IMG/VR virus record: IMGVR_UViG_3300026196_000002
Location: 1 to 58,351 of that record
From: a virus
Lineage: Duplodnaviria; Caudoviricetes
Strand: one strand, 5' to 3'
DNA length: 58,351 nucleotides
In this document: positions 1 through 58,351 of the stretch, piece after piece
Layout: every line of letters starts with the position of its first letter
How positions within the stretch are numbered: position 1 is the first letter of the stretch
Made by a program: the position numbers and the translations under genes
The notes under the pieces: model-generated
What the model saw: the letters and a program-made list of their open reading frames with translations, nothing else
Told to the model about the DNA's origin: nothing
The model's database searches: none

Positions 1-127
1 AAAAGCCTGAAAACGTATTTATAAATCATTACGCCTTGCAGTATTATGGGGATGATATTGTTGTTGAGGACGTTCACAATTTGAGTATTACTGGCGGGAT
101 TGAACATTATGATGGCTCTGGCCCTGC
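1..127. repeat. Terminal 127-bp direct repeat (copy 1); circular-assembly overlap
   Basis: 1-127 is identical to 58225-58351, and one ORF reads in frame across the junction. Confidence 0.95.
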
Positions 128-1349
128 TGTTCGTATGGATGTAGGGGCAGATATTACCGGGAAAGTCGTTATTGACATAATCCCTCATAATACCCCGTCG
201 TTTTCTATTGCGGATGAACACATTCCTGTTATTGATTTTAGGAGTGGTTTTTTAGAGGGTTATTACAATTCCTCTGATCCTAGTTATGACGCAACATTTG
301 AGACAGGTTTGGATGGATGGATACAGTCATACGCCTTCACACCTCCAACTGACAACCTCAGGGTGACAACACAAGCACACACAGGGACTTATTCGTTTGC
401 CGTTACAGGGTCTGACAATGGTGCAAGTTGTGAAAACACTTATTTTTACGAGACTTACACAAATCTGCCTAATACAACCTACCTCCTGAGTTTTTGGGCG
501 AAGGCTAATCAAAGTGATGTGGCTTTTGTTTGGCAAGAAGATGGGGCTGGAACACCAACAGAAATATTGAATATTTCAGAAGTCAGCACCTCATGGACAA
601 AATACACGGCAGAATTTACAGGTTCAGCAATTTCAAGTAATCTAATTAGAGCCTATATAAATTATTGTACTACAGAGACAGCTGTTGTGTATGTCGATGA
701 TCTTACAATAACTCCATCATTAGAGGGGGGAGAAGTCCTCGTTTATAATTCCACCAATAAAAGATATGAGGATGCTGCGGAGGGGGGTCCCCTTATCCAA
801 CAAGACGACTCATCTGTAGCCGTCACAGACACAGGGACGGATGGAAAGATTGAGTTCACAGTTGATGGAGAAACTAGCCTCACTTTAAATGATACATTTA
901 ATAGTTATACAGCCCCTAATGCGTCATTTAAAACTAATGGAGTATCCAACTCGCTTAACATGGTGACACACAACGCCGCATCCACAGGTACAAATTATTT
1001 TAGATTTATCAAAGCGAGAGGCACTGAAGCAAGCCCATCTGCGACACAGTCTGGTGATGTCATGGGGTTATTCTATTTCGGTGGCTATAACGGAACAGAT
1101 TATGATGTGCGAACTTTTATGCAGGGCGTCGCAACGGAGAATTGGGATGCAACCACTGGAGAAGGTTTTAGAGTTGATATAAAAACAAAAGCGAATGGTC
1201 AAACTGGCGGATCTGCTGTCGCGATGACATTTCAGGATGACGGTGAGATTGAAATACCTGATTTGGCTGGCACATACACGGGTGGTTCAGCATATGTGTG
1301 TGTCGATAATGCAGGTGTTTTATTTGTGTCTGAATCCGCCTGCCCATAA
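1..1349 (+). CDS. Tailspike C-terminal part (carbohydrate-binding-like domain plus fiber-type C-terminus)
   Basis: CBM4/9-like segment (TFETGLDGW...YLLSFWAK...VYVDDLTI); C-terminal KARGTEASPSATQSGD motif typical of phage fibers. Confidence 0.7.
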   Translation, partial: KPENVFINHYALQYYGDDIVVEDVHNLSITGGIEHYDGSGPAVRMDVGADITGKVVIDIIPHNTPSFSIADEHIPVIDFRSGFLEGYYNSSDPSYDATFETGLDGWIQSYAFTPPTDNLRVTTQAHTGTYSFAVTGSDNGASCENTYFYETYTNLPNTTYLLSFWAKANQSDVAFVWQEDGAGTPTEILNISEVSTSWTKYTAEFTGSAISSNLIRAYINYCTTETAVVYVDDLTITPSLEGGEVLVYNSTNKRYEDAAEGGPLIQQDDSSVAVTDTGTDGKIEFTVDGETSLTLNDTFNSYTAPNASFKTNGVSNSLNMVTHNAASTGTNYFRFIKARGTEASPSATQSGDVMGLFYFGGYNGTDYDVRTFMQGVATENWDATTGEGFRVDIKTKANGQTGGSAVAMTFQDDGEIEIPDLAGTYTGGSAYVCVDNAGVLFVSESACP

Positions 1350-1358
1350 GGAGCAACA

Positions 1359-1583
1359 ATGAAACAATTGCTATTACTAATCCTCCTGCTCCCCTCCCTC
1401 GCGCTGGCCGGGTATGTGACCATCGGGGTTGCTGTACCACATGATCTAACAATGGCCATTACCGACACAACAGCCATCAGCGCTGATATCAATGGGGGTA
1501 CTGGTCGAGCAATTACCGACTACACCACCGAGAGCGGCAGCTATGACGGCAACGCCAAATTCCAGATGCGGGATATTCAGTAA
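1359..1583 (+). CDS. Small protein with predicted signal peptide
   Basis: RBS AGGAG; N-terminus MKQLLLLILLLPSLALA. Confidence 0.7.
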   Translation: MKQLLLLILLLPSLALAGYVTIGVAVPHDLTMAITDTTAISADINGGTGRAITDYTTESGSYDGNAKFQMRDIQ

Positions 1584-1666
1584 TTGCTACTTTGAGGCGT
1601 CCCGCCTACGGTCAAAGTTGGGGCTAATAGGGTATTAATAACCCAAGCATTTGAAAGCAGAGCATA

Positions 1667-3751
1667 GTGGCCGTAAAAATCCACCCTTCAGTAAAGCCAG
1701 ACACACCGCTGGCGAAAATCCCTAGTCATGCTAAGTACCGTATGGCTCAACATGGGGCTGATATTGTCATTGGTGGTGATCACCCAACACTGGTGCTGCC
1801 GGAAGTCCGCGCCGATAAGTGGGGAGGTACGTGCTGGCTGACGGTTCGCCATGCCGACGCCGACCAGATGCATCCGCAGGATCGGCATACCGAGCGACTG
1901 GCTAATGGTAAGGTGGAGCTCGATCTGCCGGTCAGTGCCAAAGGCCGGACGCACCGGATAAAGCAGGGGTCGCTCAAGTGGGATATTGAGTATGCATCTG
2001 CGGAGTCGCTGCCTGCTGACGGGATCGAGCGGTTCAGCCTTGAGTCACCTGCTGGGCTGACATGGCATCACCAGTCTGCCTTGACACAGGCAGAAATCGA
2101 CGCGGGGCTCTCTCGTCCTGAGAACGTCATCAACTCTTACGCAGCCTACTGGAACCAATCAAACAATCAGTACGGCACCGGCAAATTCGCCCATCTTTAC
2201 CGCCCGGAAATGGTCGATGCTAGTGGTAACCGCGCTTGGGCCACCCAAGAGATTGTCGGTGATGAGCTGCGAGTAGTCCTCCCCCTCGGGTGGCTTGAGA
2301 CGGCGACCTACCCCGTCACCCTCGACCCAACTTTTGGGTTTGAATCGGTTGGTGCGTCTACTCGAAATGCATTAAATAATTATCTCATGGGGATTGGACC
2401 GTTCACGCCAACAGCTTCCGGGACTGTTACCTCCATATCCATCTATATGACGGTGGCGACTGACGGGACATCGGTAACGATGGGCCTGTACGACGATACT
2501 GCTGCTGACCCGGCAAATCGTCTCGGCAGCAGTTCCGGTGGTTCGGTCCCCAATGCGTGGGGATGGCGGGAACAGTCGGTGAGTGCGGAAGTCACGGGAG
2601 GAGCGGATTATTGGGTAGCTCAAAACCACGATACCGGCTACGCCTATCTCAAGTTTGACAGTGTTGCCGATTTCCATGGTGTTTATACTTCTGACACCTA
2701 TTCCGCAGGGTCGCTGCCAGACCCATTCGGCGCGATTGGCGGGTCTTGGTCTAATACTAAACATTCAGCATACGCCACCTATGCCGAGGGGACAAGTAGT
2801 TTTGGGTTTGTTGATAGTGGCGGGTTCAGCTTTGAAAATGATGGCGGCTTCGATTGGGGGGATACTGACGGCACCCTGACTTCTCCAGCGATTTCGGCAC
2901 AGCCGGTTGTCTCTTCACCAACTTTGCTTGGCGTCAGGGTTGGGATCATGACCGCCCCACCCGTCAGCGCCCGGCCTGCAGTTTCGGCAGTGGTTGCGAC
3001 GGGGGTTCAAAACGGCGAACTGACCGCCCCACAAATTAGTGCCCAACCAGTCGTCAGCCCCTCAACCCTGACGACGACGGCAGCGGCGGTGATGACTTCT
3101 CCGCAGGTTAGCGTTCAGCCTGTCGTCTCCTCCTCGGTTTGCACGGGCACCCAAAACGGGGCCATGACCGCCCCGGCAGTCAGTGCGCAGCCAACGGTTA
3201 CCGCCTCATTCCTTGTTGGCGGAGCTGTCGGCGTGATGACCTCTCCACAAACAACAATTCAGCCGAGCGTTGTTTCTTCCCTGTTATCGGCTGGGTCTTT
3301 CGGCTTGATGGATCCTCCGGCGGTTACAGCCCAACCGGCTATCTCTGTGTCAACTCTGTTCGGCGTCCGTAACGGGTCAATGTCCTCGCCGCCCGTTTCT
3401 GTCCAGCCTGAAATTGTTGCGACAGTCGCCTATGGTCTGCGCAGCGGGGATATGACTTCGCCAGCCGTGACGGTTCAGCCTGTTGTTCTGGCGGCGTCTC
3501 TGGCGGTCGGCATTCTCGATGGGGCAATGGCCTCCCCGGCGGTCAGTACCAGGCCGAAGCTTGCCGTTTCCTTGTTGTCTGGAGTGAGGATCGGGGCACT
3601 GGCAAGCCCAGCCCTGACTGTTCCGCTCTCTGTTACGGCGTCAAGATTATTGGTCGGGTCGGCAGAGGGCAACCCAAGGGAGGTTATTTATTTCCAGGGG
3701 CGGATAAAATCAATTACGCTTGATGGGCGGGTTAAAAACATACAAATTTAA
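1667..3751 (+). CDS. Putative virion structural protein with repetitive C-terminal half
   Basis: 694 aa; repeats of the form G-x-MTSPxVSxQPxV; lies in the tail gene region. Confidence 0.65.
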   Translation: MAVKIHPSVKPDTPLAKIPSHAKYRMAQHGADIVIGGDHPTLVLPEVRADKWGGTCWLTVRHADADQMHPQDRHTERLANGKVELDLPVSAKGRTHRIKQGSLKWDIEYASAESLPADGIERFSLESPAGLTWHHQSALTQAEIDAGLSRPENVINSYAAYWNQSNNQYGTGKFAHLYRPEMVDASGNRAWATQEIVGDELRVVLPLGWLETATYPVTLDPTFGFESVGASTRNALNNYLMGIGPFTPTASGTVTSISIYMTVATDGTSVTMGLYDDTAADPANRLGSSSGGSVPNAWGWREQSVSAEVTGGADYWVAQNHDTGYAYLKFDSVADFHGVYTSDTYSAGSLPDPFGAIGGSWSNTKHSAYATYAEGTSSFGFVDSGGFSFENDGGFDWGDTDGTLTSPAISAQPVVSSPTLLGVRVGIMTAPPVSARPAVSAVVATGVQNGELTAPQISAQPVVSPSTLTTTAAAVMTSPQVSVQPVVSSSVCTGTQNGAMTAPAVSAQPTVTASFLVGGAVGVMTSPQTTIQPSVVSSLLSAGSFGLMDPPAVTAQPAISVSTLFGVRNGSMSSPPVSVQPEIVATVAYGLRSGDMTSPAVTVQPVVLAASLAVGILDGAMASPAVSTRPKLAVSLLSGVRIGALASPALTVPLSVTASRLLVGSAEGNPREVIYFQGRIKSITLDGRVKNIQI

Positions 3752-3761
3752 GGGGCCACTT

Positions 3762-4061
3762 ATGTTACTTGCAAGTAAACAGCCTTACGAGGAATATTTC
3801 ATCACCGTCACCTTTGGCGATTTTGTGGACACCAGCGAAACGGTTGCATCCTACACTATTACGGTGGCTGACGAAGCGGGAGGGGATGTAACCAGTACTA
3901 TCCTGGACACGACGAAAACGGTCAATAACGGGACGTCTCTTAGCTTATGGGTGCGCGGCGGCACGTCAGACAACGCCTATACCATTCTTTTCAAGGTTAC
4001 CGGATCGGACGGGCAGAAGGTAGAAAAAGAACTCGTCCTCCCGGTCTTGGACACAGAGTAA
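3762..4061 (+). CDS. Putative fiber-tail adaptor-like small virion protein
   Basis: KQPYEE...LWVRGGT...Y pattern seen in small phage tail proteins. Confidence 0.55.
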   Translation: MLLASKQPYEEYFITVTFGDFVDTSETVASYTITVADEAGGDVTSTILDTTKTVNNGTSLSLWVRGGTSDNAYTILFKVTGSDGQKVEKELVLPVLDTE

Positions 4062-4066
4062 GCAAC

Positions 4067-4306
4067 ATGCCTAGAGTCCTTACTTGCGGAGGTTGGCATT
4101 GTGCCCACCGGGCAGGGCTAACTCCTCCTGCTCCAGACTACTGTCGGTCAGTATGTTTGGCTGGAAGATTTTACGACACAAGGGGCTGCATGGCTATCGG
4201 CGGATCATGCCGTAACCCTGCCGCCCCTTCTTTTGTTAGAGAGCATAAGGAAGTGGCCTTTGGTGCGCTTCTGGCTTCACCCCCTATTGCTACTCAAAAA
4301 ATTTAG
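4067..4306 (+). pseudogene. Probable remnant of a metallophosphoesterase gene
   Basis: MPRVLTCGGWHCAHRAGLTPP resembles the phage phosphoesterase N-terminus (xDxHCGHxxGLTPP) but lacks the Asp and is only 79 aa. Confidence 0.4.
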
Positions 4307-4333
4307 ATTTTTAGTCAACAGTCTATGTGCCAA

Positions 4334-4516
4334 TCAGTAAACAATTCTGACGTTGCTGATCTTCCCCTGAACAATAGCTGAGACAATGGCTTTTGCAATG
4401 GCGCTTCCCTCTGCGATGTTTCCAGCGTGGAGATCAGAGATGACGTTGACCAGATCGGCGGCGGCAGCGTTGTTGATTTTCGCTTGCACGACATCAGGCT
4501 TCTGTGTGTTTCCCAC
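4334..4516 (-). CDS. Small hypothetical protein, possibly a fragment
   Basis: Follows the exonuclease in the leftward operon. Confidence 0.45.
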   Translation of the reverse strand: MGNTQKPDVVQAKINNAAAADLVNVISDLHAGNIAEGSAIAKAIVSAIVQGKISNVRIVY

Positions 4517-4531
4517 TGTTCCCCCCCTTGT

Positions 4532-5206
4532 TTACAAAAACATCATGCGCCGATGAACATTTCTGAGTGCTGCTACGTCTGCCCGGTTGTAATCTACTAT
4601 TTTCTTAATATTCCCTTTCTGGAATTCCGGCCAAACATCGGCTCCGGTCATGTCAGTCTTCGGGGATTCAACGCCAAGAGCCTTACAAACGGCATCAAGC
4701 GAGACGTAATTCCCCCATCCGGCCCACGCGGTCTTGGTGTCATAGACATGCTCTCCATTATATCTTGTGTCCTGGCGGAGATCGAATGACGGCTTACAGG
4801 ACAAGACAACCGAACGCTGGAATAAAAACCTCAGGTCAAACAAGTCCTTACTGCCATGAATCACCCGCTGCAGCATCCCGATGCCCTCAGAGATGAGAGA
4901 ATCGTTGACCGCTAAATAGAAACCATCAAGCAAGTCCAACTCGCTTTCGCCCTGTGACCTGAAACGAGTTCTGACCTCGGAAGTATTCAGCGCCCAGGAA
5001 ATGCAAACAACCTCTCCCTTCGACCCGTCAAAGGACGTTTTCAGCCATTTTTCTTCTGCCGCCTGCTCAGCATTTTCTTTCATCCATGCTGCAATGGATT
5101 CAGGTTTTTTGATGTTCCCAGGCGGAGAAATTGAGGCATAGATATCCTCTTTTACCTGCTGAGATTGGGAGGGAATTGTTTCAATGTCGAGATAAAGATA
5201 GTTCAT
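4532..5206 (-). CDS. DEDD-family 3'-5' exonuclease (PolB proofreading-like)
   Basis: YLDIETIP (ExoI), FDLRFL (ExoII), YNRADV (ExoIII). Confidence 0.85.
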   Translation of the reverse strand: MNYLYLDIETIPSQSQQVKEDIYASISPPGNIKKPESIAAWMKENAEQAAEEKWLKTSFDGSKGEVVCISWALNTSEVRTRFRSQGESELDLLDGFYLAVNDSLISEGIGMLQRVIHGSKDLFDLRFLFQRSVVLSCKPSFDLRQDTRYNGEHVYDTKTAWAGWGNYVSLDAVCKALGVESPKTDMTGADVWPEFQKGNIKKIVDYNRADVAALRNVHRRMMFL

Positions 5207-5877
5207 GGTTTATCCTTAAATGGGAGGTCGTCTTTTGAGCTGTCATAAGAAGGCCCTTCGTTTTCAAGCTTATCGACCATCTTTTTCAGTTCTTTGGCGA
5301 CAACCCCCGCCTGCTTGTCTGAATACCCACGGTAGTCGGGTTTTCCAAGGATAGTTTTACCGTCCTTTTCCCACGTTGTCAGGTCGATCAAGGTTGCCTT
5401 TTTTTCTTCGATGCTGTCGCCGAAAAGGGTATCAAGGGCATGCACAATGTCGTTGTTAATTTTTTGCCGTGCATCTGAGGGCGCAGGGTTGTTTTGCTGA
5501 TCAGTGGCTCTCTGCTGGGGCGGCTGGTTCTGCTGATGTATTGCATTTGCTACTTCGTCGGCCGTGGCAAACTCTGTCCCACCAAGGCCGAAGGAAGCAA
5601 GAGCGCGGCCAATCGCAGAAGTTTCAGCATTCTCCAGAGCGCTGGTGCGGTTAATCTGGCTGCGGCTGCGCTGTTCTTCAGCGTGACCGGTAGCGATAAC
5701 CCTGCCCTGTTCATCGCTAATTCTGGCGATCATGACCACTTCGTCCTGATCGCGAAAAAGAATTTCCGTCGTCAAAGAAATCATCGGGTGAGATTCACGA
5801 AATTTTCCGACCCGATAAGCAACGGTCTGATATTGTTTTCCGTGGATTTCAACGATTCCTGTATCTTTATTCATCAC
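5203..5877 (-). CDS. Putative Rad52/Sak-like single-strand annealing protein
   Basis: IHGKQYQTVAYRV...ATGHAEE...SALENAETSAIGRAL motif; coupled to the exonuclease gene. Confidence 0.65.
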   Translation of the reverse strand: MMNKDTGIVEIHGKQYQTVAYRVGKFRESHPMISLTTEILFRDQDEVVMIARISDEQGRVIATGHAEEQRSRSQINRTSALENAETSAIGRALASFGLGGTEFATADEVANAIHQQNQPPQQRATDQQNNPAPSDARQKINNDIVHALDTLFGDSIEEKKATLIDLTTWEKDGKTILGKPDYRGYSDKQAGVVAKELKKMVDKLENEGPSYDSSKDDLPFKDKP

Positions 5878-6143
5878 ACCACCTCGCCGCCAATGGCCGC
5901 AATCTCTTTTCTGAGTTGTTTTATTTTTTCCTTCCTTTCGAGATTTATTCTTTTATGCCAAATTTCAAACGCCTCTTCGTAAGACGTGCCGGTCGCGGAA
6001 TATCCGTTGATGTAGACGGCAAAATGTGGGGCTTCTTTGCTTTCGAAACACCCTTTGCGCAAGCCGTCATTAACAGTCACAGACCCGTAAGGATCGCCGT
6101 TGTGTAGCTTCATGGCCTGTTCAAACGCCTCTTTTTTTGTCAT
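5874..6143 (-). CDS. Hypothetical protein
   Basis: RBS AGGAG; overlaps the next start codon. Confidence 0.7.
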   Translation of the reverse strand: MTKKEAFEQAMKLHNGDPYGSVTVNDGLRKGCFESKEAPHFAVYINGYSATGTSYEEAFEIWHKRINLERKEKIKQLRKEIAAIGGEVV

Positions 6144-6222
6144 GATTATTTCTCCTGTCCTCCTGGTTAAAAATAGTCTCCGGGACAGTAGGAGGATGGG
6201 GACTCTCCCGGAGACATTGCAA

Positions 6223-6375
6223 CTAATCTACGTTTGGGTGCTCGTTAAACTCGCGTTCCCACGGATATTCGGGTTCGCGGTCGTACTCAGAGATGCACTC
6301 GTGGTCGTCCAGGTCAGTGACCAGCCCACCACAATTTTTGCATCTGTAAAATCTGATATAGTGATTTCTGTTCAT
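6223..6375 (-). CDS. Small CxxC protein
   Basis: MNRNHYIRFYRCKNCGG. Confidence 0.5.
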   Translation of the reverse strand: MNRNHYIRFYRCKNCGGLVTDLDDHECISEYDREPEYPWEREFNEHPNVD

Positions 6376-6377
6376 AA

Positions 6378-6536
6378 TCACCCCGGCCAGACATCCAGAA
6401 CGATAATAATAAGGCCAGCGATAGCCATGGCCAACGCGCACAGGGGGAACAAGTACATTCTGTCCTGCTGATCAAACTGCTCGTCTTCCGCTGCCTTCCT
6501 CATAACGTACCCGGAAATGTTGAGATCGCTCTTCAT
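6378..6536 (-). CDS. Small membrane protein
   Basis: RBS GGAGG; hydrophobic C-terminus. Confidence 0.6.
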   Translation of the reverse strand: MKSDLNISGYVMRKAAEDEQFDQQDRMYLFPLCALAMAIAGLIIIVLDVWPG

Positions 6537-6559
6537 GGTACCTCCCTTTGTTTGTTTGT

Positions 6560-6660
6560 ATGGGTAGAGCCTATCACCACGGAAACCGGATTGCAAGGAA
6601 AAAAACAGACAATAAGAAATAAAATGATTGACAAGGCAGCCCAATAGATTTAATGTAGAA
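6560..6660. promoter_or_regulatory. Divergent sigma70-like early promoters
   Basis: Rightward TTGACA(6628)-17 bp-TAATGT; leftward TTGCAA-17 bp-TAGGCT; between divergent operons. Confidence 0.55.
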
Positions 6661-6678
6661 AAAAATAAAGGAGGCAAC

Positions 6679-6879
6679 ATGTTAGCAATTTATGAGTTAA
6701 AAAACCTGGTTAATGTTAGAGCCAGGAATGGGTTAACCCAGGCGGAGCTCGCTGAGCAGGCGGGCTGCGGAGTCCACACGATCCACAGGATTGAAAATAG
6801 GGGGGACCCGGTGAAAATGTCCACGGCCCGCAAGATCGCCAGGGCGATGAATGTTGACCTGGCTGAGTTGGTTGGCTGA
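6679..6879 (+). CDS. XRE/Cro-like HTH regulator
   Basis: RARNGLTQAELAEQAG...TIHRIEN; RBS GGAGG. Confidence 0.85.
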   Translation: MLAIYELKNLVNVRARNGLTQAELAEQAGCGVHTIHRIENRGDPVKMSTARKIARAMNVDLAELVG

Positions 6880-6958
6880 GCAACGTCTCCATAGGTGGCA
6901 TGTCCGCTTGATAAAGCGCTGTCCGTTAGCGGTCACCCTTGCTATTAAGAGGGAAAAC

Positions 6959-7300
6959 ATGAGTTTTGAATATTACGGGCCTAGCATGGCCATAGAGGAA
7001 GAAATCAGGCCTTTTGATCTTCACTGTCCACTGATGGGCGGAGGGCTAAACTTTTACAAGGAAAAATGCTTGGCAAGGCAAAGGAACCCACAGGATTCAA
7101 CATGCTATGGTGGGTGTCGAGGAATCAGGGTTAATAGCATGGCAAAAAAGAATAAACTAAATGGGGCGAAAAAAACCGGAAACAGGGCCGCAGCTATGCT
7201 CATGCTGAAGCACAATGTCCCAGTTTCAGAAATCGCCAAAGCCCTGAATGTCAGCAAGGCAACCGTTTATAAATACAAAGGAGGGAGAAATGGCAAATAA
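6959..7300 (+). CDS. Cys-rich protein with C-terminal HTH
   Basis: VPVSEIAKALNVSKATVYKY. Confidence 0.65.
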   Translation: MSFEYYGPSMAIEEEIRPFDLHCPLMGGGLNFYKEKCLARQRNPQDSTCYGGCRGIRVNSMAKKNKLNGAKKTGNRAAAMLMLKHNVPVSEIAKALNVSKATVYKYKGGRNGK

Positions 7301-7751
7301 GTGGATCGGCGTTGGAAATTTAACCAAAGACCCAGATATTAGGTATACACCCCAAGGAGCTGCAGTAACAACATTTTCAATCGCCTGCAATGAGCGGTTT
7401 AAAGATCGGGATGGGAACAAAAAAGAGAAAACTGAATATATCAACATTGTCGCCTGGCGGCAGCTGGCGGAAATCTGCGGGAAGTATCTGCACAAGGGGA
7501 AACAAGTTTATATCGAGGGGAAGATCCAGACCAGTTCCTACGATGATCGCGACGGGAACAAGCGCTATATCACCGAAATCGTTGCTGACCAGATGGAGAT
7601 GCTGGGGGGGCGCGATGATCGCCAGCAGGCGCAGGGTGCCAGCGGCGGGCAGCAGGGGCAGGGCGGCGGTGGTTGTCAGGAACCGGTTTTCAACCCGGAT
7701 GATGAGATACCGTTTTTTCTCCCACATGAGCGACGTGAGGTTAAGTGTTGA
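7290..7751 (+). CDS. ssb: Single-stranded DNA-binding protein
   Basis: NKWIGVGNLTKDPDIRYTP...GKQVYIEGKIQT...DDEIPF. Confidence 0.95.
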   Translation: MANKWIGVGNLTKDPDIRYTPQGAAVTTFSIACNERFKDRDGNKKEKTEYINIVAWRQLAEICGKYLHKGKQVYIEGKIQTSSYDDRDGNKRYITEIVADQMEMLGGRDDRQQAQGASGGQQGQGGGGCQEPVFNPDDEIPFFLPHERREVKC

Positions 7752-7781
7752 GCACATCGAAGGAGTGAAGGCCCTTATCTG

Positions 7782-8192
7782 ATGAAAAAACACCGTATCA
7801 TCATAAGAAGCGATTGGCATAGGGAAAGGGCAGCATCTTTGGCGCGGTCCGCTCCCGAAGGATTTGAGGTCGTCATTCAGAAACATAGGGAGAATAAAAC
7901 TATCCCCCAACTGGGCTACACCTTCGGGATCATTTACCCGACCATTATCGGATTTATCGAAGATAGCCATGGAGATACATTCTCTGTTGAGGAGATCCAC
8001 AAATACATGAAAAGGCAGATTCTTGGAGTGGAACACAAAGAAATTGACGGCGACATTATCGAGGTCGAGATAGAACTGAAGAAGTCAGATAAGGATGCCT
8101 GGTCGGGGTATATCGACCGTCTTGTCGCATATTGCTGGAACCGGTGGGGGTTGCAAATCCCTGCGCCGCACTGGAAAGAGGACCCCGCATGA
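7782..8192 (+). CDS. NinB-like protein
   Basis: Size, position and loose pattern match to NinB/Orf. Confidence 0.5.
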   Translation: MKKHRIIIRSDWHRERAASLARSAPEGFEVVIQKHRENKTIPQLGYTFGIIYPTIIGFIEDSHGDTFSVEEIHKYMKRQILGVEHKEIDGDIIEVEIELKKSDKDAWSGYIDRLVAYCWNRWGLQIPAPHWKEDPA

Positions 8193-8497
8193 TATTCCCA
8201 AAGCCGAAACGCTGGAAGAGCAAAAAATACCGGGATGCCGCCAGGGATCAGAATTGCAAGCTCCGCCTGCCAGGGTGCATGAACAATACCGAAACGGTTG
8301 TCCTCGCCCATCGCGGCGGCGCAGGAATGGCGATAAAGGCCTGCGACCACAACGCGGTTGACGCCTGTTTCCATTGTCATTCAATCCTTGACAGGCCGGA
8401 TTACTGGCCATGGCCAAAGAAGGAAATGGAGAGTCGGTTCAATCGCGGGCGCCTGGAAACCCTCATTGACCGGATCGAGCGGGGGATTTTAAAATGA
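8189..8497 (+). CDS. DUF1364-like Zn-binding putative nuclease
   Basis: ARDQNCKLRLPGC...ETVVLAH...ACFHCH. Confidence 0.75.
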   Translation: MIFPKPKRWKSKKYRDAARDQNCKLRLPGCMNNTETVVLAHRGGAGMAIKACDHNAVDACFHCHSILDRPDYWPWPKKEMESRFNRGRLETLIDRIERGILK

Positions 8498-8934
8498 GTT
8501 ATGAAATTTGCCCGGTGGGGAAGATTTACAACAGGACCCATGCCACATGCCGGACCTGCACAATTAAATGCACTGGGAAGGGCGCGGCACAGCCACACCG
8601 GGCAAAAAAAAGCAAATACGGCAATCGCAAGGTCGTCGTTGACGACGTTCTGTTTGATTCTAAGCGCGAAGCGTCGCGCTATCAAAAATTAAAGTTGATG
8701 GGGCTGGCTGGGGAGATCTCTGGATTGCGGTTGCAGGTAAGGTTCGAACTTGCCCCGGCTGTTGTTATTAACGGAAGAAAGAAGCCGGCACTTCGTTATT
8801 ATGCAGATTTTGTTTATCTCGACAAATCCGGTGGTGTGGTTGTCGAGGATGCAAAAGGGCATCGTGATGGGATCTATAAAATTAAGCGGCACCTTATGAA
8901 GTCGGTCCACGGTATTGATATTCTGGAAACCTGA
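8494..8934 (+). CDS. DUF1064-family PD-(D/E)xK endonuclease
   Basis: SKYGNRKVVVD...FDSKREA...YYADFVY...VVEDAKG. Confidence 0.85.
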   Translation: MSYEICPVGKIYNRTHATCRTCTIKCTGKGAAQPHRAKKSKYGNRKVVVDDVLFDSKREASRYQKLKLMGLAGEISGLRLQVRFELAPAVVINGRKKPALRYYADFVYLDKSGGVVVEDAKGHRDGIYKIKRHLMKSVHGIDILET

Positions 8935-8984
8935 CCAGTGTGTTCAGTCTGCTGATGTCCGTGGTTATACGCAAGGAGTTTCGT

Positions 8985-9188
8985 ATGAAAATAGAACAAG
9001 AAAACCCACTTTATAAACCGATAACTATCACGCTTGAAGAATGGCATGAAGCAAAAGCATTGTTCGGAATTATTGATAAGGCTGAGGTGTGGAGATGCAA
9101 CGCAGAAAACCCAAAATTTACCCACGACGAAATTAAAATGTTAATAGACTTATCAGACGCACTGACCAACCAAGTTGTAAGCGTATAA
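8985..9188 (+). CDS. Cassette ORF, hypothetical
   Basis: RBS AAGGAG; stop codon within the GTATAAC core. Confidence 0.75.
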   Translation: MKIEQENPLYKPITITLEEWHEAKALFGIIDKAEVWRCNAENPKFTHDEIKMLIDLSDALTNQVVSV

Positions 9189-9318
9189 CTGACTTAGATC
9201 AGCTGCGGCGACGTGAAGTTAAGTTTATTACCGCATTAATCGGATAAAACAGACGTATGTTCCGTCCGCTTGATGCACTGGTTAGGTTCTTATCACAACT
9301 TTTTGAAAGGGAGTAATC

Positions 9319-9525
9319 ATGGCAGCAGAAGCTATTTATATTGTTTGGTGCCCGACCGGAGATACCCCACCAATTATCCGCCACCAGTCAGTTGACGAAG
9401 CACGAAGGGCGGCAAGGGATATGTGCCAAAATCACCCACACAAGGAATTTTTTGTGATGAGGGCTGTTGAGTCTGTGCAATACAGAACAGACCCTTTTGT
9501 TTGCAAGAGCTACTGTAAGCGTTAA
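9319..9525 (+). CDS. Cassette ORF, hypothetical phage protein
   Basis: RBS GGGAG; bounded by GTTAGGTTCTT and AAGAACCTAAC. Confidence 0.75.
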   Translation: MAAEAIYIVWCPTGDTPPIIRHQSVDEARRAARDMCQNHPHKEFFVMRAVESVQYRTDPFVCKSYCKR

Positions 9526-9642
9526 GAACCTAACATTACAAATAACTGGTGGCGACGAGCCGACCGAGCATTTAGCGAACAGGGTGTTCCATCCACGTTG
9601 ATTTGCTGGTTAGTTTGCGCTGCTGAGAAGAGGAGAACGACG

Positions 9643-9804
9643 ATGGCAAAAGGTGAAATGGATAAACAGCCCTGCAAAACCTGCGGAAAAGAAACGAACC
9701 AAGTCTTTAATATTGGATTCAAGGCTGTGCCCATTTGTAATTCGTGTGCGAACACGATAGCTATGCAGCAGTTGGGATGGTTGATTGAACACCAAGCAAC
9801 CTAA
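9643..9804 (+). CDS. Cassette ORF, Zn-finger (two CxxC)
   Basis: CKTC...CNSC; RBS AGGAG. Confidence 0.7.
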   Translation: MAKGEMDKQPCKTCGKETNQVFNIGFKAVPICNSCANTIAMQQLGWLIEHQAT

Positions 9805-9839
9805 CGTTACTGATAACCAGGGGCGACGAGGAGGACGTA

Positions 9840-10127
9840 ATGACTGACGAAATGGACTGTAACAGTTGCGTAGTGACTGATTTGGAAGATCAAGAGTGCG
9901 ACGTGTGCCATGCAGAGCAAGTGCGTGAACCCGCACAGGAACACCCCTCTGCGTTAATTGGCTTGTTAGCACGCGCTCTTTGCAAGGCGGACACCCTTGG
10001 ATATGAGCGCGGTTTCACTGACGCAGACCCTACGGCTGGAAACACCGATGATGCGTTAATGGAGGTGGTTGAAATGACATGGAAAGAATGGATAGAGGAC
10101 GCCGAGCAAGTTTTACGTGCGTGCTAA
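9840..10127 (+). CDS. Cassette ORF starting inside the attC loop
   Basis: RBS GAGGAGG inside site 9799-9971; two CxxC. Confidence 0.7.
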   Translation: MTDEMDCNSCVVTDLEDQECDVCHAEQVREPAQEHPSALIGLLARALCKADTLGYERGFTDADPTAGNTDDALMEVVEMTWKEWIEDAEQVLRAC

Positions 10128-10237
10128 CGTTGGAATAAGCGCGTGGCGGGTAATAGCTGGCGACAGGGTTTGATCCTGTGAACCACACCACTATTTCCAT
10201 CCGCTTCATGTACATGGTTAGCCAAGGAGTAGACATT

Positions 10238-10495
10238 ATGAAAAAGGGATATTTAATTTTAGCAAGAGCTCCGCTGCTACCAATACATGCGGTATGTGAG
10301 TTTATTTTATTGCTGGCAACCTTAATACTGCTGCCGTTTATTTGGATGTCTGGGCGGCTTATAGATATTGCCGAAAAGATGCCAGACATGAGTTGGTACA
10401 AGGGGGCTGAGTACCACAACTTAAAGGCGAGGATAAACGCGAAAATTAAAAAACGCCTGAAAGAGAAAGAAGCTCGTTTGCCGAAGGCTGACTAA
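10238..10495 (+). CDS. Cassette ORF, membrane protein
   Basis: RBS AAGGAG; hydrophobic segment. Confidence 0.7.
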   Translation: MKKGYLILARAPLLPIHAVCEFILLLATLILLPFIWMSGRLIDIAEKMPDMSWYKGAEYHNLKARINAKIKKRLKEKEARLPKAD

Positions 10496-10526
10496 CTATT
10501 GAGATAACCGGATTGTGGAGGAAGAG

Positions 10527-10778
10527 ATGGCATTTTGCAAACACAATGGCGGTGGACCGAAGACGTGCCCGGCATGTCGTCGCGAGGGTAGCAATTCCGC
10601 GTTGATTGACGGGTTAGCCGCCGAACAGATCAAAAAGGGGATAAGCGAGATTCTTCATGCCGCCCTGAGTGGAATAGACGAAACCCTGCGACATGAGAAA
10701 AGTTATATACGATGGGGGCTGGTCGAGAAAAGGATACATGAGAAAGTGGATGAACTGCTGAATGTTCATGGCGGCTAA
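10527..10778 (+). CDS. Cassette ORF starting inside the attC loop
   Basis: RBS GGAGG in the attC arm; CKH...CPAC. Confidence 0.7.
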   Translation: MAFCKHNGGGPKTCPACRREGSNSALIDGLAAEQIKKGISEILHAALSGIDETLRHEKSYIRWGLVEKRIHEKVDELLNVHGG

Positions 10779-10880
10779 CGAAATTAATAAGCGGCGGCGG
10801 CTCAATGGTGGGCCGCGTAGCGGCGCGGACAGGTTCACCGTCCGCTTGATTTAAGGGTTGTACGGCAGAGGAGGTGGAAA

Positions 10881-11039
10881 ATGGCATGCCCTGGATGTGG
10901 TTGTAAGGTGACTTACCAGCACGACTGTATGGACGACGACTACAATAGCGAAGGTGAAGAGTACGAACGGTGCGCAGCCTGCGGCTTTGTTTTTGATATT
11001 GAACTGGCCGCAGATGATGACGACGCCGAAAATTTTTAG
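10881..11039 (+). CDS. Cassette ORF, 52-aa acidic Zn-finger
   Basis: Manual translation MACPGCGCK...RCAACGF...; RBS GAGGAGG. Confidence 0.75.
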   Translation: MACPGCGCKVTYQHDCMDDDYNSEGEEYERCAACGFVFDIELAADDDDAENF

Positions 11040-11091
11040 CCGTACAACGCCCCAGTAAGCGGCTACGACGAAATGACGGAGGATTGACGCA

Positions 11092-11388
11092 ATGGAATGT
11101 ACACACCCAGAACCAAGGGCCTATTGTAAGCACGATGACGGATGCAACGACTGCGGCAAGTTTGGTTTAGCAGAGCCGGTTCCTAGTCCGCTTGACGATA
11201 TGGTTAGCCTGCAAGCAGTTCGAGCGTGCATCGAATATCTTTTAAATGGATTTGAGAGCCGAGAAGATGTCACACCACGAAAAATTTGTTTAGAGGCACT
11301 GCAAAGAAATGGGATACCGCTTGACGTTAAGTACAGCACCTTAGCAGAACGAACCAAAAGATACACTGTGAGCGTGGAAGGCAGATAA
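11092..11388 (+). CDS. Cassette ORF starting inside the attC loop
   Basis: Cys-rich N-terminus encoded in site 11042-11209. Confidence 0.65.
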   Translation: MECTHPEPRAYCKHDDGCNDCGKFGLAEPVPSPLDDMVSLQAVRACIEYLLNGFESREDVTPRKICLEALQRNGIPLDVKYSTLAERTKRYTVSVEGR

Positions 11389-11534
11389 ATTTTTCAGTAG
11401 GCTAACGCCCACGCATGAGCTGCGGCGACGAACTGCCGACCCGCGCCAGCGGAGTACCCCGCTATGTTCCGTCCGCTCGATGCGATTGTTAGATACGCTC
11501 TTCAATTTATTTTTATTTTATTTTACTTTTTCTG

Positions 11535-11563
11535 TTGACATGTGTCCCCATTGGGAATATAGT
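11535..11563 (+). promoter_or_regulatory. Strong sigma70 promoter inside a cassette, with a palindrome in the spacer
   Basis: TTGACA-17 bp-TATAGT; AT-rich upstream tract; TCCC..TGGGA dyad in the spacer. Confidence 0.85.
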
Positions 11564-11604
11564 TAAATAACAAACAAGGAACACTAACCCAACGGAGGCA
11601 CATC

Positions 11605-11925
11605 ATGGAAACAACATTAATCGTATCGTCCGGCCAGTACGAAACATCAGCTGTAAAGCTAGCTGTCAATCATAAGACGTGGGGCGGCCTCTGTCGCCGA
11701 ATTACCCAACTTGAAAATCAGTATGCTGTTTATGGTGACAATTTCGCGGGCTGGCTAAAAGCAAGTGTTTCGCTGGCGGACAGCCGCGACGAGTGGGGGG
11801 ATAATCAAATCATCGGGGGCCAGTGGTGCCAGCCCTATAACGGATGGCTGTCAGTGGAAGAAATCGATGGTCCGTTTATGTCCTACGATGATCTCCATAA
11901 AAAACTTTATGGGTGCAACCGATGA
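11605..11925 (+). CDS. Cassette ORF, hypothetical, with its own promoter
   Basis: RBS GGAGG; 106 aa. Confidence 0.8.
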   Translation: METTLIVSSGQYETSAVKLAVNHKTWGGLCRRITQLENQYAVYGDNFAGWLKASVSLADSRDEWGDNQIIGGQWCQPYNGWLSVEEIDGPFMSYDDLHKKLYGCNR

Positions 11926-12101
11926 CACCCGCCGAATTAATGGAGGACCGGCAAACGCTGGGCCTCAATATTACGCAGATGGCAGCCCGCCTGAACACGC
12001 CGCGTGGAACCTATTTGAAATGGGAGCGCGGTGAACGACGGGTGCCACCATGTTTGGATGTGCTGATACCGTTGGTGATAGAAAAAGACGGGAGTATCTA
12101 A
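11922..12101 (+). CDS. Small XRE-type HTH protein
   Basis: RQTLGLNITQMAARLNTPRGTYLKWERGER; ATGA overlap with the upstream ORF. Confidence 0.85.
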   Translation: MTPAELMEDRQTLGLNITQMAARLNTPRGTYLKWERGERRVPPCLDVLIPLVIEKDGSI

Positions 12102-12222
12102 CGGTGGTGATAAGCGGTGGATTGCTACCGCTTGCATACAAACGAATTAATCAAACTAGCAGCATGTAACAACCATCCGCTTGATTAGGTTGTTATAATG
12201 CGCTGTTTCGCAGGGGGCGGGA

Positions 12223-12405
12223 ATGGATGCAAAAGAGACTAGCAGATTGATAGGTGCCGCGTATAAGCGAGGCATTGAGGATATCTGCGACACAATGGCT
12301 GAATCTGTCCGAATTATTGCAGAAGGCTTGCCGGGAGTAACCTTCACAACACAAGACTTAATAGCCTTTATAGAGAAGGCCAAAAATGAGGGCCTAGCAT
12401 TATAA
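12223..12405 (+). CDS. Cassette ORF, hypothetical
   Basis: Fills the cassette; stop codon in the core site. Confidence 0.7.
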   Translation: MDAKETSRLIGAAYKRGIEDICDTMAESVRIIAEGLPGVTFTTQDLIAFIEKAKNEGLAL

Positions 12406-12535
12406 CAGTGATGATAACCAGTTGCCGTAGACAGGTGGATTGACCGCCGAGCAGTTATAGGGAGAACACGCGCCGCTCCTTGCAATCTGCGTTGATTTTT
12501 TGGTTAGTTTGCGCTGCTGAGAAGAGGAGATAACA

Positions 12536-12742
12536 ATGTTTAAACATGATGATAACTGTCCTGTTTGCGTAAAACACCCAATAGACGAGGTGCAATGCCA
12601 ATGTAAAGACCAATTTTATAGGGAAAAATTGGCGCTGGAATATTGTAACCAATACAACATAAACGATGATTCACCAGAAAGGGATGCAATAATAAACGCG
12701 TTTATAGTTGGGATAACTATTGGAGAAAAACGAGCAAACTAA
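12536..12742 (+). CDS. Cassette ORF, Cys-containing hypothetical
   Basis: RBS AGGAG; stop codon in the core site. Confidence 0.7.
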   Translation: MFKHDDNCPVCVKHPIDEVQCQCKDQFYREKLALEYCNQYNINDDSPERDAIINAFIVGITIGEKRAN

Positions 12743-12838
12743 CGGTAAAGCTAAGCGGCGGCGACGCGAGGCTTAAATAAAAACACCAGACGGATAACCC
12801 GTCCGACTTTAGCACCTTGTTAGGCGTGGGAGAATGAA

Positions 12839-13003
12839 ATGCAAATATTGGAACTTGTAAAACTGCTGAACCAGCAGGCAAACGAGATAGCGTCTGCTGG
12901 GCATAATGGCTGGGGAAATACAATGCGAGATGCTGCCGACAAACTTGAGGAGTTGCAAGAGCGTATTTACCAACTAGAGAATCAATGTGCTAATGGTGCC
13001 TAA
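12839..13003 (+). CDS. Cassette ORF, 54-aa coiled-coil
   Basis: Manual translation MQILELVKLLNQQANEIASAGHNGWGNTMRDAADKLEELQ...; stop codon in the core site. Confidence 0.7.
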   Translation: MQILELVKLLNQQANEIASAGHNGWGNTMRDAADKLEELQERIYQLENQCANGA

Positions 13004-13049
13004 CGGTAGTGATAAGCGGCGGATTGCCGCCAGAAGGGATACCACCGCA

Positions 13050-13322
13050 ATGGGCAGAAAAGAGCCAACACCTCCGCCAGAAAATGCCGTGAAGCCTTCG
13101 CCACCACCAGCACCACCTGTTCGGCAAAATTCGGCTGCTTGTTCCCGTCCGGTTGATTTGATGGTTATACGCAAAACCTTGGAGCGCGAAATTGCTTCTA
13201 AGCAAAAATCCGTTGATAGACTGCACCGAAAGGGTGCATTGGAGGCCGCTGCAAGGGAGGACGCTGTACGCGAAGGGCTAGCGTGGGGGCTATTCGTGCT
13301 GTCCCAAAAGTGCAGCGTATAA
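13050..13322 (+). CDS. Cassette ORF with Pro-rich N-terminus encoded in the attC
   Basis: MGRKEPTPPP...SRPVDLMVIR; start position uncertain. Confidence 0.55.
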   Translation: MGRKEPTPPPENAVKPSPPPAPPVRQNSAACSRPVDLMVIRKTLEREIASKQKSVDRLHRKGALEAAAREDAVREGLAWGLFVLSQKCSV

Positions 13323-13451
13323 CGACCTGCATAACAGGTGGCGACGTGCCGATGAAACTATTGACGCAATCAAAGCGGTTTTCGGGGAGCACAGACCTAT
13401 TTTCCATCCGCGTTGATGCACTGGTTAGCCCATACCAGAAAGGATCGCACG

Positions 13452-13646
13452 ATGTACGATAGAGATTTTTTAATTTGGCTACATGAGCGCATGGAGCATG
13501 TACACCAAGAAAGCCATTTAGTAGATTACATGCACAAGTTACGAGCGATAATTAAAAGGACCCCGCCAAAGCAAATGACACCGAATGCCATGGGCAAAAA
13601 CAACCTTGAAGAGCTGAAAGAGGAACTAGGCATCTTAAAGGGCTAA
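13452..13646 (+). CDS. Cassette ORF, hypothetical phage protein
   Basis: DRDFLIWLHERM...DYMHKLRAII. Confidence 0.75.
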   Translation: MYDRDFLIWLHERMEHVHQESHLVDYMHKLRAIIKRTPPKQMTPNAMGKNNLEELKEELGILKG

Positions 13647-13784
13647 CGCTTGCGGATAACCGGTGGCGCTGCTAACTGACAACCTTTACCGCAATTTAGA
13701 TTTTGCTTTTTGTAAACCACAGAGGCCCATTCCATCCGCGTTAATTAGCTTGTTATGTGGCCTGTTTCGGAATAGGGGACTGAT

Positions 13785-13970
13785 ATGAAAATAGTTATTG
13801 AACACGATACAGACGAAAAACAATACGGACGTGTGTTGGTGCAGACAAAGCATGGTGGACGATCTGATGTTAGCAATGGGGACTATGTTGAATTAACGCC
13901 TGAATTATTAGATGCGATTCAAAAAGCACAGGTTGAAATGGACAGGGTGAGTAGACTTTTGAAAGTTTAG
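13785..13970 (+). CDS. Cassette ORF, hypothetical
   Basis: RBS AGGGG; fills the cassette. Confidence 0.7.
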   Translation: MKIVIEHDTDEKQYGRVLVQTKHGGRSDVSNGDYVELTPELLDAIQKAQVEMDRVSRLLKV

Positions 13971-14102
13971 ATGCCACATAACAGTACTGATAAGCTGCGG
14001 CGACGCACCCTTTGCGGGCCACCGAGCTTATCGTAAACCACGGCGCTATTCCCCGTCAGCTTGATTATTTTGTTATATTTTAATTTTACACGGAGCAAGT
14101 TT

Positions 14103-14309
14103 ATGAAAAAACAAAGACCTATTTTTATTGAATACTCATGGGTTGACCCGTGGGACGGCAGTTTTTGTGCTGGAGGGAGTTGCCCATATTTAAAAGGAAG
14201 AATGCTACGCGGTGTATACCGCAAAGAAATTCTTGCTGCGAAGAAACTTGCAAGGGGATGGACCGGGCCCAGAACCCCAAGACTGCAGGTATTAGTCCAT
14301 AAAATATAA
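14103..14309 (+). CDS. Cassette ORF, basic hypothetical
   Basis: RBS GGAG; stop codon in the core site. Confidence 0.65.
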   Translation: MKKQRPIFIEYSWVDPWDGSFCAGGSCPYLKGRMLRGVYRKEILAAKKLARGWTGPRTPRLQVLVHKI

Positions 14310-14409
14310 CGCCCATGTTAAGCGGTGGCGGATGGACGGTGACTAAGAAGCAGACGCCTTGTTCCATCCGCTTGAACTAATTGTTAGCCCAAACCACAGG
14401 AGATCAAAA

Positions 14410-14580
14410 ATGATACAGATTGAACAGGTGGCAAATGGTTTTGTGGTGACTTCTGGCATAATGCACCGCGGAGAGTGCCGCAGCAATGATGACACGTACG
14501 TTTTTCAAACAATGGAAAATCTCCAAAAGTGGATTGATCAACATTTTAGCCCCGTGCAAAAGACCGCGAGGCAAGATTAA
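14410..14580 (+). CDS. Cassette ORF, hypothetical
   Basis: RBS AGGAG; IEQVANGFVV motif. Confidence 0.75.
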   Translation: MIQIEQVANGFVVTSGIMHRGECRSNDDTYVFQTMENLQKWIDQHFSPVQKTARQD

Positions 14581-14701
14581 GGGCTAACGTCAATGGTAAC
14601 CGGAGGCGACGAACCGGCTCGGCTACCTACGCAATTTTGATTTTCAATTTTGCACAGACGTATATTCATTCCGGTTCACTCAATTGTTAGCGAGGCGCTT
14701 T

Positions 14702-14926
14702 ATGGACTACCTAGGGATTTGGCTTCTTGTGCTGGTAGCGTTTGCCGGTGGGTGGGGATGGGGGCAATGGCAAGCAGAAAGAACAATGCGGCAAGAAAAG
14801 TCGCTGAACGAAAAAGGACGAGTGGTTGTTTCTATGCCAATGCGTGAAGACAACGCTTCTCAAATGATGGGGATGCTACAGGATTTAATAAAGCAGGCCG
14901 AAGAAACCAACGCCGAGCCACGCTAA
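14702..14926 (+). CDS. Cassette ORF with N-terminal transmembrane segment
   Basis: RBS GAGG; hydrophobic N-terminus. Confidence 0.7.
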   Translation: MDYLGIWLLVLVAFAGGWGWGQWQAERTMRQEKSLNEKGRVVVSMPMREDNASQMMGMLQDLIKQAEETNAEPR

Positions 14927-15051
14927 CAGTACTGATAAGCTGCGGCAGCGCACCCCTTGCGAACCGCCGCGCTTATCGTAAACCACAGCGCCATTTTTCC
15001 GTCAGCTTGATTTGATGGTTCAACGCCTACGCTACCAAGGGAGATAAAATT

Positions 15052-15240
15052 ATGGCAAACAGGAAAAGGTATACAAAGGTGACGCGGAATGAGGCGTGCT
15101 GTATTTTCGACGAAGACGGGCTGCTTGGAGAAATCGAAATTTTCCTCGAAGCTGAAGAGCCTGGCGACAAAATCACCCTCGAAATTGTTTCCATGACTGA
15201 GGATGAGTACGCCTCTTTGCCAGAATTCACTGGTTGGTAG
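15052..15240 (+). CDS. Cassette ORF, acidic
   Basis: RBS GGGAG; C-terminus similar to 48207..48389. Confidence 0.75.
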   Translation: MANRKRYTKVTRNEACCIFDEDGLLGEIEIFLEAEEPGDKITLEIVSMTEDEYASLPEFTGW

Positions 15241-15375
15241 GCGAGCGTTGAACGATTGGAATAAGCGGTGGAGCAGCTACCAGAGAGAACCTACGCAATT
15301 GCTCTTGCTTTTTGAGAACCGGCGCGGATCGGACATCCGCTTGATTTTGTGGTTATGCGTAACCACAGGAGGTTG

Positions 15376-15573
15376 ATGATGGGGATTATACGATTAACGC
15401 CGCAGTTACGGTACATCGAAACCGATGAGAATATGTCGAGTTTATCGCCGTGCACGCATCTACCCGGATACCCTGAAAATGGCAGCACGTTTTTCAAATT
15501 ACAGCAGGCGTGGGAAGATATTGAAGACGGAAGTTTGCATTGGAAAGACGTAGAAATTGATTATAGCGCATAA
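15376..15573 (+). CDS. Cassette ORF, hypothetical
   Basis: RBS AGGAGG; KLQQAW...WKDV motif. Confidence 0.75.
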   Translation: MMGIIRLTPQLRYIETDENMSSLSPCTHLPGYPENGSTFFKLQQAWEDIEDGSLHWKDVEIDYSA

Positions 15574-15701
15574 CGGTGCTGTTAAGCGGGTACGACGCGA
15601 CCTGTGAGACGCACCGAACAATTATCTTTGAAATCAGCAGCAGCCAATTTTACTCCGCTTGAACTTTTGGTTGTGCTGCAAACACTTTGAGCGAGGCAAA
15701 A

Positions 15702-15896
15702 ATGAACCCGATTGTAAAAGGTAGGTTTATATCAAACAAATGCCCAGATCCAAATTGTGATGGTGTTTTGCAACACAGACAGAACAAATATGGAGAAAAC
15801 CGCTGGGAATGTGACGGCCTTGTTGACCCAAATGATATTACAAAAGAGCTGCAACCCTGCCTTGTGGACGTGGTAGACGGGGAGTTACGTTTATAG
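15702..15896 (+). CDS. Cassette ORF, Zn-ribbon-like
   Basis: CPDPNCDG...WECDG...PC. Confidence 0.7.
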   Translation: MNPIVKGRFISNKCPDPNCDGVLQHRQNKYGENRWECDGLVDPNDITKELQPCLVDVVDGELRL

Positions 15897-16011
15897 CAGC
15901 ACAACGGTGAAGATAAGCGGCGGCGATGTGCCGTAACCTATGGAAAACAAAGCTATTTTCCGTCCGCCTTCATTTTATTGTTATAATTCGTACTTTATTT
16001 GCTGATTTCCC

Positions 16012-16039
16012 TTGACAACGTAACTAGTTATGGTAATAT
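16012..16039 (+). promoter_or_regulatory. Sigma70 promoter inside a cassette, with palindromic operator TAACTAGTTA
   Basis: TTGACA-16 bp-TAATAT with extended -10 TG; perfect 10-bp palindrome at 16021-16030. Confidence 0.75.
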
Positions 16040-16066
16040 CTAAGTAACTTAACAAAGGAGGCAGCC

Positions 16067-16258
16067 ATGAAGCAAAAAACTTGGATTAAGTATTCTGTGA
16101 AATCAATGATGGGTGAAGTTGTCAACGGTGAGATAAACCTGAATTGGGCGTTTGATGCTGACTTGGTGAACAATTTCGACAAGACCATGCGCTACCTTGA
16201 GCGGGACGCCGGTTGTTATATCAAGGAAGTTCTCGAATTTGAGTCGGGGACAAAATGA
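16067..16258 (+). CDS. Cassette ORF, hypothetical, with its own promoter
   Basis: RBS AAGGAGG. Confidence 0.8.
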   Translation: MKQKTWIKYSVKSMMGEVVNGEINLNWAFDADLVNNFDKTMRYLERDAGCYIKEVLEFESGTK

Positions 16259-16410
16259 CCAAACTTGATGACCTTCTGGAAGGGCTAACCGAGGCCGAAT
16301 TGAAAACACTACGTGCCAAGATAAACGGGAAGATCGGAAAGCGTAGTATATCGCCAGAGGCACAGGCCAAGATGCAGGAAGCGCGCAAGAAAAAGCACCA
16401 AGAATTATAA
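16255..16410 (+). CDS. 51-aa basic protein, possible DNA-binding autoregulator
   Basis: Manual translation MTKLDDLLEGLTEAELKTLRAKINGKIGKRSISPEAQAKMQEARKKKHQEL; ATGA overlap. Confidence 0.7.
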   Translation: MTKLDDLLEGLTEAELKTLRAKINGKIGKRSISPEAQAKMQEARKKKHQEL

Positions 16411-16539
16411 CATTTGGAATAACCGGTGGCCGTAGAAACCTGCGTGAGCCACCACTATTTTGCACTTAAATTTACAACCGCAGCCAGTTGCCATCCGCGT
16501 TGATGTCCCTGGTTATGTGGCCTGCTGAATGGAGGGAAA

Positions 16540-16710
16540 ATGCCAGATTTTGAGAGAGTGTTGGACGAACTGAGTATTGACCTAGCGCAGACAGATGCAG
16601 ATAGGCAGTATGCAAAAGGATATATAGCCGGTAAAAACCGGGCGCGGTTTGAAATACTTGGAGTGGTGGTTGTGCTGTATTTTGTAATAGCACTAATCGG
16701 TAAACTTTAA
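16540..16710 (+). CDS. Cassette ORF, 56 aa with C-terminal transmembrane segment
   Basis: Manual translation; RBS GGAGG. Confidence 0.7.
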   Translation: MPDFERVLDELSIDLAQTDADRQYAKGYIAGKNRARFEILGVVVVLYFVIALIGKL

Positions 16711-16841
16711 GCCACATAACAGTACTGATAAGCTGCGGCGGCGCACCTTTTGCGCACCACCGAGCTTATCGTAATTTGCAGCGCCATTTTCCGTCAGCTT
16801 GATTTGATGGTTGGCTGGCGCTGGTTCCTACGGAGAGAATA

Positions 16842-17033
16842 ATGAGCAAGAAAGAGCGACGGAACTACACCATTACCGCCGAACGTTCTGACCACGGCAA
16901 GTCGTCAGTTGACATCAAGTGTCCATTTTGTGGCTCGATCACAACCGCTTACCTTTGGTCCCTGGCCGGCAGTGGGAAAAAATGTGAATGTGGGGCAAAG
17001 CATACATATCTGAACGGGACAATTGCGGCATAG
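16842..17033 (+). CDS. Cassette ORF, Zn-finger
   Basis: CPFCG...WSLAGSGKKCECGAKH. Confidence 0.75.
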   Translation: MSKKERRNYTITAERSDHGKSSVDIKCPFCGSITTAYLWSLAGSGKKCECGAKHTYLNGTIAA

Positions 17034-17160
17034 CCAGCCAACAGTGAAGATAACTGGTTACGACGCGAACCAGGCGAACCACCGAGTTTTTCGAGAACCG
17101 CATCTTTATTTTAATCCAGTTCATTTTTTGGTTAGTTTGCGAACCTTGAAAGGGCAACCG

Positions 17161-17343
17161 ATGATTACTAAAACTACAATTTCAAACTTTATAAAAAAGA
17201 TCGATAAAAAGCAGATAAAAATCGGAAAAGAGCGAGACTCTTTAGACGACCTGATTTCTGATATGGCACAACTGCGCGAGGACTGCAGCGAAGCATGGGA
17301 CAATTTGCAGGACGCAAGAGACGCGCTGAGCCGTATGCAGTAA
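17161..17343 (+). CDS. Cassette ORF, coiled-coil
   Basis: Fills the cassette. Confidence 0.7.
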   Translation: MITKTTISNFIKKIDKKQIKIGKERDSLDDLISDMAQLREDCSEAWDNLQDARDALSRMQ

Positions 17344-17461
17344 AGCAAACTAACGTTCGAGTAAGCGGCAGCGGAAAACTGCCAAAATAAGAACCACACA
17401 GCTATTTTCTGTCCGCTTGACGTAGCTTGTTAGGCGTTACCACTACCGATGGAGCGTGGGA

Positions 17462-17647
17462 ATGATTGCTGATCTGAAACAACCGGCAAAATACTGGCTG
17501 GCTGATCACCTGAATAACTTTGGAGTATTACTCGAAAAAGGAGAAGACCCAAGTTGCCTGATTACCTACGGTGGTGTAGAGATCGAGATTAGGCTGAATA
17601 AGGTGCCAGGAGTCTTCGAGCGTAAAGAAATTTCACTTAGCGCCTAA
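17462..17647 (+). CDS. Cassette ORF, hypothetical
   Basis: RBS GGAG; stop codon in the core site. Confidence 0.7.
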   Translation: MIADLKQPAKYWLADHLNNFGVLLEKGEDPSCLITYGGVEIEIRLNKVPGVFERKEISLSA

Positions 17648-17675
17648 CGACCTGATAACCGGATTTGTGGAGGAT

Positions 17676-17972
17676 ATGATGGAAAAGTTTGTTGATGCGT
17701 TGCCAGAAGGTGAGCGTGAGCTACGTAAGTTTTTTGCAGAGACGGAAACAAATTCCGCGTTGATTGACTTGTTGTGCCCAGCCCGGATCGAGATAACCAC
17801 CGACCACATAGCCGAGAAATTGGATGAAATGGCCGACATTGCAGAATACTGGAGAAAGAACAGAGATAAAAAACGTATGCCAGGTGCGATACGTGCCGCA
17901 ATGCTGATGCTGGCCGAAGAATTGACCATGCTTAACAAAGTAAATGAAATTCCTAGACAGGAGTGCGGCTAG
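17676..17972 (+). CDS. Cassette ORF starting inside the attC loop
   Basis: RBS GGAGG in the attC arm; NSALIDLLC is encoded by the other arm. Confidence 0.7.
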   Translation: MMEKFVDALPEGERELRKFFAETETNSALIDLLCPARIEITTDHIAEKLDEMADIAEYWRKNRDKKRMPGAIRAAMLMLAEELTMLNKVNEIPRQECG

Positions 17973-18137
17973 TTATTTTAAGGGCACAACGCCCTGATAA
18001 CTGCGTTTGCGGGAAAGTACGTAGACATTATTCGGACAGGGGCGCAAAACGAGAAACCTAGACCGATTAAATTTGCAGAGCTGAAAGCAAATCCACGTTG
18101 ATTACGCTTGTTAGCCTGCCGAGAGAGGTAGCTAATC

Positions 18138-18329
18138 ATGAAAGTTTCGGAATTGATGGAACGGCTTGGAAAATACAACCCTGACGCTGATGTGGATGTT
18201 GTAGCCAATAACAAGGGCCACGAGTTCTCTTTTGCGTACGGCAATAGCGAAGGCTGCACCATAGAAAATTGTGAGACTGTTAGTTTGTGGGTAGACAGCT
18301 TAAATGACGGTGGCGAGTCAGCAGGCTAA
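18138..18329 (+). CDS. Cassette ORF, hypothetical phage protein
   Basis: MKVSELMERLGKYNPDADV-type N-terminus. Confidence 0.75.
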   Translation: MKVSELMERLGKYNPDADVDVVANNKGHEFSFAYGNSEGCTIENCETVSLWVDSLNDGGESAG

Positions 18330-18451
18330 CGGCTTGGTCAGCGGATGCGACGCAATGCTTGTGAACCACTGACCTCTTCAAAAATTTGCAGAAGTATTTT
18401 CATTCCGCTGCACTGAATGGTTGTGCGGCAAACAGCCAGAGCGAGGTAGAA

Positions 18452-18652
18452 ATGTTTGCATATCATTATTTTGCAGAGTTTAAGTGTGCGGCAGGCACAG
18501 CCAGGATGGATGGGGTAATCACGAGCGACAAAAAGATAGTAGATTACGACGGATACACAGCGATGAAGCGAGAAATCACAAAAGGGACAGACATTGAGGG
18601 TATGCCAGAGAAGCTATCTGTTTGCTCGTTGCAGCTACTTCATAAATTTTAG
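18452..18652 (+). CDS. Cassette ORF, hypothetical
   Basis: RBS GAGG. Confidence 0.7.
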   Translation: MFAYHYFAEFKCAAGTARMDGVITSDKKIVDYDGYTAMKREITKGTDIEGMPEKLSVCSLQLLHKF

Positions 18653-18705
18653 CCGCACAACGCCATAGTAACCGGCTACCCACTGAAAGAAAGGAACGCT
18701 GCGCA

Positions 18706-18984
18706 ATGAAATGCGACAAACACGATTGCTGGCTTGATGAAGAACCAAATAACCCAAGTGCGCTGTACTGCCCATTGTGCGAGGCAGAGCGGGACGTTAG
18801 TCCGGTTGACGAACTTGTTAGACCGCAGGCGCATATTGCAAGCGATTGCTCTGCAGAACACTTTGAGCGCGTGTTTAACTGGCAGAAACAAAATTTTACC
18901 TGCGCTAAATGTGGGACTGGACGCAGTGTGAAATATAAGAAGGGTGGAAAGCCGTACTGCAATATGTGTGTTCTAGCGGGCTAA
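18706..18984 (+). CDS. Cassette ORF, multiple Zn-finger motifs, starting inside the attC loop
   Basis: CDKH, CPLC, CAKC, CNMC. Confidence 0.7.
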   Translation: MKCDKHDCWLDEEPNNPSALYCPLCEAERDVSPVDELVRPQAHIASDCSAEHFERVFNWQKQNFTCAKCGTGRSVKYKKGGKPYCNMCVLAG

Positions 18985-19105
18985 CGAGGGAGTTGAGCGC
19001 TGCGGCGGTAGCGCACTGGCGAACCACCGCAATTTTGCTCTTGTAAATTTGCAGAATATTTTTCCGTCCGCTCGAACGTTTGGTTAGATTTACGGAGGCT
19101 ATAGA

Positions 19106-19315
19106 ATGGCAAGCGCGTATAGAGATGTTGATATTCGTGGACTTAGAAAGGCGCATTTTAACCAACTGCGAAACTATGTGCACAGTAGAGATGAGGAAGG
19201 CTGGTACTACGGCAACAAGGAGCAGTTTGAAAAGAGGCACGAAGACCTGAAACAATGGATTGATTCTGTTTGCGATCTATTTAACCAGAGTGATGTTGTT
19301 ATTGAGAAGAAGTAA
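19106..19315 (+). CDS. Cassette ORF, hypothetical
   Basis: RBS GGAGG; GWYYGNKEQFEKRH motif. Confidence 0.75.
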   Translation: MASAYRDVDIRGLRKAHFNQLRNYVHSRDEEGWYYGNKEQFEKRHEDLKQWIDSVCDLFNQSDVVIEKK

Positions 19316-19434
19316 ATCTAACGGTGAAGATAAGCGGCGGGGATTGACTGCCGACCCGCGAAGCGGCAACGCACAGCTAACCCCGTCCGACTTGATTATT
19401 TGGTTCTATTTCTAACCTGAAACGGAGAACGATT

Positions 19435-19617
19435 ATGGAAGTTTACAGACCGGACCGCCGCTGTGAAATTACCGGAATGCCACTTGACACATCTTCTATG
19501 GGTTTTTGGTCTTCGCCATTTAAAAAGGCTAAACGTGGCGGTACAAAAAGGACTGCTAAACAAAAAGAAAAGCAAAAGATGCAAAAGGCTAGCAGGCGTA
19601 AAAACCAGAAGAAATAG
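19435..19617 (+). CDS. Cassette ORF, highly basic
   Basis: KMQKASRRKN C-terminus. Confidence 0.7.
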   Translation: MEVYRPDRRCEITGMPLDTSSMGFWSSPFKKAKRGGTKRTAKQKEKQKMQKASRRKNQKK

Positions 19618-19759
19618 AACGTGAGTTATTAACCGGCGACAACGAGACTTAACAACTTACAGCGCAATTTAGATTTTTCTTTTCGGACAAAAACAGAAGC
19701 CGATTTCGTCCGGTTGAATTATTTGTTAGTTTGCGCTGTTACAAAAGAGGGAGGACGAT

Positions 19760-19942
19760 ATGCAATTGACACTACAGGAAGTTATGGATATTTGCCCTAG
19801 TTGGGATGATTTCTGCGAGTTAAAGGGCTTCAGCCCTTATGCAGTAAATGAGGGAGGTGGACACGTTGAGGTGAGCTTGACGCTTGAGGAAGCCTGCAAT
19901 TTGAAGATGGTAAAAAGCTGGAAGTACCCACAAGAAAACTAA
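19760..19942 (+). CDS. Cassette ORF next to the attI-like site
   Basis: RBS GGAGG; stop codon in AACTAAC. Confidence 0.75.
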   Translation: MQLTLQEVMDICPSWDDFCELKGFSPYAVNEGGGHVEVSLTLEEACNLKMVKSWKYPQEN

Positions 19943-19955
19943 CCAGCATTAGGCG
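19937..19955 (-). other. Candidate attI-like primary insertion site of array 1
   Basis: Minus strand reads CGCCTAAT-GCTG-GTTAGTT; core site with no attC hairpin; same motif as 48186-48204. Confidence 0.6.
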
Positions 19956-19997
19956 TACCATCCAAGGTGGTGGGGCAAAATGCCGCAGGAGGGGCGT

Positions 19998-20243
19998 ATG
20001 TTCAAAAAGAAAAAACGTGGGTCACGAAAATACGAATGGGCGAAGCAGTACAAGGCGGTGGGAAGGATATCTGAAGACCCGCCGGACTATCCGCACATCC
20101 CAAATACGAATGAACCCGTCATTGAAGTGATTGCAAAACATAATCTCCTTGGTGTGATTCACGAATACAAGTGCTATCCGACCATGGCAAGGTGTGACAG
20201 TTTTGATTTGTTCGTTGATGGCGAGCTTCTAGTCCGTTGCTGA
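19998..20243 (+). CDS. Hypothetical protein
   Basis: RBS AGGAGG. Confidence 0.55.
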   Translation: MFKKKKRGSRKYEWAKQYKAVGRISEDPPDYPHIPNTNEPVIEVIAKHNLLGVIHEYKCYPTMARCDSFDLFVDGELLVRC

Positions 20244-20566
20244 TAGCTCCACCATTTGAGGTTCTGTACTGAATTGGCTTATTTAGCGCCGACGCTAAGT
20301 CTTCAGAAATAAACGGGATAACGTTGTTTGCAGATAGATATACCGGAAGATTGGCGCCACCCTCAGACGCCTGCTTTCTTCGCCAGTGCGCGTCACTCCC
20401 GCAATGGAGGCTGGCGTTACAGGCCACGTCTGGTCCCTTGGGGACATCGCAAAATTATTAGATTCAAACTGACCCACTACCAAGATTTTAAACCGCTTGA
20501 AAAAAAATTAGTTTTAGATTAATATCAGTGGGATTAGTTTATGGGGTAAGCCAAGAAAGGGAGCGG

Positions 20567-20767
20567 ATGAGTAAAAAAACACCCGATACACTTGCCAGGG
20601 AGGTCCTTCTCAGGGCAGGTGTTGATTTAGAAAAACTCCTTCCCCTCCTTCTTCGGGCGATAGGTCCAGAACACACCGGGGAGGTTGCCATCAACATCAA
20701 TTTTCACACGCACTGCGGCGGGATAAAAAAAGTTCGCAGTGCGATCACAATTAATCAAGCGCAGTAG
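20567..20767 (+). CDS. Small hypothetical protein
   Basis: RBS GGGAG; TGEVAININF..GGI pattern. Confidence 0.55.
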   Translation: MSKKTPDTLAREVLLRAGVDLEKLLPLLLRAIGPEHTGEVAININFHTHCGGIKKVRSAITINQAQ

Positions 20768-20799
20768 GGAGGCTCACTATTAGTGGGCTGTTTTTAGTT

Positions 20800-21375
20800 A
20801 TGGCTCGGGACAGGGAAATTGATTGGGAGCGGGTGGAAGATCTCTATCGCGCCGGGCAAATCTCGATCCGTGAAATAGGGAGACAGTGCGGAGTAACGGA
20901 TACGTCTATCCGCAAAAAAGCGAAACGGGAGGGGTGGGAGAGAGACCTATCAAAAAAGGTCGCAGAAAAGGTTCGCAGTGAGCTGGTTCGCGCCGAAGGT
21001 CGCAGTGAAACCGCCCCGACGGAAAAAGAAATCATCGAACACGCAGCAGCACAGGGGGTAGAGATAGTTCGCAGCCATCAGCGCAGGATCGGTGCGGCGC
21101 AGGAAGTTGCGGATACATTGCTCAAACAGTTGCAGGGTGTGATACTCCACAGCGAAGATATAGAAGAAGAAATCCTAATCGAGACAGCCGAGGACAGAAG
21201 TTCCAAACGACGGGACGCGATGTTTAAGGCTATATCTCTACCGATCCACTCCACAACATTATCTAATCTCACCAACGCTATGAAAACCCTCGTTTTTTTA
21301 GAGCGGCAGGCATTTAACCTGGACGAGTTATCCGGTGCTAACACCCATGAAGATGATTTGGAGATGCTGCGTTGA
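20800..21375 (+). CDS. terS: Terminase small subunit (HTH N-terminus)
   Basis: IDWERVEDLYRAG...SIREI...IRKKAKREGWER; directly upstream of terL. Confidence 0.8.
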   Translation: MARDREIDWERVEDLYRAGQISIREIGRQCGVTDTSIRKKAKREGWERDLSKKVAEKVRSELVRAEGRSETAPTEKEIIEHAAAQGVEIVRSHQRRIGAAQEVADTLLKQLQGVILHSEDIEEEILIETAEDRSSKRRDAMFKAISLPIHSTTLSNLTNAMKTLVFLERQAFNLDELSGANTHEDDLEMLR

Positions 21376-22931
21376 GCGAGGACAGGCTTGAGATCAAACA
21401 GCGGCTTAAGGATGATTTCTGGCACTATGCAGTGAGGTGTCTCAAAATCCGTACCAAAGCCAGCGAAACCCTCCCATTTAATCTCAACCGGGTGCAGAAC
21501 TACATACACCAGCGGCTAGAGGAGCAACGAGAAAAGACAGGGAGGGTCCGCGCTATTATTCTCAAGGGGCGGCAGCAGGGATGCTCGACCTATGTTGAGG
21601 GGCGGTTTTATTGGCGGGTGACCCATACCCCTGGTGCTCGGGCGTTTATCCTAACCCACGAGCAGGCGGCAACTGATAATTTATTTGACATGGTGTCACG
21701 CTATCACGAAAACTGCCCATCACAGGTCAAACCGCGAACCGGAGCATCGAGCGCAAAGGAACTGAGTTTTGACCGGCTCGACAGCGGGTACAAAGTCGGT
21801 ACTGCCGGGACTAAAGCGGTCGGGCGGTCTTCTACGTTCCAGTTATTCCACGGGTCGGAGGTGGCATTTTGGCCAAATGCCCAGGATCACGCGGCGGGTG
21901 TCCTGCAGGCGGTTCCGGATGAGGCCGGGACTGAGGTCATATTGGAGTCAACGGCCAACGGGATCGGTAACTACTATCACACCCAATGGCAGGATGCCGA
22001 GGCCGGATTATCGGATTTCATCGCGGTTTTTATCCCATGGTACTGGCAGGAGGAGTACAGCCGCGAGCCCGGGGAAAATTTCACCCTGAGCACTGATGAG
22101 GTTAAATACCAGGAAGAATACGGCCTGAATTTAGGTCAAATAGCCTGGAGGCGGGCGAAAATCATCGAGTTGGGCAGTGGTGGCCTGTTTAGACAGGAGT
22201 ACCCAGCGACGGCGGCAGAGGCGTTTCAGTCGTCTGGGGATGGCTACATTTTGCCTGAGATTGTCATGGGTGCTAGAAAGGCGAAAGCGGTGGAGCGGTT
22301 CGGACCTGTCCTGATCGGGGTTGACCCCTCTGCCGGGAGGACGGATAAAGCGGACCGAACAGCAATTATCCGACGCCAAGGCCGCGTTGCCTATGGTCTG
22401 GAAACGATGACAAAACTTGGGCCGCTTGGGACCATGCAAATTGTCGCAAGGATTATTGCCATTATTAACCAAGAGAGGCCGGATAAAGTTTTTCTGGACC
22501 GGGCAGGGTTAGGTGTCGGAATTCTCGACCGCCTGCATGAGTTGGGCTACGGAGATGTGGTGGTTGGTGTCAATGGTGGCGACGCAGCCAGCGACCCAAA
22601 ACGCTGGAAGAACAAAAAAGCCGAGATGTGGGACACCTGTTACACATGGCTCAAGGATCAGCCCTGCCAGATCCCCGATAGCGATGAGCTCCATGCCGAC
22701 CTGACCGGTATCCAGGGTGGGTGGGACAGTAACAGTTGTTTAGTGATGGAGACTAACGAGCATCTAGCCTCAAGAAAGATCCGCTCTCCTGATACGGCGG
22801 TGGCTTTGTGTTTGACCCATTCGTACCCGATGCGCCTAGAGATGTCATCTGCACCATTAACCACCCCGCAGGAGGATTGGCTGATTATTCAAGGGCAGAG
22901 CCATGGTGGCCGCGCCGTTAACCTGGAGTAA
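21372..22931 (+). CDS. terL: Terminase large subunit
   Basis: ILKGRQQGCST (Walker A), FHGSEVAFW (Walker B), ESTANG, nuclease motifs IGVDPS and SPDTA. Confidence 0.95.
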   Translation: MSEDRLEIKQRLKDDFWHYAVRCLKIRTKASETLPFNLNRVQNYIHQRLEEQREKTGRVRAIILKGRQQGCSTYVEGRFYWRVTHTPGARAFILTHEQAATDNLFDMVSRYHENCPSQVKPRTGASSAKELSFDRLDSGYKVGTAGTKAVGRSSTFQLFHGSEVAFWPNAQDHAAGVLQAVPDEAGTEVILESTANGIGNYYHTQWQDAEAGLSDFIAVFIPWYWQEEYSREPGENFTLSTDEVKYQEEYGLNLGQIAWRRAKIIELGSGGLFRQEYPATAAEAFQSSGDGYILPEIVMGARKAKAVERFGPVLIGVDPSAGRTDKADRTAIIRRQGRVAYGLETMTKLGPLGTMQIVARIIAIINQERPDKVFLDRAGLGVGILDRLHELGYGDVVVGVNGGDAASDPKRWKNKKAEMWDTCYTWLKDQPCQIPDSDELHADLTGIQGGWDSNSCLVMETNEHLASRKIRSPDTAVALCLTHSYPMRLEMSSAPLTTPQEDWLIIQGQSHGGRAVNLE

Positions 22932-22935
22932 GCTA

Positions 22936-23217
22936 ATGACCATATCAATCGCCGACATTCTTTTCCTTCTCATCACCTGCGGCATACTTGTTATTTCTAA
23001 TGGGTTTCTGGTCGGTTGGCTGGTCTACCGATCAAAACGAGAGGCACATGAACCGTTGGCGCCACAAAAACGGGAACCAGTGACGCAGAGGGCCGTTAAT
23101 TTGGACGAGTTTGCTATCGAGGACGATCCGGGTCTAGCGGCGGTGACGAAAGCCAATCTTGGGCGGATGAACGAGGCGTTTGGGATTGACATTTTGAAGG
23201 ACGAAAAGAAACAATGA
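22936..23217 (+). CDS. Membrane-anchored hypothetical protein
   Basis: N-terminal transmembrane segment. Confidence 0.65.
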   Translation: MTISIADILFLLITCGILVISNGFLVGWLVYRSKREAHEPLAPQKREPVTQRAVNLDEFAIEDDPGLAAVTKANLGRMNEAFGIDILKDEKKQ

Positions 23218-23269
23218 ACCCTCCAGGGGAAACCCTTAACTTACAACCTTAACAATCAAACAAAAATAT

Positions 23270-23380
23270 TTGACTTATATGGTTTAAACTGATATAGCTG
23301 TATCGAATAACTGGACCTACCCAGGCGCGTGTTTCGCTAACCTGTATGGCCGTTCCCCGAAAGGGGTGCGGCCTTTTTTT
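23270..23380 (+). promoter_or_regulatory. Putative late promoter, leader and intrinsic terminator upstream of the portal gene
   Basis: TTGACT-17 bp-TATAGC; hairpin GGCCG...CGGCC followed by a T-run. Confidence 0.55.
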
Positions 23381-23391
23381 GTGGGAAAACT

Positions 23392-25257
23392 ATGGAACAG
23401 AACTGGTCGCTAGTAAACCTCCCGCCCGAAGGTCACGACGACGCTGGACAATTCTTCTGGAATCTCTACCAGGAATCAGAAGCGGAAAAGACCCGTCTGA
23501 ACCTCCCGGACCGTTGGTTAGAAAACCACCGGCTGTATCGTGGCGGTTCTCAAACGGCTACCGCCAAGACCAAGCAGGCGGTAACGGCCAACATTATATT
23601 TTCTAACGTCCAACGTACCGTTGCTAACCTGACCGCCAAAAACCCCGTTGCCGAGGTCGTGTCAACGGATTGGTTCCCGCAGATAGATCCTGAGACGGGA
23701 GAAACGGTTCAGGACGACACCGATTCCATCCTGACCAACAAACTCAAACAGTGGTGGTCAGACTCAGAGCAAAACCACTCGCTCGTTGATTCGACGTTGA
23801 ACCAGGAAAACTACGGTGTCACGTTCGAAAAAGCGGTCTACAGTACCAAGAAAAAACATGGTGACGTGGTGGTGATTGACCCATTCTCTATCATTGTCTG
23901 CCCTGGTTTTTGGGACGACCTCAGTGATGCCCCCTATGTCGGTCATGCCTACCCAGAGCGCACCGAGAAATTATCTAGCATCTATGGCGAGGATGTCTCC
24001 CCAGATAACAATCGGGACGGGTTGGGAGACGAGCGTGAGGACAACCGCCCGATGCTGTCTGGCCAGTATCCGGGGAGCGTCCCCTCCGGTAGTATCAGCA
24101 CTTGGCAGAAGTCGAAAAAGACTGGACGCCCAGACACAACGCTGGTGGCTGAAATCTGGATACGCGATAACCGGATGGTTGACGAGTCGGGACAGCCGAT
24201 ATTCGAGGAAGAGGGCCAGCCCCTCCCAGAAGGCGCCGAACTGAAATACCCGGGCGGAATCCGGATGGTGACTGTGACGTCTGACCTGCGGATACTGGAA
24301 GACCTACCTAACCCGAATGTCAACATGACGCTCTGGCAGGATAAAGAAGCCCGTGAAGCCGTTTCCCAGACCTATTTATTCAGCCATTTCCCGTTCTGGT
24401 ATGCCAATAGTTACCGCGACCCGTCCTCTTTGTGGGGATTCGCCGCAGCCGAACAGGTGGGCGGTTTGGCCGAGCAGATCGGTGAGATTTTAAGCCGCCT
24501 CTACCGCTACCTGGCGCGGGTGATGATGCCTGCCCTGGTGCTGCCGAGAGATTGCGGCGTGACGCTACAGCAGGTTAACAATAACCCCGGCCTAGTTCTC
24601 CAACCGACATCCGGCTCTGTTGCGTCCGGGATTCGTTATCTGGAGATACCCTCTCTACCCTCCGACACAATGCGGCTCTACAACATGCTGCTATCGATGT
24701 TTGATCGGGTGTATCAGATTGAGGATGCCGACCGGGGGGATACGCCAAACAGAATTGTCGCCGCGTCTGCAATTGTGGCCCTTCAGGAGCGTAATGCCGT
24801 TCTCATGCGGCATAAAATCCGCTCAGTGGATTATCTCATCCGACAGCGCGGGCGGGCGGCAATTTCATTTCTGCAGAATTTCGGGGTTGTCTCTGAGGTG
24901 GTTCGAGGCGATGACGATTCTGTGGCCAAACTCAAAGGGATCGATCTGCTGGGCCGTAAATTCAATTATGCGGTCGAGGCCGGGTCAACTATCCCACAAA
25001 CGACACTCCAGACTAAAGAGCAGGCGATGGACCTCTACAAAGAGCGGGCCATTGACGCCCGTGCTCTGCTGGAGGTACTGCAATTTCCCGGCTGGCGCCA
25101 GATTGTCGAGCGGATGGCGGAATCTGGCGGCCAGTTGGACCAAGCTGCGCAAGTGTTTGTCCAAGCGGGTGTCCCGGAGGACCAAGTGCGCATGCTGTTG
25201 CAGGTGGCCATGGAGACACAAGGCGCTCCGGGGGATATACAACAGCCTGCCGCGTGA
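23392..25257 (+). CDS. Portal protein (podovirus/P22-like)
   Basis: 621 aa after terL; AASAIVALQE-type motif and overall pattern. Confidence 0.85.
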   Translation: MEQNWSLVNLPPEGHDDAGQFFWNLYQESEAEKTRLNLPDRWLENHRLYRGGSQTATAKTKQAVTANIIFSNVQRTVANLTAKNPVAEVVSTDWFPQIDPETGETVQDDTDSILTNKLKQWWSDSEQNHSLVDSTLNQENYGVTFEKAVYSTKKKHGDVVVIDPFSIIVCPGFWDDLSDAPYVGHAYPERTEKLSSIYGEDVSPDNNRDGLGDEREDNRPMLSGQYPGSVPSGSISTWQKSKKTGRPDTTLVAEIWIRDNRMVDESGQPIFEEEGQPLPEGAELKYPGGIRMVTVTSDLRILEDLPNPNVNMTLWQDKEAREAVSQTYLFSHFPFWYANSYRDPSSLWGFAAAEQVGGLAEQIGEILSRLYRYLARVMMPALVLPRDCGVTLQQVNNNPGLVLQPTSGSVASGIRYLEIPSLPSDTMRLYNMLLSMFDRVYQIEDADRGDTPNRIVAASAIVALQERNAVLMRHKIRSVDYLIRQRGRAAISFLQNFGVVSEVVRGDDDSVAKLKGIDLLGRKFNYAVEAGSTIPQTTLQTKEQAMDLYKERAIDARALLEVLQFPGWRQIVERMAESGGQLDQAAQVFVQAGVPEDQVRMLLQVAMETQGAPGDIQQPAA

Positions 25258-25266
25258 GGAAAAGTG

Positions 25267-25554
25267 ATGCCAATTTACGCCTGGAACTGCGCCTTGCACG
25301 GCGAGTTCGAATCATTTTACAAGATGGCCGACAAACCAAAGCAAGCCCCCTGCCCTGATTGCGGGGCGGAGAGCCGTCAGGTGCTGACTATAGGCGGGGT
25401 TGAGGGTGACGAACTACCGCCCTGGTTCCGCCACGAGCATGCCAGGGGCTGTTTGCAGTCATCGGGCGAGAAGCCGATTGAAAGTCGGTCTGAATACAAA
25501 AAATACCTGCGGGATAGGGGGATTGTCGAATCCTCAGCCAACAGGGAGTTTTAA
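25267..25554 (+). CDS. FmdB-like zinc-ribbon protein
   Basis: MPIYAWNC..HGEFE...CPDCG. Confidence 0.8.
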   Translation: MPIYAWNCALHGEFESFYKMADKPKQAPCPDCGAESRQVLTIGGVEGDELPPWFRHEHARGCLQSSGEKPIESRSEYKKYLRDRGIVESSANREF

Positions 25555-25611
25555 GCGCAATTAAGCGCACTATTGAGCGGGGAGCCCCACGGGGTCCGCA
25601 AGGAGAGAATC

Positions 25612-26400
25612 ATGGCAAATGGAAAAATTCCGAGTGGCAGCGTGTCCGTCCTGGCGTCGGGGAGCACTGAGCCAAAAACAGAAGAGCCGGTCGAAACCGC
25701 CGTTGAAGAACCAAAGGCCGAACCGACCCCAAACCCCCTGGAAGAGAAGATCTCCAAGCTGGAAAAAGAGTTAGAGAACAGCCAAAAGCTGATTGGTAAA
25801 CACTCAGATGAGGTGAAAACCGCCAGGGGAATGAAGCAAGAACTGGAAGAACTAAAGGCGAGGCTCCCGCAAGAACCGAAAGGACCGACCGTCGAGGAGC
25901 AGATTGACGAGATCAGCGCCAAAATGGAGGACGGGGATATCGGCCTGCGGGAAGGGAACCGGCTGATTGCCCAACTCAGCGCACAGCTTGGCAAAGACCA
26001 GGCAATGACTGAATACGAAAGCCGCCGCCAACAGGAAGAATCCGGCAAGCTCCAACAGCAGTTCATGGAGAAAAACCCGGACTACCAAGATGTGCTGCAA
26101 TCTGGTGCCCTTGAACCGTACCTGAAAGCCGACCCTCTAAACGACGAGTTCTCTGCGTATAAGGAGTTTAAGGCTGACCAGCGGATCAAAGAACTTGAGG
26201 AGCAGTATCGATCCGATCTCGCCGCCGCCAAGGAAGAGGGAGCCAAACTGGCCTCTGGGGCGGAGAACGCGGGGAAGGTCGCCGGGAAGACCGGAACGAC
26301 GTTACGGCCCACTGGAGAAATTAAGAAATTCAACAACTCACGCGAAGCGACTGACGCAATGCAGGCCGAATTACAAAGGATTCGATCCGCGTCAGGATAA
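25612..26400 (+). CDS. Capsid scaffolding protein
   Basis: Acidic coiled-coil directly upstream of the capsid gene. Confidence 0.75.
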   Translation: MANGKIPSGSVSVLASGSTEPKTEEPVETAVEEPKAEPTPNPLEEKISKLEKELENSQKLIGKHSDEVKTARGMKQELEELKARLPQEPKGPTVEEQIDEISAKMEDGDIGLREGNRLIAQLSAQLGKDQAMTEYESRRQQEESGKLQQQFMEKNPDYQDVLQSGALEPYLKADPLNDEFSAYKEFKADQRIKELEEQYRSDLAAAKEEGAKLASGAENAGKVAGKTGTTLRPTGEIKKFNNSREATDAMQAELQRIRSASG

Positions 26401-26412
26401 AGGAGAAACATC

Positions 26413-27354
26413 ATGGCATTCACACTGGACGAGCTTAATGCTCTTACGAAGGTTTACGTTCTCGGCCAAACGGAGGACACCTATTTCCGCTCCCATCCGC
26501 TGTTGTACATGCTGATGGAATCCGTTGAGACCGTCGATGGCGGTTTGACCCTTGACCAGCCGCTTGAGGTTGGCGAAGGGAACAGCGGGGTGTACGGCAA
26601 TTCGACTGTTATCCCGGTCACCAAGAAGGAAGTTTTCAACACGGCGAAATTCCCGTGGGGCGCTTACTTCGCCTCGAACAGCATTGATCTGGATGACCAG
26701 CGCAAAAACAACGGCGAGAGCGCTATTGTTAAGTTGGTTCAAGGCAAACTGTCCAACATCCAGAAGACCATTCGCAAGAAAATGGCCGCTGGCATCTACC
26801 TGGACGATGTTGTTGGTGGAATCCAGGGGTTCCATGGCTTGGCCGCGCTGTTCAATACCGACACTGCAGTAGCCTACGGTGGAATTACCGAAACCCAATA
26901 CGCTAATTGGTCGGCAAATGTCGTCGCGACTGCGACCGTGGCCAACTTCGCTGGGTTCCAGACGATTCGCCGGTCGGCAACCGTCGATACCAACGCCGAG
27001 GGTATGCCGGATTTGTACCTGGCCACCCAACTCCTGCGCGACGCCTTTGAGGCATCTCTGCAGACGAGCGTCCGCTACTCCGACCAGAAAATGGTCAACG
27101 CCGGATTTTCCAACATTCTGTTCGACGGCGCTCCGGTGGTGGCCGATCTCGGCCAGACGGCCTCGCGGGTTGATGCACTCAACACCCGTAAGCTGCGTTT
27201 CGTCTCCCACAAGGACTACAATTTCACCACTCCTAAATGGGAATACGACCGTCAGCAGCCTGACGCGATGACTGCAAACGTTCGCTGGAGTGGGCAGTTG
27301 ACCAACAGCGACCGTGGAGCACATGCCCGTTATACCGGAGTTACCGCCAGCTAA
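26413..27354 (+). CDS. Major capsid protein
   Basis: 313 aa; GGxxLxQPL, YGGI and AGFSNILFDG motifs; position after scaffold. Confidence 0.9.
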   Translation: MAFTLDELNALTKVYVLGQTEDTYFRSHPLLYMLMESVETVDGGLTLDQPLEVGEGNSGVYGNSTVIPVTKKEVFNTAKFPWGAYFASNSIDLDDQRKNNGESAIVKLVQGKLSNIQKTIRKKMAAGIYLDDVVGGIQGFHGLAALFNTDTAVAYGGITETQYANWSANVVATATVANFAGFQTIRRSATVDTNAEGMPDLYLATQLLRDAFEASLQTSVRYSDQKMVNAGFSNILFDGAPVVADLGQTASRVDALNTRKLRFVSHKDYNFTTPKWEYDRQQPDAMTANVRWSGQLTNSDRGAHARYTGVTAS

Positions 27355-27362
27355 ACCATAAC

Positions 27363-27385
27363 GCTCCCCCTCCGGGGGGAGCTTT
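27363..27385 (+). terminator. Hairpin/terminator after the capsid gene
   Basis: GCTCCCCC-TCCG-GGGGGAGC-TTT. Confidence 0.55.
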
Positions 27386-27400
27386 AAAAGGAGTAGAACA

Positions 27401-27757
27401 ATGAGAAAACTCAATTATCCGATTACTGCCTCGACCGGTGCGGTGACGGCCTATATCCCGGTTGATGCCGCCCACACCGTCGTCGGTGGTTACGCTGTGG
27501 TTAACAGCGCGACCTGTAACGCTGCGACAACCGTCAAGTTCAAGTCCGGTTCGACCGTCCTTGGAACAGCCACGATTGCCAGCGGTGCAACCGTTGGTAC
27601 GGTGGCGGCTTTCGTCATGGATACCACCCTGGCGACCCGCAAAACCAATATTACCGCCGCGATTCCGCTGACCGTCCTGACCGGCGGTGATCAGTCAAGC
27701 TCCACCGGGTTTGACGTGTTTGTCCACCTGGACGACCTGGCCTGCCCGCGCGACTAA
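27401..27757 (+). CDS. Putative capsid decoration protein
   Basis: Small Thr/Ala/Val-rich protein after the capsid gene. Confidence 0.6.
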   Translation: MRKLNYPITASTGAVTAYIPVDAAHTVVGGYAVVNSATCNAATTVKFKSGSTVLGTATIASGATVGTVAAFVMDTTLATRKTNITAAIPLTVLTGGDQSSSTGFDVFVHLDDLACPRD

Positions 27758-27765
27758 CCCATTTC

Positions 27766-27788
27766 GGCGGGGCTTCGGCCCCGCCTTC
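27766..27788 (+). terminator. GC-rich hairpin with TTCG loop
   Basis: GGCGGGGC-TTCG-GCCCCGCC. Confidence 0.6.
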
Positions 27789-27800
27789 ACATGAGGGCGC

Positions 27801-28460
27801 ATGAAACTTTTTGAACTGGAAGAATCAATTGGCGAGATTGTTCAGGATTCGTCATTTGACGGGACGCAAACCCGCCGACTGATTAATCGCGCCATCCAGT
27901 CAATCGCCGGTGCGGTCGATCTGCCGGAGCTGGTCAAAACCGACACAGTATTAACGACTGGATCTTCGTCGTCGGCCTCGCTCCCGGCAGCCTACATGAA
28001 GGGGCTGTTCTTCGTCGGCAGCGCCAACCAGAACCGTAGAATAGGGGATCGCATCGGGTACCGCAGTTACAACCGTTTCCTGCGGCGTTGGCCTGACCCC
28101 GCGCTGGATAAAGCCGGGCCGATCGTTGACGTGGCGGTGAAGGGGACTAGCCTGGTTTACCAGCCCTGCGTTGCGGATACTCTAACCCTGCAATTCTACC
28201 GCAAACCGGCGGCTCTCACGGGCGCTTCCGATTCCGTCGAGGCTATCCCGGCGCATCTCCAAGAAGGGCTGATCGTTAATTTTGTCTGCCGGGAGATCTA
28301 TTCGCGGATTGAGGACGGGGTTGAGGGGAAAAAGGTCAATACCGCTTACCATGCAGCACTTTATAACCAGGCGCTCTCTGACCTTCGTGACTTTATTGGC
28401 CAAGACGATGAGCCCGAGTACGTCCAGAACGAAACGGAAGCTGACCCATGGCCACGGTAG
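27801..28460 (+). CDS. Head-tail adaptor protein
   Basis: LINRAIQSI...LTLQFYRKPAAL pattern; position. Confidence 0.7.
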   Translation: MKLFELEESIGEIVQDSSFDGTQTRRLINRAIQSIAGAVDLPELVKTDTVLTTGSSSSASLPAAYMKGLFFVGSANQNRRIGDRIGYRSYNRFLRRWPDPALDKAGPIVDVAVKGTSLVYQPCVADTLTLQFYRKPAALTGASDSVEAIPAHLQEGLIVNFVCREIYSRIEDGVEGKKVNTAYHAALYNQALSDLRDFIGQDDEPEYVQNETEADPWPR

Positions 28461-29329
28461 CCCTCTTCCGAGGGACGTCGGGAATCAACAACGCGGTTCC
28501 AGCCACTCGCCTGAAAAGCGATAAGGGGTTCGTTGAGCTTGCTGCCGGGGTCAATGTCGATATCGGCGACAATTACGAACTGATGCGCCGGAAAAAAGAG
28601 ACGCAGCAACGCGCCGAGGCTGGCCACTCGCCGTTTTGTGACGGGGGTGATGCGTTTTATGTCTCTGCCGGGTCTTTGTACCGATTAAACAGCGATTTCA
28701 GTCGTGACCTGGTGCGCTCTAGCGTTGGTGATGAGCCGATGTGGTATGCGCAGGTGGCCGGAATGACCTTTTACGGCAATGGGGTTGCCTCCGGAATTGT
28801 CGAAGATGGGTCAAGCCGCGCTTGGAGCGGGACATACTACGGTCCAGAAACCGAACGCAGTCTGGCCGGGCCGCCGACCGGGGCGAAGCCTTTGGCCTAT
28901 GTCGCCGGGTGCTTGATTGCGGTGGTGGATAACATCGTCTGGAAATCAGAACCTTACGCTCCCTCACTCTTTGATCTGGCAGCAGGGGCGATTCCTCTGC
29001 CGTCAAGAATTCTCGGAGGGGTTGGGTTGGATACCTCTTTTTACGTCTCGGATGAGACCGGAGTTTACTTCATCACTTTGGCTGAACCGACCTTCCGCAA
29101 AGTCCACAACAAACCCATGAGAGAGGGGACCGCACTTCGGGTCTTTGATTATTCCATTGGTGACAGGTCGTCTGACGGAGTGCTGATGCTCTGCGCTGAC
29201 GGGATTTTTTTCGGCTCGACACAGGGCGAGTTCATCAACTTATCCAAGCAACGGCTGGTTCTGCCTGACGGGGGACCCGGATATGCCGTACTAACCAACA
29301 AACACTATATCGTAGCGATGGGAGATTAG
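28448..29329 (+). CDS. Putative tail/stabilization (nozzle-like) protein
   Basis: GINN...GVNVDI...KSEPY motifs; follows the adaptor. Confidence 0.6.
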   Translation: MATVALFRGTSGINNAVPATRLKSDKGFVELAAGVNVDIGDNYELMRRKKETQQRAEAGHSPFCDGGDAFYVSAGSLYRLNSDFSRDLVRSSVGDEPMWYAQVAGMTFYGNGVASGIVEDGSSRAWSGTYYGPETERSLAGPPTGAKPLAYVAGCLIAVVDNIVWKSEPYAPSLFDLAAGAIPLPSRILGGVGLDTSFYVSDETGVYFITLAEPTFRKVHNKPMREGTALRVFDYSIGDRSSDGVLMLCADGIFFGSTQGEFINLSKQRLVLPDGGPGYAVLTNKHYIVAMGD

Positions 29330-29332
29330 GCT

Positions 29333-29800
29333 ATGGCTTTACGTATTTCCACCGGTCTGAGAAATGGGCTTTTAGACTCTGGGGACTTCAAAACCCTGAT
29401 GGACACCGGAGTGATGAGAATTTATTCCGGTTCACAGCCAGCTGATGCCGACACGGCTGAAAGCGGCACTTTATTACTGGAAGTCTCCGTTGACGCTGGG
29501 ACATTTGTTGCCGACACGGGCAGCGGGTCAACAAACGGGATCAGTTTTGGTGCTGCTGCCGCTTCGGGGGTCCTGGCGAAAGCGGCAGAGAATTGGCAGG
29601 GCGTTGGCGTAACGGATGGGTCGGCTGGATGGTTCCGGTTTTATGATGCAACCAGGACGACTGGCGCGTCATCTGCTGCGGTCCGCTTTGATGGTTCCTG
29701 TGGGACGTCTGGCTCACAGTTGAATATGGGATCGACAACCATTACCAGTGCGGCGACCCATACGGTTGATTCTTTTCAGGTGACGCTCCCCGCTTCGTAA
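29333..29800 (+). CDS. Virion structural protein
   Basis: STGLRNGLL...IYSGSQPADAD...AGWFRF family pattern. Confidence 0.7.
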   Translation: MALRISTGLRNGLLDSGDFKTLMDTGVMRIYSGSQPADADTAESGTLLLEVSVDAGTFVADTGSGSTNGISFGAAAASGVLAKAAENWQGVGVTDGSAGWFRFYDATRTTGASSAAVRFDGSCGTSGSQLNMGSTTITSAATHTVDSFQVTLPAS

Positions 29801-29836
29801 TATTAATAATTACGGCATCTTAGGCTTGGGTCTATT

Positions 29837-31057
29837 ATGATCGACAATTATTATAATGATACAGTCCTCTTTCTCCCGATGTTTGGGGAGAATGGGGCTG
29901 TTGATTTTACTGACCTCTCTGTTGCCGGGGAAACCGTCACGGTTGATGGTGGTGCGCAAAAAGTCACCAGCCAGTATAAATATTATGGTAGTTGTGGCTA
30001 TTTTGACGACATCGACAGCCGGCTATCTGTCGATGGTGCGGTTTTGGCCGATTGCGGGGCAACCTTCACTGTCGAGGCGTGGATCCGGCTGGACAGTTGG
30101 GATTCACCTATCATCGGCCAGGGAGATAATGCGGCCAACGAAGATCAGTTTTTCAAAGTATCCCCCTCCGGATATCTGCAGTATCATCGAGCATCAGCTC
30201 TAGCCAACCCGATAACACTAACTGGATCGACACAACTATCGCTGGATACGTGGTATCACGTCGCTCTGGTCTGCGACGGGACCAATGCTAAAATTTATCT
30301 CGATGGGGTTCAGGACGCAACAACGGCCCATACCGGGTCATGGGTTGACACAGTGCAGCCGCTCTATATCGGGTATCACGTTGTTATAAACTTTGAGGCG
30401 AATGAGGATTATTACGGCGGATATATCCAGGATTTGCGGATTACGGACGTTGCACGATATACAACGACCTTTACCCCCCCTGGGCTCCTGTATGTCCCCT
30501 ACGATGGAGATATGACCCTCCCGGCCCTTACTTCGTCGGGGTTTGCAGCAAATGGGACGACAAACGACGGGGATGTAACCTTCCCGCCGCTTTCAACGAC
30601 CTACACCTATGGCGATGTGACTGCCCCGTCATTTGTGGTCACGGGACAGGTCAATGATATCTGGAATGCAGATATTACATTGCCGACCATGACTGTTAAT
30701 GGGAGCCTGAGTAAAGGGTTTAACGGGAAAATCGCTCTTCCTGAGCTCGACGCAACAGGCCAACTTTCCGGGTGGACCGGCCAAGCCGACCTCACTCTCC
30801 CGAATCTTGAAGCCACAGGGGATTTTCTCCCTGGAACACTTTCTGCCGGGGTTGTTTCGCTTCCGAGGTTTAAAATTTCGGGGAGAATACTTTCAGGCGT
30901 CGTGACGGATGGTGAGGTTGAAATCCCCGCGATGACGTGCAGCGGGTCTCTCTATGCCGATACTGACTCTGACGCTGACTTAACCCTTCCATCGCTGGTC
31001 TGTTTTGGATCTATACGCCAAGAGTTGACAGATATTATTCTGAGGTATGCGCGATGA
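29837..31057 (+). CDS. LamG/concanavalin-like domain tail protein
   Basis: FTVEAWI...TWYHVALV...IYLDG...GYIQDLRIT..ARYT. Confidence 0.85.
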   Translation: MIDNYYNDTVLFLPMFGENGAVDFTDLSVAGETVTVDGGAQKVTSQYKYYGSCGYFDDIDSRLSVDGAVLADCGATFTVEAWIRLDSWDSPIIGQGDNAANEDQFFKVSPSGYLQYHRASALANPITLTGSTQLSLDTWYHVALVCDGTNAKIYLDGVQDATTAHTGSWVDTVQPLYIGYHVVINFEANEDYYGGYIQDLRITDVARYTTTFTPPGLLYVPYDGDMTLPALTSSGFAANGTTNDGDVTFPPLSTTYTYGDVTAPSFVVTGQVNDIWNADITLPTMTVNGSLSKGFNGKIALPELDATGQLSGWTGQADLTLPNLEATGDFLPGTLSAGVVSLPRFKISGRILSGVVTDGEVEIPAMTCSGSLYADTDSDADLTLPSLVCFGSIRQELTDIILRYAR

Positions 31058-31497
31058 TCGTATTAACCATGAACCGGAAGAATGGGGCATTAACTCAATA
31101 CACGTCATTTGCTTTTCGAGGGGCCATGTTACTCGACGGGGAACCTGTTTTTGTTGGCGATAACGGGGTTTATACCCTCGACAGTACTTCCGGGGCGGTG
31201 ACGGTCACGGTTGATCTGCCAAAGACCGATTTGGATAATCGCGGAGAAAAAAGAATTCGACGCATTTATGGCAGTGGGCAGGGGTCGATTGTCGTGGCGG
31301 CAACATCGGATCGTAATGAAACCATCGACGCCACAATAGAAATGGGTGAGTCCTACCAAAAGACGGGGCGAAGTCAGGGGCGAAGGGACGTACGCGGGAA
31401 ATATTACCAATTTTCACTGACTAACCCGGATGGGGCTGATTTTATTCTTGAAGATCTCGACGTTGTGACCGTAACCCTCGGGCGGAAACCGACTTAA
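31054..31497 (+). CDS. Putative tail protein
   Basis: Translationally coupled within the tail operon. Confidence 0.6.
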   Translation: MIVLTMNRKNGALTQYTSFAFRGAMLLDGEPVFVGDNGVYTLDSTSGAVTVTVDLPKTDLDNRGEKRIRRIYGSGQGSIVVAATSDRNETIDATIEMGESYQKTGRSQGRRDVRGKYYQFSLTNPDGADFILEDLDVVTVTLGRKPT

Positions 31498-34109
31498 TGA
31501 CGGAAACCATTCGCATTCTTGGAGATGACCCTGATGTTGCTTTTGTGAAATTTGCCAGAAGCCGTCGGGATCGCCTTGCCCGGCTGATGAAATTTCAGAA
31601 TTTACGGTCAAGCCAAAGAAAAACCATTTTCCCGGACGGAAGCTATATCCATGTTCGCCGGTCGTTTGGGCGGGATTTAATTGACATTTATATCCCATTT
31701 GGAGGAGCAGCAGAAGACCTTTATACGATGTTGTTCTGCAAACCTGCAGCTGGGGGCGTCGAGGTTTTTGCTTATCATCACGAAACAAATCGCCTGACAT
31801 CACTTGGAACTCTCCCGGTTGGTTCTAGCAGCCCAACGCTTCACAGCTTCCACGATTCAAGAACGCACCTGAATACCGGAACAACGTATGTCGGGGTGAA
31901 TTATGGGTACAACAAAACGGCTGACTATCAGGATACCCTGACAACTGAGGACGGCGGCACTGGTTTTATTAAGGCATTTAGGACGGATGAGACAACCGGG
32001 CGAGAATATGCCGTTATCTTTAAAGGCGGCAGACCAATTCTATATGCTCGGGTACCAGGAGAAAAGTTTAAAAAGGTCGCCGAATTTCCGTCCCGCGCAA
32101 ATCCTGGAGGGTTTGAGGGGGAAGAGGCTGGCCCGTGGAAATGGGCGATCGAGGATGGAGATGACCCAAGGGCGTTCCAAATTTCCGGCGGTTATGTTTA
32201 CCTTGGCGGTTGGTGGCAAGGGGAGGCATGGAATCTTTTTGAGGGATATGAGTTCTTTGGCATAAAGCCAAACAGTTCCGATACTCACATTATTCAATGG
32301 TTTTCAGAATTATGGTTCTGGGACCCCCTTGATTCTGGGATGGCCCCGGGGATGAACTGGAAGGGAATCTATGGGCCATATAAGGAGGCATCTGTTGAGT
32401 TTGGCTGTCTGCTGGATGATCGTGCTGGTAGCGACGGGCCTGGTCTCTGCGAAATGCTTGTTGAGGCGGAATATATTGATGACGAAAGGGCGCCGACGGA
32501 AAATTATGAAGGAATGATGGTTATTAAAAACAAGTATACCGATGGTGTTTACCAGCCATATTTTACCTTTGATTCTTCAGATTATTTAACTCCATCCGAC
32601 AGCCATACCTATCACTATTGGTCGTGCGTAGGAGACGCCAAGGCAGAGCGACCCAGCACTGGGATTTGGTGCCTGCTTATTTTTACTGCCGGAGGAAGGT
32701 GGTGCCTACTCGATCACCCAGGATACCAAAGGCAGGTCTTGAACGGGTCCTATTACCATACCCACACGGTCAGCAACGATGGCAATTTAGTGATGATCGT
32801 TGAGGGGGCTGATAACCGCCGTGGTGTTTTGCTTGACGTAACAACAGGAGAAGTAACTTACCACGATAAAATAAGCGATTTTACCTCCGGGTGTTTTATC
32901 CCGCCAGTGAGCGAGAGCAGGGAAGAGATTACCGGGTATGCAGATATTGGCGACACTGAGACAACCATGGCCGACCCAAGTATGGGTGCTGTTCGCCCTG
33001 GGATATCACAATCCAGCACTCTGACAAATACCCACTGGAAGATAGTGTCTGACGAGCCCTACATTGCCCGGGGCGCGTTGTGGTGGGACCCCTGCTGGAA
33101 GTGGACGGCGACTGAAGTTGCCGCCCTCTCTGGGGGAGCATTGATTCGTGTTGCTGGCGACGTTTACCCGATAAGTGAGGCTCCCTTTTTAATCGGCGGG
33201 ACCTACGATAACACTTTGTTGTTTGGGCAATGGGATTATTCTTCCAGCACCGAGTTTACGACTAAGGCGATTGATATAGAACCGGTCTCTGAAAGTGTTG
33301 TCGTTTCTCTTTACGATCATCCAGATGTCTATCTGCTTCCGTATGGCATTTTGGGCTACCCACCAAATACCCTGTATCTTCAGGGTTCATACAGCCCGCC
33401 TGTTGGTTGGAGTTCAACAGGAGAGTCTGAACTTGAAACGCCATTCACCGACGGCGAAGACCCCGACGGTTTCTTTGCAACACTGACCATGCACTGTCCA
33501 GGAGATTATATCGTTAGTGCAGAAGATGCTTGCGGGCGAAGCGGGACAGCCACCGTTACAAACGAAGATTACTATATGTTTATACAGGGTGAAGACCTCG
33601 TTGCTGAAGGTAATTCTTATGTTGCTTATGGCGGATATGGTCCATATACTTACTCGTTCGACAAGGGGAGTATAAACGCTGACGGTGAAATAACAAGTTT
33701 AAGCGGAGACTGCGGAGACCCTGGGGGCCCAGCCTACGGGACAGTAACAGCGGTTGACCAGTGCGGAACGCGGGTCGATTTTGATGTCCGCCTGCCAGGG
33801 GGATCTTGGGTCGTCACTAATTATGAATGCGGCCCTGGATATGAGCCCGAAGTCTACGGCCCATGCAACACTCCGTGGCCGGGGTGTTTTGGTGCCGTAA
33901 CCGCTCAATGTACCTATTTTTCAGGGATAACAAATAAATACGTAGAATATTGGAGAGAATCAGGCGGTTGCTCTCAAGATTGGTGTGCGCAAGCAGACCC
34001 CGCCGATTTGCTCGGGAGGCAAACTTCGTACCCTTGTGACGTTCCGCCGATAGCATCAAATTATTTCTGCCATTTCCAAACCATTTATTACGAATGGCAG
34101 TGTCCGTAA
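31497..34109 (+). CDS. Large putative tail/receptor-binding protein with Cys-rich C-terminus
   Basis: 870 aa; GGYGPYTYS and VSAEDACG Ig-like repeats. Confidence 0.6.
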   Translation: MTETIRILGDDPDVAFVKFARSRRDRLARLMKFQNLRSSQRKTIFPDGSYIHVRRSFGRDLIDIYIPFGGAAEDLYTMLFCKPAAGGVEVFAYHHETNRLTSLGTLPVGSSSPTLHSFHDSRTHLNTGTTYVGVNYGYNKTADYQDTLTTEDGGTGFIKAFRTDETTGREYAVIFKGGRPILYARVPGEKFKKVAEFPSRANPGGFEGEEAGPWKWAIEDGDDPRAFQISGGYVYLGGWWQGEAWNLFEGYEFFGIKPNSSDTHIIQWFSELWFWDPLDSGMAPGMNWKGIYGPYKEASVEFGCLLDDRAGSDGPGLCEMLVEAEYIDDERAPTENYEGMMVIKNKYTDGVYQPYFTFDSSDYLTPSDSHTYHYWSCVGDAKAERPSTGIWCLLIFTAGGRWCLLDHPGYQRQVLNGSYYHTHTVSNDGNLVMIVEGADNRRGVLLDVTTGEVTYHDKISDFTSGCFIPPVSESREEITGYADIGDTETTMADPSMGAVRPGISQSSTLTNTHWKIVSDEPYIARGALWWDPCWKWTATEVAALSGGALIRVAGDVYPISEAPFLIGGTYDNTLLFGQWDYSSSTEFTTKAIDIEPVSESVVVSLYDHPDVYLLPYGILGYPPNTLYLQGSYSPPVGWSSTGESELETPFTDGEDPDGFFATLTMHCPGDYIVSAEDACGRSGTATVTNEDYYMFIQGEDLVAEGNSYVAYGGYGPYTYSFDKGSINADGEITSLSGDCGDPGGPAYGTVTAVDQCGTRVDFDVRLPGGSWVVTNYECGPGYEPEVYGPCNTPWPGCFGAVTAQCTYFSGITNKYVEYWRESGGCSQDWCAQADPADLLGRQTSYPCDVPPIASNYFCHFQTIYYEWQCP

Positions 34110-34444
34110 TGGTGATTGTGCGAGTCGATCATAGAGGCAACCGAGCTGTCATTGAATCCGACAGCAGCGTAAAAATCACAGAAGATTATGAAGACGTTGG
34201 GATGCCGCCGGTCAGCGAACAGGTCAAAGGGTTCGGCCTGGCGATCATGAAGATGATTGAGGGAGGGGTTAAACCGGCCGACCCGGAAACCCTGAAGAAA
34301 CGCCAGGGGATTTGTGATGGGTGTGAATTTCTCGGAAGAGATGGCGACCCGCCCCATTGGCAAGGCCGGTGCAAAAAATGCGGATGTTTTATGAAAGTTA
34401 AGGCCCGGATTGCGGCAATGACCTGCAAGATAGGAAAGTGGTGA
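34109..34444 (+). CDS. Cys-rich protein (DUF6171-like)
   Basis: RQGICDGC...RCKKCGCFM..KA......CKIGKW. Confidence 0.7.
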   Translation: MVIVRVDHRGNRAVIESDSSVKITEDYEDVGMPPVSEQVKGFGLAIMKMIEGGVKPADPETLKKRQGICDGCEFLGRDGDPPHWQGRCKKCGCFMKVKARIAAMTCKIGKW

Positions 34445-34448
34445 GATT

Positions 34449-35735
34449 ATGACAGAAGTATCGACAAAAGAAGAATCAAAGAACTTTGTCCTCGAAAGAG
34501 TTAACGAAGCAAACGAATATTCTGACAAGGCGTGGACGATATTAGAAGCGTTTACAAGTGCCATGGCCGAAGGATTCGCGGCCCCGGAAGTCCCTGAAAT
34601 CGAAAGTGGCTTTATCTCTGTTGACCCGGATGAAGATGGGTATACATTCGACTCCACGCTGTTCACCGAAAGCCTTCCAGAAGACCCTAGCGCCGAACTT
34701 ACCATTGATGCCTCAAGCGTTGCGCGACCCTCTTACAATAAGCAAAACGTTGGGTCTATTTCATTGTCTGCTGCCCCAACTTTCGACGCTGACACTCCAG
34801 ACACAACTCTTGGTTACGATGAACTGACCTACACCTCCACGCTCCTTGATAGTCTGAAGGCCAAGCTTGCCGTTGACATCCAGGGTGGCACCGGGATGGA
34901 CGAAGCCACCGAGCAGGCGATTTATGACCGGGCCGCTCGAAGGCTTGAGCGTGAACATGACCGCCGCTACTCGTTGGCCGAGAACCGCTGGGGAGGTGCC
35001 GGGTTCCCCTTGCCGAATGGGTTTTTAAATACCAGCCTGCGGGAAGAAATAAACCGCCATGCTAACGAGGTTGAAGATCTGAACAATAAAATTCTCGAAC
35101 TGTCGGTATCTATGGAGCAGGAAAATCGTAAGCAGGTTGAGGCGGCGGTCTCCCAGCTTGAGCAAATTCTTTCGGCAGCGAACGACGCCAGGAATGCAAG
35201 GCGCTTAGATGCCGCAAAGACCAATGTTGGCTCTCTGATTGAGCTTTACAATGCCGAGGCGGCTAAGTTCAACACCTTGACTCAGGCATGGAAGGTTGAA
35301 TCTGATGTCGAGTTGGCCCGGTTCGACGGTGAAATCAAACAGAATGAGATTCTAGCCAGCGTTTACGCAGAAGAGTTGAAGGCGCGGGGGGTGGATATCA
35401 GTGCCTTGATTGAAGAAGTCAAGGCGAAGGCTGACGTTTATCGAACACTGATGGCAGGCCTTGACGCCAGGGCAACAGTGTTGAGCCGGGTGGAAGAAGC
35501 GAAGCTGAGAGCCTACGAAACAAAGAGCCGCCTTGCAATCTCTGAGGCTGAATTGGCCTTAAAGCAGGCCGAGGTTGCCATCCAGGCGGCCCTTAACAAG
35601 CTCGGATTCGATATTGAAACGGCAAAGGCTGGGGCGAATGTCGCCGCGCAGATTGTCGCTGAAGCCATTGGCAGCGTGAATGCCAGCGTCGGTTTCTCTC
35701 ACAGTGGAAGTTATAGTGCAAGCGAAACGTTTTAA
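34449..35735 (+). CDS. Coiled-coil internal virion protein
   Basis: EQAIYDRA...GFPLPNG; helical composition. Confidence 0.6.
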   Translation: MTEVSTKEESKNFVLERVNEANEYSDKAWTILEAFTSAMAEGFAAPEVPEIESGFISVDPDEDGYTFDSTLFTESLPEDPSAELTIDASSVARPSYNKQNVGSISLSAAPTFDADTPDTTLGYDELTYTSTLLDSLKAKLAVDIQGGTGMDEATEQAIYDRAARRLEREHDRRYSLAENRWGGAGFPLPNGFLNTSLREEINRHANEVEDLNNKILELSVSMEQENRKQVEAAVSQLEQILSAANDARNARRLDAAKTNVGSLIELYNAEAAKFNTLTQAWKVESDVELARFDGEIKQNEILASVYAEELKARGVDISALIEEVKAKADVYRTLMAGLDARATVLSRVEEAKLRAYETKSRLAISEAELALKQAEVAIQAALNKLGFDIETAKAGANVAAQIVAEAIGSVNASVGFSHSGSYSASETF

Positions 35736-35746
35736 GGGAGGCAATC

Positions 35747-37198
35747 ATGGCCGAACGATATAGCCCCACCAACGAAGCATCCACCGCTCTCAAGGCTCGC
35801 AGCAAGAAGCAGAAACCAGTAGCCTCGACGCAACCGACGGTTGAGGGTGGCGGGACAAGCCTTGATGCTGCGTCCCGACAGTGGAGTAAAAACATTAAGC
35901 GAGCTCAGCCTGCAATTAATTCGGTGAGGGCTGGACTGGGTGCAGCGGTTGATTTCGTTAAAGGCGGAGCAAACCAGATAACGTCAGCGCCAGCATTGAG
36001 GCGGGATATCGGGATTTTAGCAACGACCCCAAGAAGAAATTTTATTGGAACCGATGCTGTCAACGCATCAAACCGTCAATATGCCAAAAACACTGGTGCG
36101 CCTGTCAATGTTACTGTCGATAACCCGCCAGAGGATAACCGTTTTGGGGGGATTGGTGGCCTTGATAATCGATCAAGACGGGCTGTTCCACCACTGGTAA
36201 GCCAAGCAGGCCCGGTGGGGCCAATGAGAGCGAACGCCAATTTTGAAGACTTCGCTAGGGGGCGTCAGGGGATTAACGCGGACGGACAATATAGCTTAAG
36301 TGGGGCCAGAAGGTCTGGCGCACTTGATGGGTCTGGCCGACAAATTCTCCACAACCAGAACACTGTCCCTAACTTGGATGGGGAAACGCGCGGGGCTTTG
36401 GTCAAAGATGCTTCTCAGCTCCAAGGGGTCAACTCTGCTAATGGAAGAGTGGTCAGTGGTGCTTCGTTGAGAGACTTAAACAATCGCAGAGAGACAGGGC
36501 TCCTCAAGAACGGCGCAGAATACACTTATTTTAAAAGCCCAGGCGATAAGATGACCCCCGTGGAGCAGGAGAAATATAATTCCGAAGTGGCAAGAGCCAA
36601 AAGAGTTAATGCCCTCGGCCCTGTCACTAAAGCGAAATTCCCGGAGACGGGAAAGGGGGTACCGACCGCCGACGATATCAAGAAGCCGACCTTTACTGGC
36701 AACCGGGCAGAACGGGCGAGATATGAAGGGGAACTGAAGGCTTTACCGGAGCGGGTTGCTGGATACCACCAAGACAAGAAGACTCAGGCTGACCTTGAAG
36801 CAAACCTTCAGGATAACGCTGCCACTATCCAAAAAGCGCAAATTAAGGCCCAGAGCGACGCGGAAGACCGCGCAAACAAGCGCTATACGCTGAGTGACGG
36901 ACAAATATTGACTGATTCCGAGGGGGGTATCGTTTCCGAAGGCCAAGCAAAGATCAAAGACTGGAAGCTTGGCAAGGTCGCCCTTGGCAATGATGCTGAC
37001 GGCGCCCCGATTGAGAAAAGCGTGTACTACCGGACCGGAGAGGATGGGAAATTGGAAATTCAAAATAACGAACAAGACCAAACCCTAGAACAACAATACC
37101 CGGAACAGGCAGAAAAAATAGCGGTAGCAAGAGAGCGCGGCTACAGCGACGAGCAAATCCGCAAAAGTCTGCAAAAACATCTACATGGAGGGGCATAA
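35747..37198 (+). CDS. Putative ejection/internal virion protein
   Basis: Low complexity; precedes the giant protein. Confidence 0.55.
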   Translation: MAERYSPTNEASTALKARSKKQKPVASTQPTVEGGGTSLDAASRQWSKNIKRAQPAINSVRAGLGAAVDFVKGGANQITSAPALRRDIGILATTPRRNFIGTDAVNASNRQYAKNTGAPVNVTVDNPPEDNRFGGIGGLDNRSRRAVPPLVSQAGPVGPMRANANFEDFARGRQGINADGQYSLSGARRSGALDGSGRQILHNQNTVPNLDGETRGALVKDASQLQGVNSANGRVVSGASLRDLNNRRETGLLKNGAEYTYFKSPGDKMTPVEQEKYNSEVARAKRVNALGPVTKAKFPETGKGVPTADDIKKPTFTGNRAERARYEGELKALPERVAGYHQDKKTQADLEANLQDNAATIQKAQIKAQSDAEDRANKRYTLSDGQILTDSEGGIVSEGQAKIKDWKLGKVALGNDADGAPIEKSVYYRTGEDGKLEIQNNEQDQTLEQQYPEQAEKIAVARERGYSDEQIRKSLQKHLHGGA

Positions 37199-40100
37199 GT
37201 GAGCGCCGAACTTGAGAATATCCTTTTTGGCGATAGCCCGGAGATAAGCCCGCCAGAACCTTCCGTGGATGAACTTGCCGGGATTCTTGGGTTTAAGGAA
37301 GAGCCAGGGTTTATCAAGCAATCCATCTATGATGTCGCCGGGGGGGTGATTGACGCCGGGGAAACTTACGCTCGTGCTGGCCGGGCGCTTCCTGGCGGGC
37401 CTGAGACATACGACCTTGACGAAAACTCAATCTTCGGGAAAACGATAAAATGGGCCGAAAATTTTAAAAGGGACAACCCTAACTATGACCATGTTGACAG
37501 CGAAGGACTTCCGCGCTGGTGGCATGAGGGCTTGAGGAGCGTCACTTCTTCGGTGATTGCCGGTGCTCCATCGGCGGCAGCTGGCGCGGCGATTGGTGGC
37601 CCCCTGGGAGCGGTTGTTGGCTTTGGTCTTGGGGCGGGGACAACCTTTGGCCTGGCCGAATATGACCAGTTCATGCAAGAGGCGAAGCAATCCGGCATCA
37701 AGGAAGACGACGCGCAGAAATATGCTGTGCTTTCAGCCGTTGCTGAGGGCGGGTTTGAGGGGGTGACGGACATTTTACAAGGGCTGACCATGGGAGTGAC
37801 GACACCATTAACTCAGCCAGGAAAGGCGGCCTTGAAGCAGGGGGTCAAGCAGCTCTTTAAGACTCGCATTACATCGGTATTAAAGCGGCAGGTTGGGACC
37901 GGATTGCTTGAGGGCGGATCAGAGGTCGCTACGGCAGCAGTTCAGACTACATTGAGGAACCGTGTCGGGCTGAGTGAGCAAGATGCGATGATGGCAGCAG
38001 GGGAAGCCTTTGGTCCTGCGTTTGTCGCTGGGGTAATCTTTGGTGGATTTATCGAGGGCGGCAATATTGTCAATCGAAAGAAGATTGCCCGGGCGTTGAC
38101 CGACGAAAAGACCGATCCGGAACAACGCCTTGCTGCGGCAAGCGAAGTGGTAAAGACCTTGCGCCAGAGTGATAAGCGATTGGCTCAAATCTGGGAGCAG
38201 AGCGCACAGCAGGCTATTGCCAGGGGTGAAGCAATAGACCTCGGCCTTACCCCAGAAGAACTACAGGGGAAGATTGATAATCTGCGTCAGAACGCCAAAG
38301 CTTCGCCGAGAGCCAAGGAGAATTTAGATATCTTTGAGGAGGTGCAGGCACAGCAGACTGGAGAACCCGTTGCCAGCCAAGAGGATGAGATTGATACACA
38401 GATTTTGGAATCTGGGACGCCGACCCCGGAAGACTACTCCACCGTCAACCGTCGTATCCGCAATCTGAAGCGATACCGGAAACTGACAAAGAACCAACAG
38501 CGACAACTTGAAACGTTACAGAGGGTTCGCGCCGACTACGAACGTCGGCTGGATGCAAGCCAGGAACCTAACCTTGAAATAGGGGGCAATGAACAACCTC
38601 AGGGCGTTACAATGGCGGGTCAGGATGAACCGTCCATATTGAAGGAACGAGAGATACAAACACAATCTGAACAGCTTATTGCACAACCTGAACATGAGGG
38701 AGCGTGGGCCAGCAAAGACCCGGAAGTTGACAAGCGCCTTTTGCGTGAAGACTACCGCCAAAACGCTCCACAGTTTCTTGCCTCTATCTCGTTCAATGAG
38801 TTAGAACAGGGGCGCGTTGGGGCCGCGGTCGGAACTGACGATCTGGGCCGCAATGGATACCGGATGCCGACGGCGAACGAACCATGGGTTCAGGAAACCT
38901 CTGCCATGGTGGGCGGGATTGATAAGCTGCGCAATGCGTTAAACAGGGCTGTCGCCGGGGAGAAGCTAGGCAAGAACCAGCGCGAAGCCGTGAAAATTGT
39001 CCTTGACCAGTACGGGAAAGCGCGAACCGATGCCTTGGCCCCCGAAGTTCTTGAGAAGCGTCAGCAGCAGAAGGACACTTGGAGACTGACCAAATACAAG
39101 CCTGGAGATGTCCTGCCTCCCCCACCGGCTTATACTGAACCGGCCTTTGAAGACACAGAATATCATTCTGAATGGGATACTGAGTCGCGGCAGATCAGCG
39201 ACCTTTATAGCCAAGCTTCCGCGATTGACAAAGTTGCGGCTGACGATATTATTGGTTCAGTCAGTGATGACAACGGGCAGGTTGCCGCCGCGTTGTGGCA
39301 ATTTATCAAGGAGAATGAAAATGGGCGAGAAAGCCAAGGAGATAGCGGATTGGGTCAACGAGAACCGCAACCCGCAGAACGTGCGCAAAAAACCGCAGCC
39401 CCAGACCAGCCCGCCGAAGGAACAACCCAAGAAGTAGCTCCAGAACCCGACGGGCAGAATAAACTCTTCGCAACCCCCCCGACGTTCGGCAAGAAAGCAC
39501 AGCCGCAATCTCGCGCCACTAATGATGATCTGCAGTTCGACCAACTTCAGCAAGACGCGAAGCAGGGGGACCTTCTTACCCCTCAAACTACCAGCCAACA
39601 ACCAACCGGAAAGGAAACAAATGATCTGTCCGAACTGTCAAAGCCTGGGGCTGAAGCGCAACAAGAAGTGCAAGGTGTGCGGGCACAGGAGCAGGGAGTA
39701 ACACAGCCTGCCGATCTGTCAAGCGCAGACCCCGCCTCGAAGGCAGGAGAAGGAGCAGCAGTAGAAGAACTTGCCTCTTTCACCGAATATGGTACAGTAA
39801 AAGAACAGCGAGGGAGCAATGCTCAAGTCGAATTTAACTTCGATCTACCCGCCGACCATGGAAAAAATTCTGGACGGCAACAGCCCGCCGGATCCGGGGA
39901 CCTTCAGCCCGCCGGACGCGTATCGCTCTACCGCCGCAAAGGGCTCCCTCCCACCCCCCGCAACATCGCCGCCAGCCTCGAAACCCAAGTAGACCGCGTT
40001 CAGACCGGAACCTTTAAAATCGGCCTGAAGAAGATCCTGTCCGCCGCCGACGCTGCGCATGTTTTTGCCCCCTTGCGCAAGTATGCCAAAGAAAACTTCG

Positions 40101-43100
40101 CGGTTCTAGTCCTTGACAAGGGCAATCAGCCCCTCGCCGTCCTCGACATTTCCACCGGGTCCACCACCGCCTCTATCGTGCACCCGCGCATCGTCGCCGG
40201 GGCCGCCCTGGACGTCCCAGGGGCGGCTTCGGTGTGGCTGGCCCATAACCATCCTTCCGGGAACCCAGCCCCCTCGCAGGAAGATAAGGAGATCACCGCC
40301 CGCCTCGAAGATCTATTGCGTGGTAGTGGGGTGGAAATTGCGGGAAGTGTTATTGTCGGCAAGAACGGAGAATTCACCAACATCGGCAGAACCAACGTCC
40401 CGCGAAAGCCCACCATTGCCAGGAGGAACCTTGATATCCCCAAGATGGATGATCGGCTCGCCAGAAACCCGACCGGAGAAGCCAGGGCGATTTCCTCCGC
40501 CGGGGACGCTGCGACGCTTTTTGCTACCCAGGGTTACGCCAACCGTGTGGATGGGGTGTTGCTGCTCAACGCCAAAAACGAACCGGTCGGCTGGGTGGAG
40601 ATGACAACGGCAGAAATGAAGTTGTTACGAACGGGCAGTAAGGAAAAGGGGTCCGGTCTGCTTTCCCGCGCCCTTTCCCAGTCGAACGCCGTCGCCTTCG
40701 TGGTGCGGATGAAGCGCAGCGCCCCGCGTTCCCCCCTGGCTGGAAGCGTGGAAGCCGCCACCAATATGGCGAATTTTGCCGCACTCAATGGCTCCAGGAT
40801 GCTCGATGTAATCACCGATGACGGAAAGGGCGCGTTTGTCTCCCTGGGAGATCAGGGTTTGTTGCCAAGTGGCGGGGGGGTGATGTACTCCCGCAAGACC
40901 GGCCAGAATGCAGCAGAAGGCGACCCACAAAGCCCCGGCATCCGTTACGGGACCGCTCCAGACAGCACCGATGCCCCAAAAATCACCATCGCCCAAGTCC
41001 AATCTGAGGTCCGCGACTTCCTGAAAAAAGGCTACGACAACCTGACCAAGCTCGGGAAACTTAAGGTTGTGCAAAGCGCGGAAGAGCTAGGGATAAACCA
41101 CGGCAAAAAAACGCTCTTCTCGAAGAAAACCAACACGGCGTCTGAAGCGTTTAAGAAATGGTTCGGCGACAGCAAAGTGGTTGATGAAAACGGTGAACCG
41201 CTGGTGGTTTATCATGGGACAAATAAAGCGGATCATCGAGAAGCGCCAACTGATAAAGGATTTTTTGTCACGTCCTCAAAAGAAATGGCGAATAGTTATA
41301 CAAATACGAGAATATCGCAATTGCGCGATATGAAAACTCGCGCAACTACAACAGAAGGGAAGATAAAATCTTACGAAAAACAGGCAAAACGCGCAGTTTT
41401 CCCTGTGTATATAAAACTAGAAAATCCGTTTATTTGGGGGAATGGAGTTGACAGGGATTTATCAAAACCGTGGGCAGATTTACATCAAGCATGGAATTTT
41501 GAAACGAATAGTAAAGAGGGCGTTTTTTACAAGATGTTGGGAAGGCCATCACTTGAACAGTTGCAAGAAGCCTTCTCCAGGATAAGAGGCCAAAAACAAC
41601 CAAAATCCACTGTGGCAGCAATGGAAATGTTGTTGAGAATGCAAGGTGTTTATGGAGGCAGGACAGATGCAGAGTATTTTATCGGTGCGCAAGGTTCTGA
41701 GTATTTGACTAAAGACCTTAAGATATTTTTGGAAGGGCTAGGCTTTGATGGAATAGAATTTACAGACAACATTAAAACAAATTATGGGGTTAAATTTGAA
41801 GAAGGGAAAACCTATGTCGCCTTCTTCCCAACCCAGATCAAGTCCGTCTACAACAAGGGAGCCTTTGACCCGGAAAACCCGAATATCCTTTACTCCAAGA
41901 GCGGAGACGTCGCTGGCGTCTATAATGACGGGACTATCACCCTGATCGCCGACCGGATGAATAAAGGTGACGCAGAATATCTCATGCGGCACGAAGGTCT
42001 GCACATGCTGATGAGGGAAGATGAGGTATTCTCCGCCAAGCGTGATGAGATATTGGCGCAATTCAAATCTCTTAAAGAGGCAAGTAAGAGAGTCCGTGAC
42101 GCTTATGCCAGGGTCCCGGAGGAGACCAAAAAGGGCTATCTTGACGAAGAGGCTTTAGCTTATTTTGTTGAGTCGAAGGATAACCATAATCACAGTATCG
42201 TTAGAAAACTAATCGCCGCCGTCAAAGCCTGGATGCTGCGGCATGGTATCCCTGTGACCAAGTTGACAGAGGCTGACTTTGTGGCTCTGGTTAGCCAGGG
42301 CGTGAGGTCGTTTGCAAGCCATGGGAAACCCATCACCGATGCCATGAGCTCCGACGTGATGCAAACGCAACCTCTGGGTAAAAAGACGCAAGAACAGCAA
42401 CCTGACCAAGAACAGTTAAAGTCATGGTTCAAAAAATCGAAGGTGGCCAACCCCGACGGTAGCCCAAAGGTTGTTTACCACGGAACCAACGCCGAGTTTA
42501 CTGTATTCCAGCCATCAGGGCGCGGGATATTCTTCTCCGACTCAAAGGAAGTCGCAAGTAACTACACCGAGCAATACCGGGCGGAAAAGTCGGTCAACGA
42601 CGGGATTGTGATGCCAGTTTACCTTTCGCTGCAAAACCCGGTTGAAATGACCTTTGACGGTGGCCGGTCGATTGCGTCGGCGGTTAAGGAAGCGCGGGAC
42701 ACCGGTAATGACGGGGTGATTGTCAAAAACTACCCTGACAGCTACGGCGGCAAAGATTCGGTTGCCGATATGTATATTGTTTTTGAGCCGACACAAATTA
42801 AGTCTGCACTTGGGAATGGTGGTGCATACGATGCAAAAAACCCGGATATTTTGTACAGTAGGCGGCCAGTTGGTGGAGTTGGCCCGGCCCGTTCTGTAAT
42901 TGAAAAGGCTGGCCCAAGAGTAAAAAACACGATTGACTATTTACGCATGAAGTTCCAAGACAAATTCATTCCATTGAGTAGGGCACAGGAGGTATTGCAA
43001 GGGCAGGGGTGGGTAAAGACCACCGAGAACGACGCATACCGGGCAGAGGAAGTTTTCCACGAGAAGGCGACAGGGCGGCTTGAAGACTTCTACAATGGGA

Positions 43101-45604
43101 AGGCGGAACCGCTGGTCAAGAAGATTGAGGAGAGCAGCGTTTCCGTCGATGAATTAGAAGATTACCTTTATGCCAGATTTGCCCCACAACGAAACGCCTA
43201 TATCGCCTCGATCAATGAGGACATGCCGGATGGCGGGTCTGGGTGGACGAACAAAAAAGCAAGAGATATCCTTGATAAATTTGATGCCGAAGGGAAAACT
43301 GCAGAACTAGAACTCCTCGCTGCCGATGTGCGAGACATAACCAAAATGCAGCGGGACATCATCAGGAGCGAGGGTCTTGAGCTTGACGAGACAATGGATG
43401 CGTGGGAGCTGTCAAACCCTGATTACATCCCCCTAAAGGGTGGTAAGGAAAGCCGGGGGAAGGGGATCGGAACTGGGTATAATGTTAAGCGGTCCGGGAC
43501 GAAAAAGGCGCTGGGGCGGAGAAGTGAGGCAACTGCTTTACTCGCTCATCTGTTTGATCAAGCCGGGGCGACGATTGTCCGGGCAGAAAAGGCCAAGGTT
43601 GGCCGAGCCTTCCTGAAGATGGTCGAGGAAAACCCAAATCCCGAGCTGTGGAAAGTTTACGACCCGAAGCGGCCGGAGACTCTGCCAACCTCGCGGAAGC
43701 TGACCGACAATCCGGAAGTTAAGAGAATCAAGAAAAAGCTAGACCGGCGCAATTATGCCCTGAACCGGGCGACAGAACAGCGGACAATCAGCAAGCTACA
43801 GGAAGAAATTTTCGCCCTGAAAATGGAGCTGATGGGCACCCGCGATAAGGTTGTGCGGGATATCCTCGATGCTCGGCTGCTGACCGGCGATAATGTCATG
43901 GCGGTGACCCGCGAGGACGGCACGGTGGTTTATATCGATATCATCGATGACGACCTGGCCAGGGTCATGAAAAATCTGACGCCGAACCAATATGGGAAAG
44001 TCACCAAGGCCCTCGGCACCGCAACGCGCTACCTGTCAAGGATGAGCACCATTTTTAACCCTGAGTTTGTCGTGACTAACTTCGAGCGGGACATCCAGAC
44101 GGCAATGGTGAACCTTAGCGGAGAGCATAATACTAAACTCGCCAAGGAGGTTTTAAAGGGAGTCCCTGGCGCATGGAAGGGGATTCATGACGCCCTGAAG
44201 GGGAAGGACAGTGGGAGCGATTGGTCCCAGTGGTTTGTCCGGTATAAAAGGGCCGGTGCGCAGGTTTCTTTTATGGATTTGCGCGGGGTGGAACATTGGC
44301 AGGCTAAACTAAAAAAGTTGAGCGACAAAGACGGTATCATTACAGCGACAAAAGGGAAAATTGCCCAGGTGGGAAACTTGATTGACCGGATGAACGGAGC
44401 CACGGAAAATGCTGTGCGGCTCTCCGCTTTCCGTAAAGGGATTGAAGCCGGGATGAGCGAATCGGACGCGGCCAGCCTCGCCAAAAACTTGACGGTTAAT
44501 TTTAACCGGAAGGGAGAGTTAGGCCCGGCCATGAACGCCCTTTATATGTTCGCCAATGCTGGTGTTCAGGGTTCTGCTCGGATGTTTGGCGCGTTGAAAC
44601 ACAAGCGGGTACGGAAGATGATGGGGACCGTTGCCGTTATGGCTTTTGGCCTGGCGGAAATGAACCGCCTTGTCGGGGGGGATGATGATGACGGGGAAAA
44701 CAAGTGGGATAAAGTGAGTGATTTTGAAAAACAGGTCAATTTTGTCTTCAAAACTGGGGACGGAGAATTTAAAATCCGGCTGCCATATGGATATAACGTC
44801 TTTGTCGCAGCAGGATACGCACTAAGCGACATTTTTCATTACGCTCAAGGGGATGGTGGCAAATCTCCCGTACAGGTCGCTAGGTTCATGCAGGCGGCCA
44901 TTATGAACGCCTTTAACCCATTGGGCGGCGATGAGGGGATATTGAAAATCATGGCACCAACCCTGGCCGATCCGCTGGTTGAAATTGCAACCAATGAAAA
45001 TTTCATGGGCAGCAAGATAATGCCTGAGAACTTCCCCTTTGGGGCGCAGAAGCCTGATAGTCAATTGTATTTCAGGAATGTTTCAGCCCCATCGAAGGTT
45101 GTTGCGGAATTCCTCAACGAAATAACTGGTGGGAGCAAATGGGAATCCGGGGCGGTTGATATTTCTCCGGAGACAATTGACCACTATTTTGATTTTGTTC
45201 TCGGTGGTCTTGGCCGCACAATCCGCAGGACAGCGAACGTGCCAGCCCTGGCACTGGAAGACAGCCTGAAAATAAAAGACATTCCGTTCATCAGGCAAGT
45301 ATACCAAGAAGCTTCCCCGCAAGTTGACCAGTCCCGCTTTTATGATAATCTGAAAAGTATCGCAGCATCCCGTGCTGCGCTGAAGGAAATGCCATTGGCT
45401 GACAAGAGGGAATACCGTATTAAACATCCCGAGGCGCGGTTGTACAGGCTGGCAAATTCCTATCGGAGATCGTTAAGCAATCTGCGCAAGCGTCGGTATG
45501 CCTTGTTGGACGCGGGGAACAACGAGGCTGCGAAAAGGGCAGAAGAGCAGATGCAGAAGGTTGCCAAGCGGTTTAATGGGATTTACAATGCCAGAACCGA
45601 TTAG
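37199..45604 (+). CDS. Large polyvalent (probably injected) protein: JAB/RadC, two ART-like domains, HExxH metallopeptidase, LPD38-like C-terminus
   Basis: WLAHNHPSG..PSQED (about 40240); two copies of WFxxSKV.....P.VVYHGT...PTQIKS (about 41150-41890 and 42420-42860); RHEGLH (41990); NFNRKG..LYMFANA. Confidence 0.85.
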   Translation: MSAELENILFGDSPEISPPEPSVDELAGILGFKEEPGFIKQSIYDVAGGVIDAGETYARAGRALPGGPETYDLDENSIFGKTIKWAENFKRDNPNYDHVDSEGLPRWWHEGLRSVTSSVIAGAPSAAAGAAIGGPLGAVVGFGLGAGTTFGLAEYDQFMQEAKQSGIKEDDAQKYAVLSAVAEGGFEGVTDILQGLTMGVTTPLTQPGKAALKQGVKQLFKTRITSVLKRQVGTGLLEGGSEVATAAVQTTLRNRVGLSEQDAMMAAGEAFGPAFVAGVIFGGFIEGGNIVNRKKIARALTDEKTDPEQRLAAASEVVKTLRQSDKRLAQIWEQSAQQAIARGEAIDLGLTPEELQGKIDNLRQNAKASPRAKENLDIFEEVQAQQTGEPVASQEDEIDTQILESGTPTPEDYSTVNRRIRNLKRYRKLTKNQQRQLETLQRVRADYERRLDASQEPNLEIGGNEQPQGVTMAGQDEPSILKEREIQTQSEQLIAQPEHEGAWASKDPEVDKRLLREDYRQNAPQFLASISFNELEQGRVGAAVGTDDLGRNGYRMPTANEPWVQETSAMVGGIDKLRNALNRAVAGEKLGKNQREAVKIVLDQYGKARTDALAPEVLEKRQQQKDTWRLTKYKPGDVLPPPPAYTEPAFEDTEYHSEWDTESRQISDLYSQASAIDKVAADDIIGSVSDDNGQVAAALWQFIKENENGRESQGDSGLGQREPQPAERAQKTAAPDQPAEGTTQEVAPEPDGQNKLFATPPTFGKKAQPQSRATNDDLQFDQLQQDAKQGDLLTPQTTSQQPTGKETNDLSELSKPGAEAQQEVQGVRAQEQGVTQPADLSSADPASKAGEGAAVEELASFTEYGTVKEQRGSNAQVEFNFDLPADHGKNSGRQQPAGSGDLQPAGRVSLYRRKGLPPTPRNIAASLETQVDRVQTGTFKIGLKKILSAADAAHVFAPLRKYAKENFAVLVLDKGNQPLAVLDISTGSTTASIVHPRIVAGAALDVPGAASVWLAHNHPSGNPAPSQEDKEITARLEDLLRGSGVEIAGSVIVGKNGEFTNIGRTNVPRKPTIARRNLDIPKMDDRLARNPTGEARAISSAGDAATLFATQGYANRVDGVLLLNAKNEPVGWVEMTTAEMKLLRTGSKEKGSGLLSRALSQSNAVAFVVRMKRSAPRSPLAGSVEAATNMANFAALNGSRMLDVITDDGKGAFVSLGDQGLLPSGGGVMYSRKTGQNAAEGDPQSPGIRYGTAPDSTDAPKITIAQVQSEVRDFLKKGYDNLTKLGKLKVVQSAEELGINHGKKTLFSKKTNTASEAFKKWFGDSKVVDENGEPLVVYHGTNKADHREAPTDKGFFVTSSKEMANSYTNTRISQLRDMKTRATTTEGKIKSYEKQAKRAVFPVYIKLENPFIWGNGVDRDLSKPWADLHQAWNFETNSKEGVFYKMLGRPSLEQLQEAFSRIRGQKQPKSTVAAMEMLLRMQGVYGGRTDAEYFIGAQGSEYLTKDLKIFLEGLGFDGIEFTDNIKTNYGVKFEEGKTYVAFFPTQIKSVYNKGAFDPENPNILYSKSGDVAGVYNDGTITLIADRMNKGDAEYLMRHEGLHMLMREDEVFSAKRDEILAQFKSLKEASKRVRDAYARVPEETKKGYLDEEALAYFVESKDNHNHSIVRKLIAAVKAWMLRHGIPVTKLTEADFVALVSQGVRSFASHGKPITDAMSSDVMQTQPLGKKTQEQQPDQEQLKSWFKKSKVANPDGSPKVVYHGTNAEFTVFQPSGRGIFFSDSKEVASNYTEQYRAEKSVNDGIVMPVYLSLQNPVEMTFDGGRSIASAVKEARDTGNDGVIVKNYPDSYGGKDSVADMYIVFEPTQIKSALGNGGAYDAKNPDILYSRRPVGGVGPARSVIEKAGPRVKNTIDYLRMKFQDKFIPLSRAQEVLQGQGWVKTTENDAYRAEEVFHEKATGRLEDFYNGKAEPLVKKIEESSVSVDELEDYLYARFAPQRNAYIASINEDMPDGGSGWTNKKARDILDKFDAEGKTAELELLAADVRDITKMQRDIIRSEGLELDETMDAWELSNPDYIPLKGGKESRGKGIGTGYNVKRSGTKKALGRRSEATALLAHLFDQAGATIVRAEKAKVGRAFLKMVEENPNPELWKVYDPKRPETLPTSRKLTDNPEVKRIKKKLDRRNYALNRATEQRTISKLQEEIFALKMELMGTRDKVVRDILDARLLTGDNVMAVTREDGTVVYIDIIDDDLARVMKNLTPNQYGKVTKALGTATRYLSRMSTIFNPEFVVTNFERDIQTAMVNLSGEHNTKLAKEVLKGVPGAWKGIHDALKGKDSGSDWSQWFVRYKRAGAQVSFMDLRGVEHWQAKLKKLSDKDGIITATKGKIAQVGNLIDRMNGATENAVRLSAFRKGIEAGMSESDAASLAKNLTVNFNRKGELGPAMNALYMFANAGVQGSARMFGALKHKRVRKMMGTVAVMAFGLAEMNRLVGGDDDDGENKWDKVSDFEKQVNFVFKTGDGEFKIRLPYGYNVFVAAGYALSDIFHYAQGDGGKSPVQVARFMQAAIMNAFNPLGGDEGILKIMAPTLADPLVEIATNENFMGSKIMPENFPFGAQKPDSQLYFRNVSAPSKVVAEFLNEITGGSKWESGAVDISPETIDHYFDFVLGGLGRTIRRTANVPALALEDSLKIKDIPFIRQVYQEASPQVDQSRFYDNLKSIAASRAALKEMPLADKREYRIKHPEARLYRLANSYRRSLSNLRKRRYALLDAGNNEAAKRAEEQMQKVAKRFNGIYNARTD

Positions 45605-45664
45605 CGCGATAATCTGGTAAATAACTACCGCGCAACGACTCTTCCGGCTGGTACGGCAATCATC

Positions 45665-46897
45665 GAAAAACCTCCTTGGATACCCCGTCCCTTGGGGCGG
45701 GGAGGAAAAGGGGTTGCACGTCAGTGCAATCGGTGTTATATTATCCTATATGAAACGAACCGTATCCGTCAAGCTGAATACGACCACTGAGCAGTCATCA
45801 TACCTTTCTGCGCTACAGGCCGAGTTCGCCGTCGTCTGCAATCTTGTGGTCCCTTTCGCCCGCGGCAACCGCTGCTGGAACCGTGTTGCGCTACACCATT
45901 TGGCCTATTACCCGGTGAGGGAGGTCTCCCCGCTTGGATCGCAAATGGTCTGCAATGCCATCAAGGCCGTAGCCAATGCCTACAAGGGGCTGAAGCTCAG
46001 GCGCAAGGATGAGGTCCCGACCGTTGTCTTCAAGCCCACCGGGTGTGTCCATTTCGATGCCCGCACCTTCTCCGTCAAGGGCGATATCGTTTCGCTCTAC
46101 ACCATGGCCGGGCGGCAGGCCGTCCCGATGTTGCCCGGTAAATTCCAGGCAGAATATCTGGCCAAAGGAAAAATCAAGGAGGCCGAACTTCTCCGCAAAC
46201 GCAACACTTGGTTTCTGAATATTGTCCTCGACCTCCCCGATGCCCCGCCCGCGACTGGTGGCGGCAGCATGGGGGTAGACGTGGGCGAGAATAACCTGGC
46301 TGCCACCTCCGCCGGAAAGATCATCGGTGGCAGTCGTCTCCGTCACACCCGCGACAAGTATCTTGCCCTTCGTCGTCGGCTTCAACGCAACGGCTCGCAG
46401 AGTGCCAAACAACTGCTCTGCAAAGTCTCCGGTCGCGAAGCCCGGCACATGAAGCATGTCAACCACGAAGCCAGCAAGGCCATCGTCGCGGAAGCCCTCA
46501 CTTCGGGCGCTTCGACCATTGTTCTGGAAGACCTCACGCACATCCGCAAAAACATCAAGGCTGGCAAACGCGTTCGTGCCCGGCTGCATCGGTGGGCGTT
46601 CGCACAGCTTCAATCCTTCGTGCGCTACAAGGCCGAAGGTGTGGGGCTGGCAGTGGCCATCGTCGATCCCGCCTACAGTTCGAAGACTTGCGCGGTGTGT
46701 GGTTGTCTCGGTACTCGGTTGAAGCATCGTTTTTCCTGTTCTGCCTGTGGAAACCTGGCGCACAGCGACTTGAACGCGAGTCGGAATCTTGCCAAGTTGG
46801 CTCCCTCTGCCGAGGGTTCCAGGGTCGCCGTAACCCGGCCTTATGTGGCAACTTCGGTTGACCATAATGCTCCGTCGCTTGCGGCGGGGTAGTTTAC
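45665..46897 (+). mobile_element. IS200/IS605-family element, TnpB only (IS1341-like); left boundary approximate
   Basis: Left hairpin CCCCGTCC-CTT-GGGGCGGGG (about 45683-45702); right hairpin CTCCGTCGCTTGCGGCGGGG followed by TAGTTTAC; no tnpA. Confidence 0.8.
45750..46892 (+). CDS. tnpB: RNA-guided endonuclease TnpB
   Basis: RuvC motifs GVDVG, IVLEDL, HSDLNASRNL; zinc finger CAVC/CSAC. Confidence 0.93.
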   Translation: MKRTVSVKLNTTTEQSSYLSALQAEFAVVCNLVVPFARGNRCWNRVALHHLAYYPVREVSPLGSQMVCNAIKAVANAYKGLKLRRKDEVPTVVFKPTGCVHFDARTFSVKGDIVSLYTMAGRQAVPMLPGKFQAEYLAKGKIKEAELLRKRNTWFLNIVLDLPDAPPATGGGSMGVDVGENNLAATSAGKIIGGSRLRHTRDKYLALRRRLQRNGSQSAKQLLCKVSGREARHMKHVNHEASKAIVAEALTSGASTIVLEDLTHIRKNIKAGKRVRARLHRWAFAQLQSFVRYKAEGVGLAVAIVDPAYSSKTCAVCGCLGTRLKHRFSCSACGNLAHSDLNASRNLAKLAPSAEGSRVAVTRPYVATSVDHNAPSLAAG

Positions 46898-47646
46898 TGC
46901 GCCTCCCCAAAAATTGAAGTCAGGGGCCCGCTCACAGCCCTGATTTTGTCCTTGTCAAGGTATCTCGACGCCAACTTCCAACCGTACAGCTCCAGGCCAA
47001 GCCGTTCCTTCGCCTCCACCGCCGCTCCATCAACATACTGCCCGTCAGTGTAAAGGTCGAACCCGCACAAGACAACCTCGTCGGCCATCAGGTGAGCCAG
47101 CCACATCGCCAGAAAAGGGGATGATTGGAAAAACCAGCAGGCTGTCTCATCGGCGTCAATCAGATAGTCGCTATACTGCCCCCAGATAGAAATGACCCTC
47201 TTGGCCCTCGCCATCTCCTTTACCTCGCCAACCCACCTATCAACAAACACGGCGATATCGGCCTGGTAGTATTTCATCGGTCGCCAGTTGACGCTGATCA
47301 GAAGATCTTTATCTGTCCGTCCGACATTGCTCATGTCTCCAATGAGCGACGTCCCGGCGCCCATGACGATAGCGCGGCCTTTGTGGGTTTTTTTAAGCAC
47401 CATAACTGACGGCTTATCTTCGCCGCCTTTGCGCACATCGACAATCTTGAACGGTCTGGTGTCTTGGCCAAGTGCCAGCTTTTTCACCCCGTCCTCGATG
47501 ACCGGAACCGGCAGGGCGCAGACCTGTTTCTCCTGGTCGGCCCAGAGGACGTTTTTCAAAAAAGGGGATTTTTCGTCACCATCGAGGATAACGAGGAAAT
47601 TATTAGATCCGAGGATGTCCGGTCCGTAGTAGCGCAGATTAGTCAC
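46894..47646 (-). CDS. DUF115/MptE/Maf-like nucleotide-transferase-fold protein
   Basis: AIVMGAGTSL...ISVN...EVVLCGFD; the stop codon is supplied by the IS end. Confidence 0.6.
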   Translation of the reverse strand: MTNLRYYGPDILGSNNFLVILDGDEKSPFLKNVLWADQEKQVCALPVPVIEDGVKKLALGQDTRPFKIVDVRKGGEDKPSVMVLKKTHKGRAIVMGAGTSLIGDMSNVGRTDKDLLISVNWRPMKYYQADIAVFVDRWVGEVKEMARAKRVISIWGQYSDYLIDADETACWFFQSSPFLAMWLAHLMADEVVLCGFDLYTDGQYVDGAAVEAKERLGLELYGWKLASRYLDKDKIRAVSGPLTSIFGEAQ

Positions 47647-48098
47647 TTTCTATACACCCCAATCTTCTTCAGCCGGTTAACCACCACCATGTAGTGACCA
47701 ATCCCCAACTCATCCGCGATTTCCTTCGGCTTCATACCAGATACGTAGAGTTCACGAATCTTGGCGTCCAAGTTGTGAGCCTCCTCGCTGTAGCCGTCGC
47801 CATCGCTGAGAGTGTCCGCAACCGAGGCGTCAACGCTGACCGGAGGCTGAATGCCCTGTTTTTTGGCACCGTCAACCCGCACCTTGCCATAAATATCCGC
47901 ATATGGAGCACCGCAATTAGGGCACTCTATCGCGTCACCAGTAACCCCGGAGTGTTCTGGGAAACTGGCCCACCCGTTTCCCTTGAATGGTTCATTGAGA
48001 GCGAACATACTACCATTGGGGGTCTTGTCTGGGTCAAACTTGTCGGTCGTTTGGTGGTAGGGCCCACCGCAATTGTTTCTACATAATATGTTGGTCAT
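47643..48098 (-). CDS. Zn-binding protein with C-terminal HTH
   Basis: CRNNCG, CPNCG; GMKPKEIADELGI. Confidence 0.7.
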   Translation of the reverse strand: MTNILCRNNCGGPYHQTTDKFDPDKTPNGSMFALNEPFKGNGWASFPEHSGVTGDAIECPNCGAPYADIYGKVRVDGAKKQGIQPPVSVDASVADTLSDGDGYSEEAHNLDAKIRELYVSGMKPKEIADELGIGHYMVVVNRLKKIGVYRK

Positions 48099-48185
48099 AC
48101 CATTCCTTTCTGTGGGGCATTATGCCCCACACCTAATACCAATTAAACCAAATGGCTTATAAACCGTTTATAGGTCTATAGAGCC

Positions 48186-48204
48186 CGCCTAATCCCTGTT
48201 GTAC
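48186..48204 (+). other. Candidate attI-like primary insertion site of array 2
   Basis: CGCCTAAT-CCCT-GTTGTAC; no attC hairpin; matches the array 1 end motif. Confidence 0.6.
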
Positions 48205-48206
48205 GG

Positions 48207-48389
48207 CTACACTTCTGGAAGCGCTGCCATTTCCTCATCGGTCATGTCGAACCTCTTGAACCGCAGCGTTATTTCCTCTCCCTCATCCATGCTATCCTCT
48301 GTGCAAATAAGTTCCCCATCAACATTAACCGGCACTGGTATCCATGAGTCGTGCCCTTCTTCCCAATAAAACAATCTCGCCTTTTTCAT
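48207..48389 (-). CDS. Cassette ORF, acidic
   Basis: MKKARLFYWEEG...MTDEEMAALPEV. Confidence 0.75.
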   Translation of the reverse strand: MKKARLFYWEEGHDSWIPVPVNVDGELICTEDSMDEGEEITLRFKRFDMTDEEMAALPEV

Positions 48390-48495
48390 CTGTATTCCCC
48401 TTTCGTAGGTAAGCCGTACAACCAGCAAATCAAGCGGATGAAAATACTGGTGTGGTTTCTATTCAGCGGTCATCCGTCACCGCTTATCATGGGCG

Positions 48496-48645
48496 TTATG
48501 TAGCTTTAAAAATTTCAGCTAATTTTTCTTCTAACCACTTTACTTCCCTATATGACCCTTCTCCGGTCAACTCAATAGTCCAGGCTGTTGACTCTGTATT
48601 CGTGTTTGTTATGGGCTTCTGTTTTATAATGGTCGTTGCTTTCAT
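48496..48645 (-). CDS. Cassette ORF, 49 aa
   Basis: Manual translation MKATTIIKQKP...LAEIFKAT; RBS GAGG; stop codon in the core site. Confidence 0.65.
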   Translation of the reverse strand: MKATTIIKQKPITNTNTESTAWTIELTGEGSYREVKWLEEKLAEIFKAT

Positions 48646-48778
48646 ATCCACCTCTGCCGCATAACCAGTAAATCAACCGGACGGGAATTAGCTTCTGTTC
48701 TTAGGCTGTTCAACTCGGTGGTCCTCCATCGTCGGCAATCCGCCGGTTATCGCCATCCGTTAGCCAGCCTTCGGCAAA

Positions 48779-49069
48779 TTAAATACCCTCGCCAATAAAA
48801 TGCTCTGATATTTTGTCTGCGGTTTCGGGGTCAAATAGTTTTTCGGTGATAAACCAAATCACTTCCTCAACACCTTCGCGCATTCCTACTTTACGAAACT
48901 CGTCAAGTTGCACATCGCAACGTGCGTGAAACTCTTGCTGCCACTTTTCAACCTCTGCGATCAACCACTCAAGCGTGTCTTGGTCATCAACTCCCCAATG
49001 TGGCGTTGTTGCTAATTGCTCAGTGTGTTTTGCGAGCTTCTTCGCTTTTTCCAACAGTTCCATTTTCAA
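48779..49069 (-). CDS. Cassette ORF, hypothetical
   Basis: Fills the cassette; WLIAEVE motif. Confidence 0.7.
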   Translation of the reverse strand: MKMELLEKAKKLAKHTEQLATTPHWGVDDQDTLEWLIAEVEKWQQEFHARCDVQLDEFRKVGMREGVEEVIWFITEKLFDPETADKISEHFIGEGI

Positions 49070-49164
49070 TGCCTCTCAGAATAAGGCTAACAATTAGTTC
49101 AAGCGGATGGAACAAAGCGTCTGTCTCTTAGTCACCGCCCATCCGCCACCGCTTAACATTGGCG

Positions 49165-49416
49165 TTAAATTGCTTGCATATCTTTCAGCGCCAACGCCAT
49201 TGCTTTCGCCGGGCCGGTGTACTTTGTAATGCACTTTCGGCAAGGAACAACCTGTATCCCTGGCACCTTTTCCATACATCCACCAGTGGGCAATGGCGGG
49301 TTATCCATATCAGTTGTCGTAAATTGGCACTTAACCGTCTGCTCCGACTGTCTTTTTATGCCTAGCAGGGCACCGCATTCTGAGCAGAAAAATTGAAGAA
49401 TAAGGTTATTTCTCAT
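49165..49416 (-). CDS. Cassette ORF, Zn-finger
   Basis: CSECG...PCRKC; RBS AGGAG. Confidence 0.7.
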   Translation of the reverse strand: MRNNLILQFFCSECGALLGIKRQSEQTVKCQFTTTDMDNPPLPTGGCMEKVPGIQVVPCRKCITKYTGPAKAMALALKDMQAI

Positions 49417-49512
49417 AATGTTGCTCCTTTCAAGAGCGCAATTTAACCAACTAATCAACCGGACGGAAGAACCGTCTGCGCTAAATGCCCGATCCAGGGC
49501 ACCGCCGCTCGT

Positions 49513-49728
49513 TTACTTTTGCTCATTGCCTAGCCTCCTCATTCTGAATTGAACCCTAAAATTATCACCCGCGATTGTTGCTATTGCTGTACCGTCGTCG
49601 TGTTCTTTCAGCAACTCTATTACTCTAAAATCTACTTCATGTATCAACCCACAATCGCAACATTTCATTTCGTATTTATTCATTTGTGGCTTTACCCACT
49701 CATTACTTCTTACCTTGTAAAACCCCAT
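49513..49728 (-). CDS. Cassette ORF, CCDCGL-H family small protein
   Basis: EWVKP...KCCDCGLIHEVDF. Confidence 0.75.
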   Translation of the reverse strand: MGFYKVRSNEWVKPQMNKYEMKCCDCGLIHEVDFRVIELLKEHDDGTAIATIAGDNFRVQFRMRRLGNEQK

Positions 49729-49883
49729 AAACAACCCCTTATGTCTGCTTCGCAGCCACGCCGTTTTAAAATCTAACCAGTGCATCAAGCGGACGGAACA
49801 TACATCTGTTTTAGGCCGATTAATGCGGTAATAGTTTGTTGCTTCACGTCGCCGCAGCTTATGCGGGTCGTTAGCTGTTTAAT

Positions 49884-50081
49884 TTAAATCATTGATTCAA
49901 CGGTAAAATAAATGTCTGACTCTTTTTTATCCGGGTTAACCCTAATGTCCCACTCAAAATGCTCCATGAGTTTTTCCGCCGTTTCGCGGGAAATTCGCAG
50001 TAATAGTGTCTTGTCATCATCCTTTTGATTGTAAGGGTGGCGAGAAAGTATTCTTAACGCGTAGTCAACTTTATCTCCCAT
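49884..50081 (-). CDS. Cassette ORF, hypothetical
   Basis: 65-aa ORF with a weak RBS. Confidence 0.5.
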   Translation of the reverse strand: MGDKVDYALRILSRHPYNQKDDDKTLLLRISRETAEKLMEHFEWDIRVNPDKKESDIYFTVESMI

Positions 50082-50107
50082 ATTTATAACCTTTATGGAG
50101 GCACCAA

Positions 50108-50392
50108 ATGGACGAAATCAAAAAGCCAAACTTTGGAGAGTGTAACTTTGCTGAAAACACAGTTATCGCTGGCGGTGCTTTTAAAGAAAGGCCAGAAATA
50201 AAGCCCCTGAAAATAGCCACTCTCATTCTTGGTAATGTCCATATTGATGTGAAAATCAAAACAATTTCCGACCAAATTCTTACTGGTAAAGTTGTCAGCG
50301 TTGAACCCAAAAAAGAACTTCCACCTGAATTAGCCATAAATGACACGGTAGAATTCTCCTTTGACAATATTTGCAATATAAAAGACAGCTAA
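50108..50392 (+). CDS. Cassette ORF in canonical integron orientation
   Basis: RBS GGAGG; stop codon in AGCTAAC (R''). Confidence 0.7.
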   Translation: MDEIKKPNFGECNFAENTVIAGGAFKERPEIKPLKIATLILGNVHIDVKIKTISDQILTGKVVSVEPKKELPPELAINDTVEFSFDNICNIKDS

Positions 50393-50518
50393 CCATGAAA
50401 TCAACCGGACGGAAAATACGTCTGCCTAAATTTGATTAGCTCGGTGGTCCTCGTTGCGTAGCGCCGCCGCCGGTTATCACTACCGTTGTATTGCTTAATG
50501 TAAAGTCGGAGGCACATT

Positions 50519-50824
50519 ATGCCTATCGAACATGTTTGGGGTCTCGTTCTCGTTCTTGCTGGCGTTGCAATCCTCGCCGTCCTTGACGATATTCGGAGTA
50601 GAAGTTCGCTCAAGGAAGTTAATAATAAACTCTCTGCTCTCCGGGAGAAGATTGAAATTTGCGATAGCGAGCACAATAAAACCATCTCTAACCTCAAGAA
50701 AATACATTTTCAAGAAATTACCAAACTTAAAGAATCGATCTCTGAACTTACGGAAGAAAATAAAGAGCTTAAGCTTATGCCATGGCAAGCCGAGAAAAAC
50801 GAGCCTACGTACTACGGGGAATAA
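50519..50824 (+). CDS. Cassette ORF in canonical orientation; transmembrane segment plus coiled coil
   Basis: RBS GGAGG; bounded by GTTGTATTGC and GCAATACAAC. Confidence 0.7.
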   Translation: MPIEHVWGLVLVLAGVAILAVLDDIRSRSSLKEVNNKLSALREKIEICDSEHNKTISNLKKIHFQEITKLKESISELTEENKELKLMPWQAEKNEPTYYGE

Positions 50825-50897
50825 GCCGCAATACAACCATGCAATCAACCCGTCAATGTTTTTGTGCGTAGCGCCGCCGCCGGTTATCTTCACCGTT

Positions 50898-51035
50898 CTA
50901 TTCGTACTCGTCGGCGCTAATTCCTTCAACAGTTATCGCCCCGACTTGAAACTTAGCGACAACATCAATAGCCTCGTCTCCGCTACAGCCTGCTAGTACC
51001 TCTAAAAACTCTCGCAATGACAGATCTTCACTCAT
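50898..51035 (-). CDS. Cassette ORF, 45 aa
   Basis: Manual translation MSEDLSLREFLEVL...ISADEYE; RBS GAGGAG. Confidence 0.6.
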   Translation of the reverse strand: MSEDLSLREFLEVLAGCSGDEAIDVVAKFQVGAITVEGISADEYE

Positions 51036-51083
51036 CTATAAGTCTCCTCACACTTTAACCAGTAAATCAAGTGACGTTATGCG

Positions 51084-51290
51084 CTAAATACAGCTCTTGT
51101 GGTATTCGTCTTTTTTTTCTTCAATTTCGCCAATCGTGTGCTCAGTAATCTTGCATTCGTACTTGCCACCGCGCCATGTCTTTTCCACGTCAGCTGCATA
51201 GGCAGCAGAACCATAATTAAGATACGCGCCGACCACATAACTGTGACTTTCTTGGTCGCCCCACCTATAAGCAGTCACGACAAGAATCAT
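51084..51290 (-). CDS. Hypothetical phage protein
   Basis: VVTAYRWG...HSYVVG...RGGKY; ATGA-coupled to the DnaC-like gene. Confidence 0.75.
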   Translation of the reverse strand: MILVVTAYRWGDQESHSYVVGAYLNYGSAAYAADVEKTWRGGKYECKITEHTIGEIEEKKDEYHKSCI

Positions 51291-52183
51291 TTCATGCCCC
51301 CCCGCCGCCGATATGACTCCCAATTAAAAACCAACACCCTAGAATTTCCCTCGTAAAATCGATCTATTGCTCGCTCACTCAAATATACCTCAAGAGCCTC
51401 TGCTGGGAGATTGCTGATAATGATCGTTGGCCTCTGGGCCTCATAGCGCTCGTTGATCACCTCCGTCAGAAACATCTTTTCGGTTGCCGACCCGAACTGC
51501 ACTCCCACCTCATCGATCACCAGCAGATCTGGCAAGGCGAACTCATCGATAGCCGTCTGCTCATCCTCTTTGTTGTTCCAGGTCGCTTTCACTCGTCTGA
51601 CAATTTTGATCGCCGTCGAATGAATAGCGGTATAACCATTATTCATCACCTCATTACAAATTGCCGCAGACAACATATTTTTTCCTGTGCCATAGTTGCC
51701 GACCATACAAATGCTGTCACCAGCCGCCAGGCGATCCTCAAATGTCGCTGCATATCTCTCACAGAAGTGCAAAACCTTCTCTGCCTCCGGAGTTGGAGGT
51801 TTGTAATCATCGAATTTCACAGCAGCGAACCGACGGCCAATCCGACACCGCTCAAACCGAGCTTGGGTCTTCTCTTGCTCGCGTCTTTCTTTGTTTAAAA
51901 TTTCTTCCTTGGCAACCTTAGCCATAAGTTCTTCCGCCAGAGCATCGGCCTCTTCTTTGACGCACTTCGGGCAAAATTCTTCGCCGGTGTGCTCGGCAAT
52001 GATTAGTTCAACCCGGTGTTTCTCGCAGCTCTGCTGCGAAGCCCGGGGGATCGTTGATCCCATTCCGCATAGTGCCTGACCAATCGTCGCTGGTTCGCTT
52101 CCTGTTTGCTGAACCCTTTGCTTTCGCTCCTTGCGCTTTTTCTCCAGCCTCTCCTGGGCCGCCTGCCAGTCCCGCACCTCCAT
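51287..52183 (-). CDS. DnaC/IstB-like AAA+ helicase loader
   Basis: GNYGTGKN (Walker A), LLVIDEVG (Walker B), INERYE..PTIIISNL; start placed at the ATG with a GGAGG RBS. Confidence 0.9.
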   Translation of the reverse strand: MEVRDWQAAQERLEKKRKERKQRVQQTGSEPATIGQALCGMGSTIPRASQQSCEKHRVELIIAEHTGEEFCPKCVKEEADALAEELMAKVAKEEILNKERREQEKTQARFERCRIGRRFAAVKFDDYKPPTPEAEKVLHFCERYAATFEDRLAAGDSICMVGNYGTGKNMLSAAICNEVMNNGYTAIHSTAIKIVRRVKATWNNKEDEQTAIDEFALPDLLVIDEVGVQFGSATEKMFLTEVINERYEAQRPTIIISNLPAEALEVYLSERAIDRFYEGNSRVLVFNWESYRRRGGMK

Positions 52184-52832
52184 CACTCGGTCCTCCCTCT
52201 GGGTTCCTTCCTGGTTTCGGTTCACCATCCCTCCGCCAAAAATTGCGGATAGTCGCCGCATAGTCCTTATATTTCTTGCCCTTAGATGCGCAGTAATCGT
52301 TAACCTTGTCAATATAGCTTGAAAGCTGGTCTTCCCCCAACATCTCTTTTAACGATTTATGTTGTTTTTCGCACAGCCTGACATGGCTACCATATTTTTG
52401 TTTATTATCTGGTTTATTATCTGGTATATTATCTGGTTTATTATCTGGTTTATTATCTGGTATAGGTTCGGGGATTTTCTCACCTCGACTTGTGAATTTT
52501 CCCAACTCGATATTGGAAATTTCACAAATCCACTTTGACTCTTCAGCAAATGCGTACCATGCGGTCCTGTCGTACTTGTTGTTGTTATACTCTCCTTTAA
52601 CCAAAACACCTGAGTCAACAAGCGTTTGCAGGCAATATCTGATTTGGCTTTCCGTCCAAAAAGGGAAAATCTCCGTGAACGCCTGAACACTATTATAAGT
52701 CCATGTCCTTCCGTCATAATTATGACTACCATTCGCTCTGTTTTTTATTATCCAAAATTGGAAATTGGCGATAATAATCGCCTGGTTTACCCCATATCTA
52801 ACTGCCGTTCCAACATCGAATTGATAATTCAT
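52008..52832 (-). CDS. Phage replication initiator protein
   Basis: YGVNQAII...FWI.KN...DGRTWTYNS N-terminus; KYKDYAATIRNFW C-terminal domain; internal tandem repeats. Confidence 0.85.
   Translation of the reverse strand: MNYQFDVGTAVRYGVNQAIIIANFQFWIIKNRANGSHNYDGRTWTYNSVQAFTEIFPFWTESQIRYCLQTLVDSGVLVKGEYNNNKYDRTAWYAFAEESKWICEISNIELGKFTSRGEKIPEPIPDNKPDNKPDNIPDNKPDNKQKYGSHVRLCEKQHKSLKEMLGEDQLSSYIDKVNDYCASKGKKYKDYAATIRNFWRRDGEPKPGRNPEGGPSDGGAGLAGGPGEAGEKAQGAKAKGSANRKRTSDDWSGTMRNGINDPPGFAAELRETPG
52401..52460. repeat. Five 12-bp tandem repeats (TTTATTATCTGG); candidate origin iterons
   Basis: Five adjacent copies, one with a single substitution, inside the initiator gene as in lambda O. Confidence 0.75.
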
Positions 52833-53165
52833 CTTCCCTCTCTGTAAAAATAAAATACCCCGTCAGGTGTCGAGGTTCCTTAACGGGGTATACCGGCATT
52901 TGCCGATCTCATAACAACCAATAGCCTCGACCCCACCAGTTGTTTTTATTTTCTTTATTGTAGTGTTTTTTTTTGAATTAACAAGTAAAATATAATTAAT
53001 AGTCTCACCGGCCCCCGCGATGTTGTAGCCCATAATTGCCCTAGCGGTGTCACCGGGTATTGTTTTAACGCAGAAAACTTTCCATAATTGTTGACTTTAG
53101 AACAGAATTGTGGGAAGTTTCTTTAAGTAATCAGGCTACTTTCCACGGTAGTTTACCATCTGGGA

Positions 53166-53200
53166 AGGCCGTAGGCGCGTTTGCGCTAGCGGCCTTTTTT
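53166..53200 (+). terminator. Leader terminator upstream of the lysis operon
   Basis: AAGGCCG...CGGCCTTTTTT; TTGACT at about 53092 upstream. Confidence 0.6.
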
Positions 53201-53217
53201 GTTTTCAGGGAAAACCC

Positions 53218-53523
53218 ATGTCGAAAGAAACCTCTCAGAACGGCCAACCAAGCACAATCCCAGGGTTTGATGAATACCAACTAAAGATACTTATCAAAGA
53301 AGCTTTCAGTGAACATATCAGCACCGTCGGCTGTGCCCCAGCAAACAAAGAATGCCCCTTCTCAAGCGACGACCTTTACCTTATTCATAAGTTTGTCAAC
53401 ACATGGAATTCTGCAACAAAAATTGTTGGATCAGCAATTTTGATCGGCGTTCTCAGTGGGATTGGTTGGCTGGCAAAGATAGGTATTGAAGCTTGGAGGA
53501 CAGCGGGGGGGAACACGCCATGA
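53218..53523 (+). CDS. Putative holin-like membrane protein
   Basis: C-terminal transmembrane segment; coupled to the endolysin. Confidence 0.5.
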   Translation: MSKETSQNGQPSTIPGFDEYQLKILIKEAFSEHISTVGCAPANKECPFSSDDLYLIHKFVNTWNSATKIVGSAILIGVLSGIGWLAKIGIEAWRTAGGNTP

Positions 53524-54152
53524 AACTGAATTTCCTTATAGACCCTGGCCATGGCGGACGATTTACCGGAGCCGTCAGTCGTGGGGTGCAAGAAAAAGAC
53601 ATCAACCTCAATGTTGCTTCCCTGCTACAACGCGAACTGTCCCGCAAGGGCGTATTTGCTGGCATGACCCGCCTGGCTGATTATTCTCTCCGAGACGATC
53701 TCCAGGAAGATCTCCAAGAGCGCTGCAACATAGAGCACATGTCCCGTCCTGACCTGACGATCTCTATTCATTGCAACCAATCAGAGCACGAATCGGCAGG
53801 GGGATTTGAAATTTTCACCTCTCCCGGAGAAACCGACTCGGACGAATTCGCCACTGAAATTCTTGAGAGTTTCGCAAAACGCTTTCCTGACATCCGCCTG
53901 CGGAAAGATTTGAGCGACGGAGATCCGGACAAGGAAGCCAAATTCAAGATACTGACCGGTACTAACGGCCCCGCCGTTCTGGTGGAGCTGTGCTTTCTCA
54001 GTAACGACTTTGAACGCGAGTGGATTTTGAACCCGGAAACGCAACAGGCGGTTGCCGAGGCGATCTGTTCTGGGGTGGTCGGGCAATTCACCAATATGTG
54101 CAAGCTCTGCGGCGACAACTATAGTGGTAATTGCCGGGCTTGTTTGGGGTGA
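53520..54152 (+). CDS. N-acetylmuramoyl-L-alanine amidase (Amidase_3) endolysin
   Basis: IDPGHGG, EKDINL, ISIHCN, PAVLVELCFLSN. Confidence 0.93.
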   Translation: MKLNFLIDPGHGGRFTGAVSRGVQEKDINLNVASLLQRELSRKGVFAGMTRLADYSLRDDLQEDLQERCNIEHMSRPDLTISIHCNQSEHESAGGFEIFTSPGETDSDEFATEILESFAKRFPDIRLRKDLSDGDPDKEAKFKILTGTNGPAVLVELCFLSNDFEREWILNPETQQAVAEAICSGVVGQFTNMCKLCGDNYSGNCRACLG

Positions 54153-54164
54153 TAGGGATGAGCT

Positions 54165-54377
54165 ATGGCGGTCAATCAAATCAGACAGGCGATGTACGAC
54201 CTTTGCGAACAGCGGAAGACAGAGAAGCGCGGATGTCGTCAATGCCAGAACCCTTGTGTCACATCGACCCCGATCTGTGCCGCTACCGGCAAAACCCTAA
54301 AGACTGTCCCGCCGCCAAATCGGACCGGCTGTGCGGAGCGATGGAGGACTAAGGGGGCAGACAAAGGCAAAAAGTAA
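54165..54377 (+). CDS. Small Cys-rich hypothetical protein
   Basis: 70-aa ORF after the amidase; overlapping alternative frames exist. Confidence 0.4.
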   Translation: MAVNQIRQAMYDLCEQRKTEKRGCRQCQNPCVTSTPICAATGKTLKTVPPPNRTGCAERWRTKGADKGKK

Positions 54378-54498
54378 AAAGAAAGGGCAATGACATGAAC
54401 GAGTGGGCAGACATTAAGCGACCGAACCCGTGTCCGGGTCCACACCCAAGGGGAAAAGGATCGTCGTTATGAATAAGATCTGTGAGCGATGTTGGGAA

Positions 54499-54759
54499 AT
54501 GAAGTTTCTGATTCTACTGATCCTGCTGCCGGTGCTGCTGGCTTCGTTACAGGGGTGTACCAGTATGAGCGTTACCATCACAAACCCAGACGATGGCGAA
54601 ACCTGCAAGGCGTCCTACACCTCATTTTTTCGCACACTCGAAAACCCGGCTGGCTCCGCTTGTGGGCTTACGGCTTCGGCGGGGAAGGCTGGGTCTGACA
54701 GTCAGTTGGCCAGCGCGTTGACTAGCGCCCTGGTGCGCGGGATAGGGGTTGCACCATGA
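54499..54759 (+). CDS. Lipoprotein (possible spanin-like lysis protein)
   Basis: MKFLILLILLPVLLASLQG-C lipobox. Confidence 0.7.
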   Translation: MKFLILLILLPVLLASLQGCTSMSVTITNPDDGETCKASYTSFFRTLENPAGSACGLTASAGKAGSDSQLASALTSALVRGIGVAP

Positions 54760-55007
54760 AAGATTCCTTTTTGAATAAATATAAAGAATTGCTCGGGCTG
54801 GCAATGATCGTCATCGCCGGGTCCGATGGCGTCAACGCCGACATCGACACGGAAATGCTGCAACAGCTTGTCGCAACCCTGGACATCAAGGGCTTGCTGT
54901 TAGTCGTTGCGCTGATCATCTATTTTTATATTTCTGAGCATCATCAGAAAAGACGGTTGGATGAGATGGAGGAGCGGCTGGCACCTGATAAGGACGACCT
55001 GAAATGA
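54756..55007 (+). CDS. Two-TM membrane protein (holin-like)
   Basis: Two hydrophobic segments and a charged C-terminus. Confidence 0.55.
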   Translation: MKDSFLNKYKELLGLAMIVIAGSDGVNADIDTEMLQQLVATLDIKGLLLVVALIIYFYISEHHQKRRLDEMEERLAPDKDDLK

Positions 55008-55444
55008 GCGATCTGATTACCCCTCAACAGGACATTATGGCCTATGTCGAGGGGTTCAAGTACCAGCTATCCGACAAAGAAATCAGTTTTTTGATTCCAT
55101 CCTTGTCCCCCTACGCTGGTGTCAAGACCGACTGGATCGAAATCCGTGCCGGGGGGCTTCTGGTGCTCAAACATGGGTTTGCATCGGATGGGGCCAGCGG
55201 CCCGACAATTGACACCCCTAGCTCGATGCGCGGGTCCTTTGTTCATGATGCGTTATTTGAGTTGATGCGCAAGGGGCTTATTCCTCGATCGTTTTTCCTC
55301 CTGGCCAATGAAATCATTCGGGAGATGTGCATCAAAGATGACATGTGGCGCTGGCGGGCAAATGCCTGGAAGGAAATGTTGGACAGGTTTGGGCACAAAA
55401 ATGTTATGGCCAGCCACCGCCGCCAAGTGAAATACGCGCCATGA
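55004..55444 (+). CDS. DUF1353-like protein
   Basis: GFASDGASGP..DT...MRGSFVHDAL. Confidence 0.75.
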   Translation: MSDLITPQQDIMAYVEGFKYQLSDKEISFLIPSLSPYAGVKTDWIEIRAGGLLVLKHGFASDGASGPTIDTPSSMRGSFVHDALFELMRKGLIPRSFFLLANEIIREMCIKDDMWRWRANAWKEMLDRFGHKNVMASHRRQVKYAP

Positions 55445-55556
55445 ACAGCAACTGTATCATCGAAGGCTATCGACTTTTTAGGGTTGCGAGTGGTGCAAAG
55501 GTTTATCTGGATAAGGGACGACGAGGAGCGCAACGATCAACTGCTTGGGGGTATTG

Positions 55557-55811
55557 ATGTGGGGTAACTGCTTCACTTTTGCCATGCGTCTGCGCCGTAA
55601 GCTTGGAGGGTACATTGCCTTTAGGGCGACGAGGCACAAGCACTGGTGGCCGATCATAAAGTTTCATGCGCTCTGGCACCCGGAGAACTGCCCGGAAAAG
55701 GACAAGCCCTGCCCTTATTGGGTCAGTCTGATCCCAAGGTGGAAACAGGAAAAGAAATTTCCCCCGCCATTTTTCGACGGAGAGGTAAAGCAAGGTGATG
55801 AAGAAGATTAA
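55557..55811 (+). CDS. Hypothetical protein
   Basis: NCFTFA...GGYI...FDGEVKQGD pattern. Confidence 0.65.
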   Translation: MWGNCFTFAMRLRRKLGGYIAFRATRHKHWWPIIKFHALWHPENCPEKDKPCPYWVSLIPRWKQEKKFPPPFFDGEVKQGDEED

Positions 55812-55839
55812 CCGTCCGTCGTGAGACGGGCTATCCCCT
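55810..55839 (+). repeat. Intergenic hairpin repeat copy 1 (GTC-GTGA-GAC)
   Basis: AACCGTCCGTCGTGAGACGGGCTATCCCCT. Confidence 0.7.
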
Positions 55840-55858
55840 ATTAGAAGGAGTTTTAAAA

Positions 55859-56278
55859 ATGGCCGACATTACTGCAAGTACAGCTTTACGAGATTTTATT
55901 GCCGGACGGCTTTCAACTGCCGGAGGTAGCTACATGTGGGCAACACTGCATTCCGACACCGCCAACATTACCGCTGCATCAACCTATGCTGCCAGTGGGA
56001 TTGACGAGTTAACAACCGCAAACGGATACACTGCTGGAGGCCAAGCATTGACGCCTATCGTCAATACCAACGGTGTTCTTGACGTGCCAAACGCGCAATG
56101 GACGACCGGCGCAGGCGAAACCCTGACCGCCGCCTGTGGGTGCCTTTGGATTAATTCGAGCGATACCATTACTGGGGCTGCGCTGGTTTGTTTGGAAGAT
56201 AATTCTCAGGTGGCTAGTAACGGCGGGACAATGACCCTGAGTAATACCAATAACATCACAATCCCAACCCCGGCTTAA
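55859..56278 (+). CDS. Virion/tail structural protein
   Basis: ELTTANGYTAGGQAL motif. Confidence 0.7.
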   Translation: MADITASTALRDFIAGRLSTAGGSYMWATLHSDTANITAASTYAASGIDELTTANGYTAGGQALTPIVNTNGVLDVPNAQWTTGAGETLTAACGCLWINSSDTITGAALVCLEDNSQVASNGGTMTLSNTNNITIPTPA

Positions 56279-56284
56279 CGTAAA

Positions 56285-56314
56285 AACCGCCCGTCGTGAG
56301 ACAGCCGATCCCTA
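56285..56314 (+). repeat. Intergenic hairpin repeat copy 2
   Basis: AACCGCCCGTCGTGAGACAGCCGATCCCTA. Confidence 0.7.
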
Positions 56315-56348
56315 AAGCCCCCTTCGGGGGGCAAGATGGAGTTGAAAA

Positions 56349-58351
56349 ATGAGGAAACTGTTTATTGGTCTAACCCTGACGTTGTTGCTGGTTGCCCCGG
56401 CATTCGCCGACAACAAAGTTATCTGGAGAGATGGGCTGACAGGCGGAGGCACCTCACTCGACGGGAAGGCGGCTGCGGACTTGTCAACCGGTGACGTTGC
56501 GGCGGTATTCTCCGGGTCAAAGGTCTATTTATATACCTATGATGCGACGGACGAGACTTCTGAAAGCTCCCCGGATACGATCAAGCCGGATGATGCCGGA
56601 GCCGGGGGTGTGTGGTTTCTACAAGGGTCCGGGATTGCTCCTGCGGCCCATGCCTCGACTCATGCCATTGGCGGGAGCGATGCAATTACGATTACAGCGG
56701 CGGGAACTTCCGTTGAGGACGCGGGAGGGCTTTATGCTGCGACGGATGCAGAAGCGGCGTTTGCCGAAGCTATGACGGCGATTAATAACCTTAACAGTGA
56801 AGTCACCGTCTCCGACGCCAAGCTTGACTTTGGGGCCAAAGGAGACGGGGTTATTCATCCTGGTTTCAATATGTATCCCCAAAGTTGCTCTATCGACACA
56901 GCTACATCAACAACGACATTAACCTGTCTTGACCAGTTTTTTGGAGTCAGACAAATTGGCAAAATTATTATCATCCCCGGTGCCGGGACAGCCGGGGCAA
57001 CACTTGAAACAACTATTACAGCTGTTCCTAATGATTATTCTGTAACATTGGCTGATGCGGCTTCAACGGATGTGACGGACATAGACACGGTTAGGATGGG
57101 GCATGGTACAGGCTGCCATATGACAGCTGGTAGCCCTATTATAACGTGTACTGAAGCTGTGTTTACTGACACGGCTACAGATGGTGGCAAAGATATCGCC
57201 ATTGAAGGAGTTGGCGCTGCTGGTGCAAACCTTGTAACCACAATATCAAGCGTGTCATCAACAACCGTTGCGACTCTTGCTAACAACGCAAGTACTACGA
57301 GTCGTTACAGGTGGATGAAGTTTGGCACAGACGATACGACGGCAATTCAAAATGCAGTTGCTTGGGCGGCAGACAACCAGGGAAAGATTTATTTCTCCGA
57401 AGGTGTCTATATGTATGATGATGAGGCAGTCATTGATGATACTGGATTAATTGAGGGTGCTGGTGCATATGACACTCTTTTTGCCCCATTGCCGGGGTAT
57501 GCTGGTGGATGGTTTTTAACTCTTAACGATACGTGGGGGCAAGCTACTCCCAACCCCCTTGGGGGCGCTGACGGTGGTATGGGGGTTACGTCCGAGGGTA
57601 TCTCTCCGCTTGAATACAAGCAAGGGGTAATTTTAAACGGTTTTAGTGTTGTAGGAACACGGCAGCTTGACCCATTAGGGACGCATGGAATTAGGACGTA
57701 TAACCGTGTTGACCGGACAATATGGCTTGACGTTTCTACGTGGTATCTCAATGGAACGGGGGTAAGTCTTGGCCTTCAAGGCGGGACTGCTTACGGGGCT
57801 GCAGGGCAAATGGGTGAAGTCCGAGAGTCGCAGTTTTTCAGGCTTATTCTTCGTGGTTGTGGGGTAGCGAACACCTATAAATCTTTTGAGGTTGGAACAC
57901 AAGAGGGCGATGTTGCTACAGCAGATTGGAATGAACAATCAAATATTCTTACATTCTATACCCTGCAATCTATTTACAATTACGGGGAATCGGGGATTTA
58001 CGACAACACCACAAGAGACTTTGCAAGCACGAGAGAAATAACTTTTTACGACTTAAAGCTTCACGGCTTTGCTAATTATGGCTTTTGGCAAAGAAACGCT
58101 ATTGATGATGATTTGTTTGTTATTGAGGGGGATATAAACGGGGTTCGATTCACAGACGCCGACATTAATGGTGGTCACGCTGGGGGAGCGATGTTAAGAA
58201 TCAAGAAAAGCGATACCACAGGCAAAAAGCCTGAAAACGTATTTATAAATCATTACGCCTTGCAGTATTATGGGGATGATATTGTTGTTGAGGACGTTCA
58301 CAATTTGAGTATTACTGGCGGGATTGAACATTATGATGGCTCTGGCCCTGC
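56349..58351 (+). CDS. Tailspike/depolymerase-like protein, N-terminal part; continues across the junction to 1349 (about 1074 aa total)
   Basis: Manual translation is open from ATG 56349 (MRKLFIGLTLTLLLVAPAFA...) to the end of the window. It has pectate-lyase-3-like motifs DFGAKGDG...GTDDTTAIQNA...IYFSEGVY and is in frame with ORF 36..1349. Absent from the ORF track. Confidence 0.8.
   Translation, partial: MRKLFIGLTLTLLLVAPAFADNKVIWRDGLTGGGTSLDGKAAADLSTGDVAAVFSGSKVYLYTYDATDETSESSPDTIKPDDAGAGGVWFLQGSGIAPAAHASTHAIGGSDAITITAAGTSVEDAGGLYAATDAEAAFAEAMTAINNLNSEVTVSDAKLDFGAKGDGVIHPGFNMYPQSCSIDTATSTTTLTCLDQFFGVRQIGKIIIIPGAGTAGATLETTITAVPNDYSVTLADAASTDVTDIDTVRMGHGTGCHMTAGSPIITCTEAVFTDTATDGGKDIAIEGVGAAGANLVTTISSVSSTTVATLANNASTTSRYRWMKFGTDDTTAIQNAVAWAADNQGKIYFSEGVYMYDDEAVIDDTGLIEGAGAYDTLFAPLPGYAGGWFLTLNDTWGQATPNPLGGADGGMGVTSEGISPLEYKQGVILNGFSVVGTRQLDPLGTHGIRTYNRVDRTIWLDVSTWYLNGTGVSLGLQGGTAYGAAGQMGEVRESQFFRLILRGCGVANTYKSFEVGTQEGDVATADWNEQSNILTFYTLQSIYNYGESGIYDNTTRDFASTREITFYDLKLHGFANYGFWQRNAIDDDLFVIEGDINGVRFTDADINGGHAGGAMLRIKKSDTTGKKPENVFINHYALQYYGDDIVVEDVHNLSITGGIEHYDGSGP
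58225..58351. repeat. Terminal 127-bp direct repeat (copy 2)
   Basis: Identical to 1-127. Confidence 0.95.

Follow-up and report, generated by a model that had tools for sequence, protein, structure and literature searches.

Two candidate attI-type sites of a bacterial integron family at the ends of inverted cassette arrays in an integrase-less phage

The window, meaning the whole stretch of DNA that was analysed, is a soil virus record (IMGVR_UViG_3300026196_000002) of 58,351 bp with direct terminal repeats and an IMG/VR completeness of 100%. A long plus-strand module runs from ~20 to 45.6 kb and includes an ORF of 2801 aa; the record also encodes an SSB, a DUF1064 protein, an IstB/DnaC-like loader, an amidase and a predicted PolB-type 3'-5' exonuclease. 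No tyrosine recombinase was found in the complete 58,351-bp record by TIGR02249 and PF00589 searches, to which control genomes responded. Two arrays of small ORFs separated by repeats together occupy ~13.6 kb, or 23% of the genome, and hold 39 cassettes. The arrays, their distal ends and the genes discussed here are:

9183-19943, plus strand: array 1, with 32 attC sites; the plus strand is the attC bottom strand and the coding strand
48198-50901, minus strand: array 2, with seven attC sites; the minus strand is the attC bottom strand and the coding strand
9183-9189, minus strand: distal end of array 1, where the top strand reads R box GTTATAC and then GCTTACA
51056-51087, minus strand: distal remnant of array 2, attC-like but degenerate and truncated, undetected by the attC model and read from the sequence
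51076-51082: top-strand R box GTTATGC within this remnant
19980-20243, plus strand: conserved small gene outside array 1, preceding the terminase genes
21372-22931: gene taken as the terminase large subunit on the basis of its position and many viral relatives, without a Pfam match
45714-46892, plus strand: TnpB / Cas12f-like protein (OrfB_IS605 and TNB domains)
47643-48098, minus strand: gene outside array 2, starting just downstream of the array 2 copy of a block shared by both flanks

The TnpB-like gene follows immediately on the 2801-aa ORF and separates the structural module from two genes facing array 2; no TnpA was found among the ORFs scanned. Approximately eight tandem copies of a 12-nt unit (GTTTATTATCTG) were seen at 52388-52483, within ORF 52008-52832 (minus strand). 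Positioned just upstream of the DnaC/IstB-like gene, these repeats look like replication-origin iterons.

On the coding strand, the repeats between the small ORFs read YTAAC-N6-GATAAGCGG ... CC-N-TCCGCTTGAT-N6-GTTRRRY. Their consensus fold, built from 22 copies, contains 16 pairs, 10 of which show compensatory changes; the internal repeats are thus attC sites by definition. A covariance model made from the phage attC copies identified 37 sites in the window at E ≤ 3.2e-5 (30 on the plus strand, 9183-19731, and seven on the minus strand, 48416-50901) and nothing comparable outside the arrays. The total of 32 for array 1 comprises the 30 model matches, a weak match at 18657-18823 and a site located by pattern and R-box chain at 17984-18116. 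This chain, whereby the R box closing one site is the exact complement of the box opening the next, was unbroken at 24 of 32 steps in array 1 and five of seven in array 2, counts that take coordinates as given and in which several failures trace to model coordinates displaced by a few bases. With 32 and 7 attC sites and no integrase nearby, both arrays fit the description of a CALIN (at least two attC sites, integrase absent nearby). They are not complete integrons, in which intI, attI and array share one locus, since the integrase is absent.

A near-identical pair of attC sites is shared across the arrays (14304-14389 and 49085-49170), and the sites at 13976, 14921 and 16714 within array 1 are 71-87% identical. 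Such attC sites look as if they had been swapped or duplicated between cassettes whose ORFs differ. The distal ends also resemble one another on the top strand (GTTATAC-GCTTACA at 9189-9183; GTTATGC-GCTAAAT from 51076), as would be expected of remnants of the right half of an attI ancestral to both; R boxes being compositionally constrained, this likeness is suggestive only. Protein comparison of the cassette ORFs across all fetched loci gave a match for only one of 132 ORFs, too small a number for cassette content to be compared between arrays. A near-identical phage was present in a second soil sample (38% of the genome's words, in short and thin contigs), identical where its contigs covered the array, including across several attC sites. 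Four joints were found in that sample, none of them an alternative junction at either site described below and all with sides of at most 30 letters within attC repeats; 19241-20174 was without cover.

The polarity of the attC sites was controlled against the class 1 integron of plasmid R46 (NC_003292). On the top (cassette-coding) strand, the extra bases of the R46 aadA1 attC lie in the 5' arm (TT[C]AAGCCG[A]CGCC), and on the bottom strand [T]CGGCTT[G]AA stands in the 3' arm. The coding strand of the phage repeats resembles the aadA1 bottom strand, with two extra bases in the 3' arm (CC-N-[T]CCGCTT[G]AT). Since the extrahelical bases fall in the 3' arm of the coding strand, the phage cassette genes lie on the attC bottom strand. 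As a second check, 12 bacterial integrons with divergent intI were inspected; the strand of the attC model was the intI strand, and the outermost cassette boundary lay between the last site and intI, as polarity predicts. This polarity places the expected attI at the high-coordinate end of array 1 and at the low-coordinate end of array 2.

Gene content agrees with the inversion of the cassette genes, which the earlier note had asserted. Ten PHROG families (HTH regulators and proteins of unknown function) were matched, all by bottom-strand ORFs, and none by the 45 top-strand ORFs; Pfam recognised HTH domains alone among the phage cassette ORFs. Starts preceded by a Shine-Dalgarno (SD) sequence were found for 12 of 60 bottom-strand and two of 72 top-strand phage ORFs. 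Counted by strand with the SD rule, array 1 gave 11 bottom and 0 top and array 2 gave 0 and 2, although the first cassette of array 2 has a clean bottom-strand ORF with SD and ATG at which this crude rule fails. The same counts were 3 bottom and 9 top for bacterial arrays, and 21 bottom and 5 top for other viral arrays. Base skews were consistent with inverted cassette genes; the coding strand could not be told from the length of the longest ORF. The 'paralogues' seen on the top strand are short (13-28 aa) and were discarded as they run through attC DNA. We conclude that the inversion of the cassette genes relative to bacterial arrays is real, and it appears to be general to viral arrays with the phage type of attC.

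At the end of each array at which attI is expected stands the motif CGCCTAAT-N4-GTT, for which the earlier note had proposed an attI-like role. The sequences were read as it had claimed, CGCCTAAT-GCTG-GTTAGTT and CGCCTAAT-CCCT-GTTGTAC, and its placing of the motif at the polarity-predicted attI end is borne out by R46, by the 12 bacterial integrons and by both GTT being cassette boundaries. The sites, with the crossover marked by a slash, and the cassettes that adjoin them are:

19937-19955, minus strand: attI-like simple site of array 1; L box CGCCTAAT at 19955-19948, spacer GCTG, R box G/TTAGTT at 19943-19937
48186-48204, plus strand: attI-like simple site of array 2; L box CGCCTAAT at 48186-48193, spacer CCCT, R box G/TTGTAC at 48198-48204
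19614-19731, plus strand: attC of the cassette adjoining the array 1 site; ORF of this cassette 19760-19942, plus strand
48416-48501, minus strand: attC of the cassette adjoining the array 2 site; ORF 48207-48389, minus strand, with SD and ATG

The full motif occurs exactly twice in the window, at 19955-19941 (minus strand) and 48186-48200 (plus strand). The 8-mer alone was found at the same two positions only; as 1.78 occurrences are expected, it is the position and not the count that matters. The array 1 box GTTAGTT and the R box at 19725-19731 are exactly complementary, as are the array 2 box GTTGTAC and GTACAAC at 48416. Because the GTT opens the complement of the adjoining cassette's box, the 12 bases that precede it are the non-cassette half of a recombination junction. 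As in attI, the boundary of the first cassette is at the top-strand 5' end of the array and the crossover falls within the R box. The claim that neither site has an attC hairpin was upheld, with no covariance-model match at E ≤ 1 (filters off) and no second arm at either site; the motif thus has the form of a double-stranded attI and not of an attC. It differs from a standard attI in lacking an adjacent intI, none being present in the complete record. Between the two sites the 8-mer is identical, the spacer agrees at one of four positions and the bases outside differ.

A reading of the motif as promoter or terminator was dropped, since neither copy is overlapped by a promoter-like or terminator-like site. 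Matches to sigma-70-like promoters were at chance level (20 found, 20.4 expected), with two good plus-strand examples inside array 1 (11535-11563 and 16012-16039). A long string of co-directional genes has its 3' end at each site, and it is plausible that the sites are promoter-distal.

The flanks are another matter. They had been described as otherwise unrelated, which proved incorrect: a 14-mer, TGGGGCAWWATGCC, lies just outside each motif and is free of mismatches only at 19971-19984 and 48113-48129. The elements of the flanks are:

19971-19984, plus strand: shared block TGGGGCAAAATGCC (coding strand AAGGTGGTGGGGCAAAATGCC), the RBS and ATG of gene 19980-20243
48113-48129, minus strand: copy of the shared block beside array 2, opening a 13-codon frame only
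48130-48148, plus strand: degenerate second copy of the site, CACCTAAT-ACCA-ATTAAAC, in which A replaces the crossover G

The degenerate copy sits ~50 nt outside the intact array 2 site. Block and box are separated by 17 nt at array 1 and ~50 nt at array 2, without conservation of the intervening sequence, and the outward genes of the two ends have no protein relatedness to each other. From their shared elements, the two array ends are paralogous modules, and the mutual identity of the two phage sites therefore counts as one observation, not two.

Bacterial relatives of the sites were sought by scanning genome contigs with a degenerate attC-arm pattern, which gave at least 120 stretches for filtering with the model. 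Among the matches listed, the best model scores were 60-78 bits, the range of the phage's own attC sites, and were found in Desulfuromonas sp., Malonomonas rubra, an uncultured deltaproteobacterium and MAGs of Desulfobulbaceae and Geopsychrobacteraceae; the matches listed also included Sedimenticola and Thiohalomonadaceae. An integron integrase above the curated cut-off was encoded by all five genomes tested and, within the order of Malonomonas, by 73 of the 151 genomes sampled. To locate junctions, the attC nearest intI was taken and the complement of its R box was sought towards intI. Eighteen intI-adjacent junctions were located in this way, 12 with intI divergent from the cassettes and six with intI co-directional, the strands being verified from ORFs; the intI loci L296 and L298 had no recognisable junction, and L295 a probable one only. 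The consensus of the 18 junctions is YGTCTAWT-N4-G/TT, with these 8-mers as L boxes 4 nt before G/TT:

CGTCTATA, CGTATATT, CGTCTAAT (twice), GGCTATTT, GGCCTATT, TGTAGATT, GGTCTAAT, TGTTCAAT
ATCTAATT, TGTATAAT, CACCTAAT, TGTCTATT (twice), CTTCCATT, CGTCTAGA, ATATAAAC, TGTCCATT

Examples of complete junctions are CACCTAAT-CCCT-GTT, CGTCTAAT-TCTA-GTT and CGTCTAAT-TACC-GTT. The junction of Malonomonas rubra (CACCTAAT-CCCT-G/TT) equals that of phage array 2 (CGCCTAAT-CCCT-G/TT) at 14 of 15 positions. In a log-odds matrix built from the 18 bacterial sites alone, with its register (N4) taken from the phage motif and with mutual close relatives among the sites, the phage 8-mer CGCCTAAT scored 8.40 bits. 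The two phage sites ranked 3 and 4 among the 2117 N8-N4-GTT positions on both strands of the window, and a fraction of 2.6e-4 of window 8-mers scored as high as the phage box or higher. The score was 7.77 bits (4.6e-4) without the Malonomonas site and 8.06 bits with unique 8-mers only. Leave-one-out scores of true bacterial sites ran from 9.9 to -8.1, with a mid-range of ~6.8, and no internal attC boundary appeared within the best 12 of the 2117 ranked positions. Judged by the bacterial matrix, the phage box is thus what attI has upstream of its R box, a degenerate L box specific to the type of integron. The comparison with attI sites of host-type integrons, suggested alongside the original proposal of a candidate phage attI, therefore favoured that proposal. 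A nineteenth attI came from an IMG/VR contig (L160), where CGTTGAAT-TTGA-G/TT and a verified integron integrase (472.6 bits against a cut-off of 265) are 89 nt apart.

The best match to the bacterial matrix in the window is CGTCTATT-GGGT-GTTTTAC at 12569-12587 (minus strand; 10.5 bits), on the top strand of array 1 and inside the cassette ORF 12536-12742; a second such match is at 56104 (minus strand). Approximately 0.5 positions of at least 8.4 bits are expected by chance, and the match at 12569-12587 may be a chance one or an attI-like site borne within a cassette. Among the bacterial integrons, six of the order of Malonomonas (L308, L309, L311, L318, L320 and L326) have intI co-directional with the cassette top strand; their attI lies ~170 nt past the end of intI, with L boxes that fit the consensus (TGTCTATT-TAYT-GTT). 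In many bacterial integrons of the same attC type, among them L314, L303, L293, L307 and L328, a palindrome with a 7-8-bp stem precedes the attI L box by 8-10 nt. The L314 palindrome, CTGTGTTATAACACAG, fits CTGT-N8-ACAG, which we take to be the form of a LexA box. The array 2 flank of the phage has palindromes of its own (TATAAAC-C-GTTTATA) at a similar place.

Viral arrays were sought in IMG/VR with the same attC pattern (90 stretches) followed by the model, and many viral contigs were found to bear arrays of the phage attC type. No tyrosine recombinase was present in eight of the 10 viral records tested, including two that are 100% complete and one that is 92% complete. Two 100% complete viral genomes, G160 and G162 (loci L113 and L085), have multi-site arrays and no tyrosine recombinase. 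Integrase-less arrays with bottom-strand genes seem common in viral contigs.

Conservation of the motif in related phages had been named as a test, and in the one relative that shares the array 1 locus the motif was partly conserved. Eleven further viral array ends without an adjacent integrase were located and scored; left out were those at which the locus edge or a missing R-box complement intervened (L122, L132, L085, L144, L110, L154 and L163), those that ran into another attC (L098 and L103) and L160, which has intI. A box of at least 5 bits at the N4 spacing was present at three of the 11 ends (L140, CGGCTATT; L123, TGGCTAAT; L164, TGCCTATC), and the L149 end of genome G001 scored 7.0 bits only with a spacer of 5 nt. 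Seven of the 11 had no such box, with scores of 3.3 to -8.8 bits (L113, L155, L143, L130, L091, L105 and L171). Two ~20-nt direct repeats (CGTCAGCTTGACGTTGAATA) stand before one of these ends, L091 (3800-3870; L-box score -1.5), and recall the accessory direct repeats of attI1.

G001 (36 kb, 92% complete) is the sole relative with the array 1 locus. It shares the small gene (39% identity), which has a single IMG/VR relative, together with the RBS block and a boundary at nearly equal distance; its L box agrees at five of eight bases. The G001 array has at least seven attC sites, with cassettes that differ from those of the phage. The 250-aa gene beside array 2 has no IMG/VR relatives. Among 80 loci drawn from 150 relatives of the terminase, the phage type of attC occurred in one (L001), and the motif and the shared block occurred in none; these loci are thus too distant to serve as a test of conservation. 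On the sequences compared, the motif thus shows partial conservation at one homologous end; at other viral ends it is enriched without being universal. The sole independent test of a host link was negative, no relative of the terminase being found as a prophage in 233 genomes of the order of Malonomonas, and the putative host is thus assigned from the types of attC and attI.

Four other accounts of the motif were weighed. The sites might be leftovers of captured host integron fragments, no longer used, in arrays that are static or recombine by attC x attC exchange only. Several observations are compatible with this: the phage has no integrase, a degenerate extra copy stands beside array 2, the L box has diverged in G001, the contigs of the second soil sample are identical across several attC sites where they cover the array, and an attI-headed CALIN is already known from an inactive Shewanella prophage (PMC9892861). 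However, the 8-mer is intact in both copies while neighbouring bases differ, and its matrix score is inside the range of working bacterial sites. Furthermore, cassette genes occupy opposite strands in phage and bacteria, so the arrays are not plain copies of host arrays, and the 17 nt between the array 1 L box and the phage RBS imply that integron sequence from the intI side did not come along. We consider disused relics unlikely. A half attC, being the L'-R' arm of a decayed site, is scarcely credible: the 3' arm of a top-strand attC does read CCGCTTATC-N6-GTT, and CGCTTATC and CGCCTAAT agree at five of eight bases at a 2-nt shift, but model match and complementary arm are both absent, the spacing is 4 nt and not 6, and internal attC boundaries are missing from the best 12 matrix-ranked positions.

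The remaining two accounts give the likeness of the sites a different origin. If a phage-gene leader (the RBS/ATG block with its upstream bases) had been duplicated, shared ancestry alone would make the ends alike and the integrase would be irrelevant; the presence of TGGGGCAWWATGCC at both ends and of two box copies at array 2 fits this. Such a duplication leaves unexplained both the location of the box exactly 4 nt from the cassette crossover at each end and its match to 18-19 bacterial attI junctions, and the sequence from block to box is unconserved, which together make it highly improbable. Alternatively, a host IntI may once have used a fortuitous genomic GTT as a secondary site of the attG type, from which the arrays grew, since IntI is known to insert at double-stranded non-att genomic sites (10.1101/2022.09.11.507474). 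A GTT is indeed present; the additional attI-type box, an 8-nt sequence at fixed spacing that fits the cognate attI consensus at two loci, argues for attI instead, and we regard an attG origin as very doubtful.

Conversely, there is a good probability that the motif is the left half (L box and spacer) of an attI-type site at which a host IntI inserts cassettes. As far as sequence can tell, it is an attI-type site of the integron family of Desulfuromonadales and their relatives, carried twice by a phage that lacks the enzyme. The arrays are probably CALINs with cognate attI sites and inverted cargo that are served in trans by a host integrase; with no tyrosine recombinase in the phage, any use of the sites needs host IntI in trans. 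We infer current use of the sites, the identity of the host and growth of the arrays at the attI-like end.

In the proposed mechanism, L box and spacer, joined at G/TT to the first cassette, would constitute the integrase-binding left half of a double-stranded attI. The integron integrase of the infected host would bind both phage sites, and circular cassettes would enter through attI x attC recombination involving the folded bottom strand of attC. Insertion at array 1 would land immediately 5' of the small gene ahead of the terminase genes, and at array 2 just upstream of gene 47643-48098. As the cassette genes are on the attC bottom strand, each insertion would add a gene at the 3' end of a co-directional string, and as they are inverted relative to bacterial ones, host cassettes inserted here would be antisense.

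Integrons are commonly viewed as bacterial devices. It is conceivable, at somewhat less than an even chance, that phages of integron-bearing hosts keep a cognate attI and private, inverted cassettes and use host IntI in trans to shuffle genes; as other complete viral genomes show the same layout, with bottom-strand genes in arrays that lack an integrase and of which some are closed by an attI-like box, this would be a general phage strategy and not an accident. If true, nearly a quarter of the genome is a swappable library of small accessory genes. Should the sites work, phages exploit host integrases for the exchange of accessory genes, possibly for host takeover or anti-defence, cassettes could move between phage and bacterial pools, and the logic of Pc-proximal cassette expression would not apply.

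The sites can be set beside several known systems. The likeness to attI1 drawn in the earlier note was confirmed, R46 reading GTCGCCCTAAAACAAAG/TT: attI1 too is a simple double-stranded site, in which a degenerate L box accompanies an R box, and has CGCC(C)TAA upstream of G/TT. It differs in that its box is 2 nt further from the GTT (CGCCCTAAAACAAAG/TT), in its adjacent intI1 and in its accessory repeats DR1 and DR2 (PMC9892861). The Desulfuromonadales-type attI (Malonomonas rubra DSM 5091, Desulfuromonas sp. BM515) equals the phage sites in box, spacing, crossover and top-strand 5' position, and these integrons share with the phage a common attC type of 85-119 nt with the extrahelical bases [T]CCGSTT[G]A. 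The bacterial attI, however, is 74-300 nt away from the start of intI or ~170 nt beyond its end, often with a palindrome before it, and the cassette genes that follow occupy the top strand. The phage sites lack intI and directly adjoin phage genes, and the genes of the cassettes they head occupy the bottom strand.

To our knowledge, phage attC clusters described so far are small and their entry site is undescribed in active phages. Qi et al. 2023 reported 17 CALINs in phages, the figured TJE1 CALIN having three attC sites, and showed that IntI1 recombined five of six phage attC sites tested (PMC9892861). In the prophage M16-3, which is inactive and also has a complete integron, a Shewanella-type attI (...GCGCACTAATAAAATGTT) heads a CALIN (PMC9892861). 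The virulent-phage CALINs figured in that paper have few attC sites and no reported attI; its supplementary tables may list more (PMC9892861). Supplementary tables aside, our literature search found no paper on attI-headed arrays in an active integrase-less phage and no report of systematically inverted phage cassettes. The attG sites, non-att genomic sites that are recombined double-stranded and at which IntI inserts cassettes (Loot et al., bioRxiv 10.1101/2022.09.11.507474), resemble the phage sites as double-stranded IntI targets outside a classical integron. They have little in common beyond 5'-GWT-3' and differ in structure from attI (10.1101/2022.09.11.507474), whereas the phage sites fit a specific attI consensus. 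With M16-3 and the virulent-phage CALINs, the present phage shares integrase-less attC clusters in a phage genome. It differs from the CALINs of Qi et al. in being a complete, integrase-less virus in which two sites of host attI type head 32 + 7 cassettes, 39 in all, with their genes opposite to the bacterial norm.

Follow-up and report, generated by a model that had tools for sequence, protein, structure and literature searches.

The stretch at positions 48186-51082 of a phage genome raises the question of whether an array of integron-type cassettes can be maintained by a phage, and by which enzyme it would be used. A preliminary description, made from the letters of the DNA, had pointed to this locus as one of two with the same inverted design. 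The window, i.e., the whole stretch of DNA that was analyzed, is a phage record of 58,351 nt, which is complete (127-nt direct terminal repeat; rating of 100% complete). Across this whole record, searches with TIGR02249 and PF00589 produced 0 candidates for an integron integrase or tyrosine recombinase (controls were positive in 14/14 genomes), and no intI adjoins either array. Both arrays are internal and flanked by phage genes on one same strand. Array 1 lies between the genes for SSB, NinB and a Holliday-junction resolvase, which precede it, and the terminase, which follows it. The initiator and loader genes next to array 2 have family matches to PF01695 (4e-15), phrog_50 (5e-68) and phrog_11233 (1e-36). 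The features are collected in Table 1.

Table 1. Coordinates of the two arrays, their components and neighboring phage genes in the window. R1 denotes the score under the covariance model described in the text.
Feature	Position	Strand	Remarks
attI-like head, array 2	48186-48204	plus	CGCCTAAT-CCCT-GTTGTAC
attC site 1, intact	48416-48501	plus	R1 58.8 bits, E 8e-13
attC site 2, intact	48659-48765	plus	R1 61.0 bits
attC site 3, intact	49085-49170	plus	R1 63.6 bits; blastn 93% identity to array-1 site 14304-14389(-)
attC site 4, 3' arm degenerate	49441-49531	plus	R1 28.6 bits
attC site 5, intact	49771-49876	plus	R1 69.5 bits; blastn 88% identity to site 9183-9287(-)
attC site 6, intact	50387-50491	plus	R1 76.7 bits
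attC site 7, internal deletion	50831-50901	plus	R1 23.3 bits, E 0.002
Stub R''-L'', then directly GTTATGC	51053-51082	plus	30 nt, distal end of array 2
Cassette ORF, array 2	48207-48389	minus	60 aa
Cassette ORF, array 2	48496-48645	minus	49 aa
Cassette ORF, array 2	48779-49063	minus	94 aa
Cassette ORF, array 2	49165-49416	minus	83 aa
Cassette ORF, array 2	49513-49728	minus	71 aa
Cassette ORF, array 2	49884-50081	minus	65 aa
Cassette ORF, array 2	50108-50392	plus	94 aa
Cassette ORF, array 2	50519-50824	plus	101 aa
Cassette ORF, array 2	50898-51035	minus	45 aa
Palindrome GTGGGGCATTATGCCCCAC	48112-48130		19 nt, just outside the array-2 head
Gene without family	47643-48098	minus	151 aa; first phage gene past array 2 in the direction of transcription
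Small ORF	51084-51323	minus	same-strand phage gene upstream of array 2
DnaC-like loader	51287-52312	minus	upstream of array 2
Replication initiator	52008-52832	minus	array-2 side, upstream in transcription sense
Iteron-like repeats, 6 x 12 nt	52388-52483		within the replication initiator gene
Array 1	9183-19955	minus	31 attC sites and attI-like head at 19937-19955(-)
Array-1 site starts (low coordinate), 1-11	9183, 9528, 9799, 10122, 10490, 10773, 11042, 11400, 12096, 12400, 12737		
Array-1 site starts, 12-22	12998, 13317, 13641, 13976, 14304, 14582, 14921, 15247, 15568, 15899, 16405		
Array-1 site starts, 23-31	16714, 17036, 17348, 17642, 18324, 18655, 18979, 19316, 19614		

We built a covariance model (R1) from 18 array-1 sites only, with array 2 left out of the building, and ran it on the whole window with filters off, reporting matches at E<=1. 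There were 41 matches: 31 in array 1 (minus strand, 9183-19731), seven in array 2 (plus strand, 48416-50901; five strong and two degenerate), two reverse-strand echoes of ~15 bits and one unrelated match (E 0.55). The eight attC-like sites, five of them intact, that were originally counted in array 2 are thus recovered as five intact and two degenerate sites, together with the distal stub; the head adds a half-site. Site 3, which had been called a textbook attC, is an end-to-end match to the model. In the degenerate site 4, the R' box is mismatched to the R'' box of the next site. Array 2 is partly decaying, because 2/7 sites are degenerate and the last one is a stub.

The sites have the architecture of attC, i.e., an imperfect R''-L''...L'-R' palindrome in which the AAC/GTT cores are conserved and the L boxes pair, as well as the strand asymmetry, with a bulged C in the 5' arm (L'' arm) of the model and scores of 58-77 bits on one strand versus <=15 bits on the other. 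For a simple motif taken from the 5' arm, the window has 28 occurrences, compared to 0.86 expected. Pairing across the 15 modelled pairs is 91.1%, compared to 81.5% in shuffles, with compensatory changes in eight modelled pairs; the observed values were reached by 0/500 shuffles, and in a partner-sliding control pairing falls to 28-53%. Covariation is present in the paired R and L boxes, and RNAalifold by itself recovered just the L-box helix. When the bottom strands of the seven array-2 sites were folded alone as DNA, stability was not clearly above that of shuffles (z-scores -2.24, -0.85, -0.33, -1.47, +0.27, -1.73 and +0.29; 1/7 below -2). A home-made hairpin scan was dropped as too noisy (271 candidates). 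With 7 and 31 attC sites spaced ~250-700 nt apart without intI, the two loci conform to CALINs, defined by at least two sites (PMC9892861). By all tests run, the repeats of both arrays are attC sites.

An important control is the behavior of R1 on established integrons. On 50 kb of phage P1 (MH445380), which carries a class 1 integron, the model produced seven matches at E<1e-3 and nothing else, recovering 7/7 attC sites. Six of the seven are directly 3' of an annotated cassette gene on the same strand, and the remaining match, 29278-29337(-), follows an unannotated stretch that has the place of qacH in the published cassette order. In Desulfuromonas contigs, the attC sites that come after intI and attI are recovered by R1 at 64-83 bits. 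Because the matches fall on the strand of the cassette genes in both types of integron, the top strand of attC can be assigned, and the placement of this strand on plus in array 2, as initially claimed, is upheld by the calibration on integrons with annotated genes and intI.

Adjacent sites are related by a simple rule. The variable 4 nt of R' in one site are perfectly complementary to those of R'' in the next site in 30/36 adjacent pairs of both arrays (4/6 in array 2, plus the head with the first site), compared to a best of 9 among 10,000 permutations, and the R' and R'' of the same site are perfectly complementary in 0/38 cases. Such an exchange between neighbors is, at the level of sequence pattern, the signature of cassette-by-cassette recombination at G/TT. 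The rule is symmetric and therefore does not help in deciding which attC travels with which ORF. Similarly, blastn likeness between array 2 and the rest of the window is confined to attC sites, and so duplicated cassettes are useless for this pairing. It is the calibrated R1 model that gives the polarity of attC relative to the ORF, which blastn and the junction rule cannot provide.

Both arrays open with CGCCTAAT-N4-GTT, matching the attI core of a Desulfuromonas integron. At both heads the R box fits the R'' of the first cassette; in array 2, the TTGTAC of the head and the R'' of attC site 1 are complementary. Within the window, the pattern CGCCTAATNNNNGTT is exact only at the array-2 head and at 19941-19955(-), and among 222 fetched loci it is found only at the attI position of that Desulfuromonas integron (locus L217, 689-703). 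The heads also resemble the cores of two further loci (L215 and L222); on likeness to these three bacterial examples, we refer to them as attI-like. An element similar to the GTGGGGCATTATGCCCCAC palindrome lies outside the array-1 head as well, and GGCATTWTGCCCCAC is found in the window only at 48112-48130 and 19970-19984 (three matches versus 0.44 expected). The distal R' of array 2, GTTATGCGCT, is similar to GTTATACGCT at the distal end of array 1. Array 1 is antisense too, in agreement with the earlier claim of a second locus of the same inverted design; the common design, head and distal end argue for a system over a single chance capture.

The two arrays encode ~43 cassette ORFs with a median length of 62 aa; in array 2, they were called from ORF lists, codon log-odds and ribosome-binding motifs. 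The 34 small ORFs of array 1 are all on plus, and the best ORF runs against the attC top strand in 31/31 array-1 gaps and 6/8 array-2 gaps; of the other two gaps, one contains ORFs on both strands, and in one the only ORF is on plus. The observation that most array-2 ORFs are on minus therefore holds, and so does their alignment with the initiator and DnaC-like genes, which are both on minus and upstream. Overall, the ORF is antisense in 37/39 phage cassettes, whereas bacterial cassette ORFs are mostly on the attC strand (29 canonical versus 6 inverted among 35 gaps in 12 loci; Fisher p 2e-12 versus phage). With this predominance of antisense ORFs, the arrays depart from a complete integron, in which cassette ORFs run with the attC top strand and are transcribed from Pc. 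A crude longest-ORF measure produced 28/41 inverted gaps in other viral contigs, compared to 6/35 in bacteria, which suggests a wider rule. The GC skew tracks the ORF strand. In 18/31 array-1 cassettes the TAA stop of the ORF is within the R' box, and this TAA/C arrangement hints that cassettes may arise by insertion of attC at the stop codons of small genes already resident in the phage.

The cassette ORFs have phage-like codon use. No family in Pfam, PHROGs or NCBIfam was above the cut-off for any cassette protein; weak matches include a zinc ribbon, HTH_3, an MqsA-like protein and the VC1465 family, and each of five PHROG families that lack a named function has one match among the 34 array-1 ORFs. 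The ORF at 48779-49063 has 13 homologues, one of them with the phage domain DUF551. Two cassette ORFs have homologues in other viral contigs, and none have homologues in the fetched bacterial integron loci. An Atlas look-up of the ORF at 50519-50824 returned only unnamed viral clusters and one automatic "immunity protein" label, which is a lead only. Promoter-like and terminator-like matches were at chance levels (7 versus 8.5 and 8 versus 7.0 expected, respectively); therefore, co-transcription of the ORFs is only presumed. None of the RNA runs contained the stretch.

Among relatives, 3/3 loci with a DnaC-like gene had 0 attC sites, and the terminase relatives (n=80, <=56% identity) had no arrays; a lone site was present in the closest of them only. 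A search of IMG/VR with exact attC patterns identified contigs with only 1-7 sites. In the read data, which come from soils, the junctions of the arrays with phage genes are covered by independent contigs of run X1 at even depth, and a Logan contig of 17,735 nt starts at 49774, passes the genome end and reaches the first site of array 1, also at even depth. It should be noted that assemblers break at attC repeats; an apparent skip in X1 from 48687 to 50467 and an "opposite strands" joint are repeat effects of the two arrays. Run X2, from a second study, contains the stretch with 0-1 differences in eight listed pieces and the same junctions. Run X3 represents a related strain without 51049-51081, and one of its listed pieces terminates exactly at a cassette border. 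Parts of the stretch that are uncovered in X2 and X3 carry no meaning, and overall the runs do no more than hint that strains differ at cassette borders.

Taken together, we consider it likely that both loci are integrase-less integron platforms in a phage, relying on host IntI in trans and on read-through expression from early operons; the recombination activity and the function of the cargo are what we infer here. According to this model, the arrays would have been built by the integron integrase of the infected host, which could continue to reshuffle them. The array-2 ORFs would be expressed by read-through from the replication operon and those of array 1 from the SSB/NinB/resolvase operon; the antisense ORF strand is the sense strand of the neighboring phage early genes. 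With the inverted build, the bottom strand, which is the recombinogenic one, would be the non-template strand in transcription. Location of the attC bottom strand on the lagging-strand template favors folding and excision, according to PMC13108822; if replication proceeds bidirectionally from the iterons at ~52.4 kb, the bottom strand would be on the lagging-strand template in both arrays. The same build would leave phage cassettes unexpressed if they were placed behind Pc in a bacterial integron, and bacterial cassettes would likewise be silent in the phage. The cargo may be a bank of small phage accessory proteins, for which anti-defence or host-takeover roles are a guess.

Alternatively, the arrays could be relics: cassettes acquired on one or a few occasions, from a host integron or by insertion at GTT sites, that are now fixed as phage genes, with attC sites that decay and no longer recombine. 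The degenerate sites and the stub of array 2 would be expected under such a scenario, as would the several array-1 sites with R1 scores of only 19-47 bits, the absence of arrays from the available relatives and the identity of the X2 sequence in another sample. We nevertheless regard it as unlikely: 26/38 sites score >54 bits, an attI-like head is kept by both arrays, the cargo is phage-like and not bacterial, and the X3 piece ends exactly at a cassette border. Most of the junctions are perfect, which is evidence against the relic scenario because drift would erode them.

Two other explanations question the nature of the arrays. If the repeats were phage-specific structured intergenic elements (RNA processing, termination or translation control), only resembling attC and unrelated to integron integrases, then hairpins between nearly every pair of small ORFs, which would be present in mRNA, and a phage without an integrase would be natural. 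It is very improbable, given that R1 recognizes true attC sites in integrons of two unrelated types, with no other match in 50 kb of P1, that the heads match a bacterial attI core and that the exchange of half-sites between neighbors lacks an explanation at the RNA level. Still harder to credit is an assembly chimera, or a provirus with ends that include a piece of a bacterial chromosomal integron. The tendency of assemblers to break at repeated attC sites is compatible with this; conversely, the arrays are internal, between same-strand phage genes, the record closes on its terminal repeat, the Logan contig spans this closure at even depth, X2 has the same junctions, and the codon use of the cassette ORFs is phage-like.

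The model of integrase-less platforms has a broader version, which we hold tentatively. Phages of integron-bearing hosts might keep such platforms, with an attI mimic and opposite-sense cassettes, so that a phage-only pool circulates on host IntI. It is possible, though doubtful at present, that this pool is expressed in phages and becomes silent once in a bacterial integron; and one may speculate that it forms a phage counterpart of the bacterial "defence biobank" integrons, in that case probably with anti-defence or takeover proteins. Integrons have been studied as bacterial devices, with phages noted only for carrying a few attC sites on occasion. In the present phage, cassette arrays take up nearly a quarter of the complete genome; each has an attI-like copy of the host-type insertion site, neither has an integrase, and the genes run in the sense opposite to that usual in bacteria. 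Should host IntI act on these arrays, phages would possess a modular and shuffling store of small genes, dependent on a stress-induced host enzyme. There would also be a route for cassette exchange with bacteria, and the sense relative to attC would decide on which side a cassette can be expressed. The 43 tiny ORFs provide a list of candidates for anti-defence screens. If cassettes do arise at stop codons, their origin would be open to direct study.

Lambdoid phages have a nin-like cluster of small accessory genes between the recombination genes and the late genes. By analogy, array 1 appears to be similarly placed, between SSB/NinB/resolvase and terminase, and a relative of a cassette protein has DUF551, but the small genes in our phage are bounded by attC. 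A close resemblance is to chromosomal integrons of Desulfuromonas/Desulfuromonadales (L222, L217 and L215), which have the same type of attC (R1 55-83 bits, ~100-120 nt) and an attI core, CCGCCTA-N6-GTT, to which the phage heads are alike in sequence; from this sequence likeness we infer the type of host. These integrons differ in having intI (476 bits in genome G002; at 13478-14437 in L222), which the phage lacks, and larger cassettes. Single antisense attC sites are also found between small genes in two other viral contigs (L009 and L014). In the SALIN/attG route, as outlined in bioRxiv 10.1101/2022.09.11.507474, single cassettes enter integron-less DNA at genomic GTT, whereas the phage arrays open at attI-like sites, not at bare GTT, and contain dozens of cassettes. 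No publication describing large or inverted arrays in phages came up in our literature search, a statement confined to that search. The sections of PMC9892861 considered describe 17 CALINs in 10,705 phages, with 5/6 tested phage attC sites recombining with IntI1, and do not discuss the ORF sense relative to attC. The feature shared with those loci is the presence of attC sites without intI in phage genomes. Compared to the CALINs as described in those sections, the present phage has 38 sites in two mirror arrays that make up 23% of a complete genome, an attI-like head of host type on each array, and cassettes of ~300 nt with ORFs of ~62 aa that are systematically antisense. What is new here is, thus, a variant of phage CALINs with attI-like heads and antisense ORFs.

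The attC 5'-arm motif occurs 28 times in the window against 0.86 expected, on the plus strand at 48.4-50.9 kb and on the minus strand at 9.2-19.7 kb. A covariance model of attC (R1) was built from 18 clean sites, all taken from the minus-strand array (array 1, 9183-19955), with a structure of four R-box pairs and 11 L-box pairs and a bulged C in the 5' arm. In this alignment, 91.1% of the paired cells were paired, compared to 81.5% in shuffles, and changes on both sides were seen in 8 pairs; none of 500 shuffles reached the observed values, and sliding the partners along the alignment lowered pairing to 28-53%. Scanning of the whole window with R1 (filters off, E<=1) yielded 41 matches, of which 31 lie on the minus strand in array 1 (9183-19731) and seven in array 2 (48186-51082; Table); the remainder are two reverse-strand echoes of about 15 bits and one unrelated match (E 0.55). 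The eight sites, five of them intact-looking, that the preliminary description had listed for array 2 correspond to the R1 sites, the stub 51053-51082 and the half-site 48186-48204, and the site credited there with a textbook attC layout, 49085-49170, is spanned end to end by an R1 match. Folded alone as DNA, the seven array-2 bottom strands gave z-scores of -2.24 to +0.29; thus, it is covariation and homology, rather than hairpin stability, that make the case for attC. We conclude that the array feature in the phage genome is real.

Table. Coordinates of the features in the phage genome and in the integrons used for calibration.
Feature	Sequence	Position	Strand	Details
SSB, NinB, Holliday-junction resolvase (rightward early block)	phage	7248-8934		
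Tail and other structural genes	phage	up to 2,801-aa ORF ending at 45604	+	
TnpB-like gene	phage	45714-46892	+	Cas12f1-like TNB and OrfB_IS605 domains
Leftward block (replication initiator, DnaC-like loader, array 2)	phage	46894-52832		
Replication initiator	phage	within 46894-52832		phrog_11233, 1e-36
DnaC-like loader	phage	within 46894-52832		PF01695, 4e-15; phrog_50, 5e-68
Seven array-2 attC sites	phage	48416-50901	+	R1 bits 58.8, 61.0, 63.6, 28.6, 69.5, 76.7, 23.3
Amidase	phage	53493-54152		
intI	L222	13478-14437	-	
attC sites	L222	14976, 15627, 15977, 19650	all +	R1 bits 83, 74, 33, 64
Genes preceding R1 matches	P1 MH445380		-	two adenylyltransferase genes, chloramphenicol gene, psp, array's first gene
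Gene preceding R1 match	P1 MH445380		+	dfr

The model was calibrated on known integrons. In 50 kb of the phage P1 isolate MH445380, which is named as a class 1 integron carrier (PMC9892861), R1 gave seven matches at E<1e-3, six of them immediately 3' of, and on the same strand as, an annotated cassette gene. The seventh, 29278-29337(-), is preceded by an unannotated stretch, where qacH is expected from the published cassette order (PMC9892861). An exact attC pattern was found in at least 120 stretches of bacterial genomes; among 80 of these loci, the top R1 scores belonged to Desulfuromonas, Desulfuromusa and Desulfuromonadales records, and contigs labelled Shewanella and Lentisphaeria also scored high. 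One high-scoring genome carries a full integron integrase (476 bits, cut-off 265), and on its contig (L222) an attI ending in GTTAGGT comes after intI, and the cassette ORFs are on the plus strand in three of four cassettes. Together, L222 and MH445380 show that the R1 strand is the conventional top strand. The phage sites are of the attC type of these Desulfuromonas-type bacteria. The layout of L222 is divergent; in Desulfuromonas sp. BM508 (L217) and Desulfuromusa kysingii (L216), an intI fragment is instead co-directional with the cassettes, and attI lies beyond the intI 3' end.

Cassette ORFs of the phage were chosen by start codons, ribosome-binding motifs and codon log-odds trained on its long genes. 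Each of the 31 cassette gaps of array 1 has its best ORF on the plus strand, opposite in sense to the attC top strand, and 18 of these 31 cassettes use as stop codon the TAA that lies within the R' reverse complement. Six of the eight gaps in array 2 have a minus-strand best ORF; one exception holds a plus ORF only (50519-50824), and another holds both senses (49884-50081 minus, 50108-50392 plus). The earlier assignment of the array-2 top strand to plus is upheld by the identity of the R1 strand with the cassette-gene strand in known integrons, the claim that most ORFs are on minus holds for these six gaps, and their placement in line with the initiator-DnaC genes agrees with antisense small ORFs that follow the strand of the phage early genes. 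For 12 bacterial loci, a cruder longest-ORF rule gave 29 canonical versus 6 inverted gaps, compared to 2:37 in the phage (Fisher p 2e-12). Other viral contigs lean toward antisense ORFs as well: the counts were 0:3 in L012, where four sites stand in tandem and the ORFs end 5 nt into R', 0:2 in L010, and 13:23 in 18 further IMG/VR loci, and the pooled 13:28 differs from the bacterial 29:6 (p 9e-6), on a longest-ORF measure that is noisy in GC-rich DNA and with some viral contigs that may be proviruses with host flanks. Small arrays with 3-7 attC matches are present in other IMG/VR contigs (L012 1390-2437, L232, L233, L265 and others), the majority of which have antisense ORFs by the crude measure. 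L014, the closest terminase relative at 56% identity, carries one attC-like site, 3140-3226 (-), of 42.9 bits, lying antisense among small plus-strand ORFs upstream of the terminase, which is the position of array 1.

The cassette junctions carry a signature of their own. When sites are taken in top-strand order, R' of one is, at its four variable bases, a perfect complement of R'' of the next in 30 of 36 adjacent pairs, compared to none of 38 for R'' and R' of the same site, and the maximum in 10,000 junction permutations was 9. Four of six array-2 junctions are perfect, one matches at 3/4 bases, and the degenerate site 49441-49531 accounts for one failure. Such a pattern is the trace that circular cassettes leave when inserted at G|TT, and the junction rule proves site-specific exchange. 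Since the rule is symmetric, it does not give the pairing of an attC with the ORF that travels with it; the duplicated sites provide no answer either, because likeness between the arrays ends at the site borders.

Both arrays start, at the top-strand 5' end, with CGCCTAAT-N4-GTT (48186-48200 (+) and 19941-19955 (-)), with no further exact match elsewhere in the phage genome, and each head has an R box that fits the R'' of the first cassette beside it. Among 222 fetched loci, the head pattern occurred once, at 689-703 of the Desulfuromonas locus L217, in the interval from the intI 3' end to the first cassette; the attC of that cassette (81 bits) carries a matching R''. CCGCCTA-N6-GTT, with identical spacing, is present in a second Desulfuromonadales integron, and L222 has a longer-spaced version of the head core. 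By this likeness, the heads can be read as putative attI-like sites. A palindrome-like GGCATTWTGCCCCAC, found nowhere else in the phage genome, lies just outside each head (48112-48130 and 19970-19984), upstream of the next phage gene. The distal ends, GTTATACGCT in array 1 and GTTATGCGCT in array 2, have the look that would be expected of the right half of an original attI after cassettes were pushed in, and suggest a common origin of the two arrays.

The window comprises an entire IMG/VR virus record (58,351 nt); the genome has exact direct terminal repeats of 127 nt, a completeness rating of 100% and a lambdoid-like layout, in which SSB, NinB and the resolvase are followed by array 1 and by the terminase at 21372. 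A single 2,801-aa ORF, 37199-45604 (+), closes the structural block. The TnpB-like gene separates the tail genes from the leftward block, and no accompanying TnpA was seen. Six tandem 12-nt iterons (GTTTATTATCTG-like) lie within the initiator gene at 52388-52483, much like the lambda-type origin, which is located in its initiator gene. TIGR02249 and PF00589 searches, positive in 14/14 control genomes, gave 0 candidates for a tyrosine recombinase in the window. The phage carries attC arrays with host-type heads, no integrase, and antisense small ORFs in line with its early genes.

The 43 cassette ORFs have a median length of 62 aa, and 22 of them have pI <5.5. No family exceeded the cut-off in Pfam, PHROGs or NCBIfam; among the weak matches are one HTH_3 protein and five PHROG families that lack a named function. 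For the 94-aa protein 48779-49063, a search of 5.8 billion proteins gave 13 homologues, of which one carries DUF551. Other viral contigs contain relatives of two array-1 proteins, and the relative on L009 is an ordinary small gene without attC flanks; no cassette-protein relatives were found in the bacterial integron loci that were fetched. The cargo thus looks phage-derived. The array-1 cassette 11605-12101 (+) contains two overlapping ORFs, of 106 aa (no family) and then 59 aa, the latter probably the source of the weak HTH_3/MqsA-like matches, for which the scans did not name the member. We take this layout to be reminiscent of a toxin-antitoxin pair; such pairs stabilise chromosomal integrons. 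One of 34 array-1 proteins weakly matches (E 2.9e-4) the VC1465 family "Xer recombination activation factor", and may be the same protein as the HTH one. The acidic proteins 15052-15240 (+) and 48207-48389 (-) share by eye a similar C-terminal motif (…MTEDEYASLPEF… / …MTDEEMAALPEV), and were not paired by BLAST at 1e-3.

The stretch is present in three soil-metagenome runs from three studies. In X1, probably the source, independent contigs of even depth join the arrays to phage genes, including one of 17,735 nt that starts at 49774, passes the genome end and reaches array 1 at its first site. The eight listed pieces from X2 show 0-1 differences. X3 contains a relative, different by a few percent, that shares cassettes 49869-50894 and the replication genes, and lacks exactly 33 nt (51049-51081), corresponding to the distal attC stub of array 2; its iterons are shorter by 24 nt (two units). 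A listed X3 piece (233/473 letters) ends at 49869, one base before the G|TT of site 49771-49876, at most a hint of a different neighbouring cassette there.

We propose that a host IntI would have built the arrays and could reshuffle them in trans, and that cassette ORFs would be expressed by read-through; no minus-strand terminator-like site was found between 52244 and 46800, in a scan at chance level overall. The inverted build would make the attC bottom strand the exposed, non-template one. If the iterons are a bidirectional origin, the bottom strand would be the lagging-strand template in both arrays, a configuration linked to increased cassette excision in Vibrio cholerae (PMC13108822). 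Inversion would also silence phage cassettes within a bacterial integron and, conversely, bacterial cassettes within the phage.

Our literature search found no publication describing the features named below as new; the supplementary tables of PMC9892861, outside the search, may list site numbers or orientations. Phage clusters of attC without intI (CALINs) are already known (PMC9892861), and so is the insertion of single cassettes at GTT sites (bioRxiv 10.1101/2022.09.11.507474). Four points are new here: the scale, at 38 sites and 23% of the genome; the arrangement as a mirror pair of arrays, each with an attI-like head; the tiny cassettes; and the systematic antisense build.
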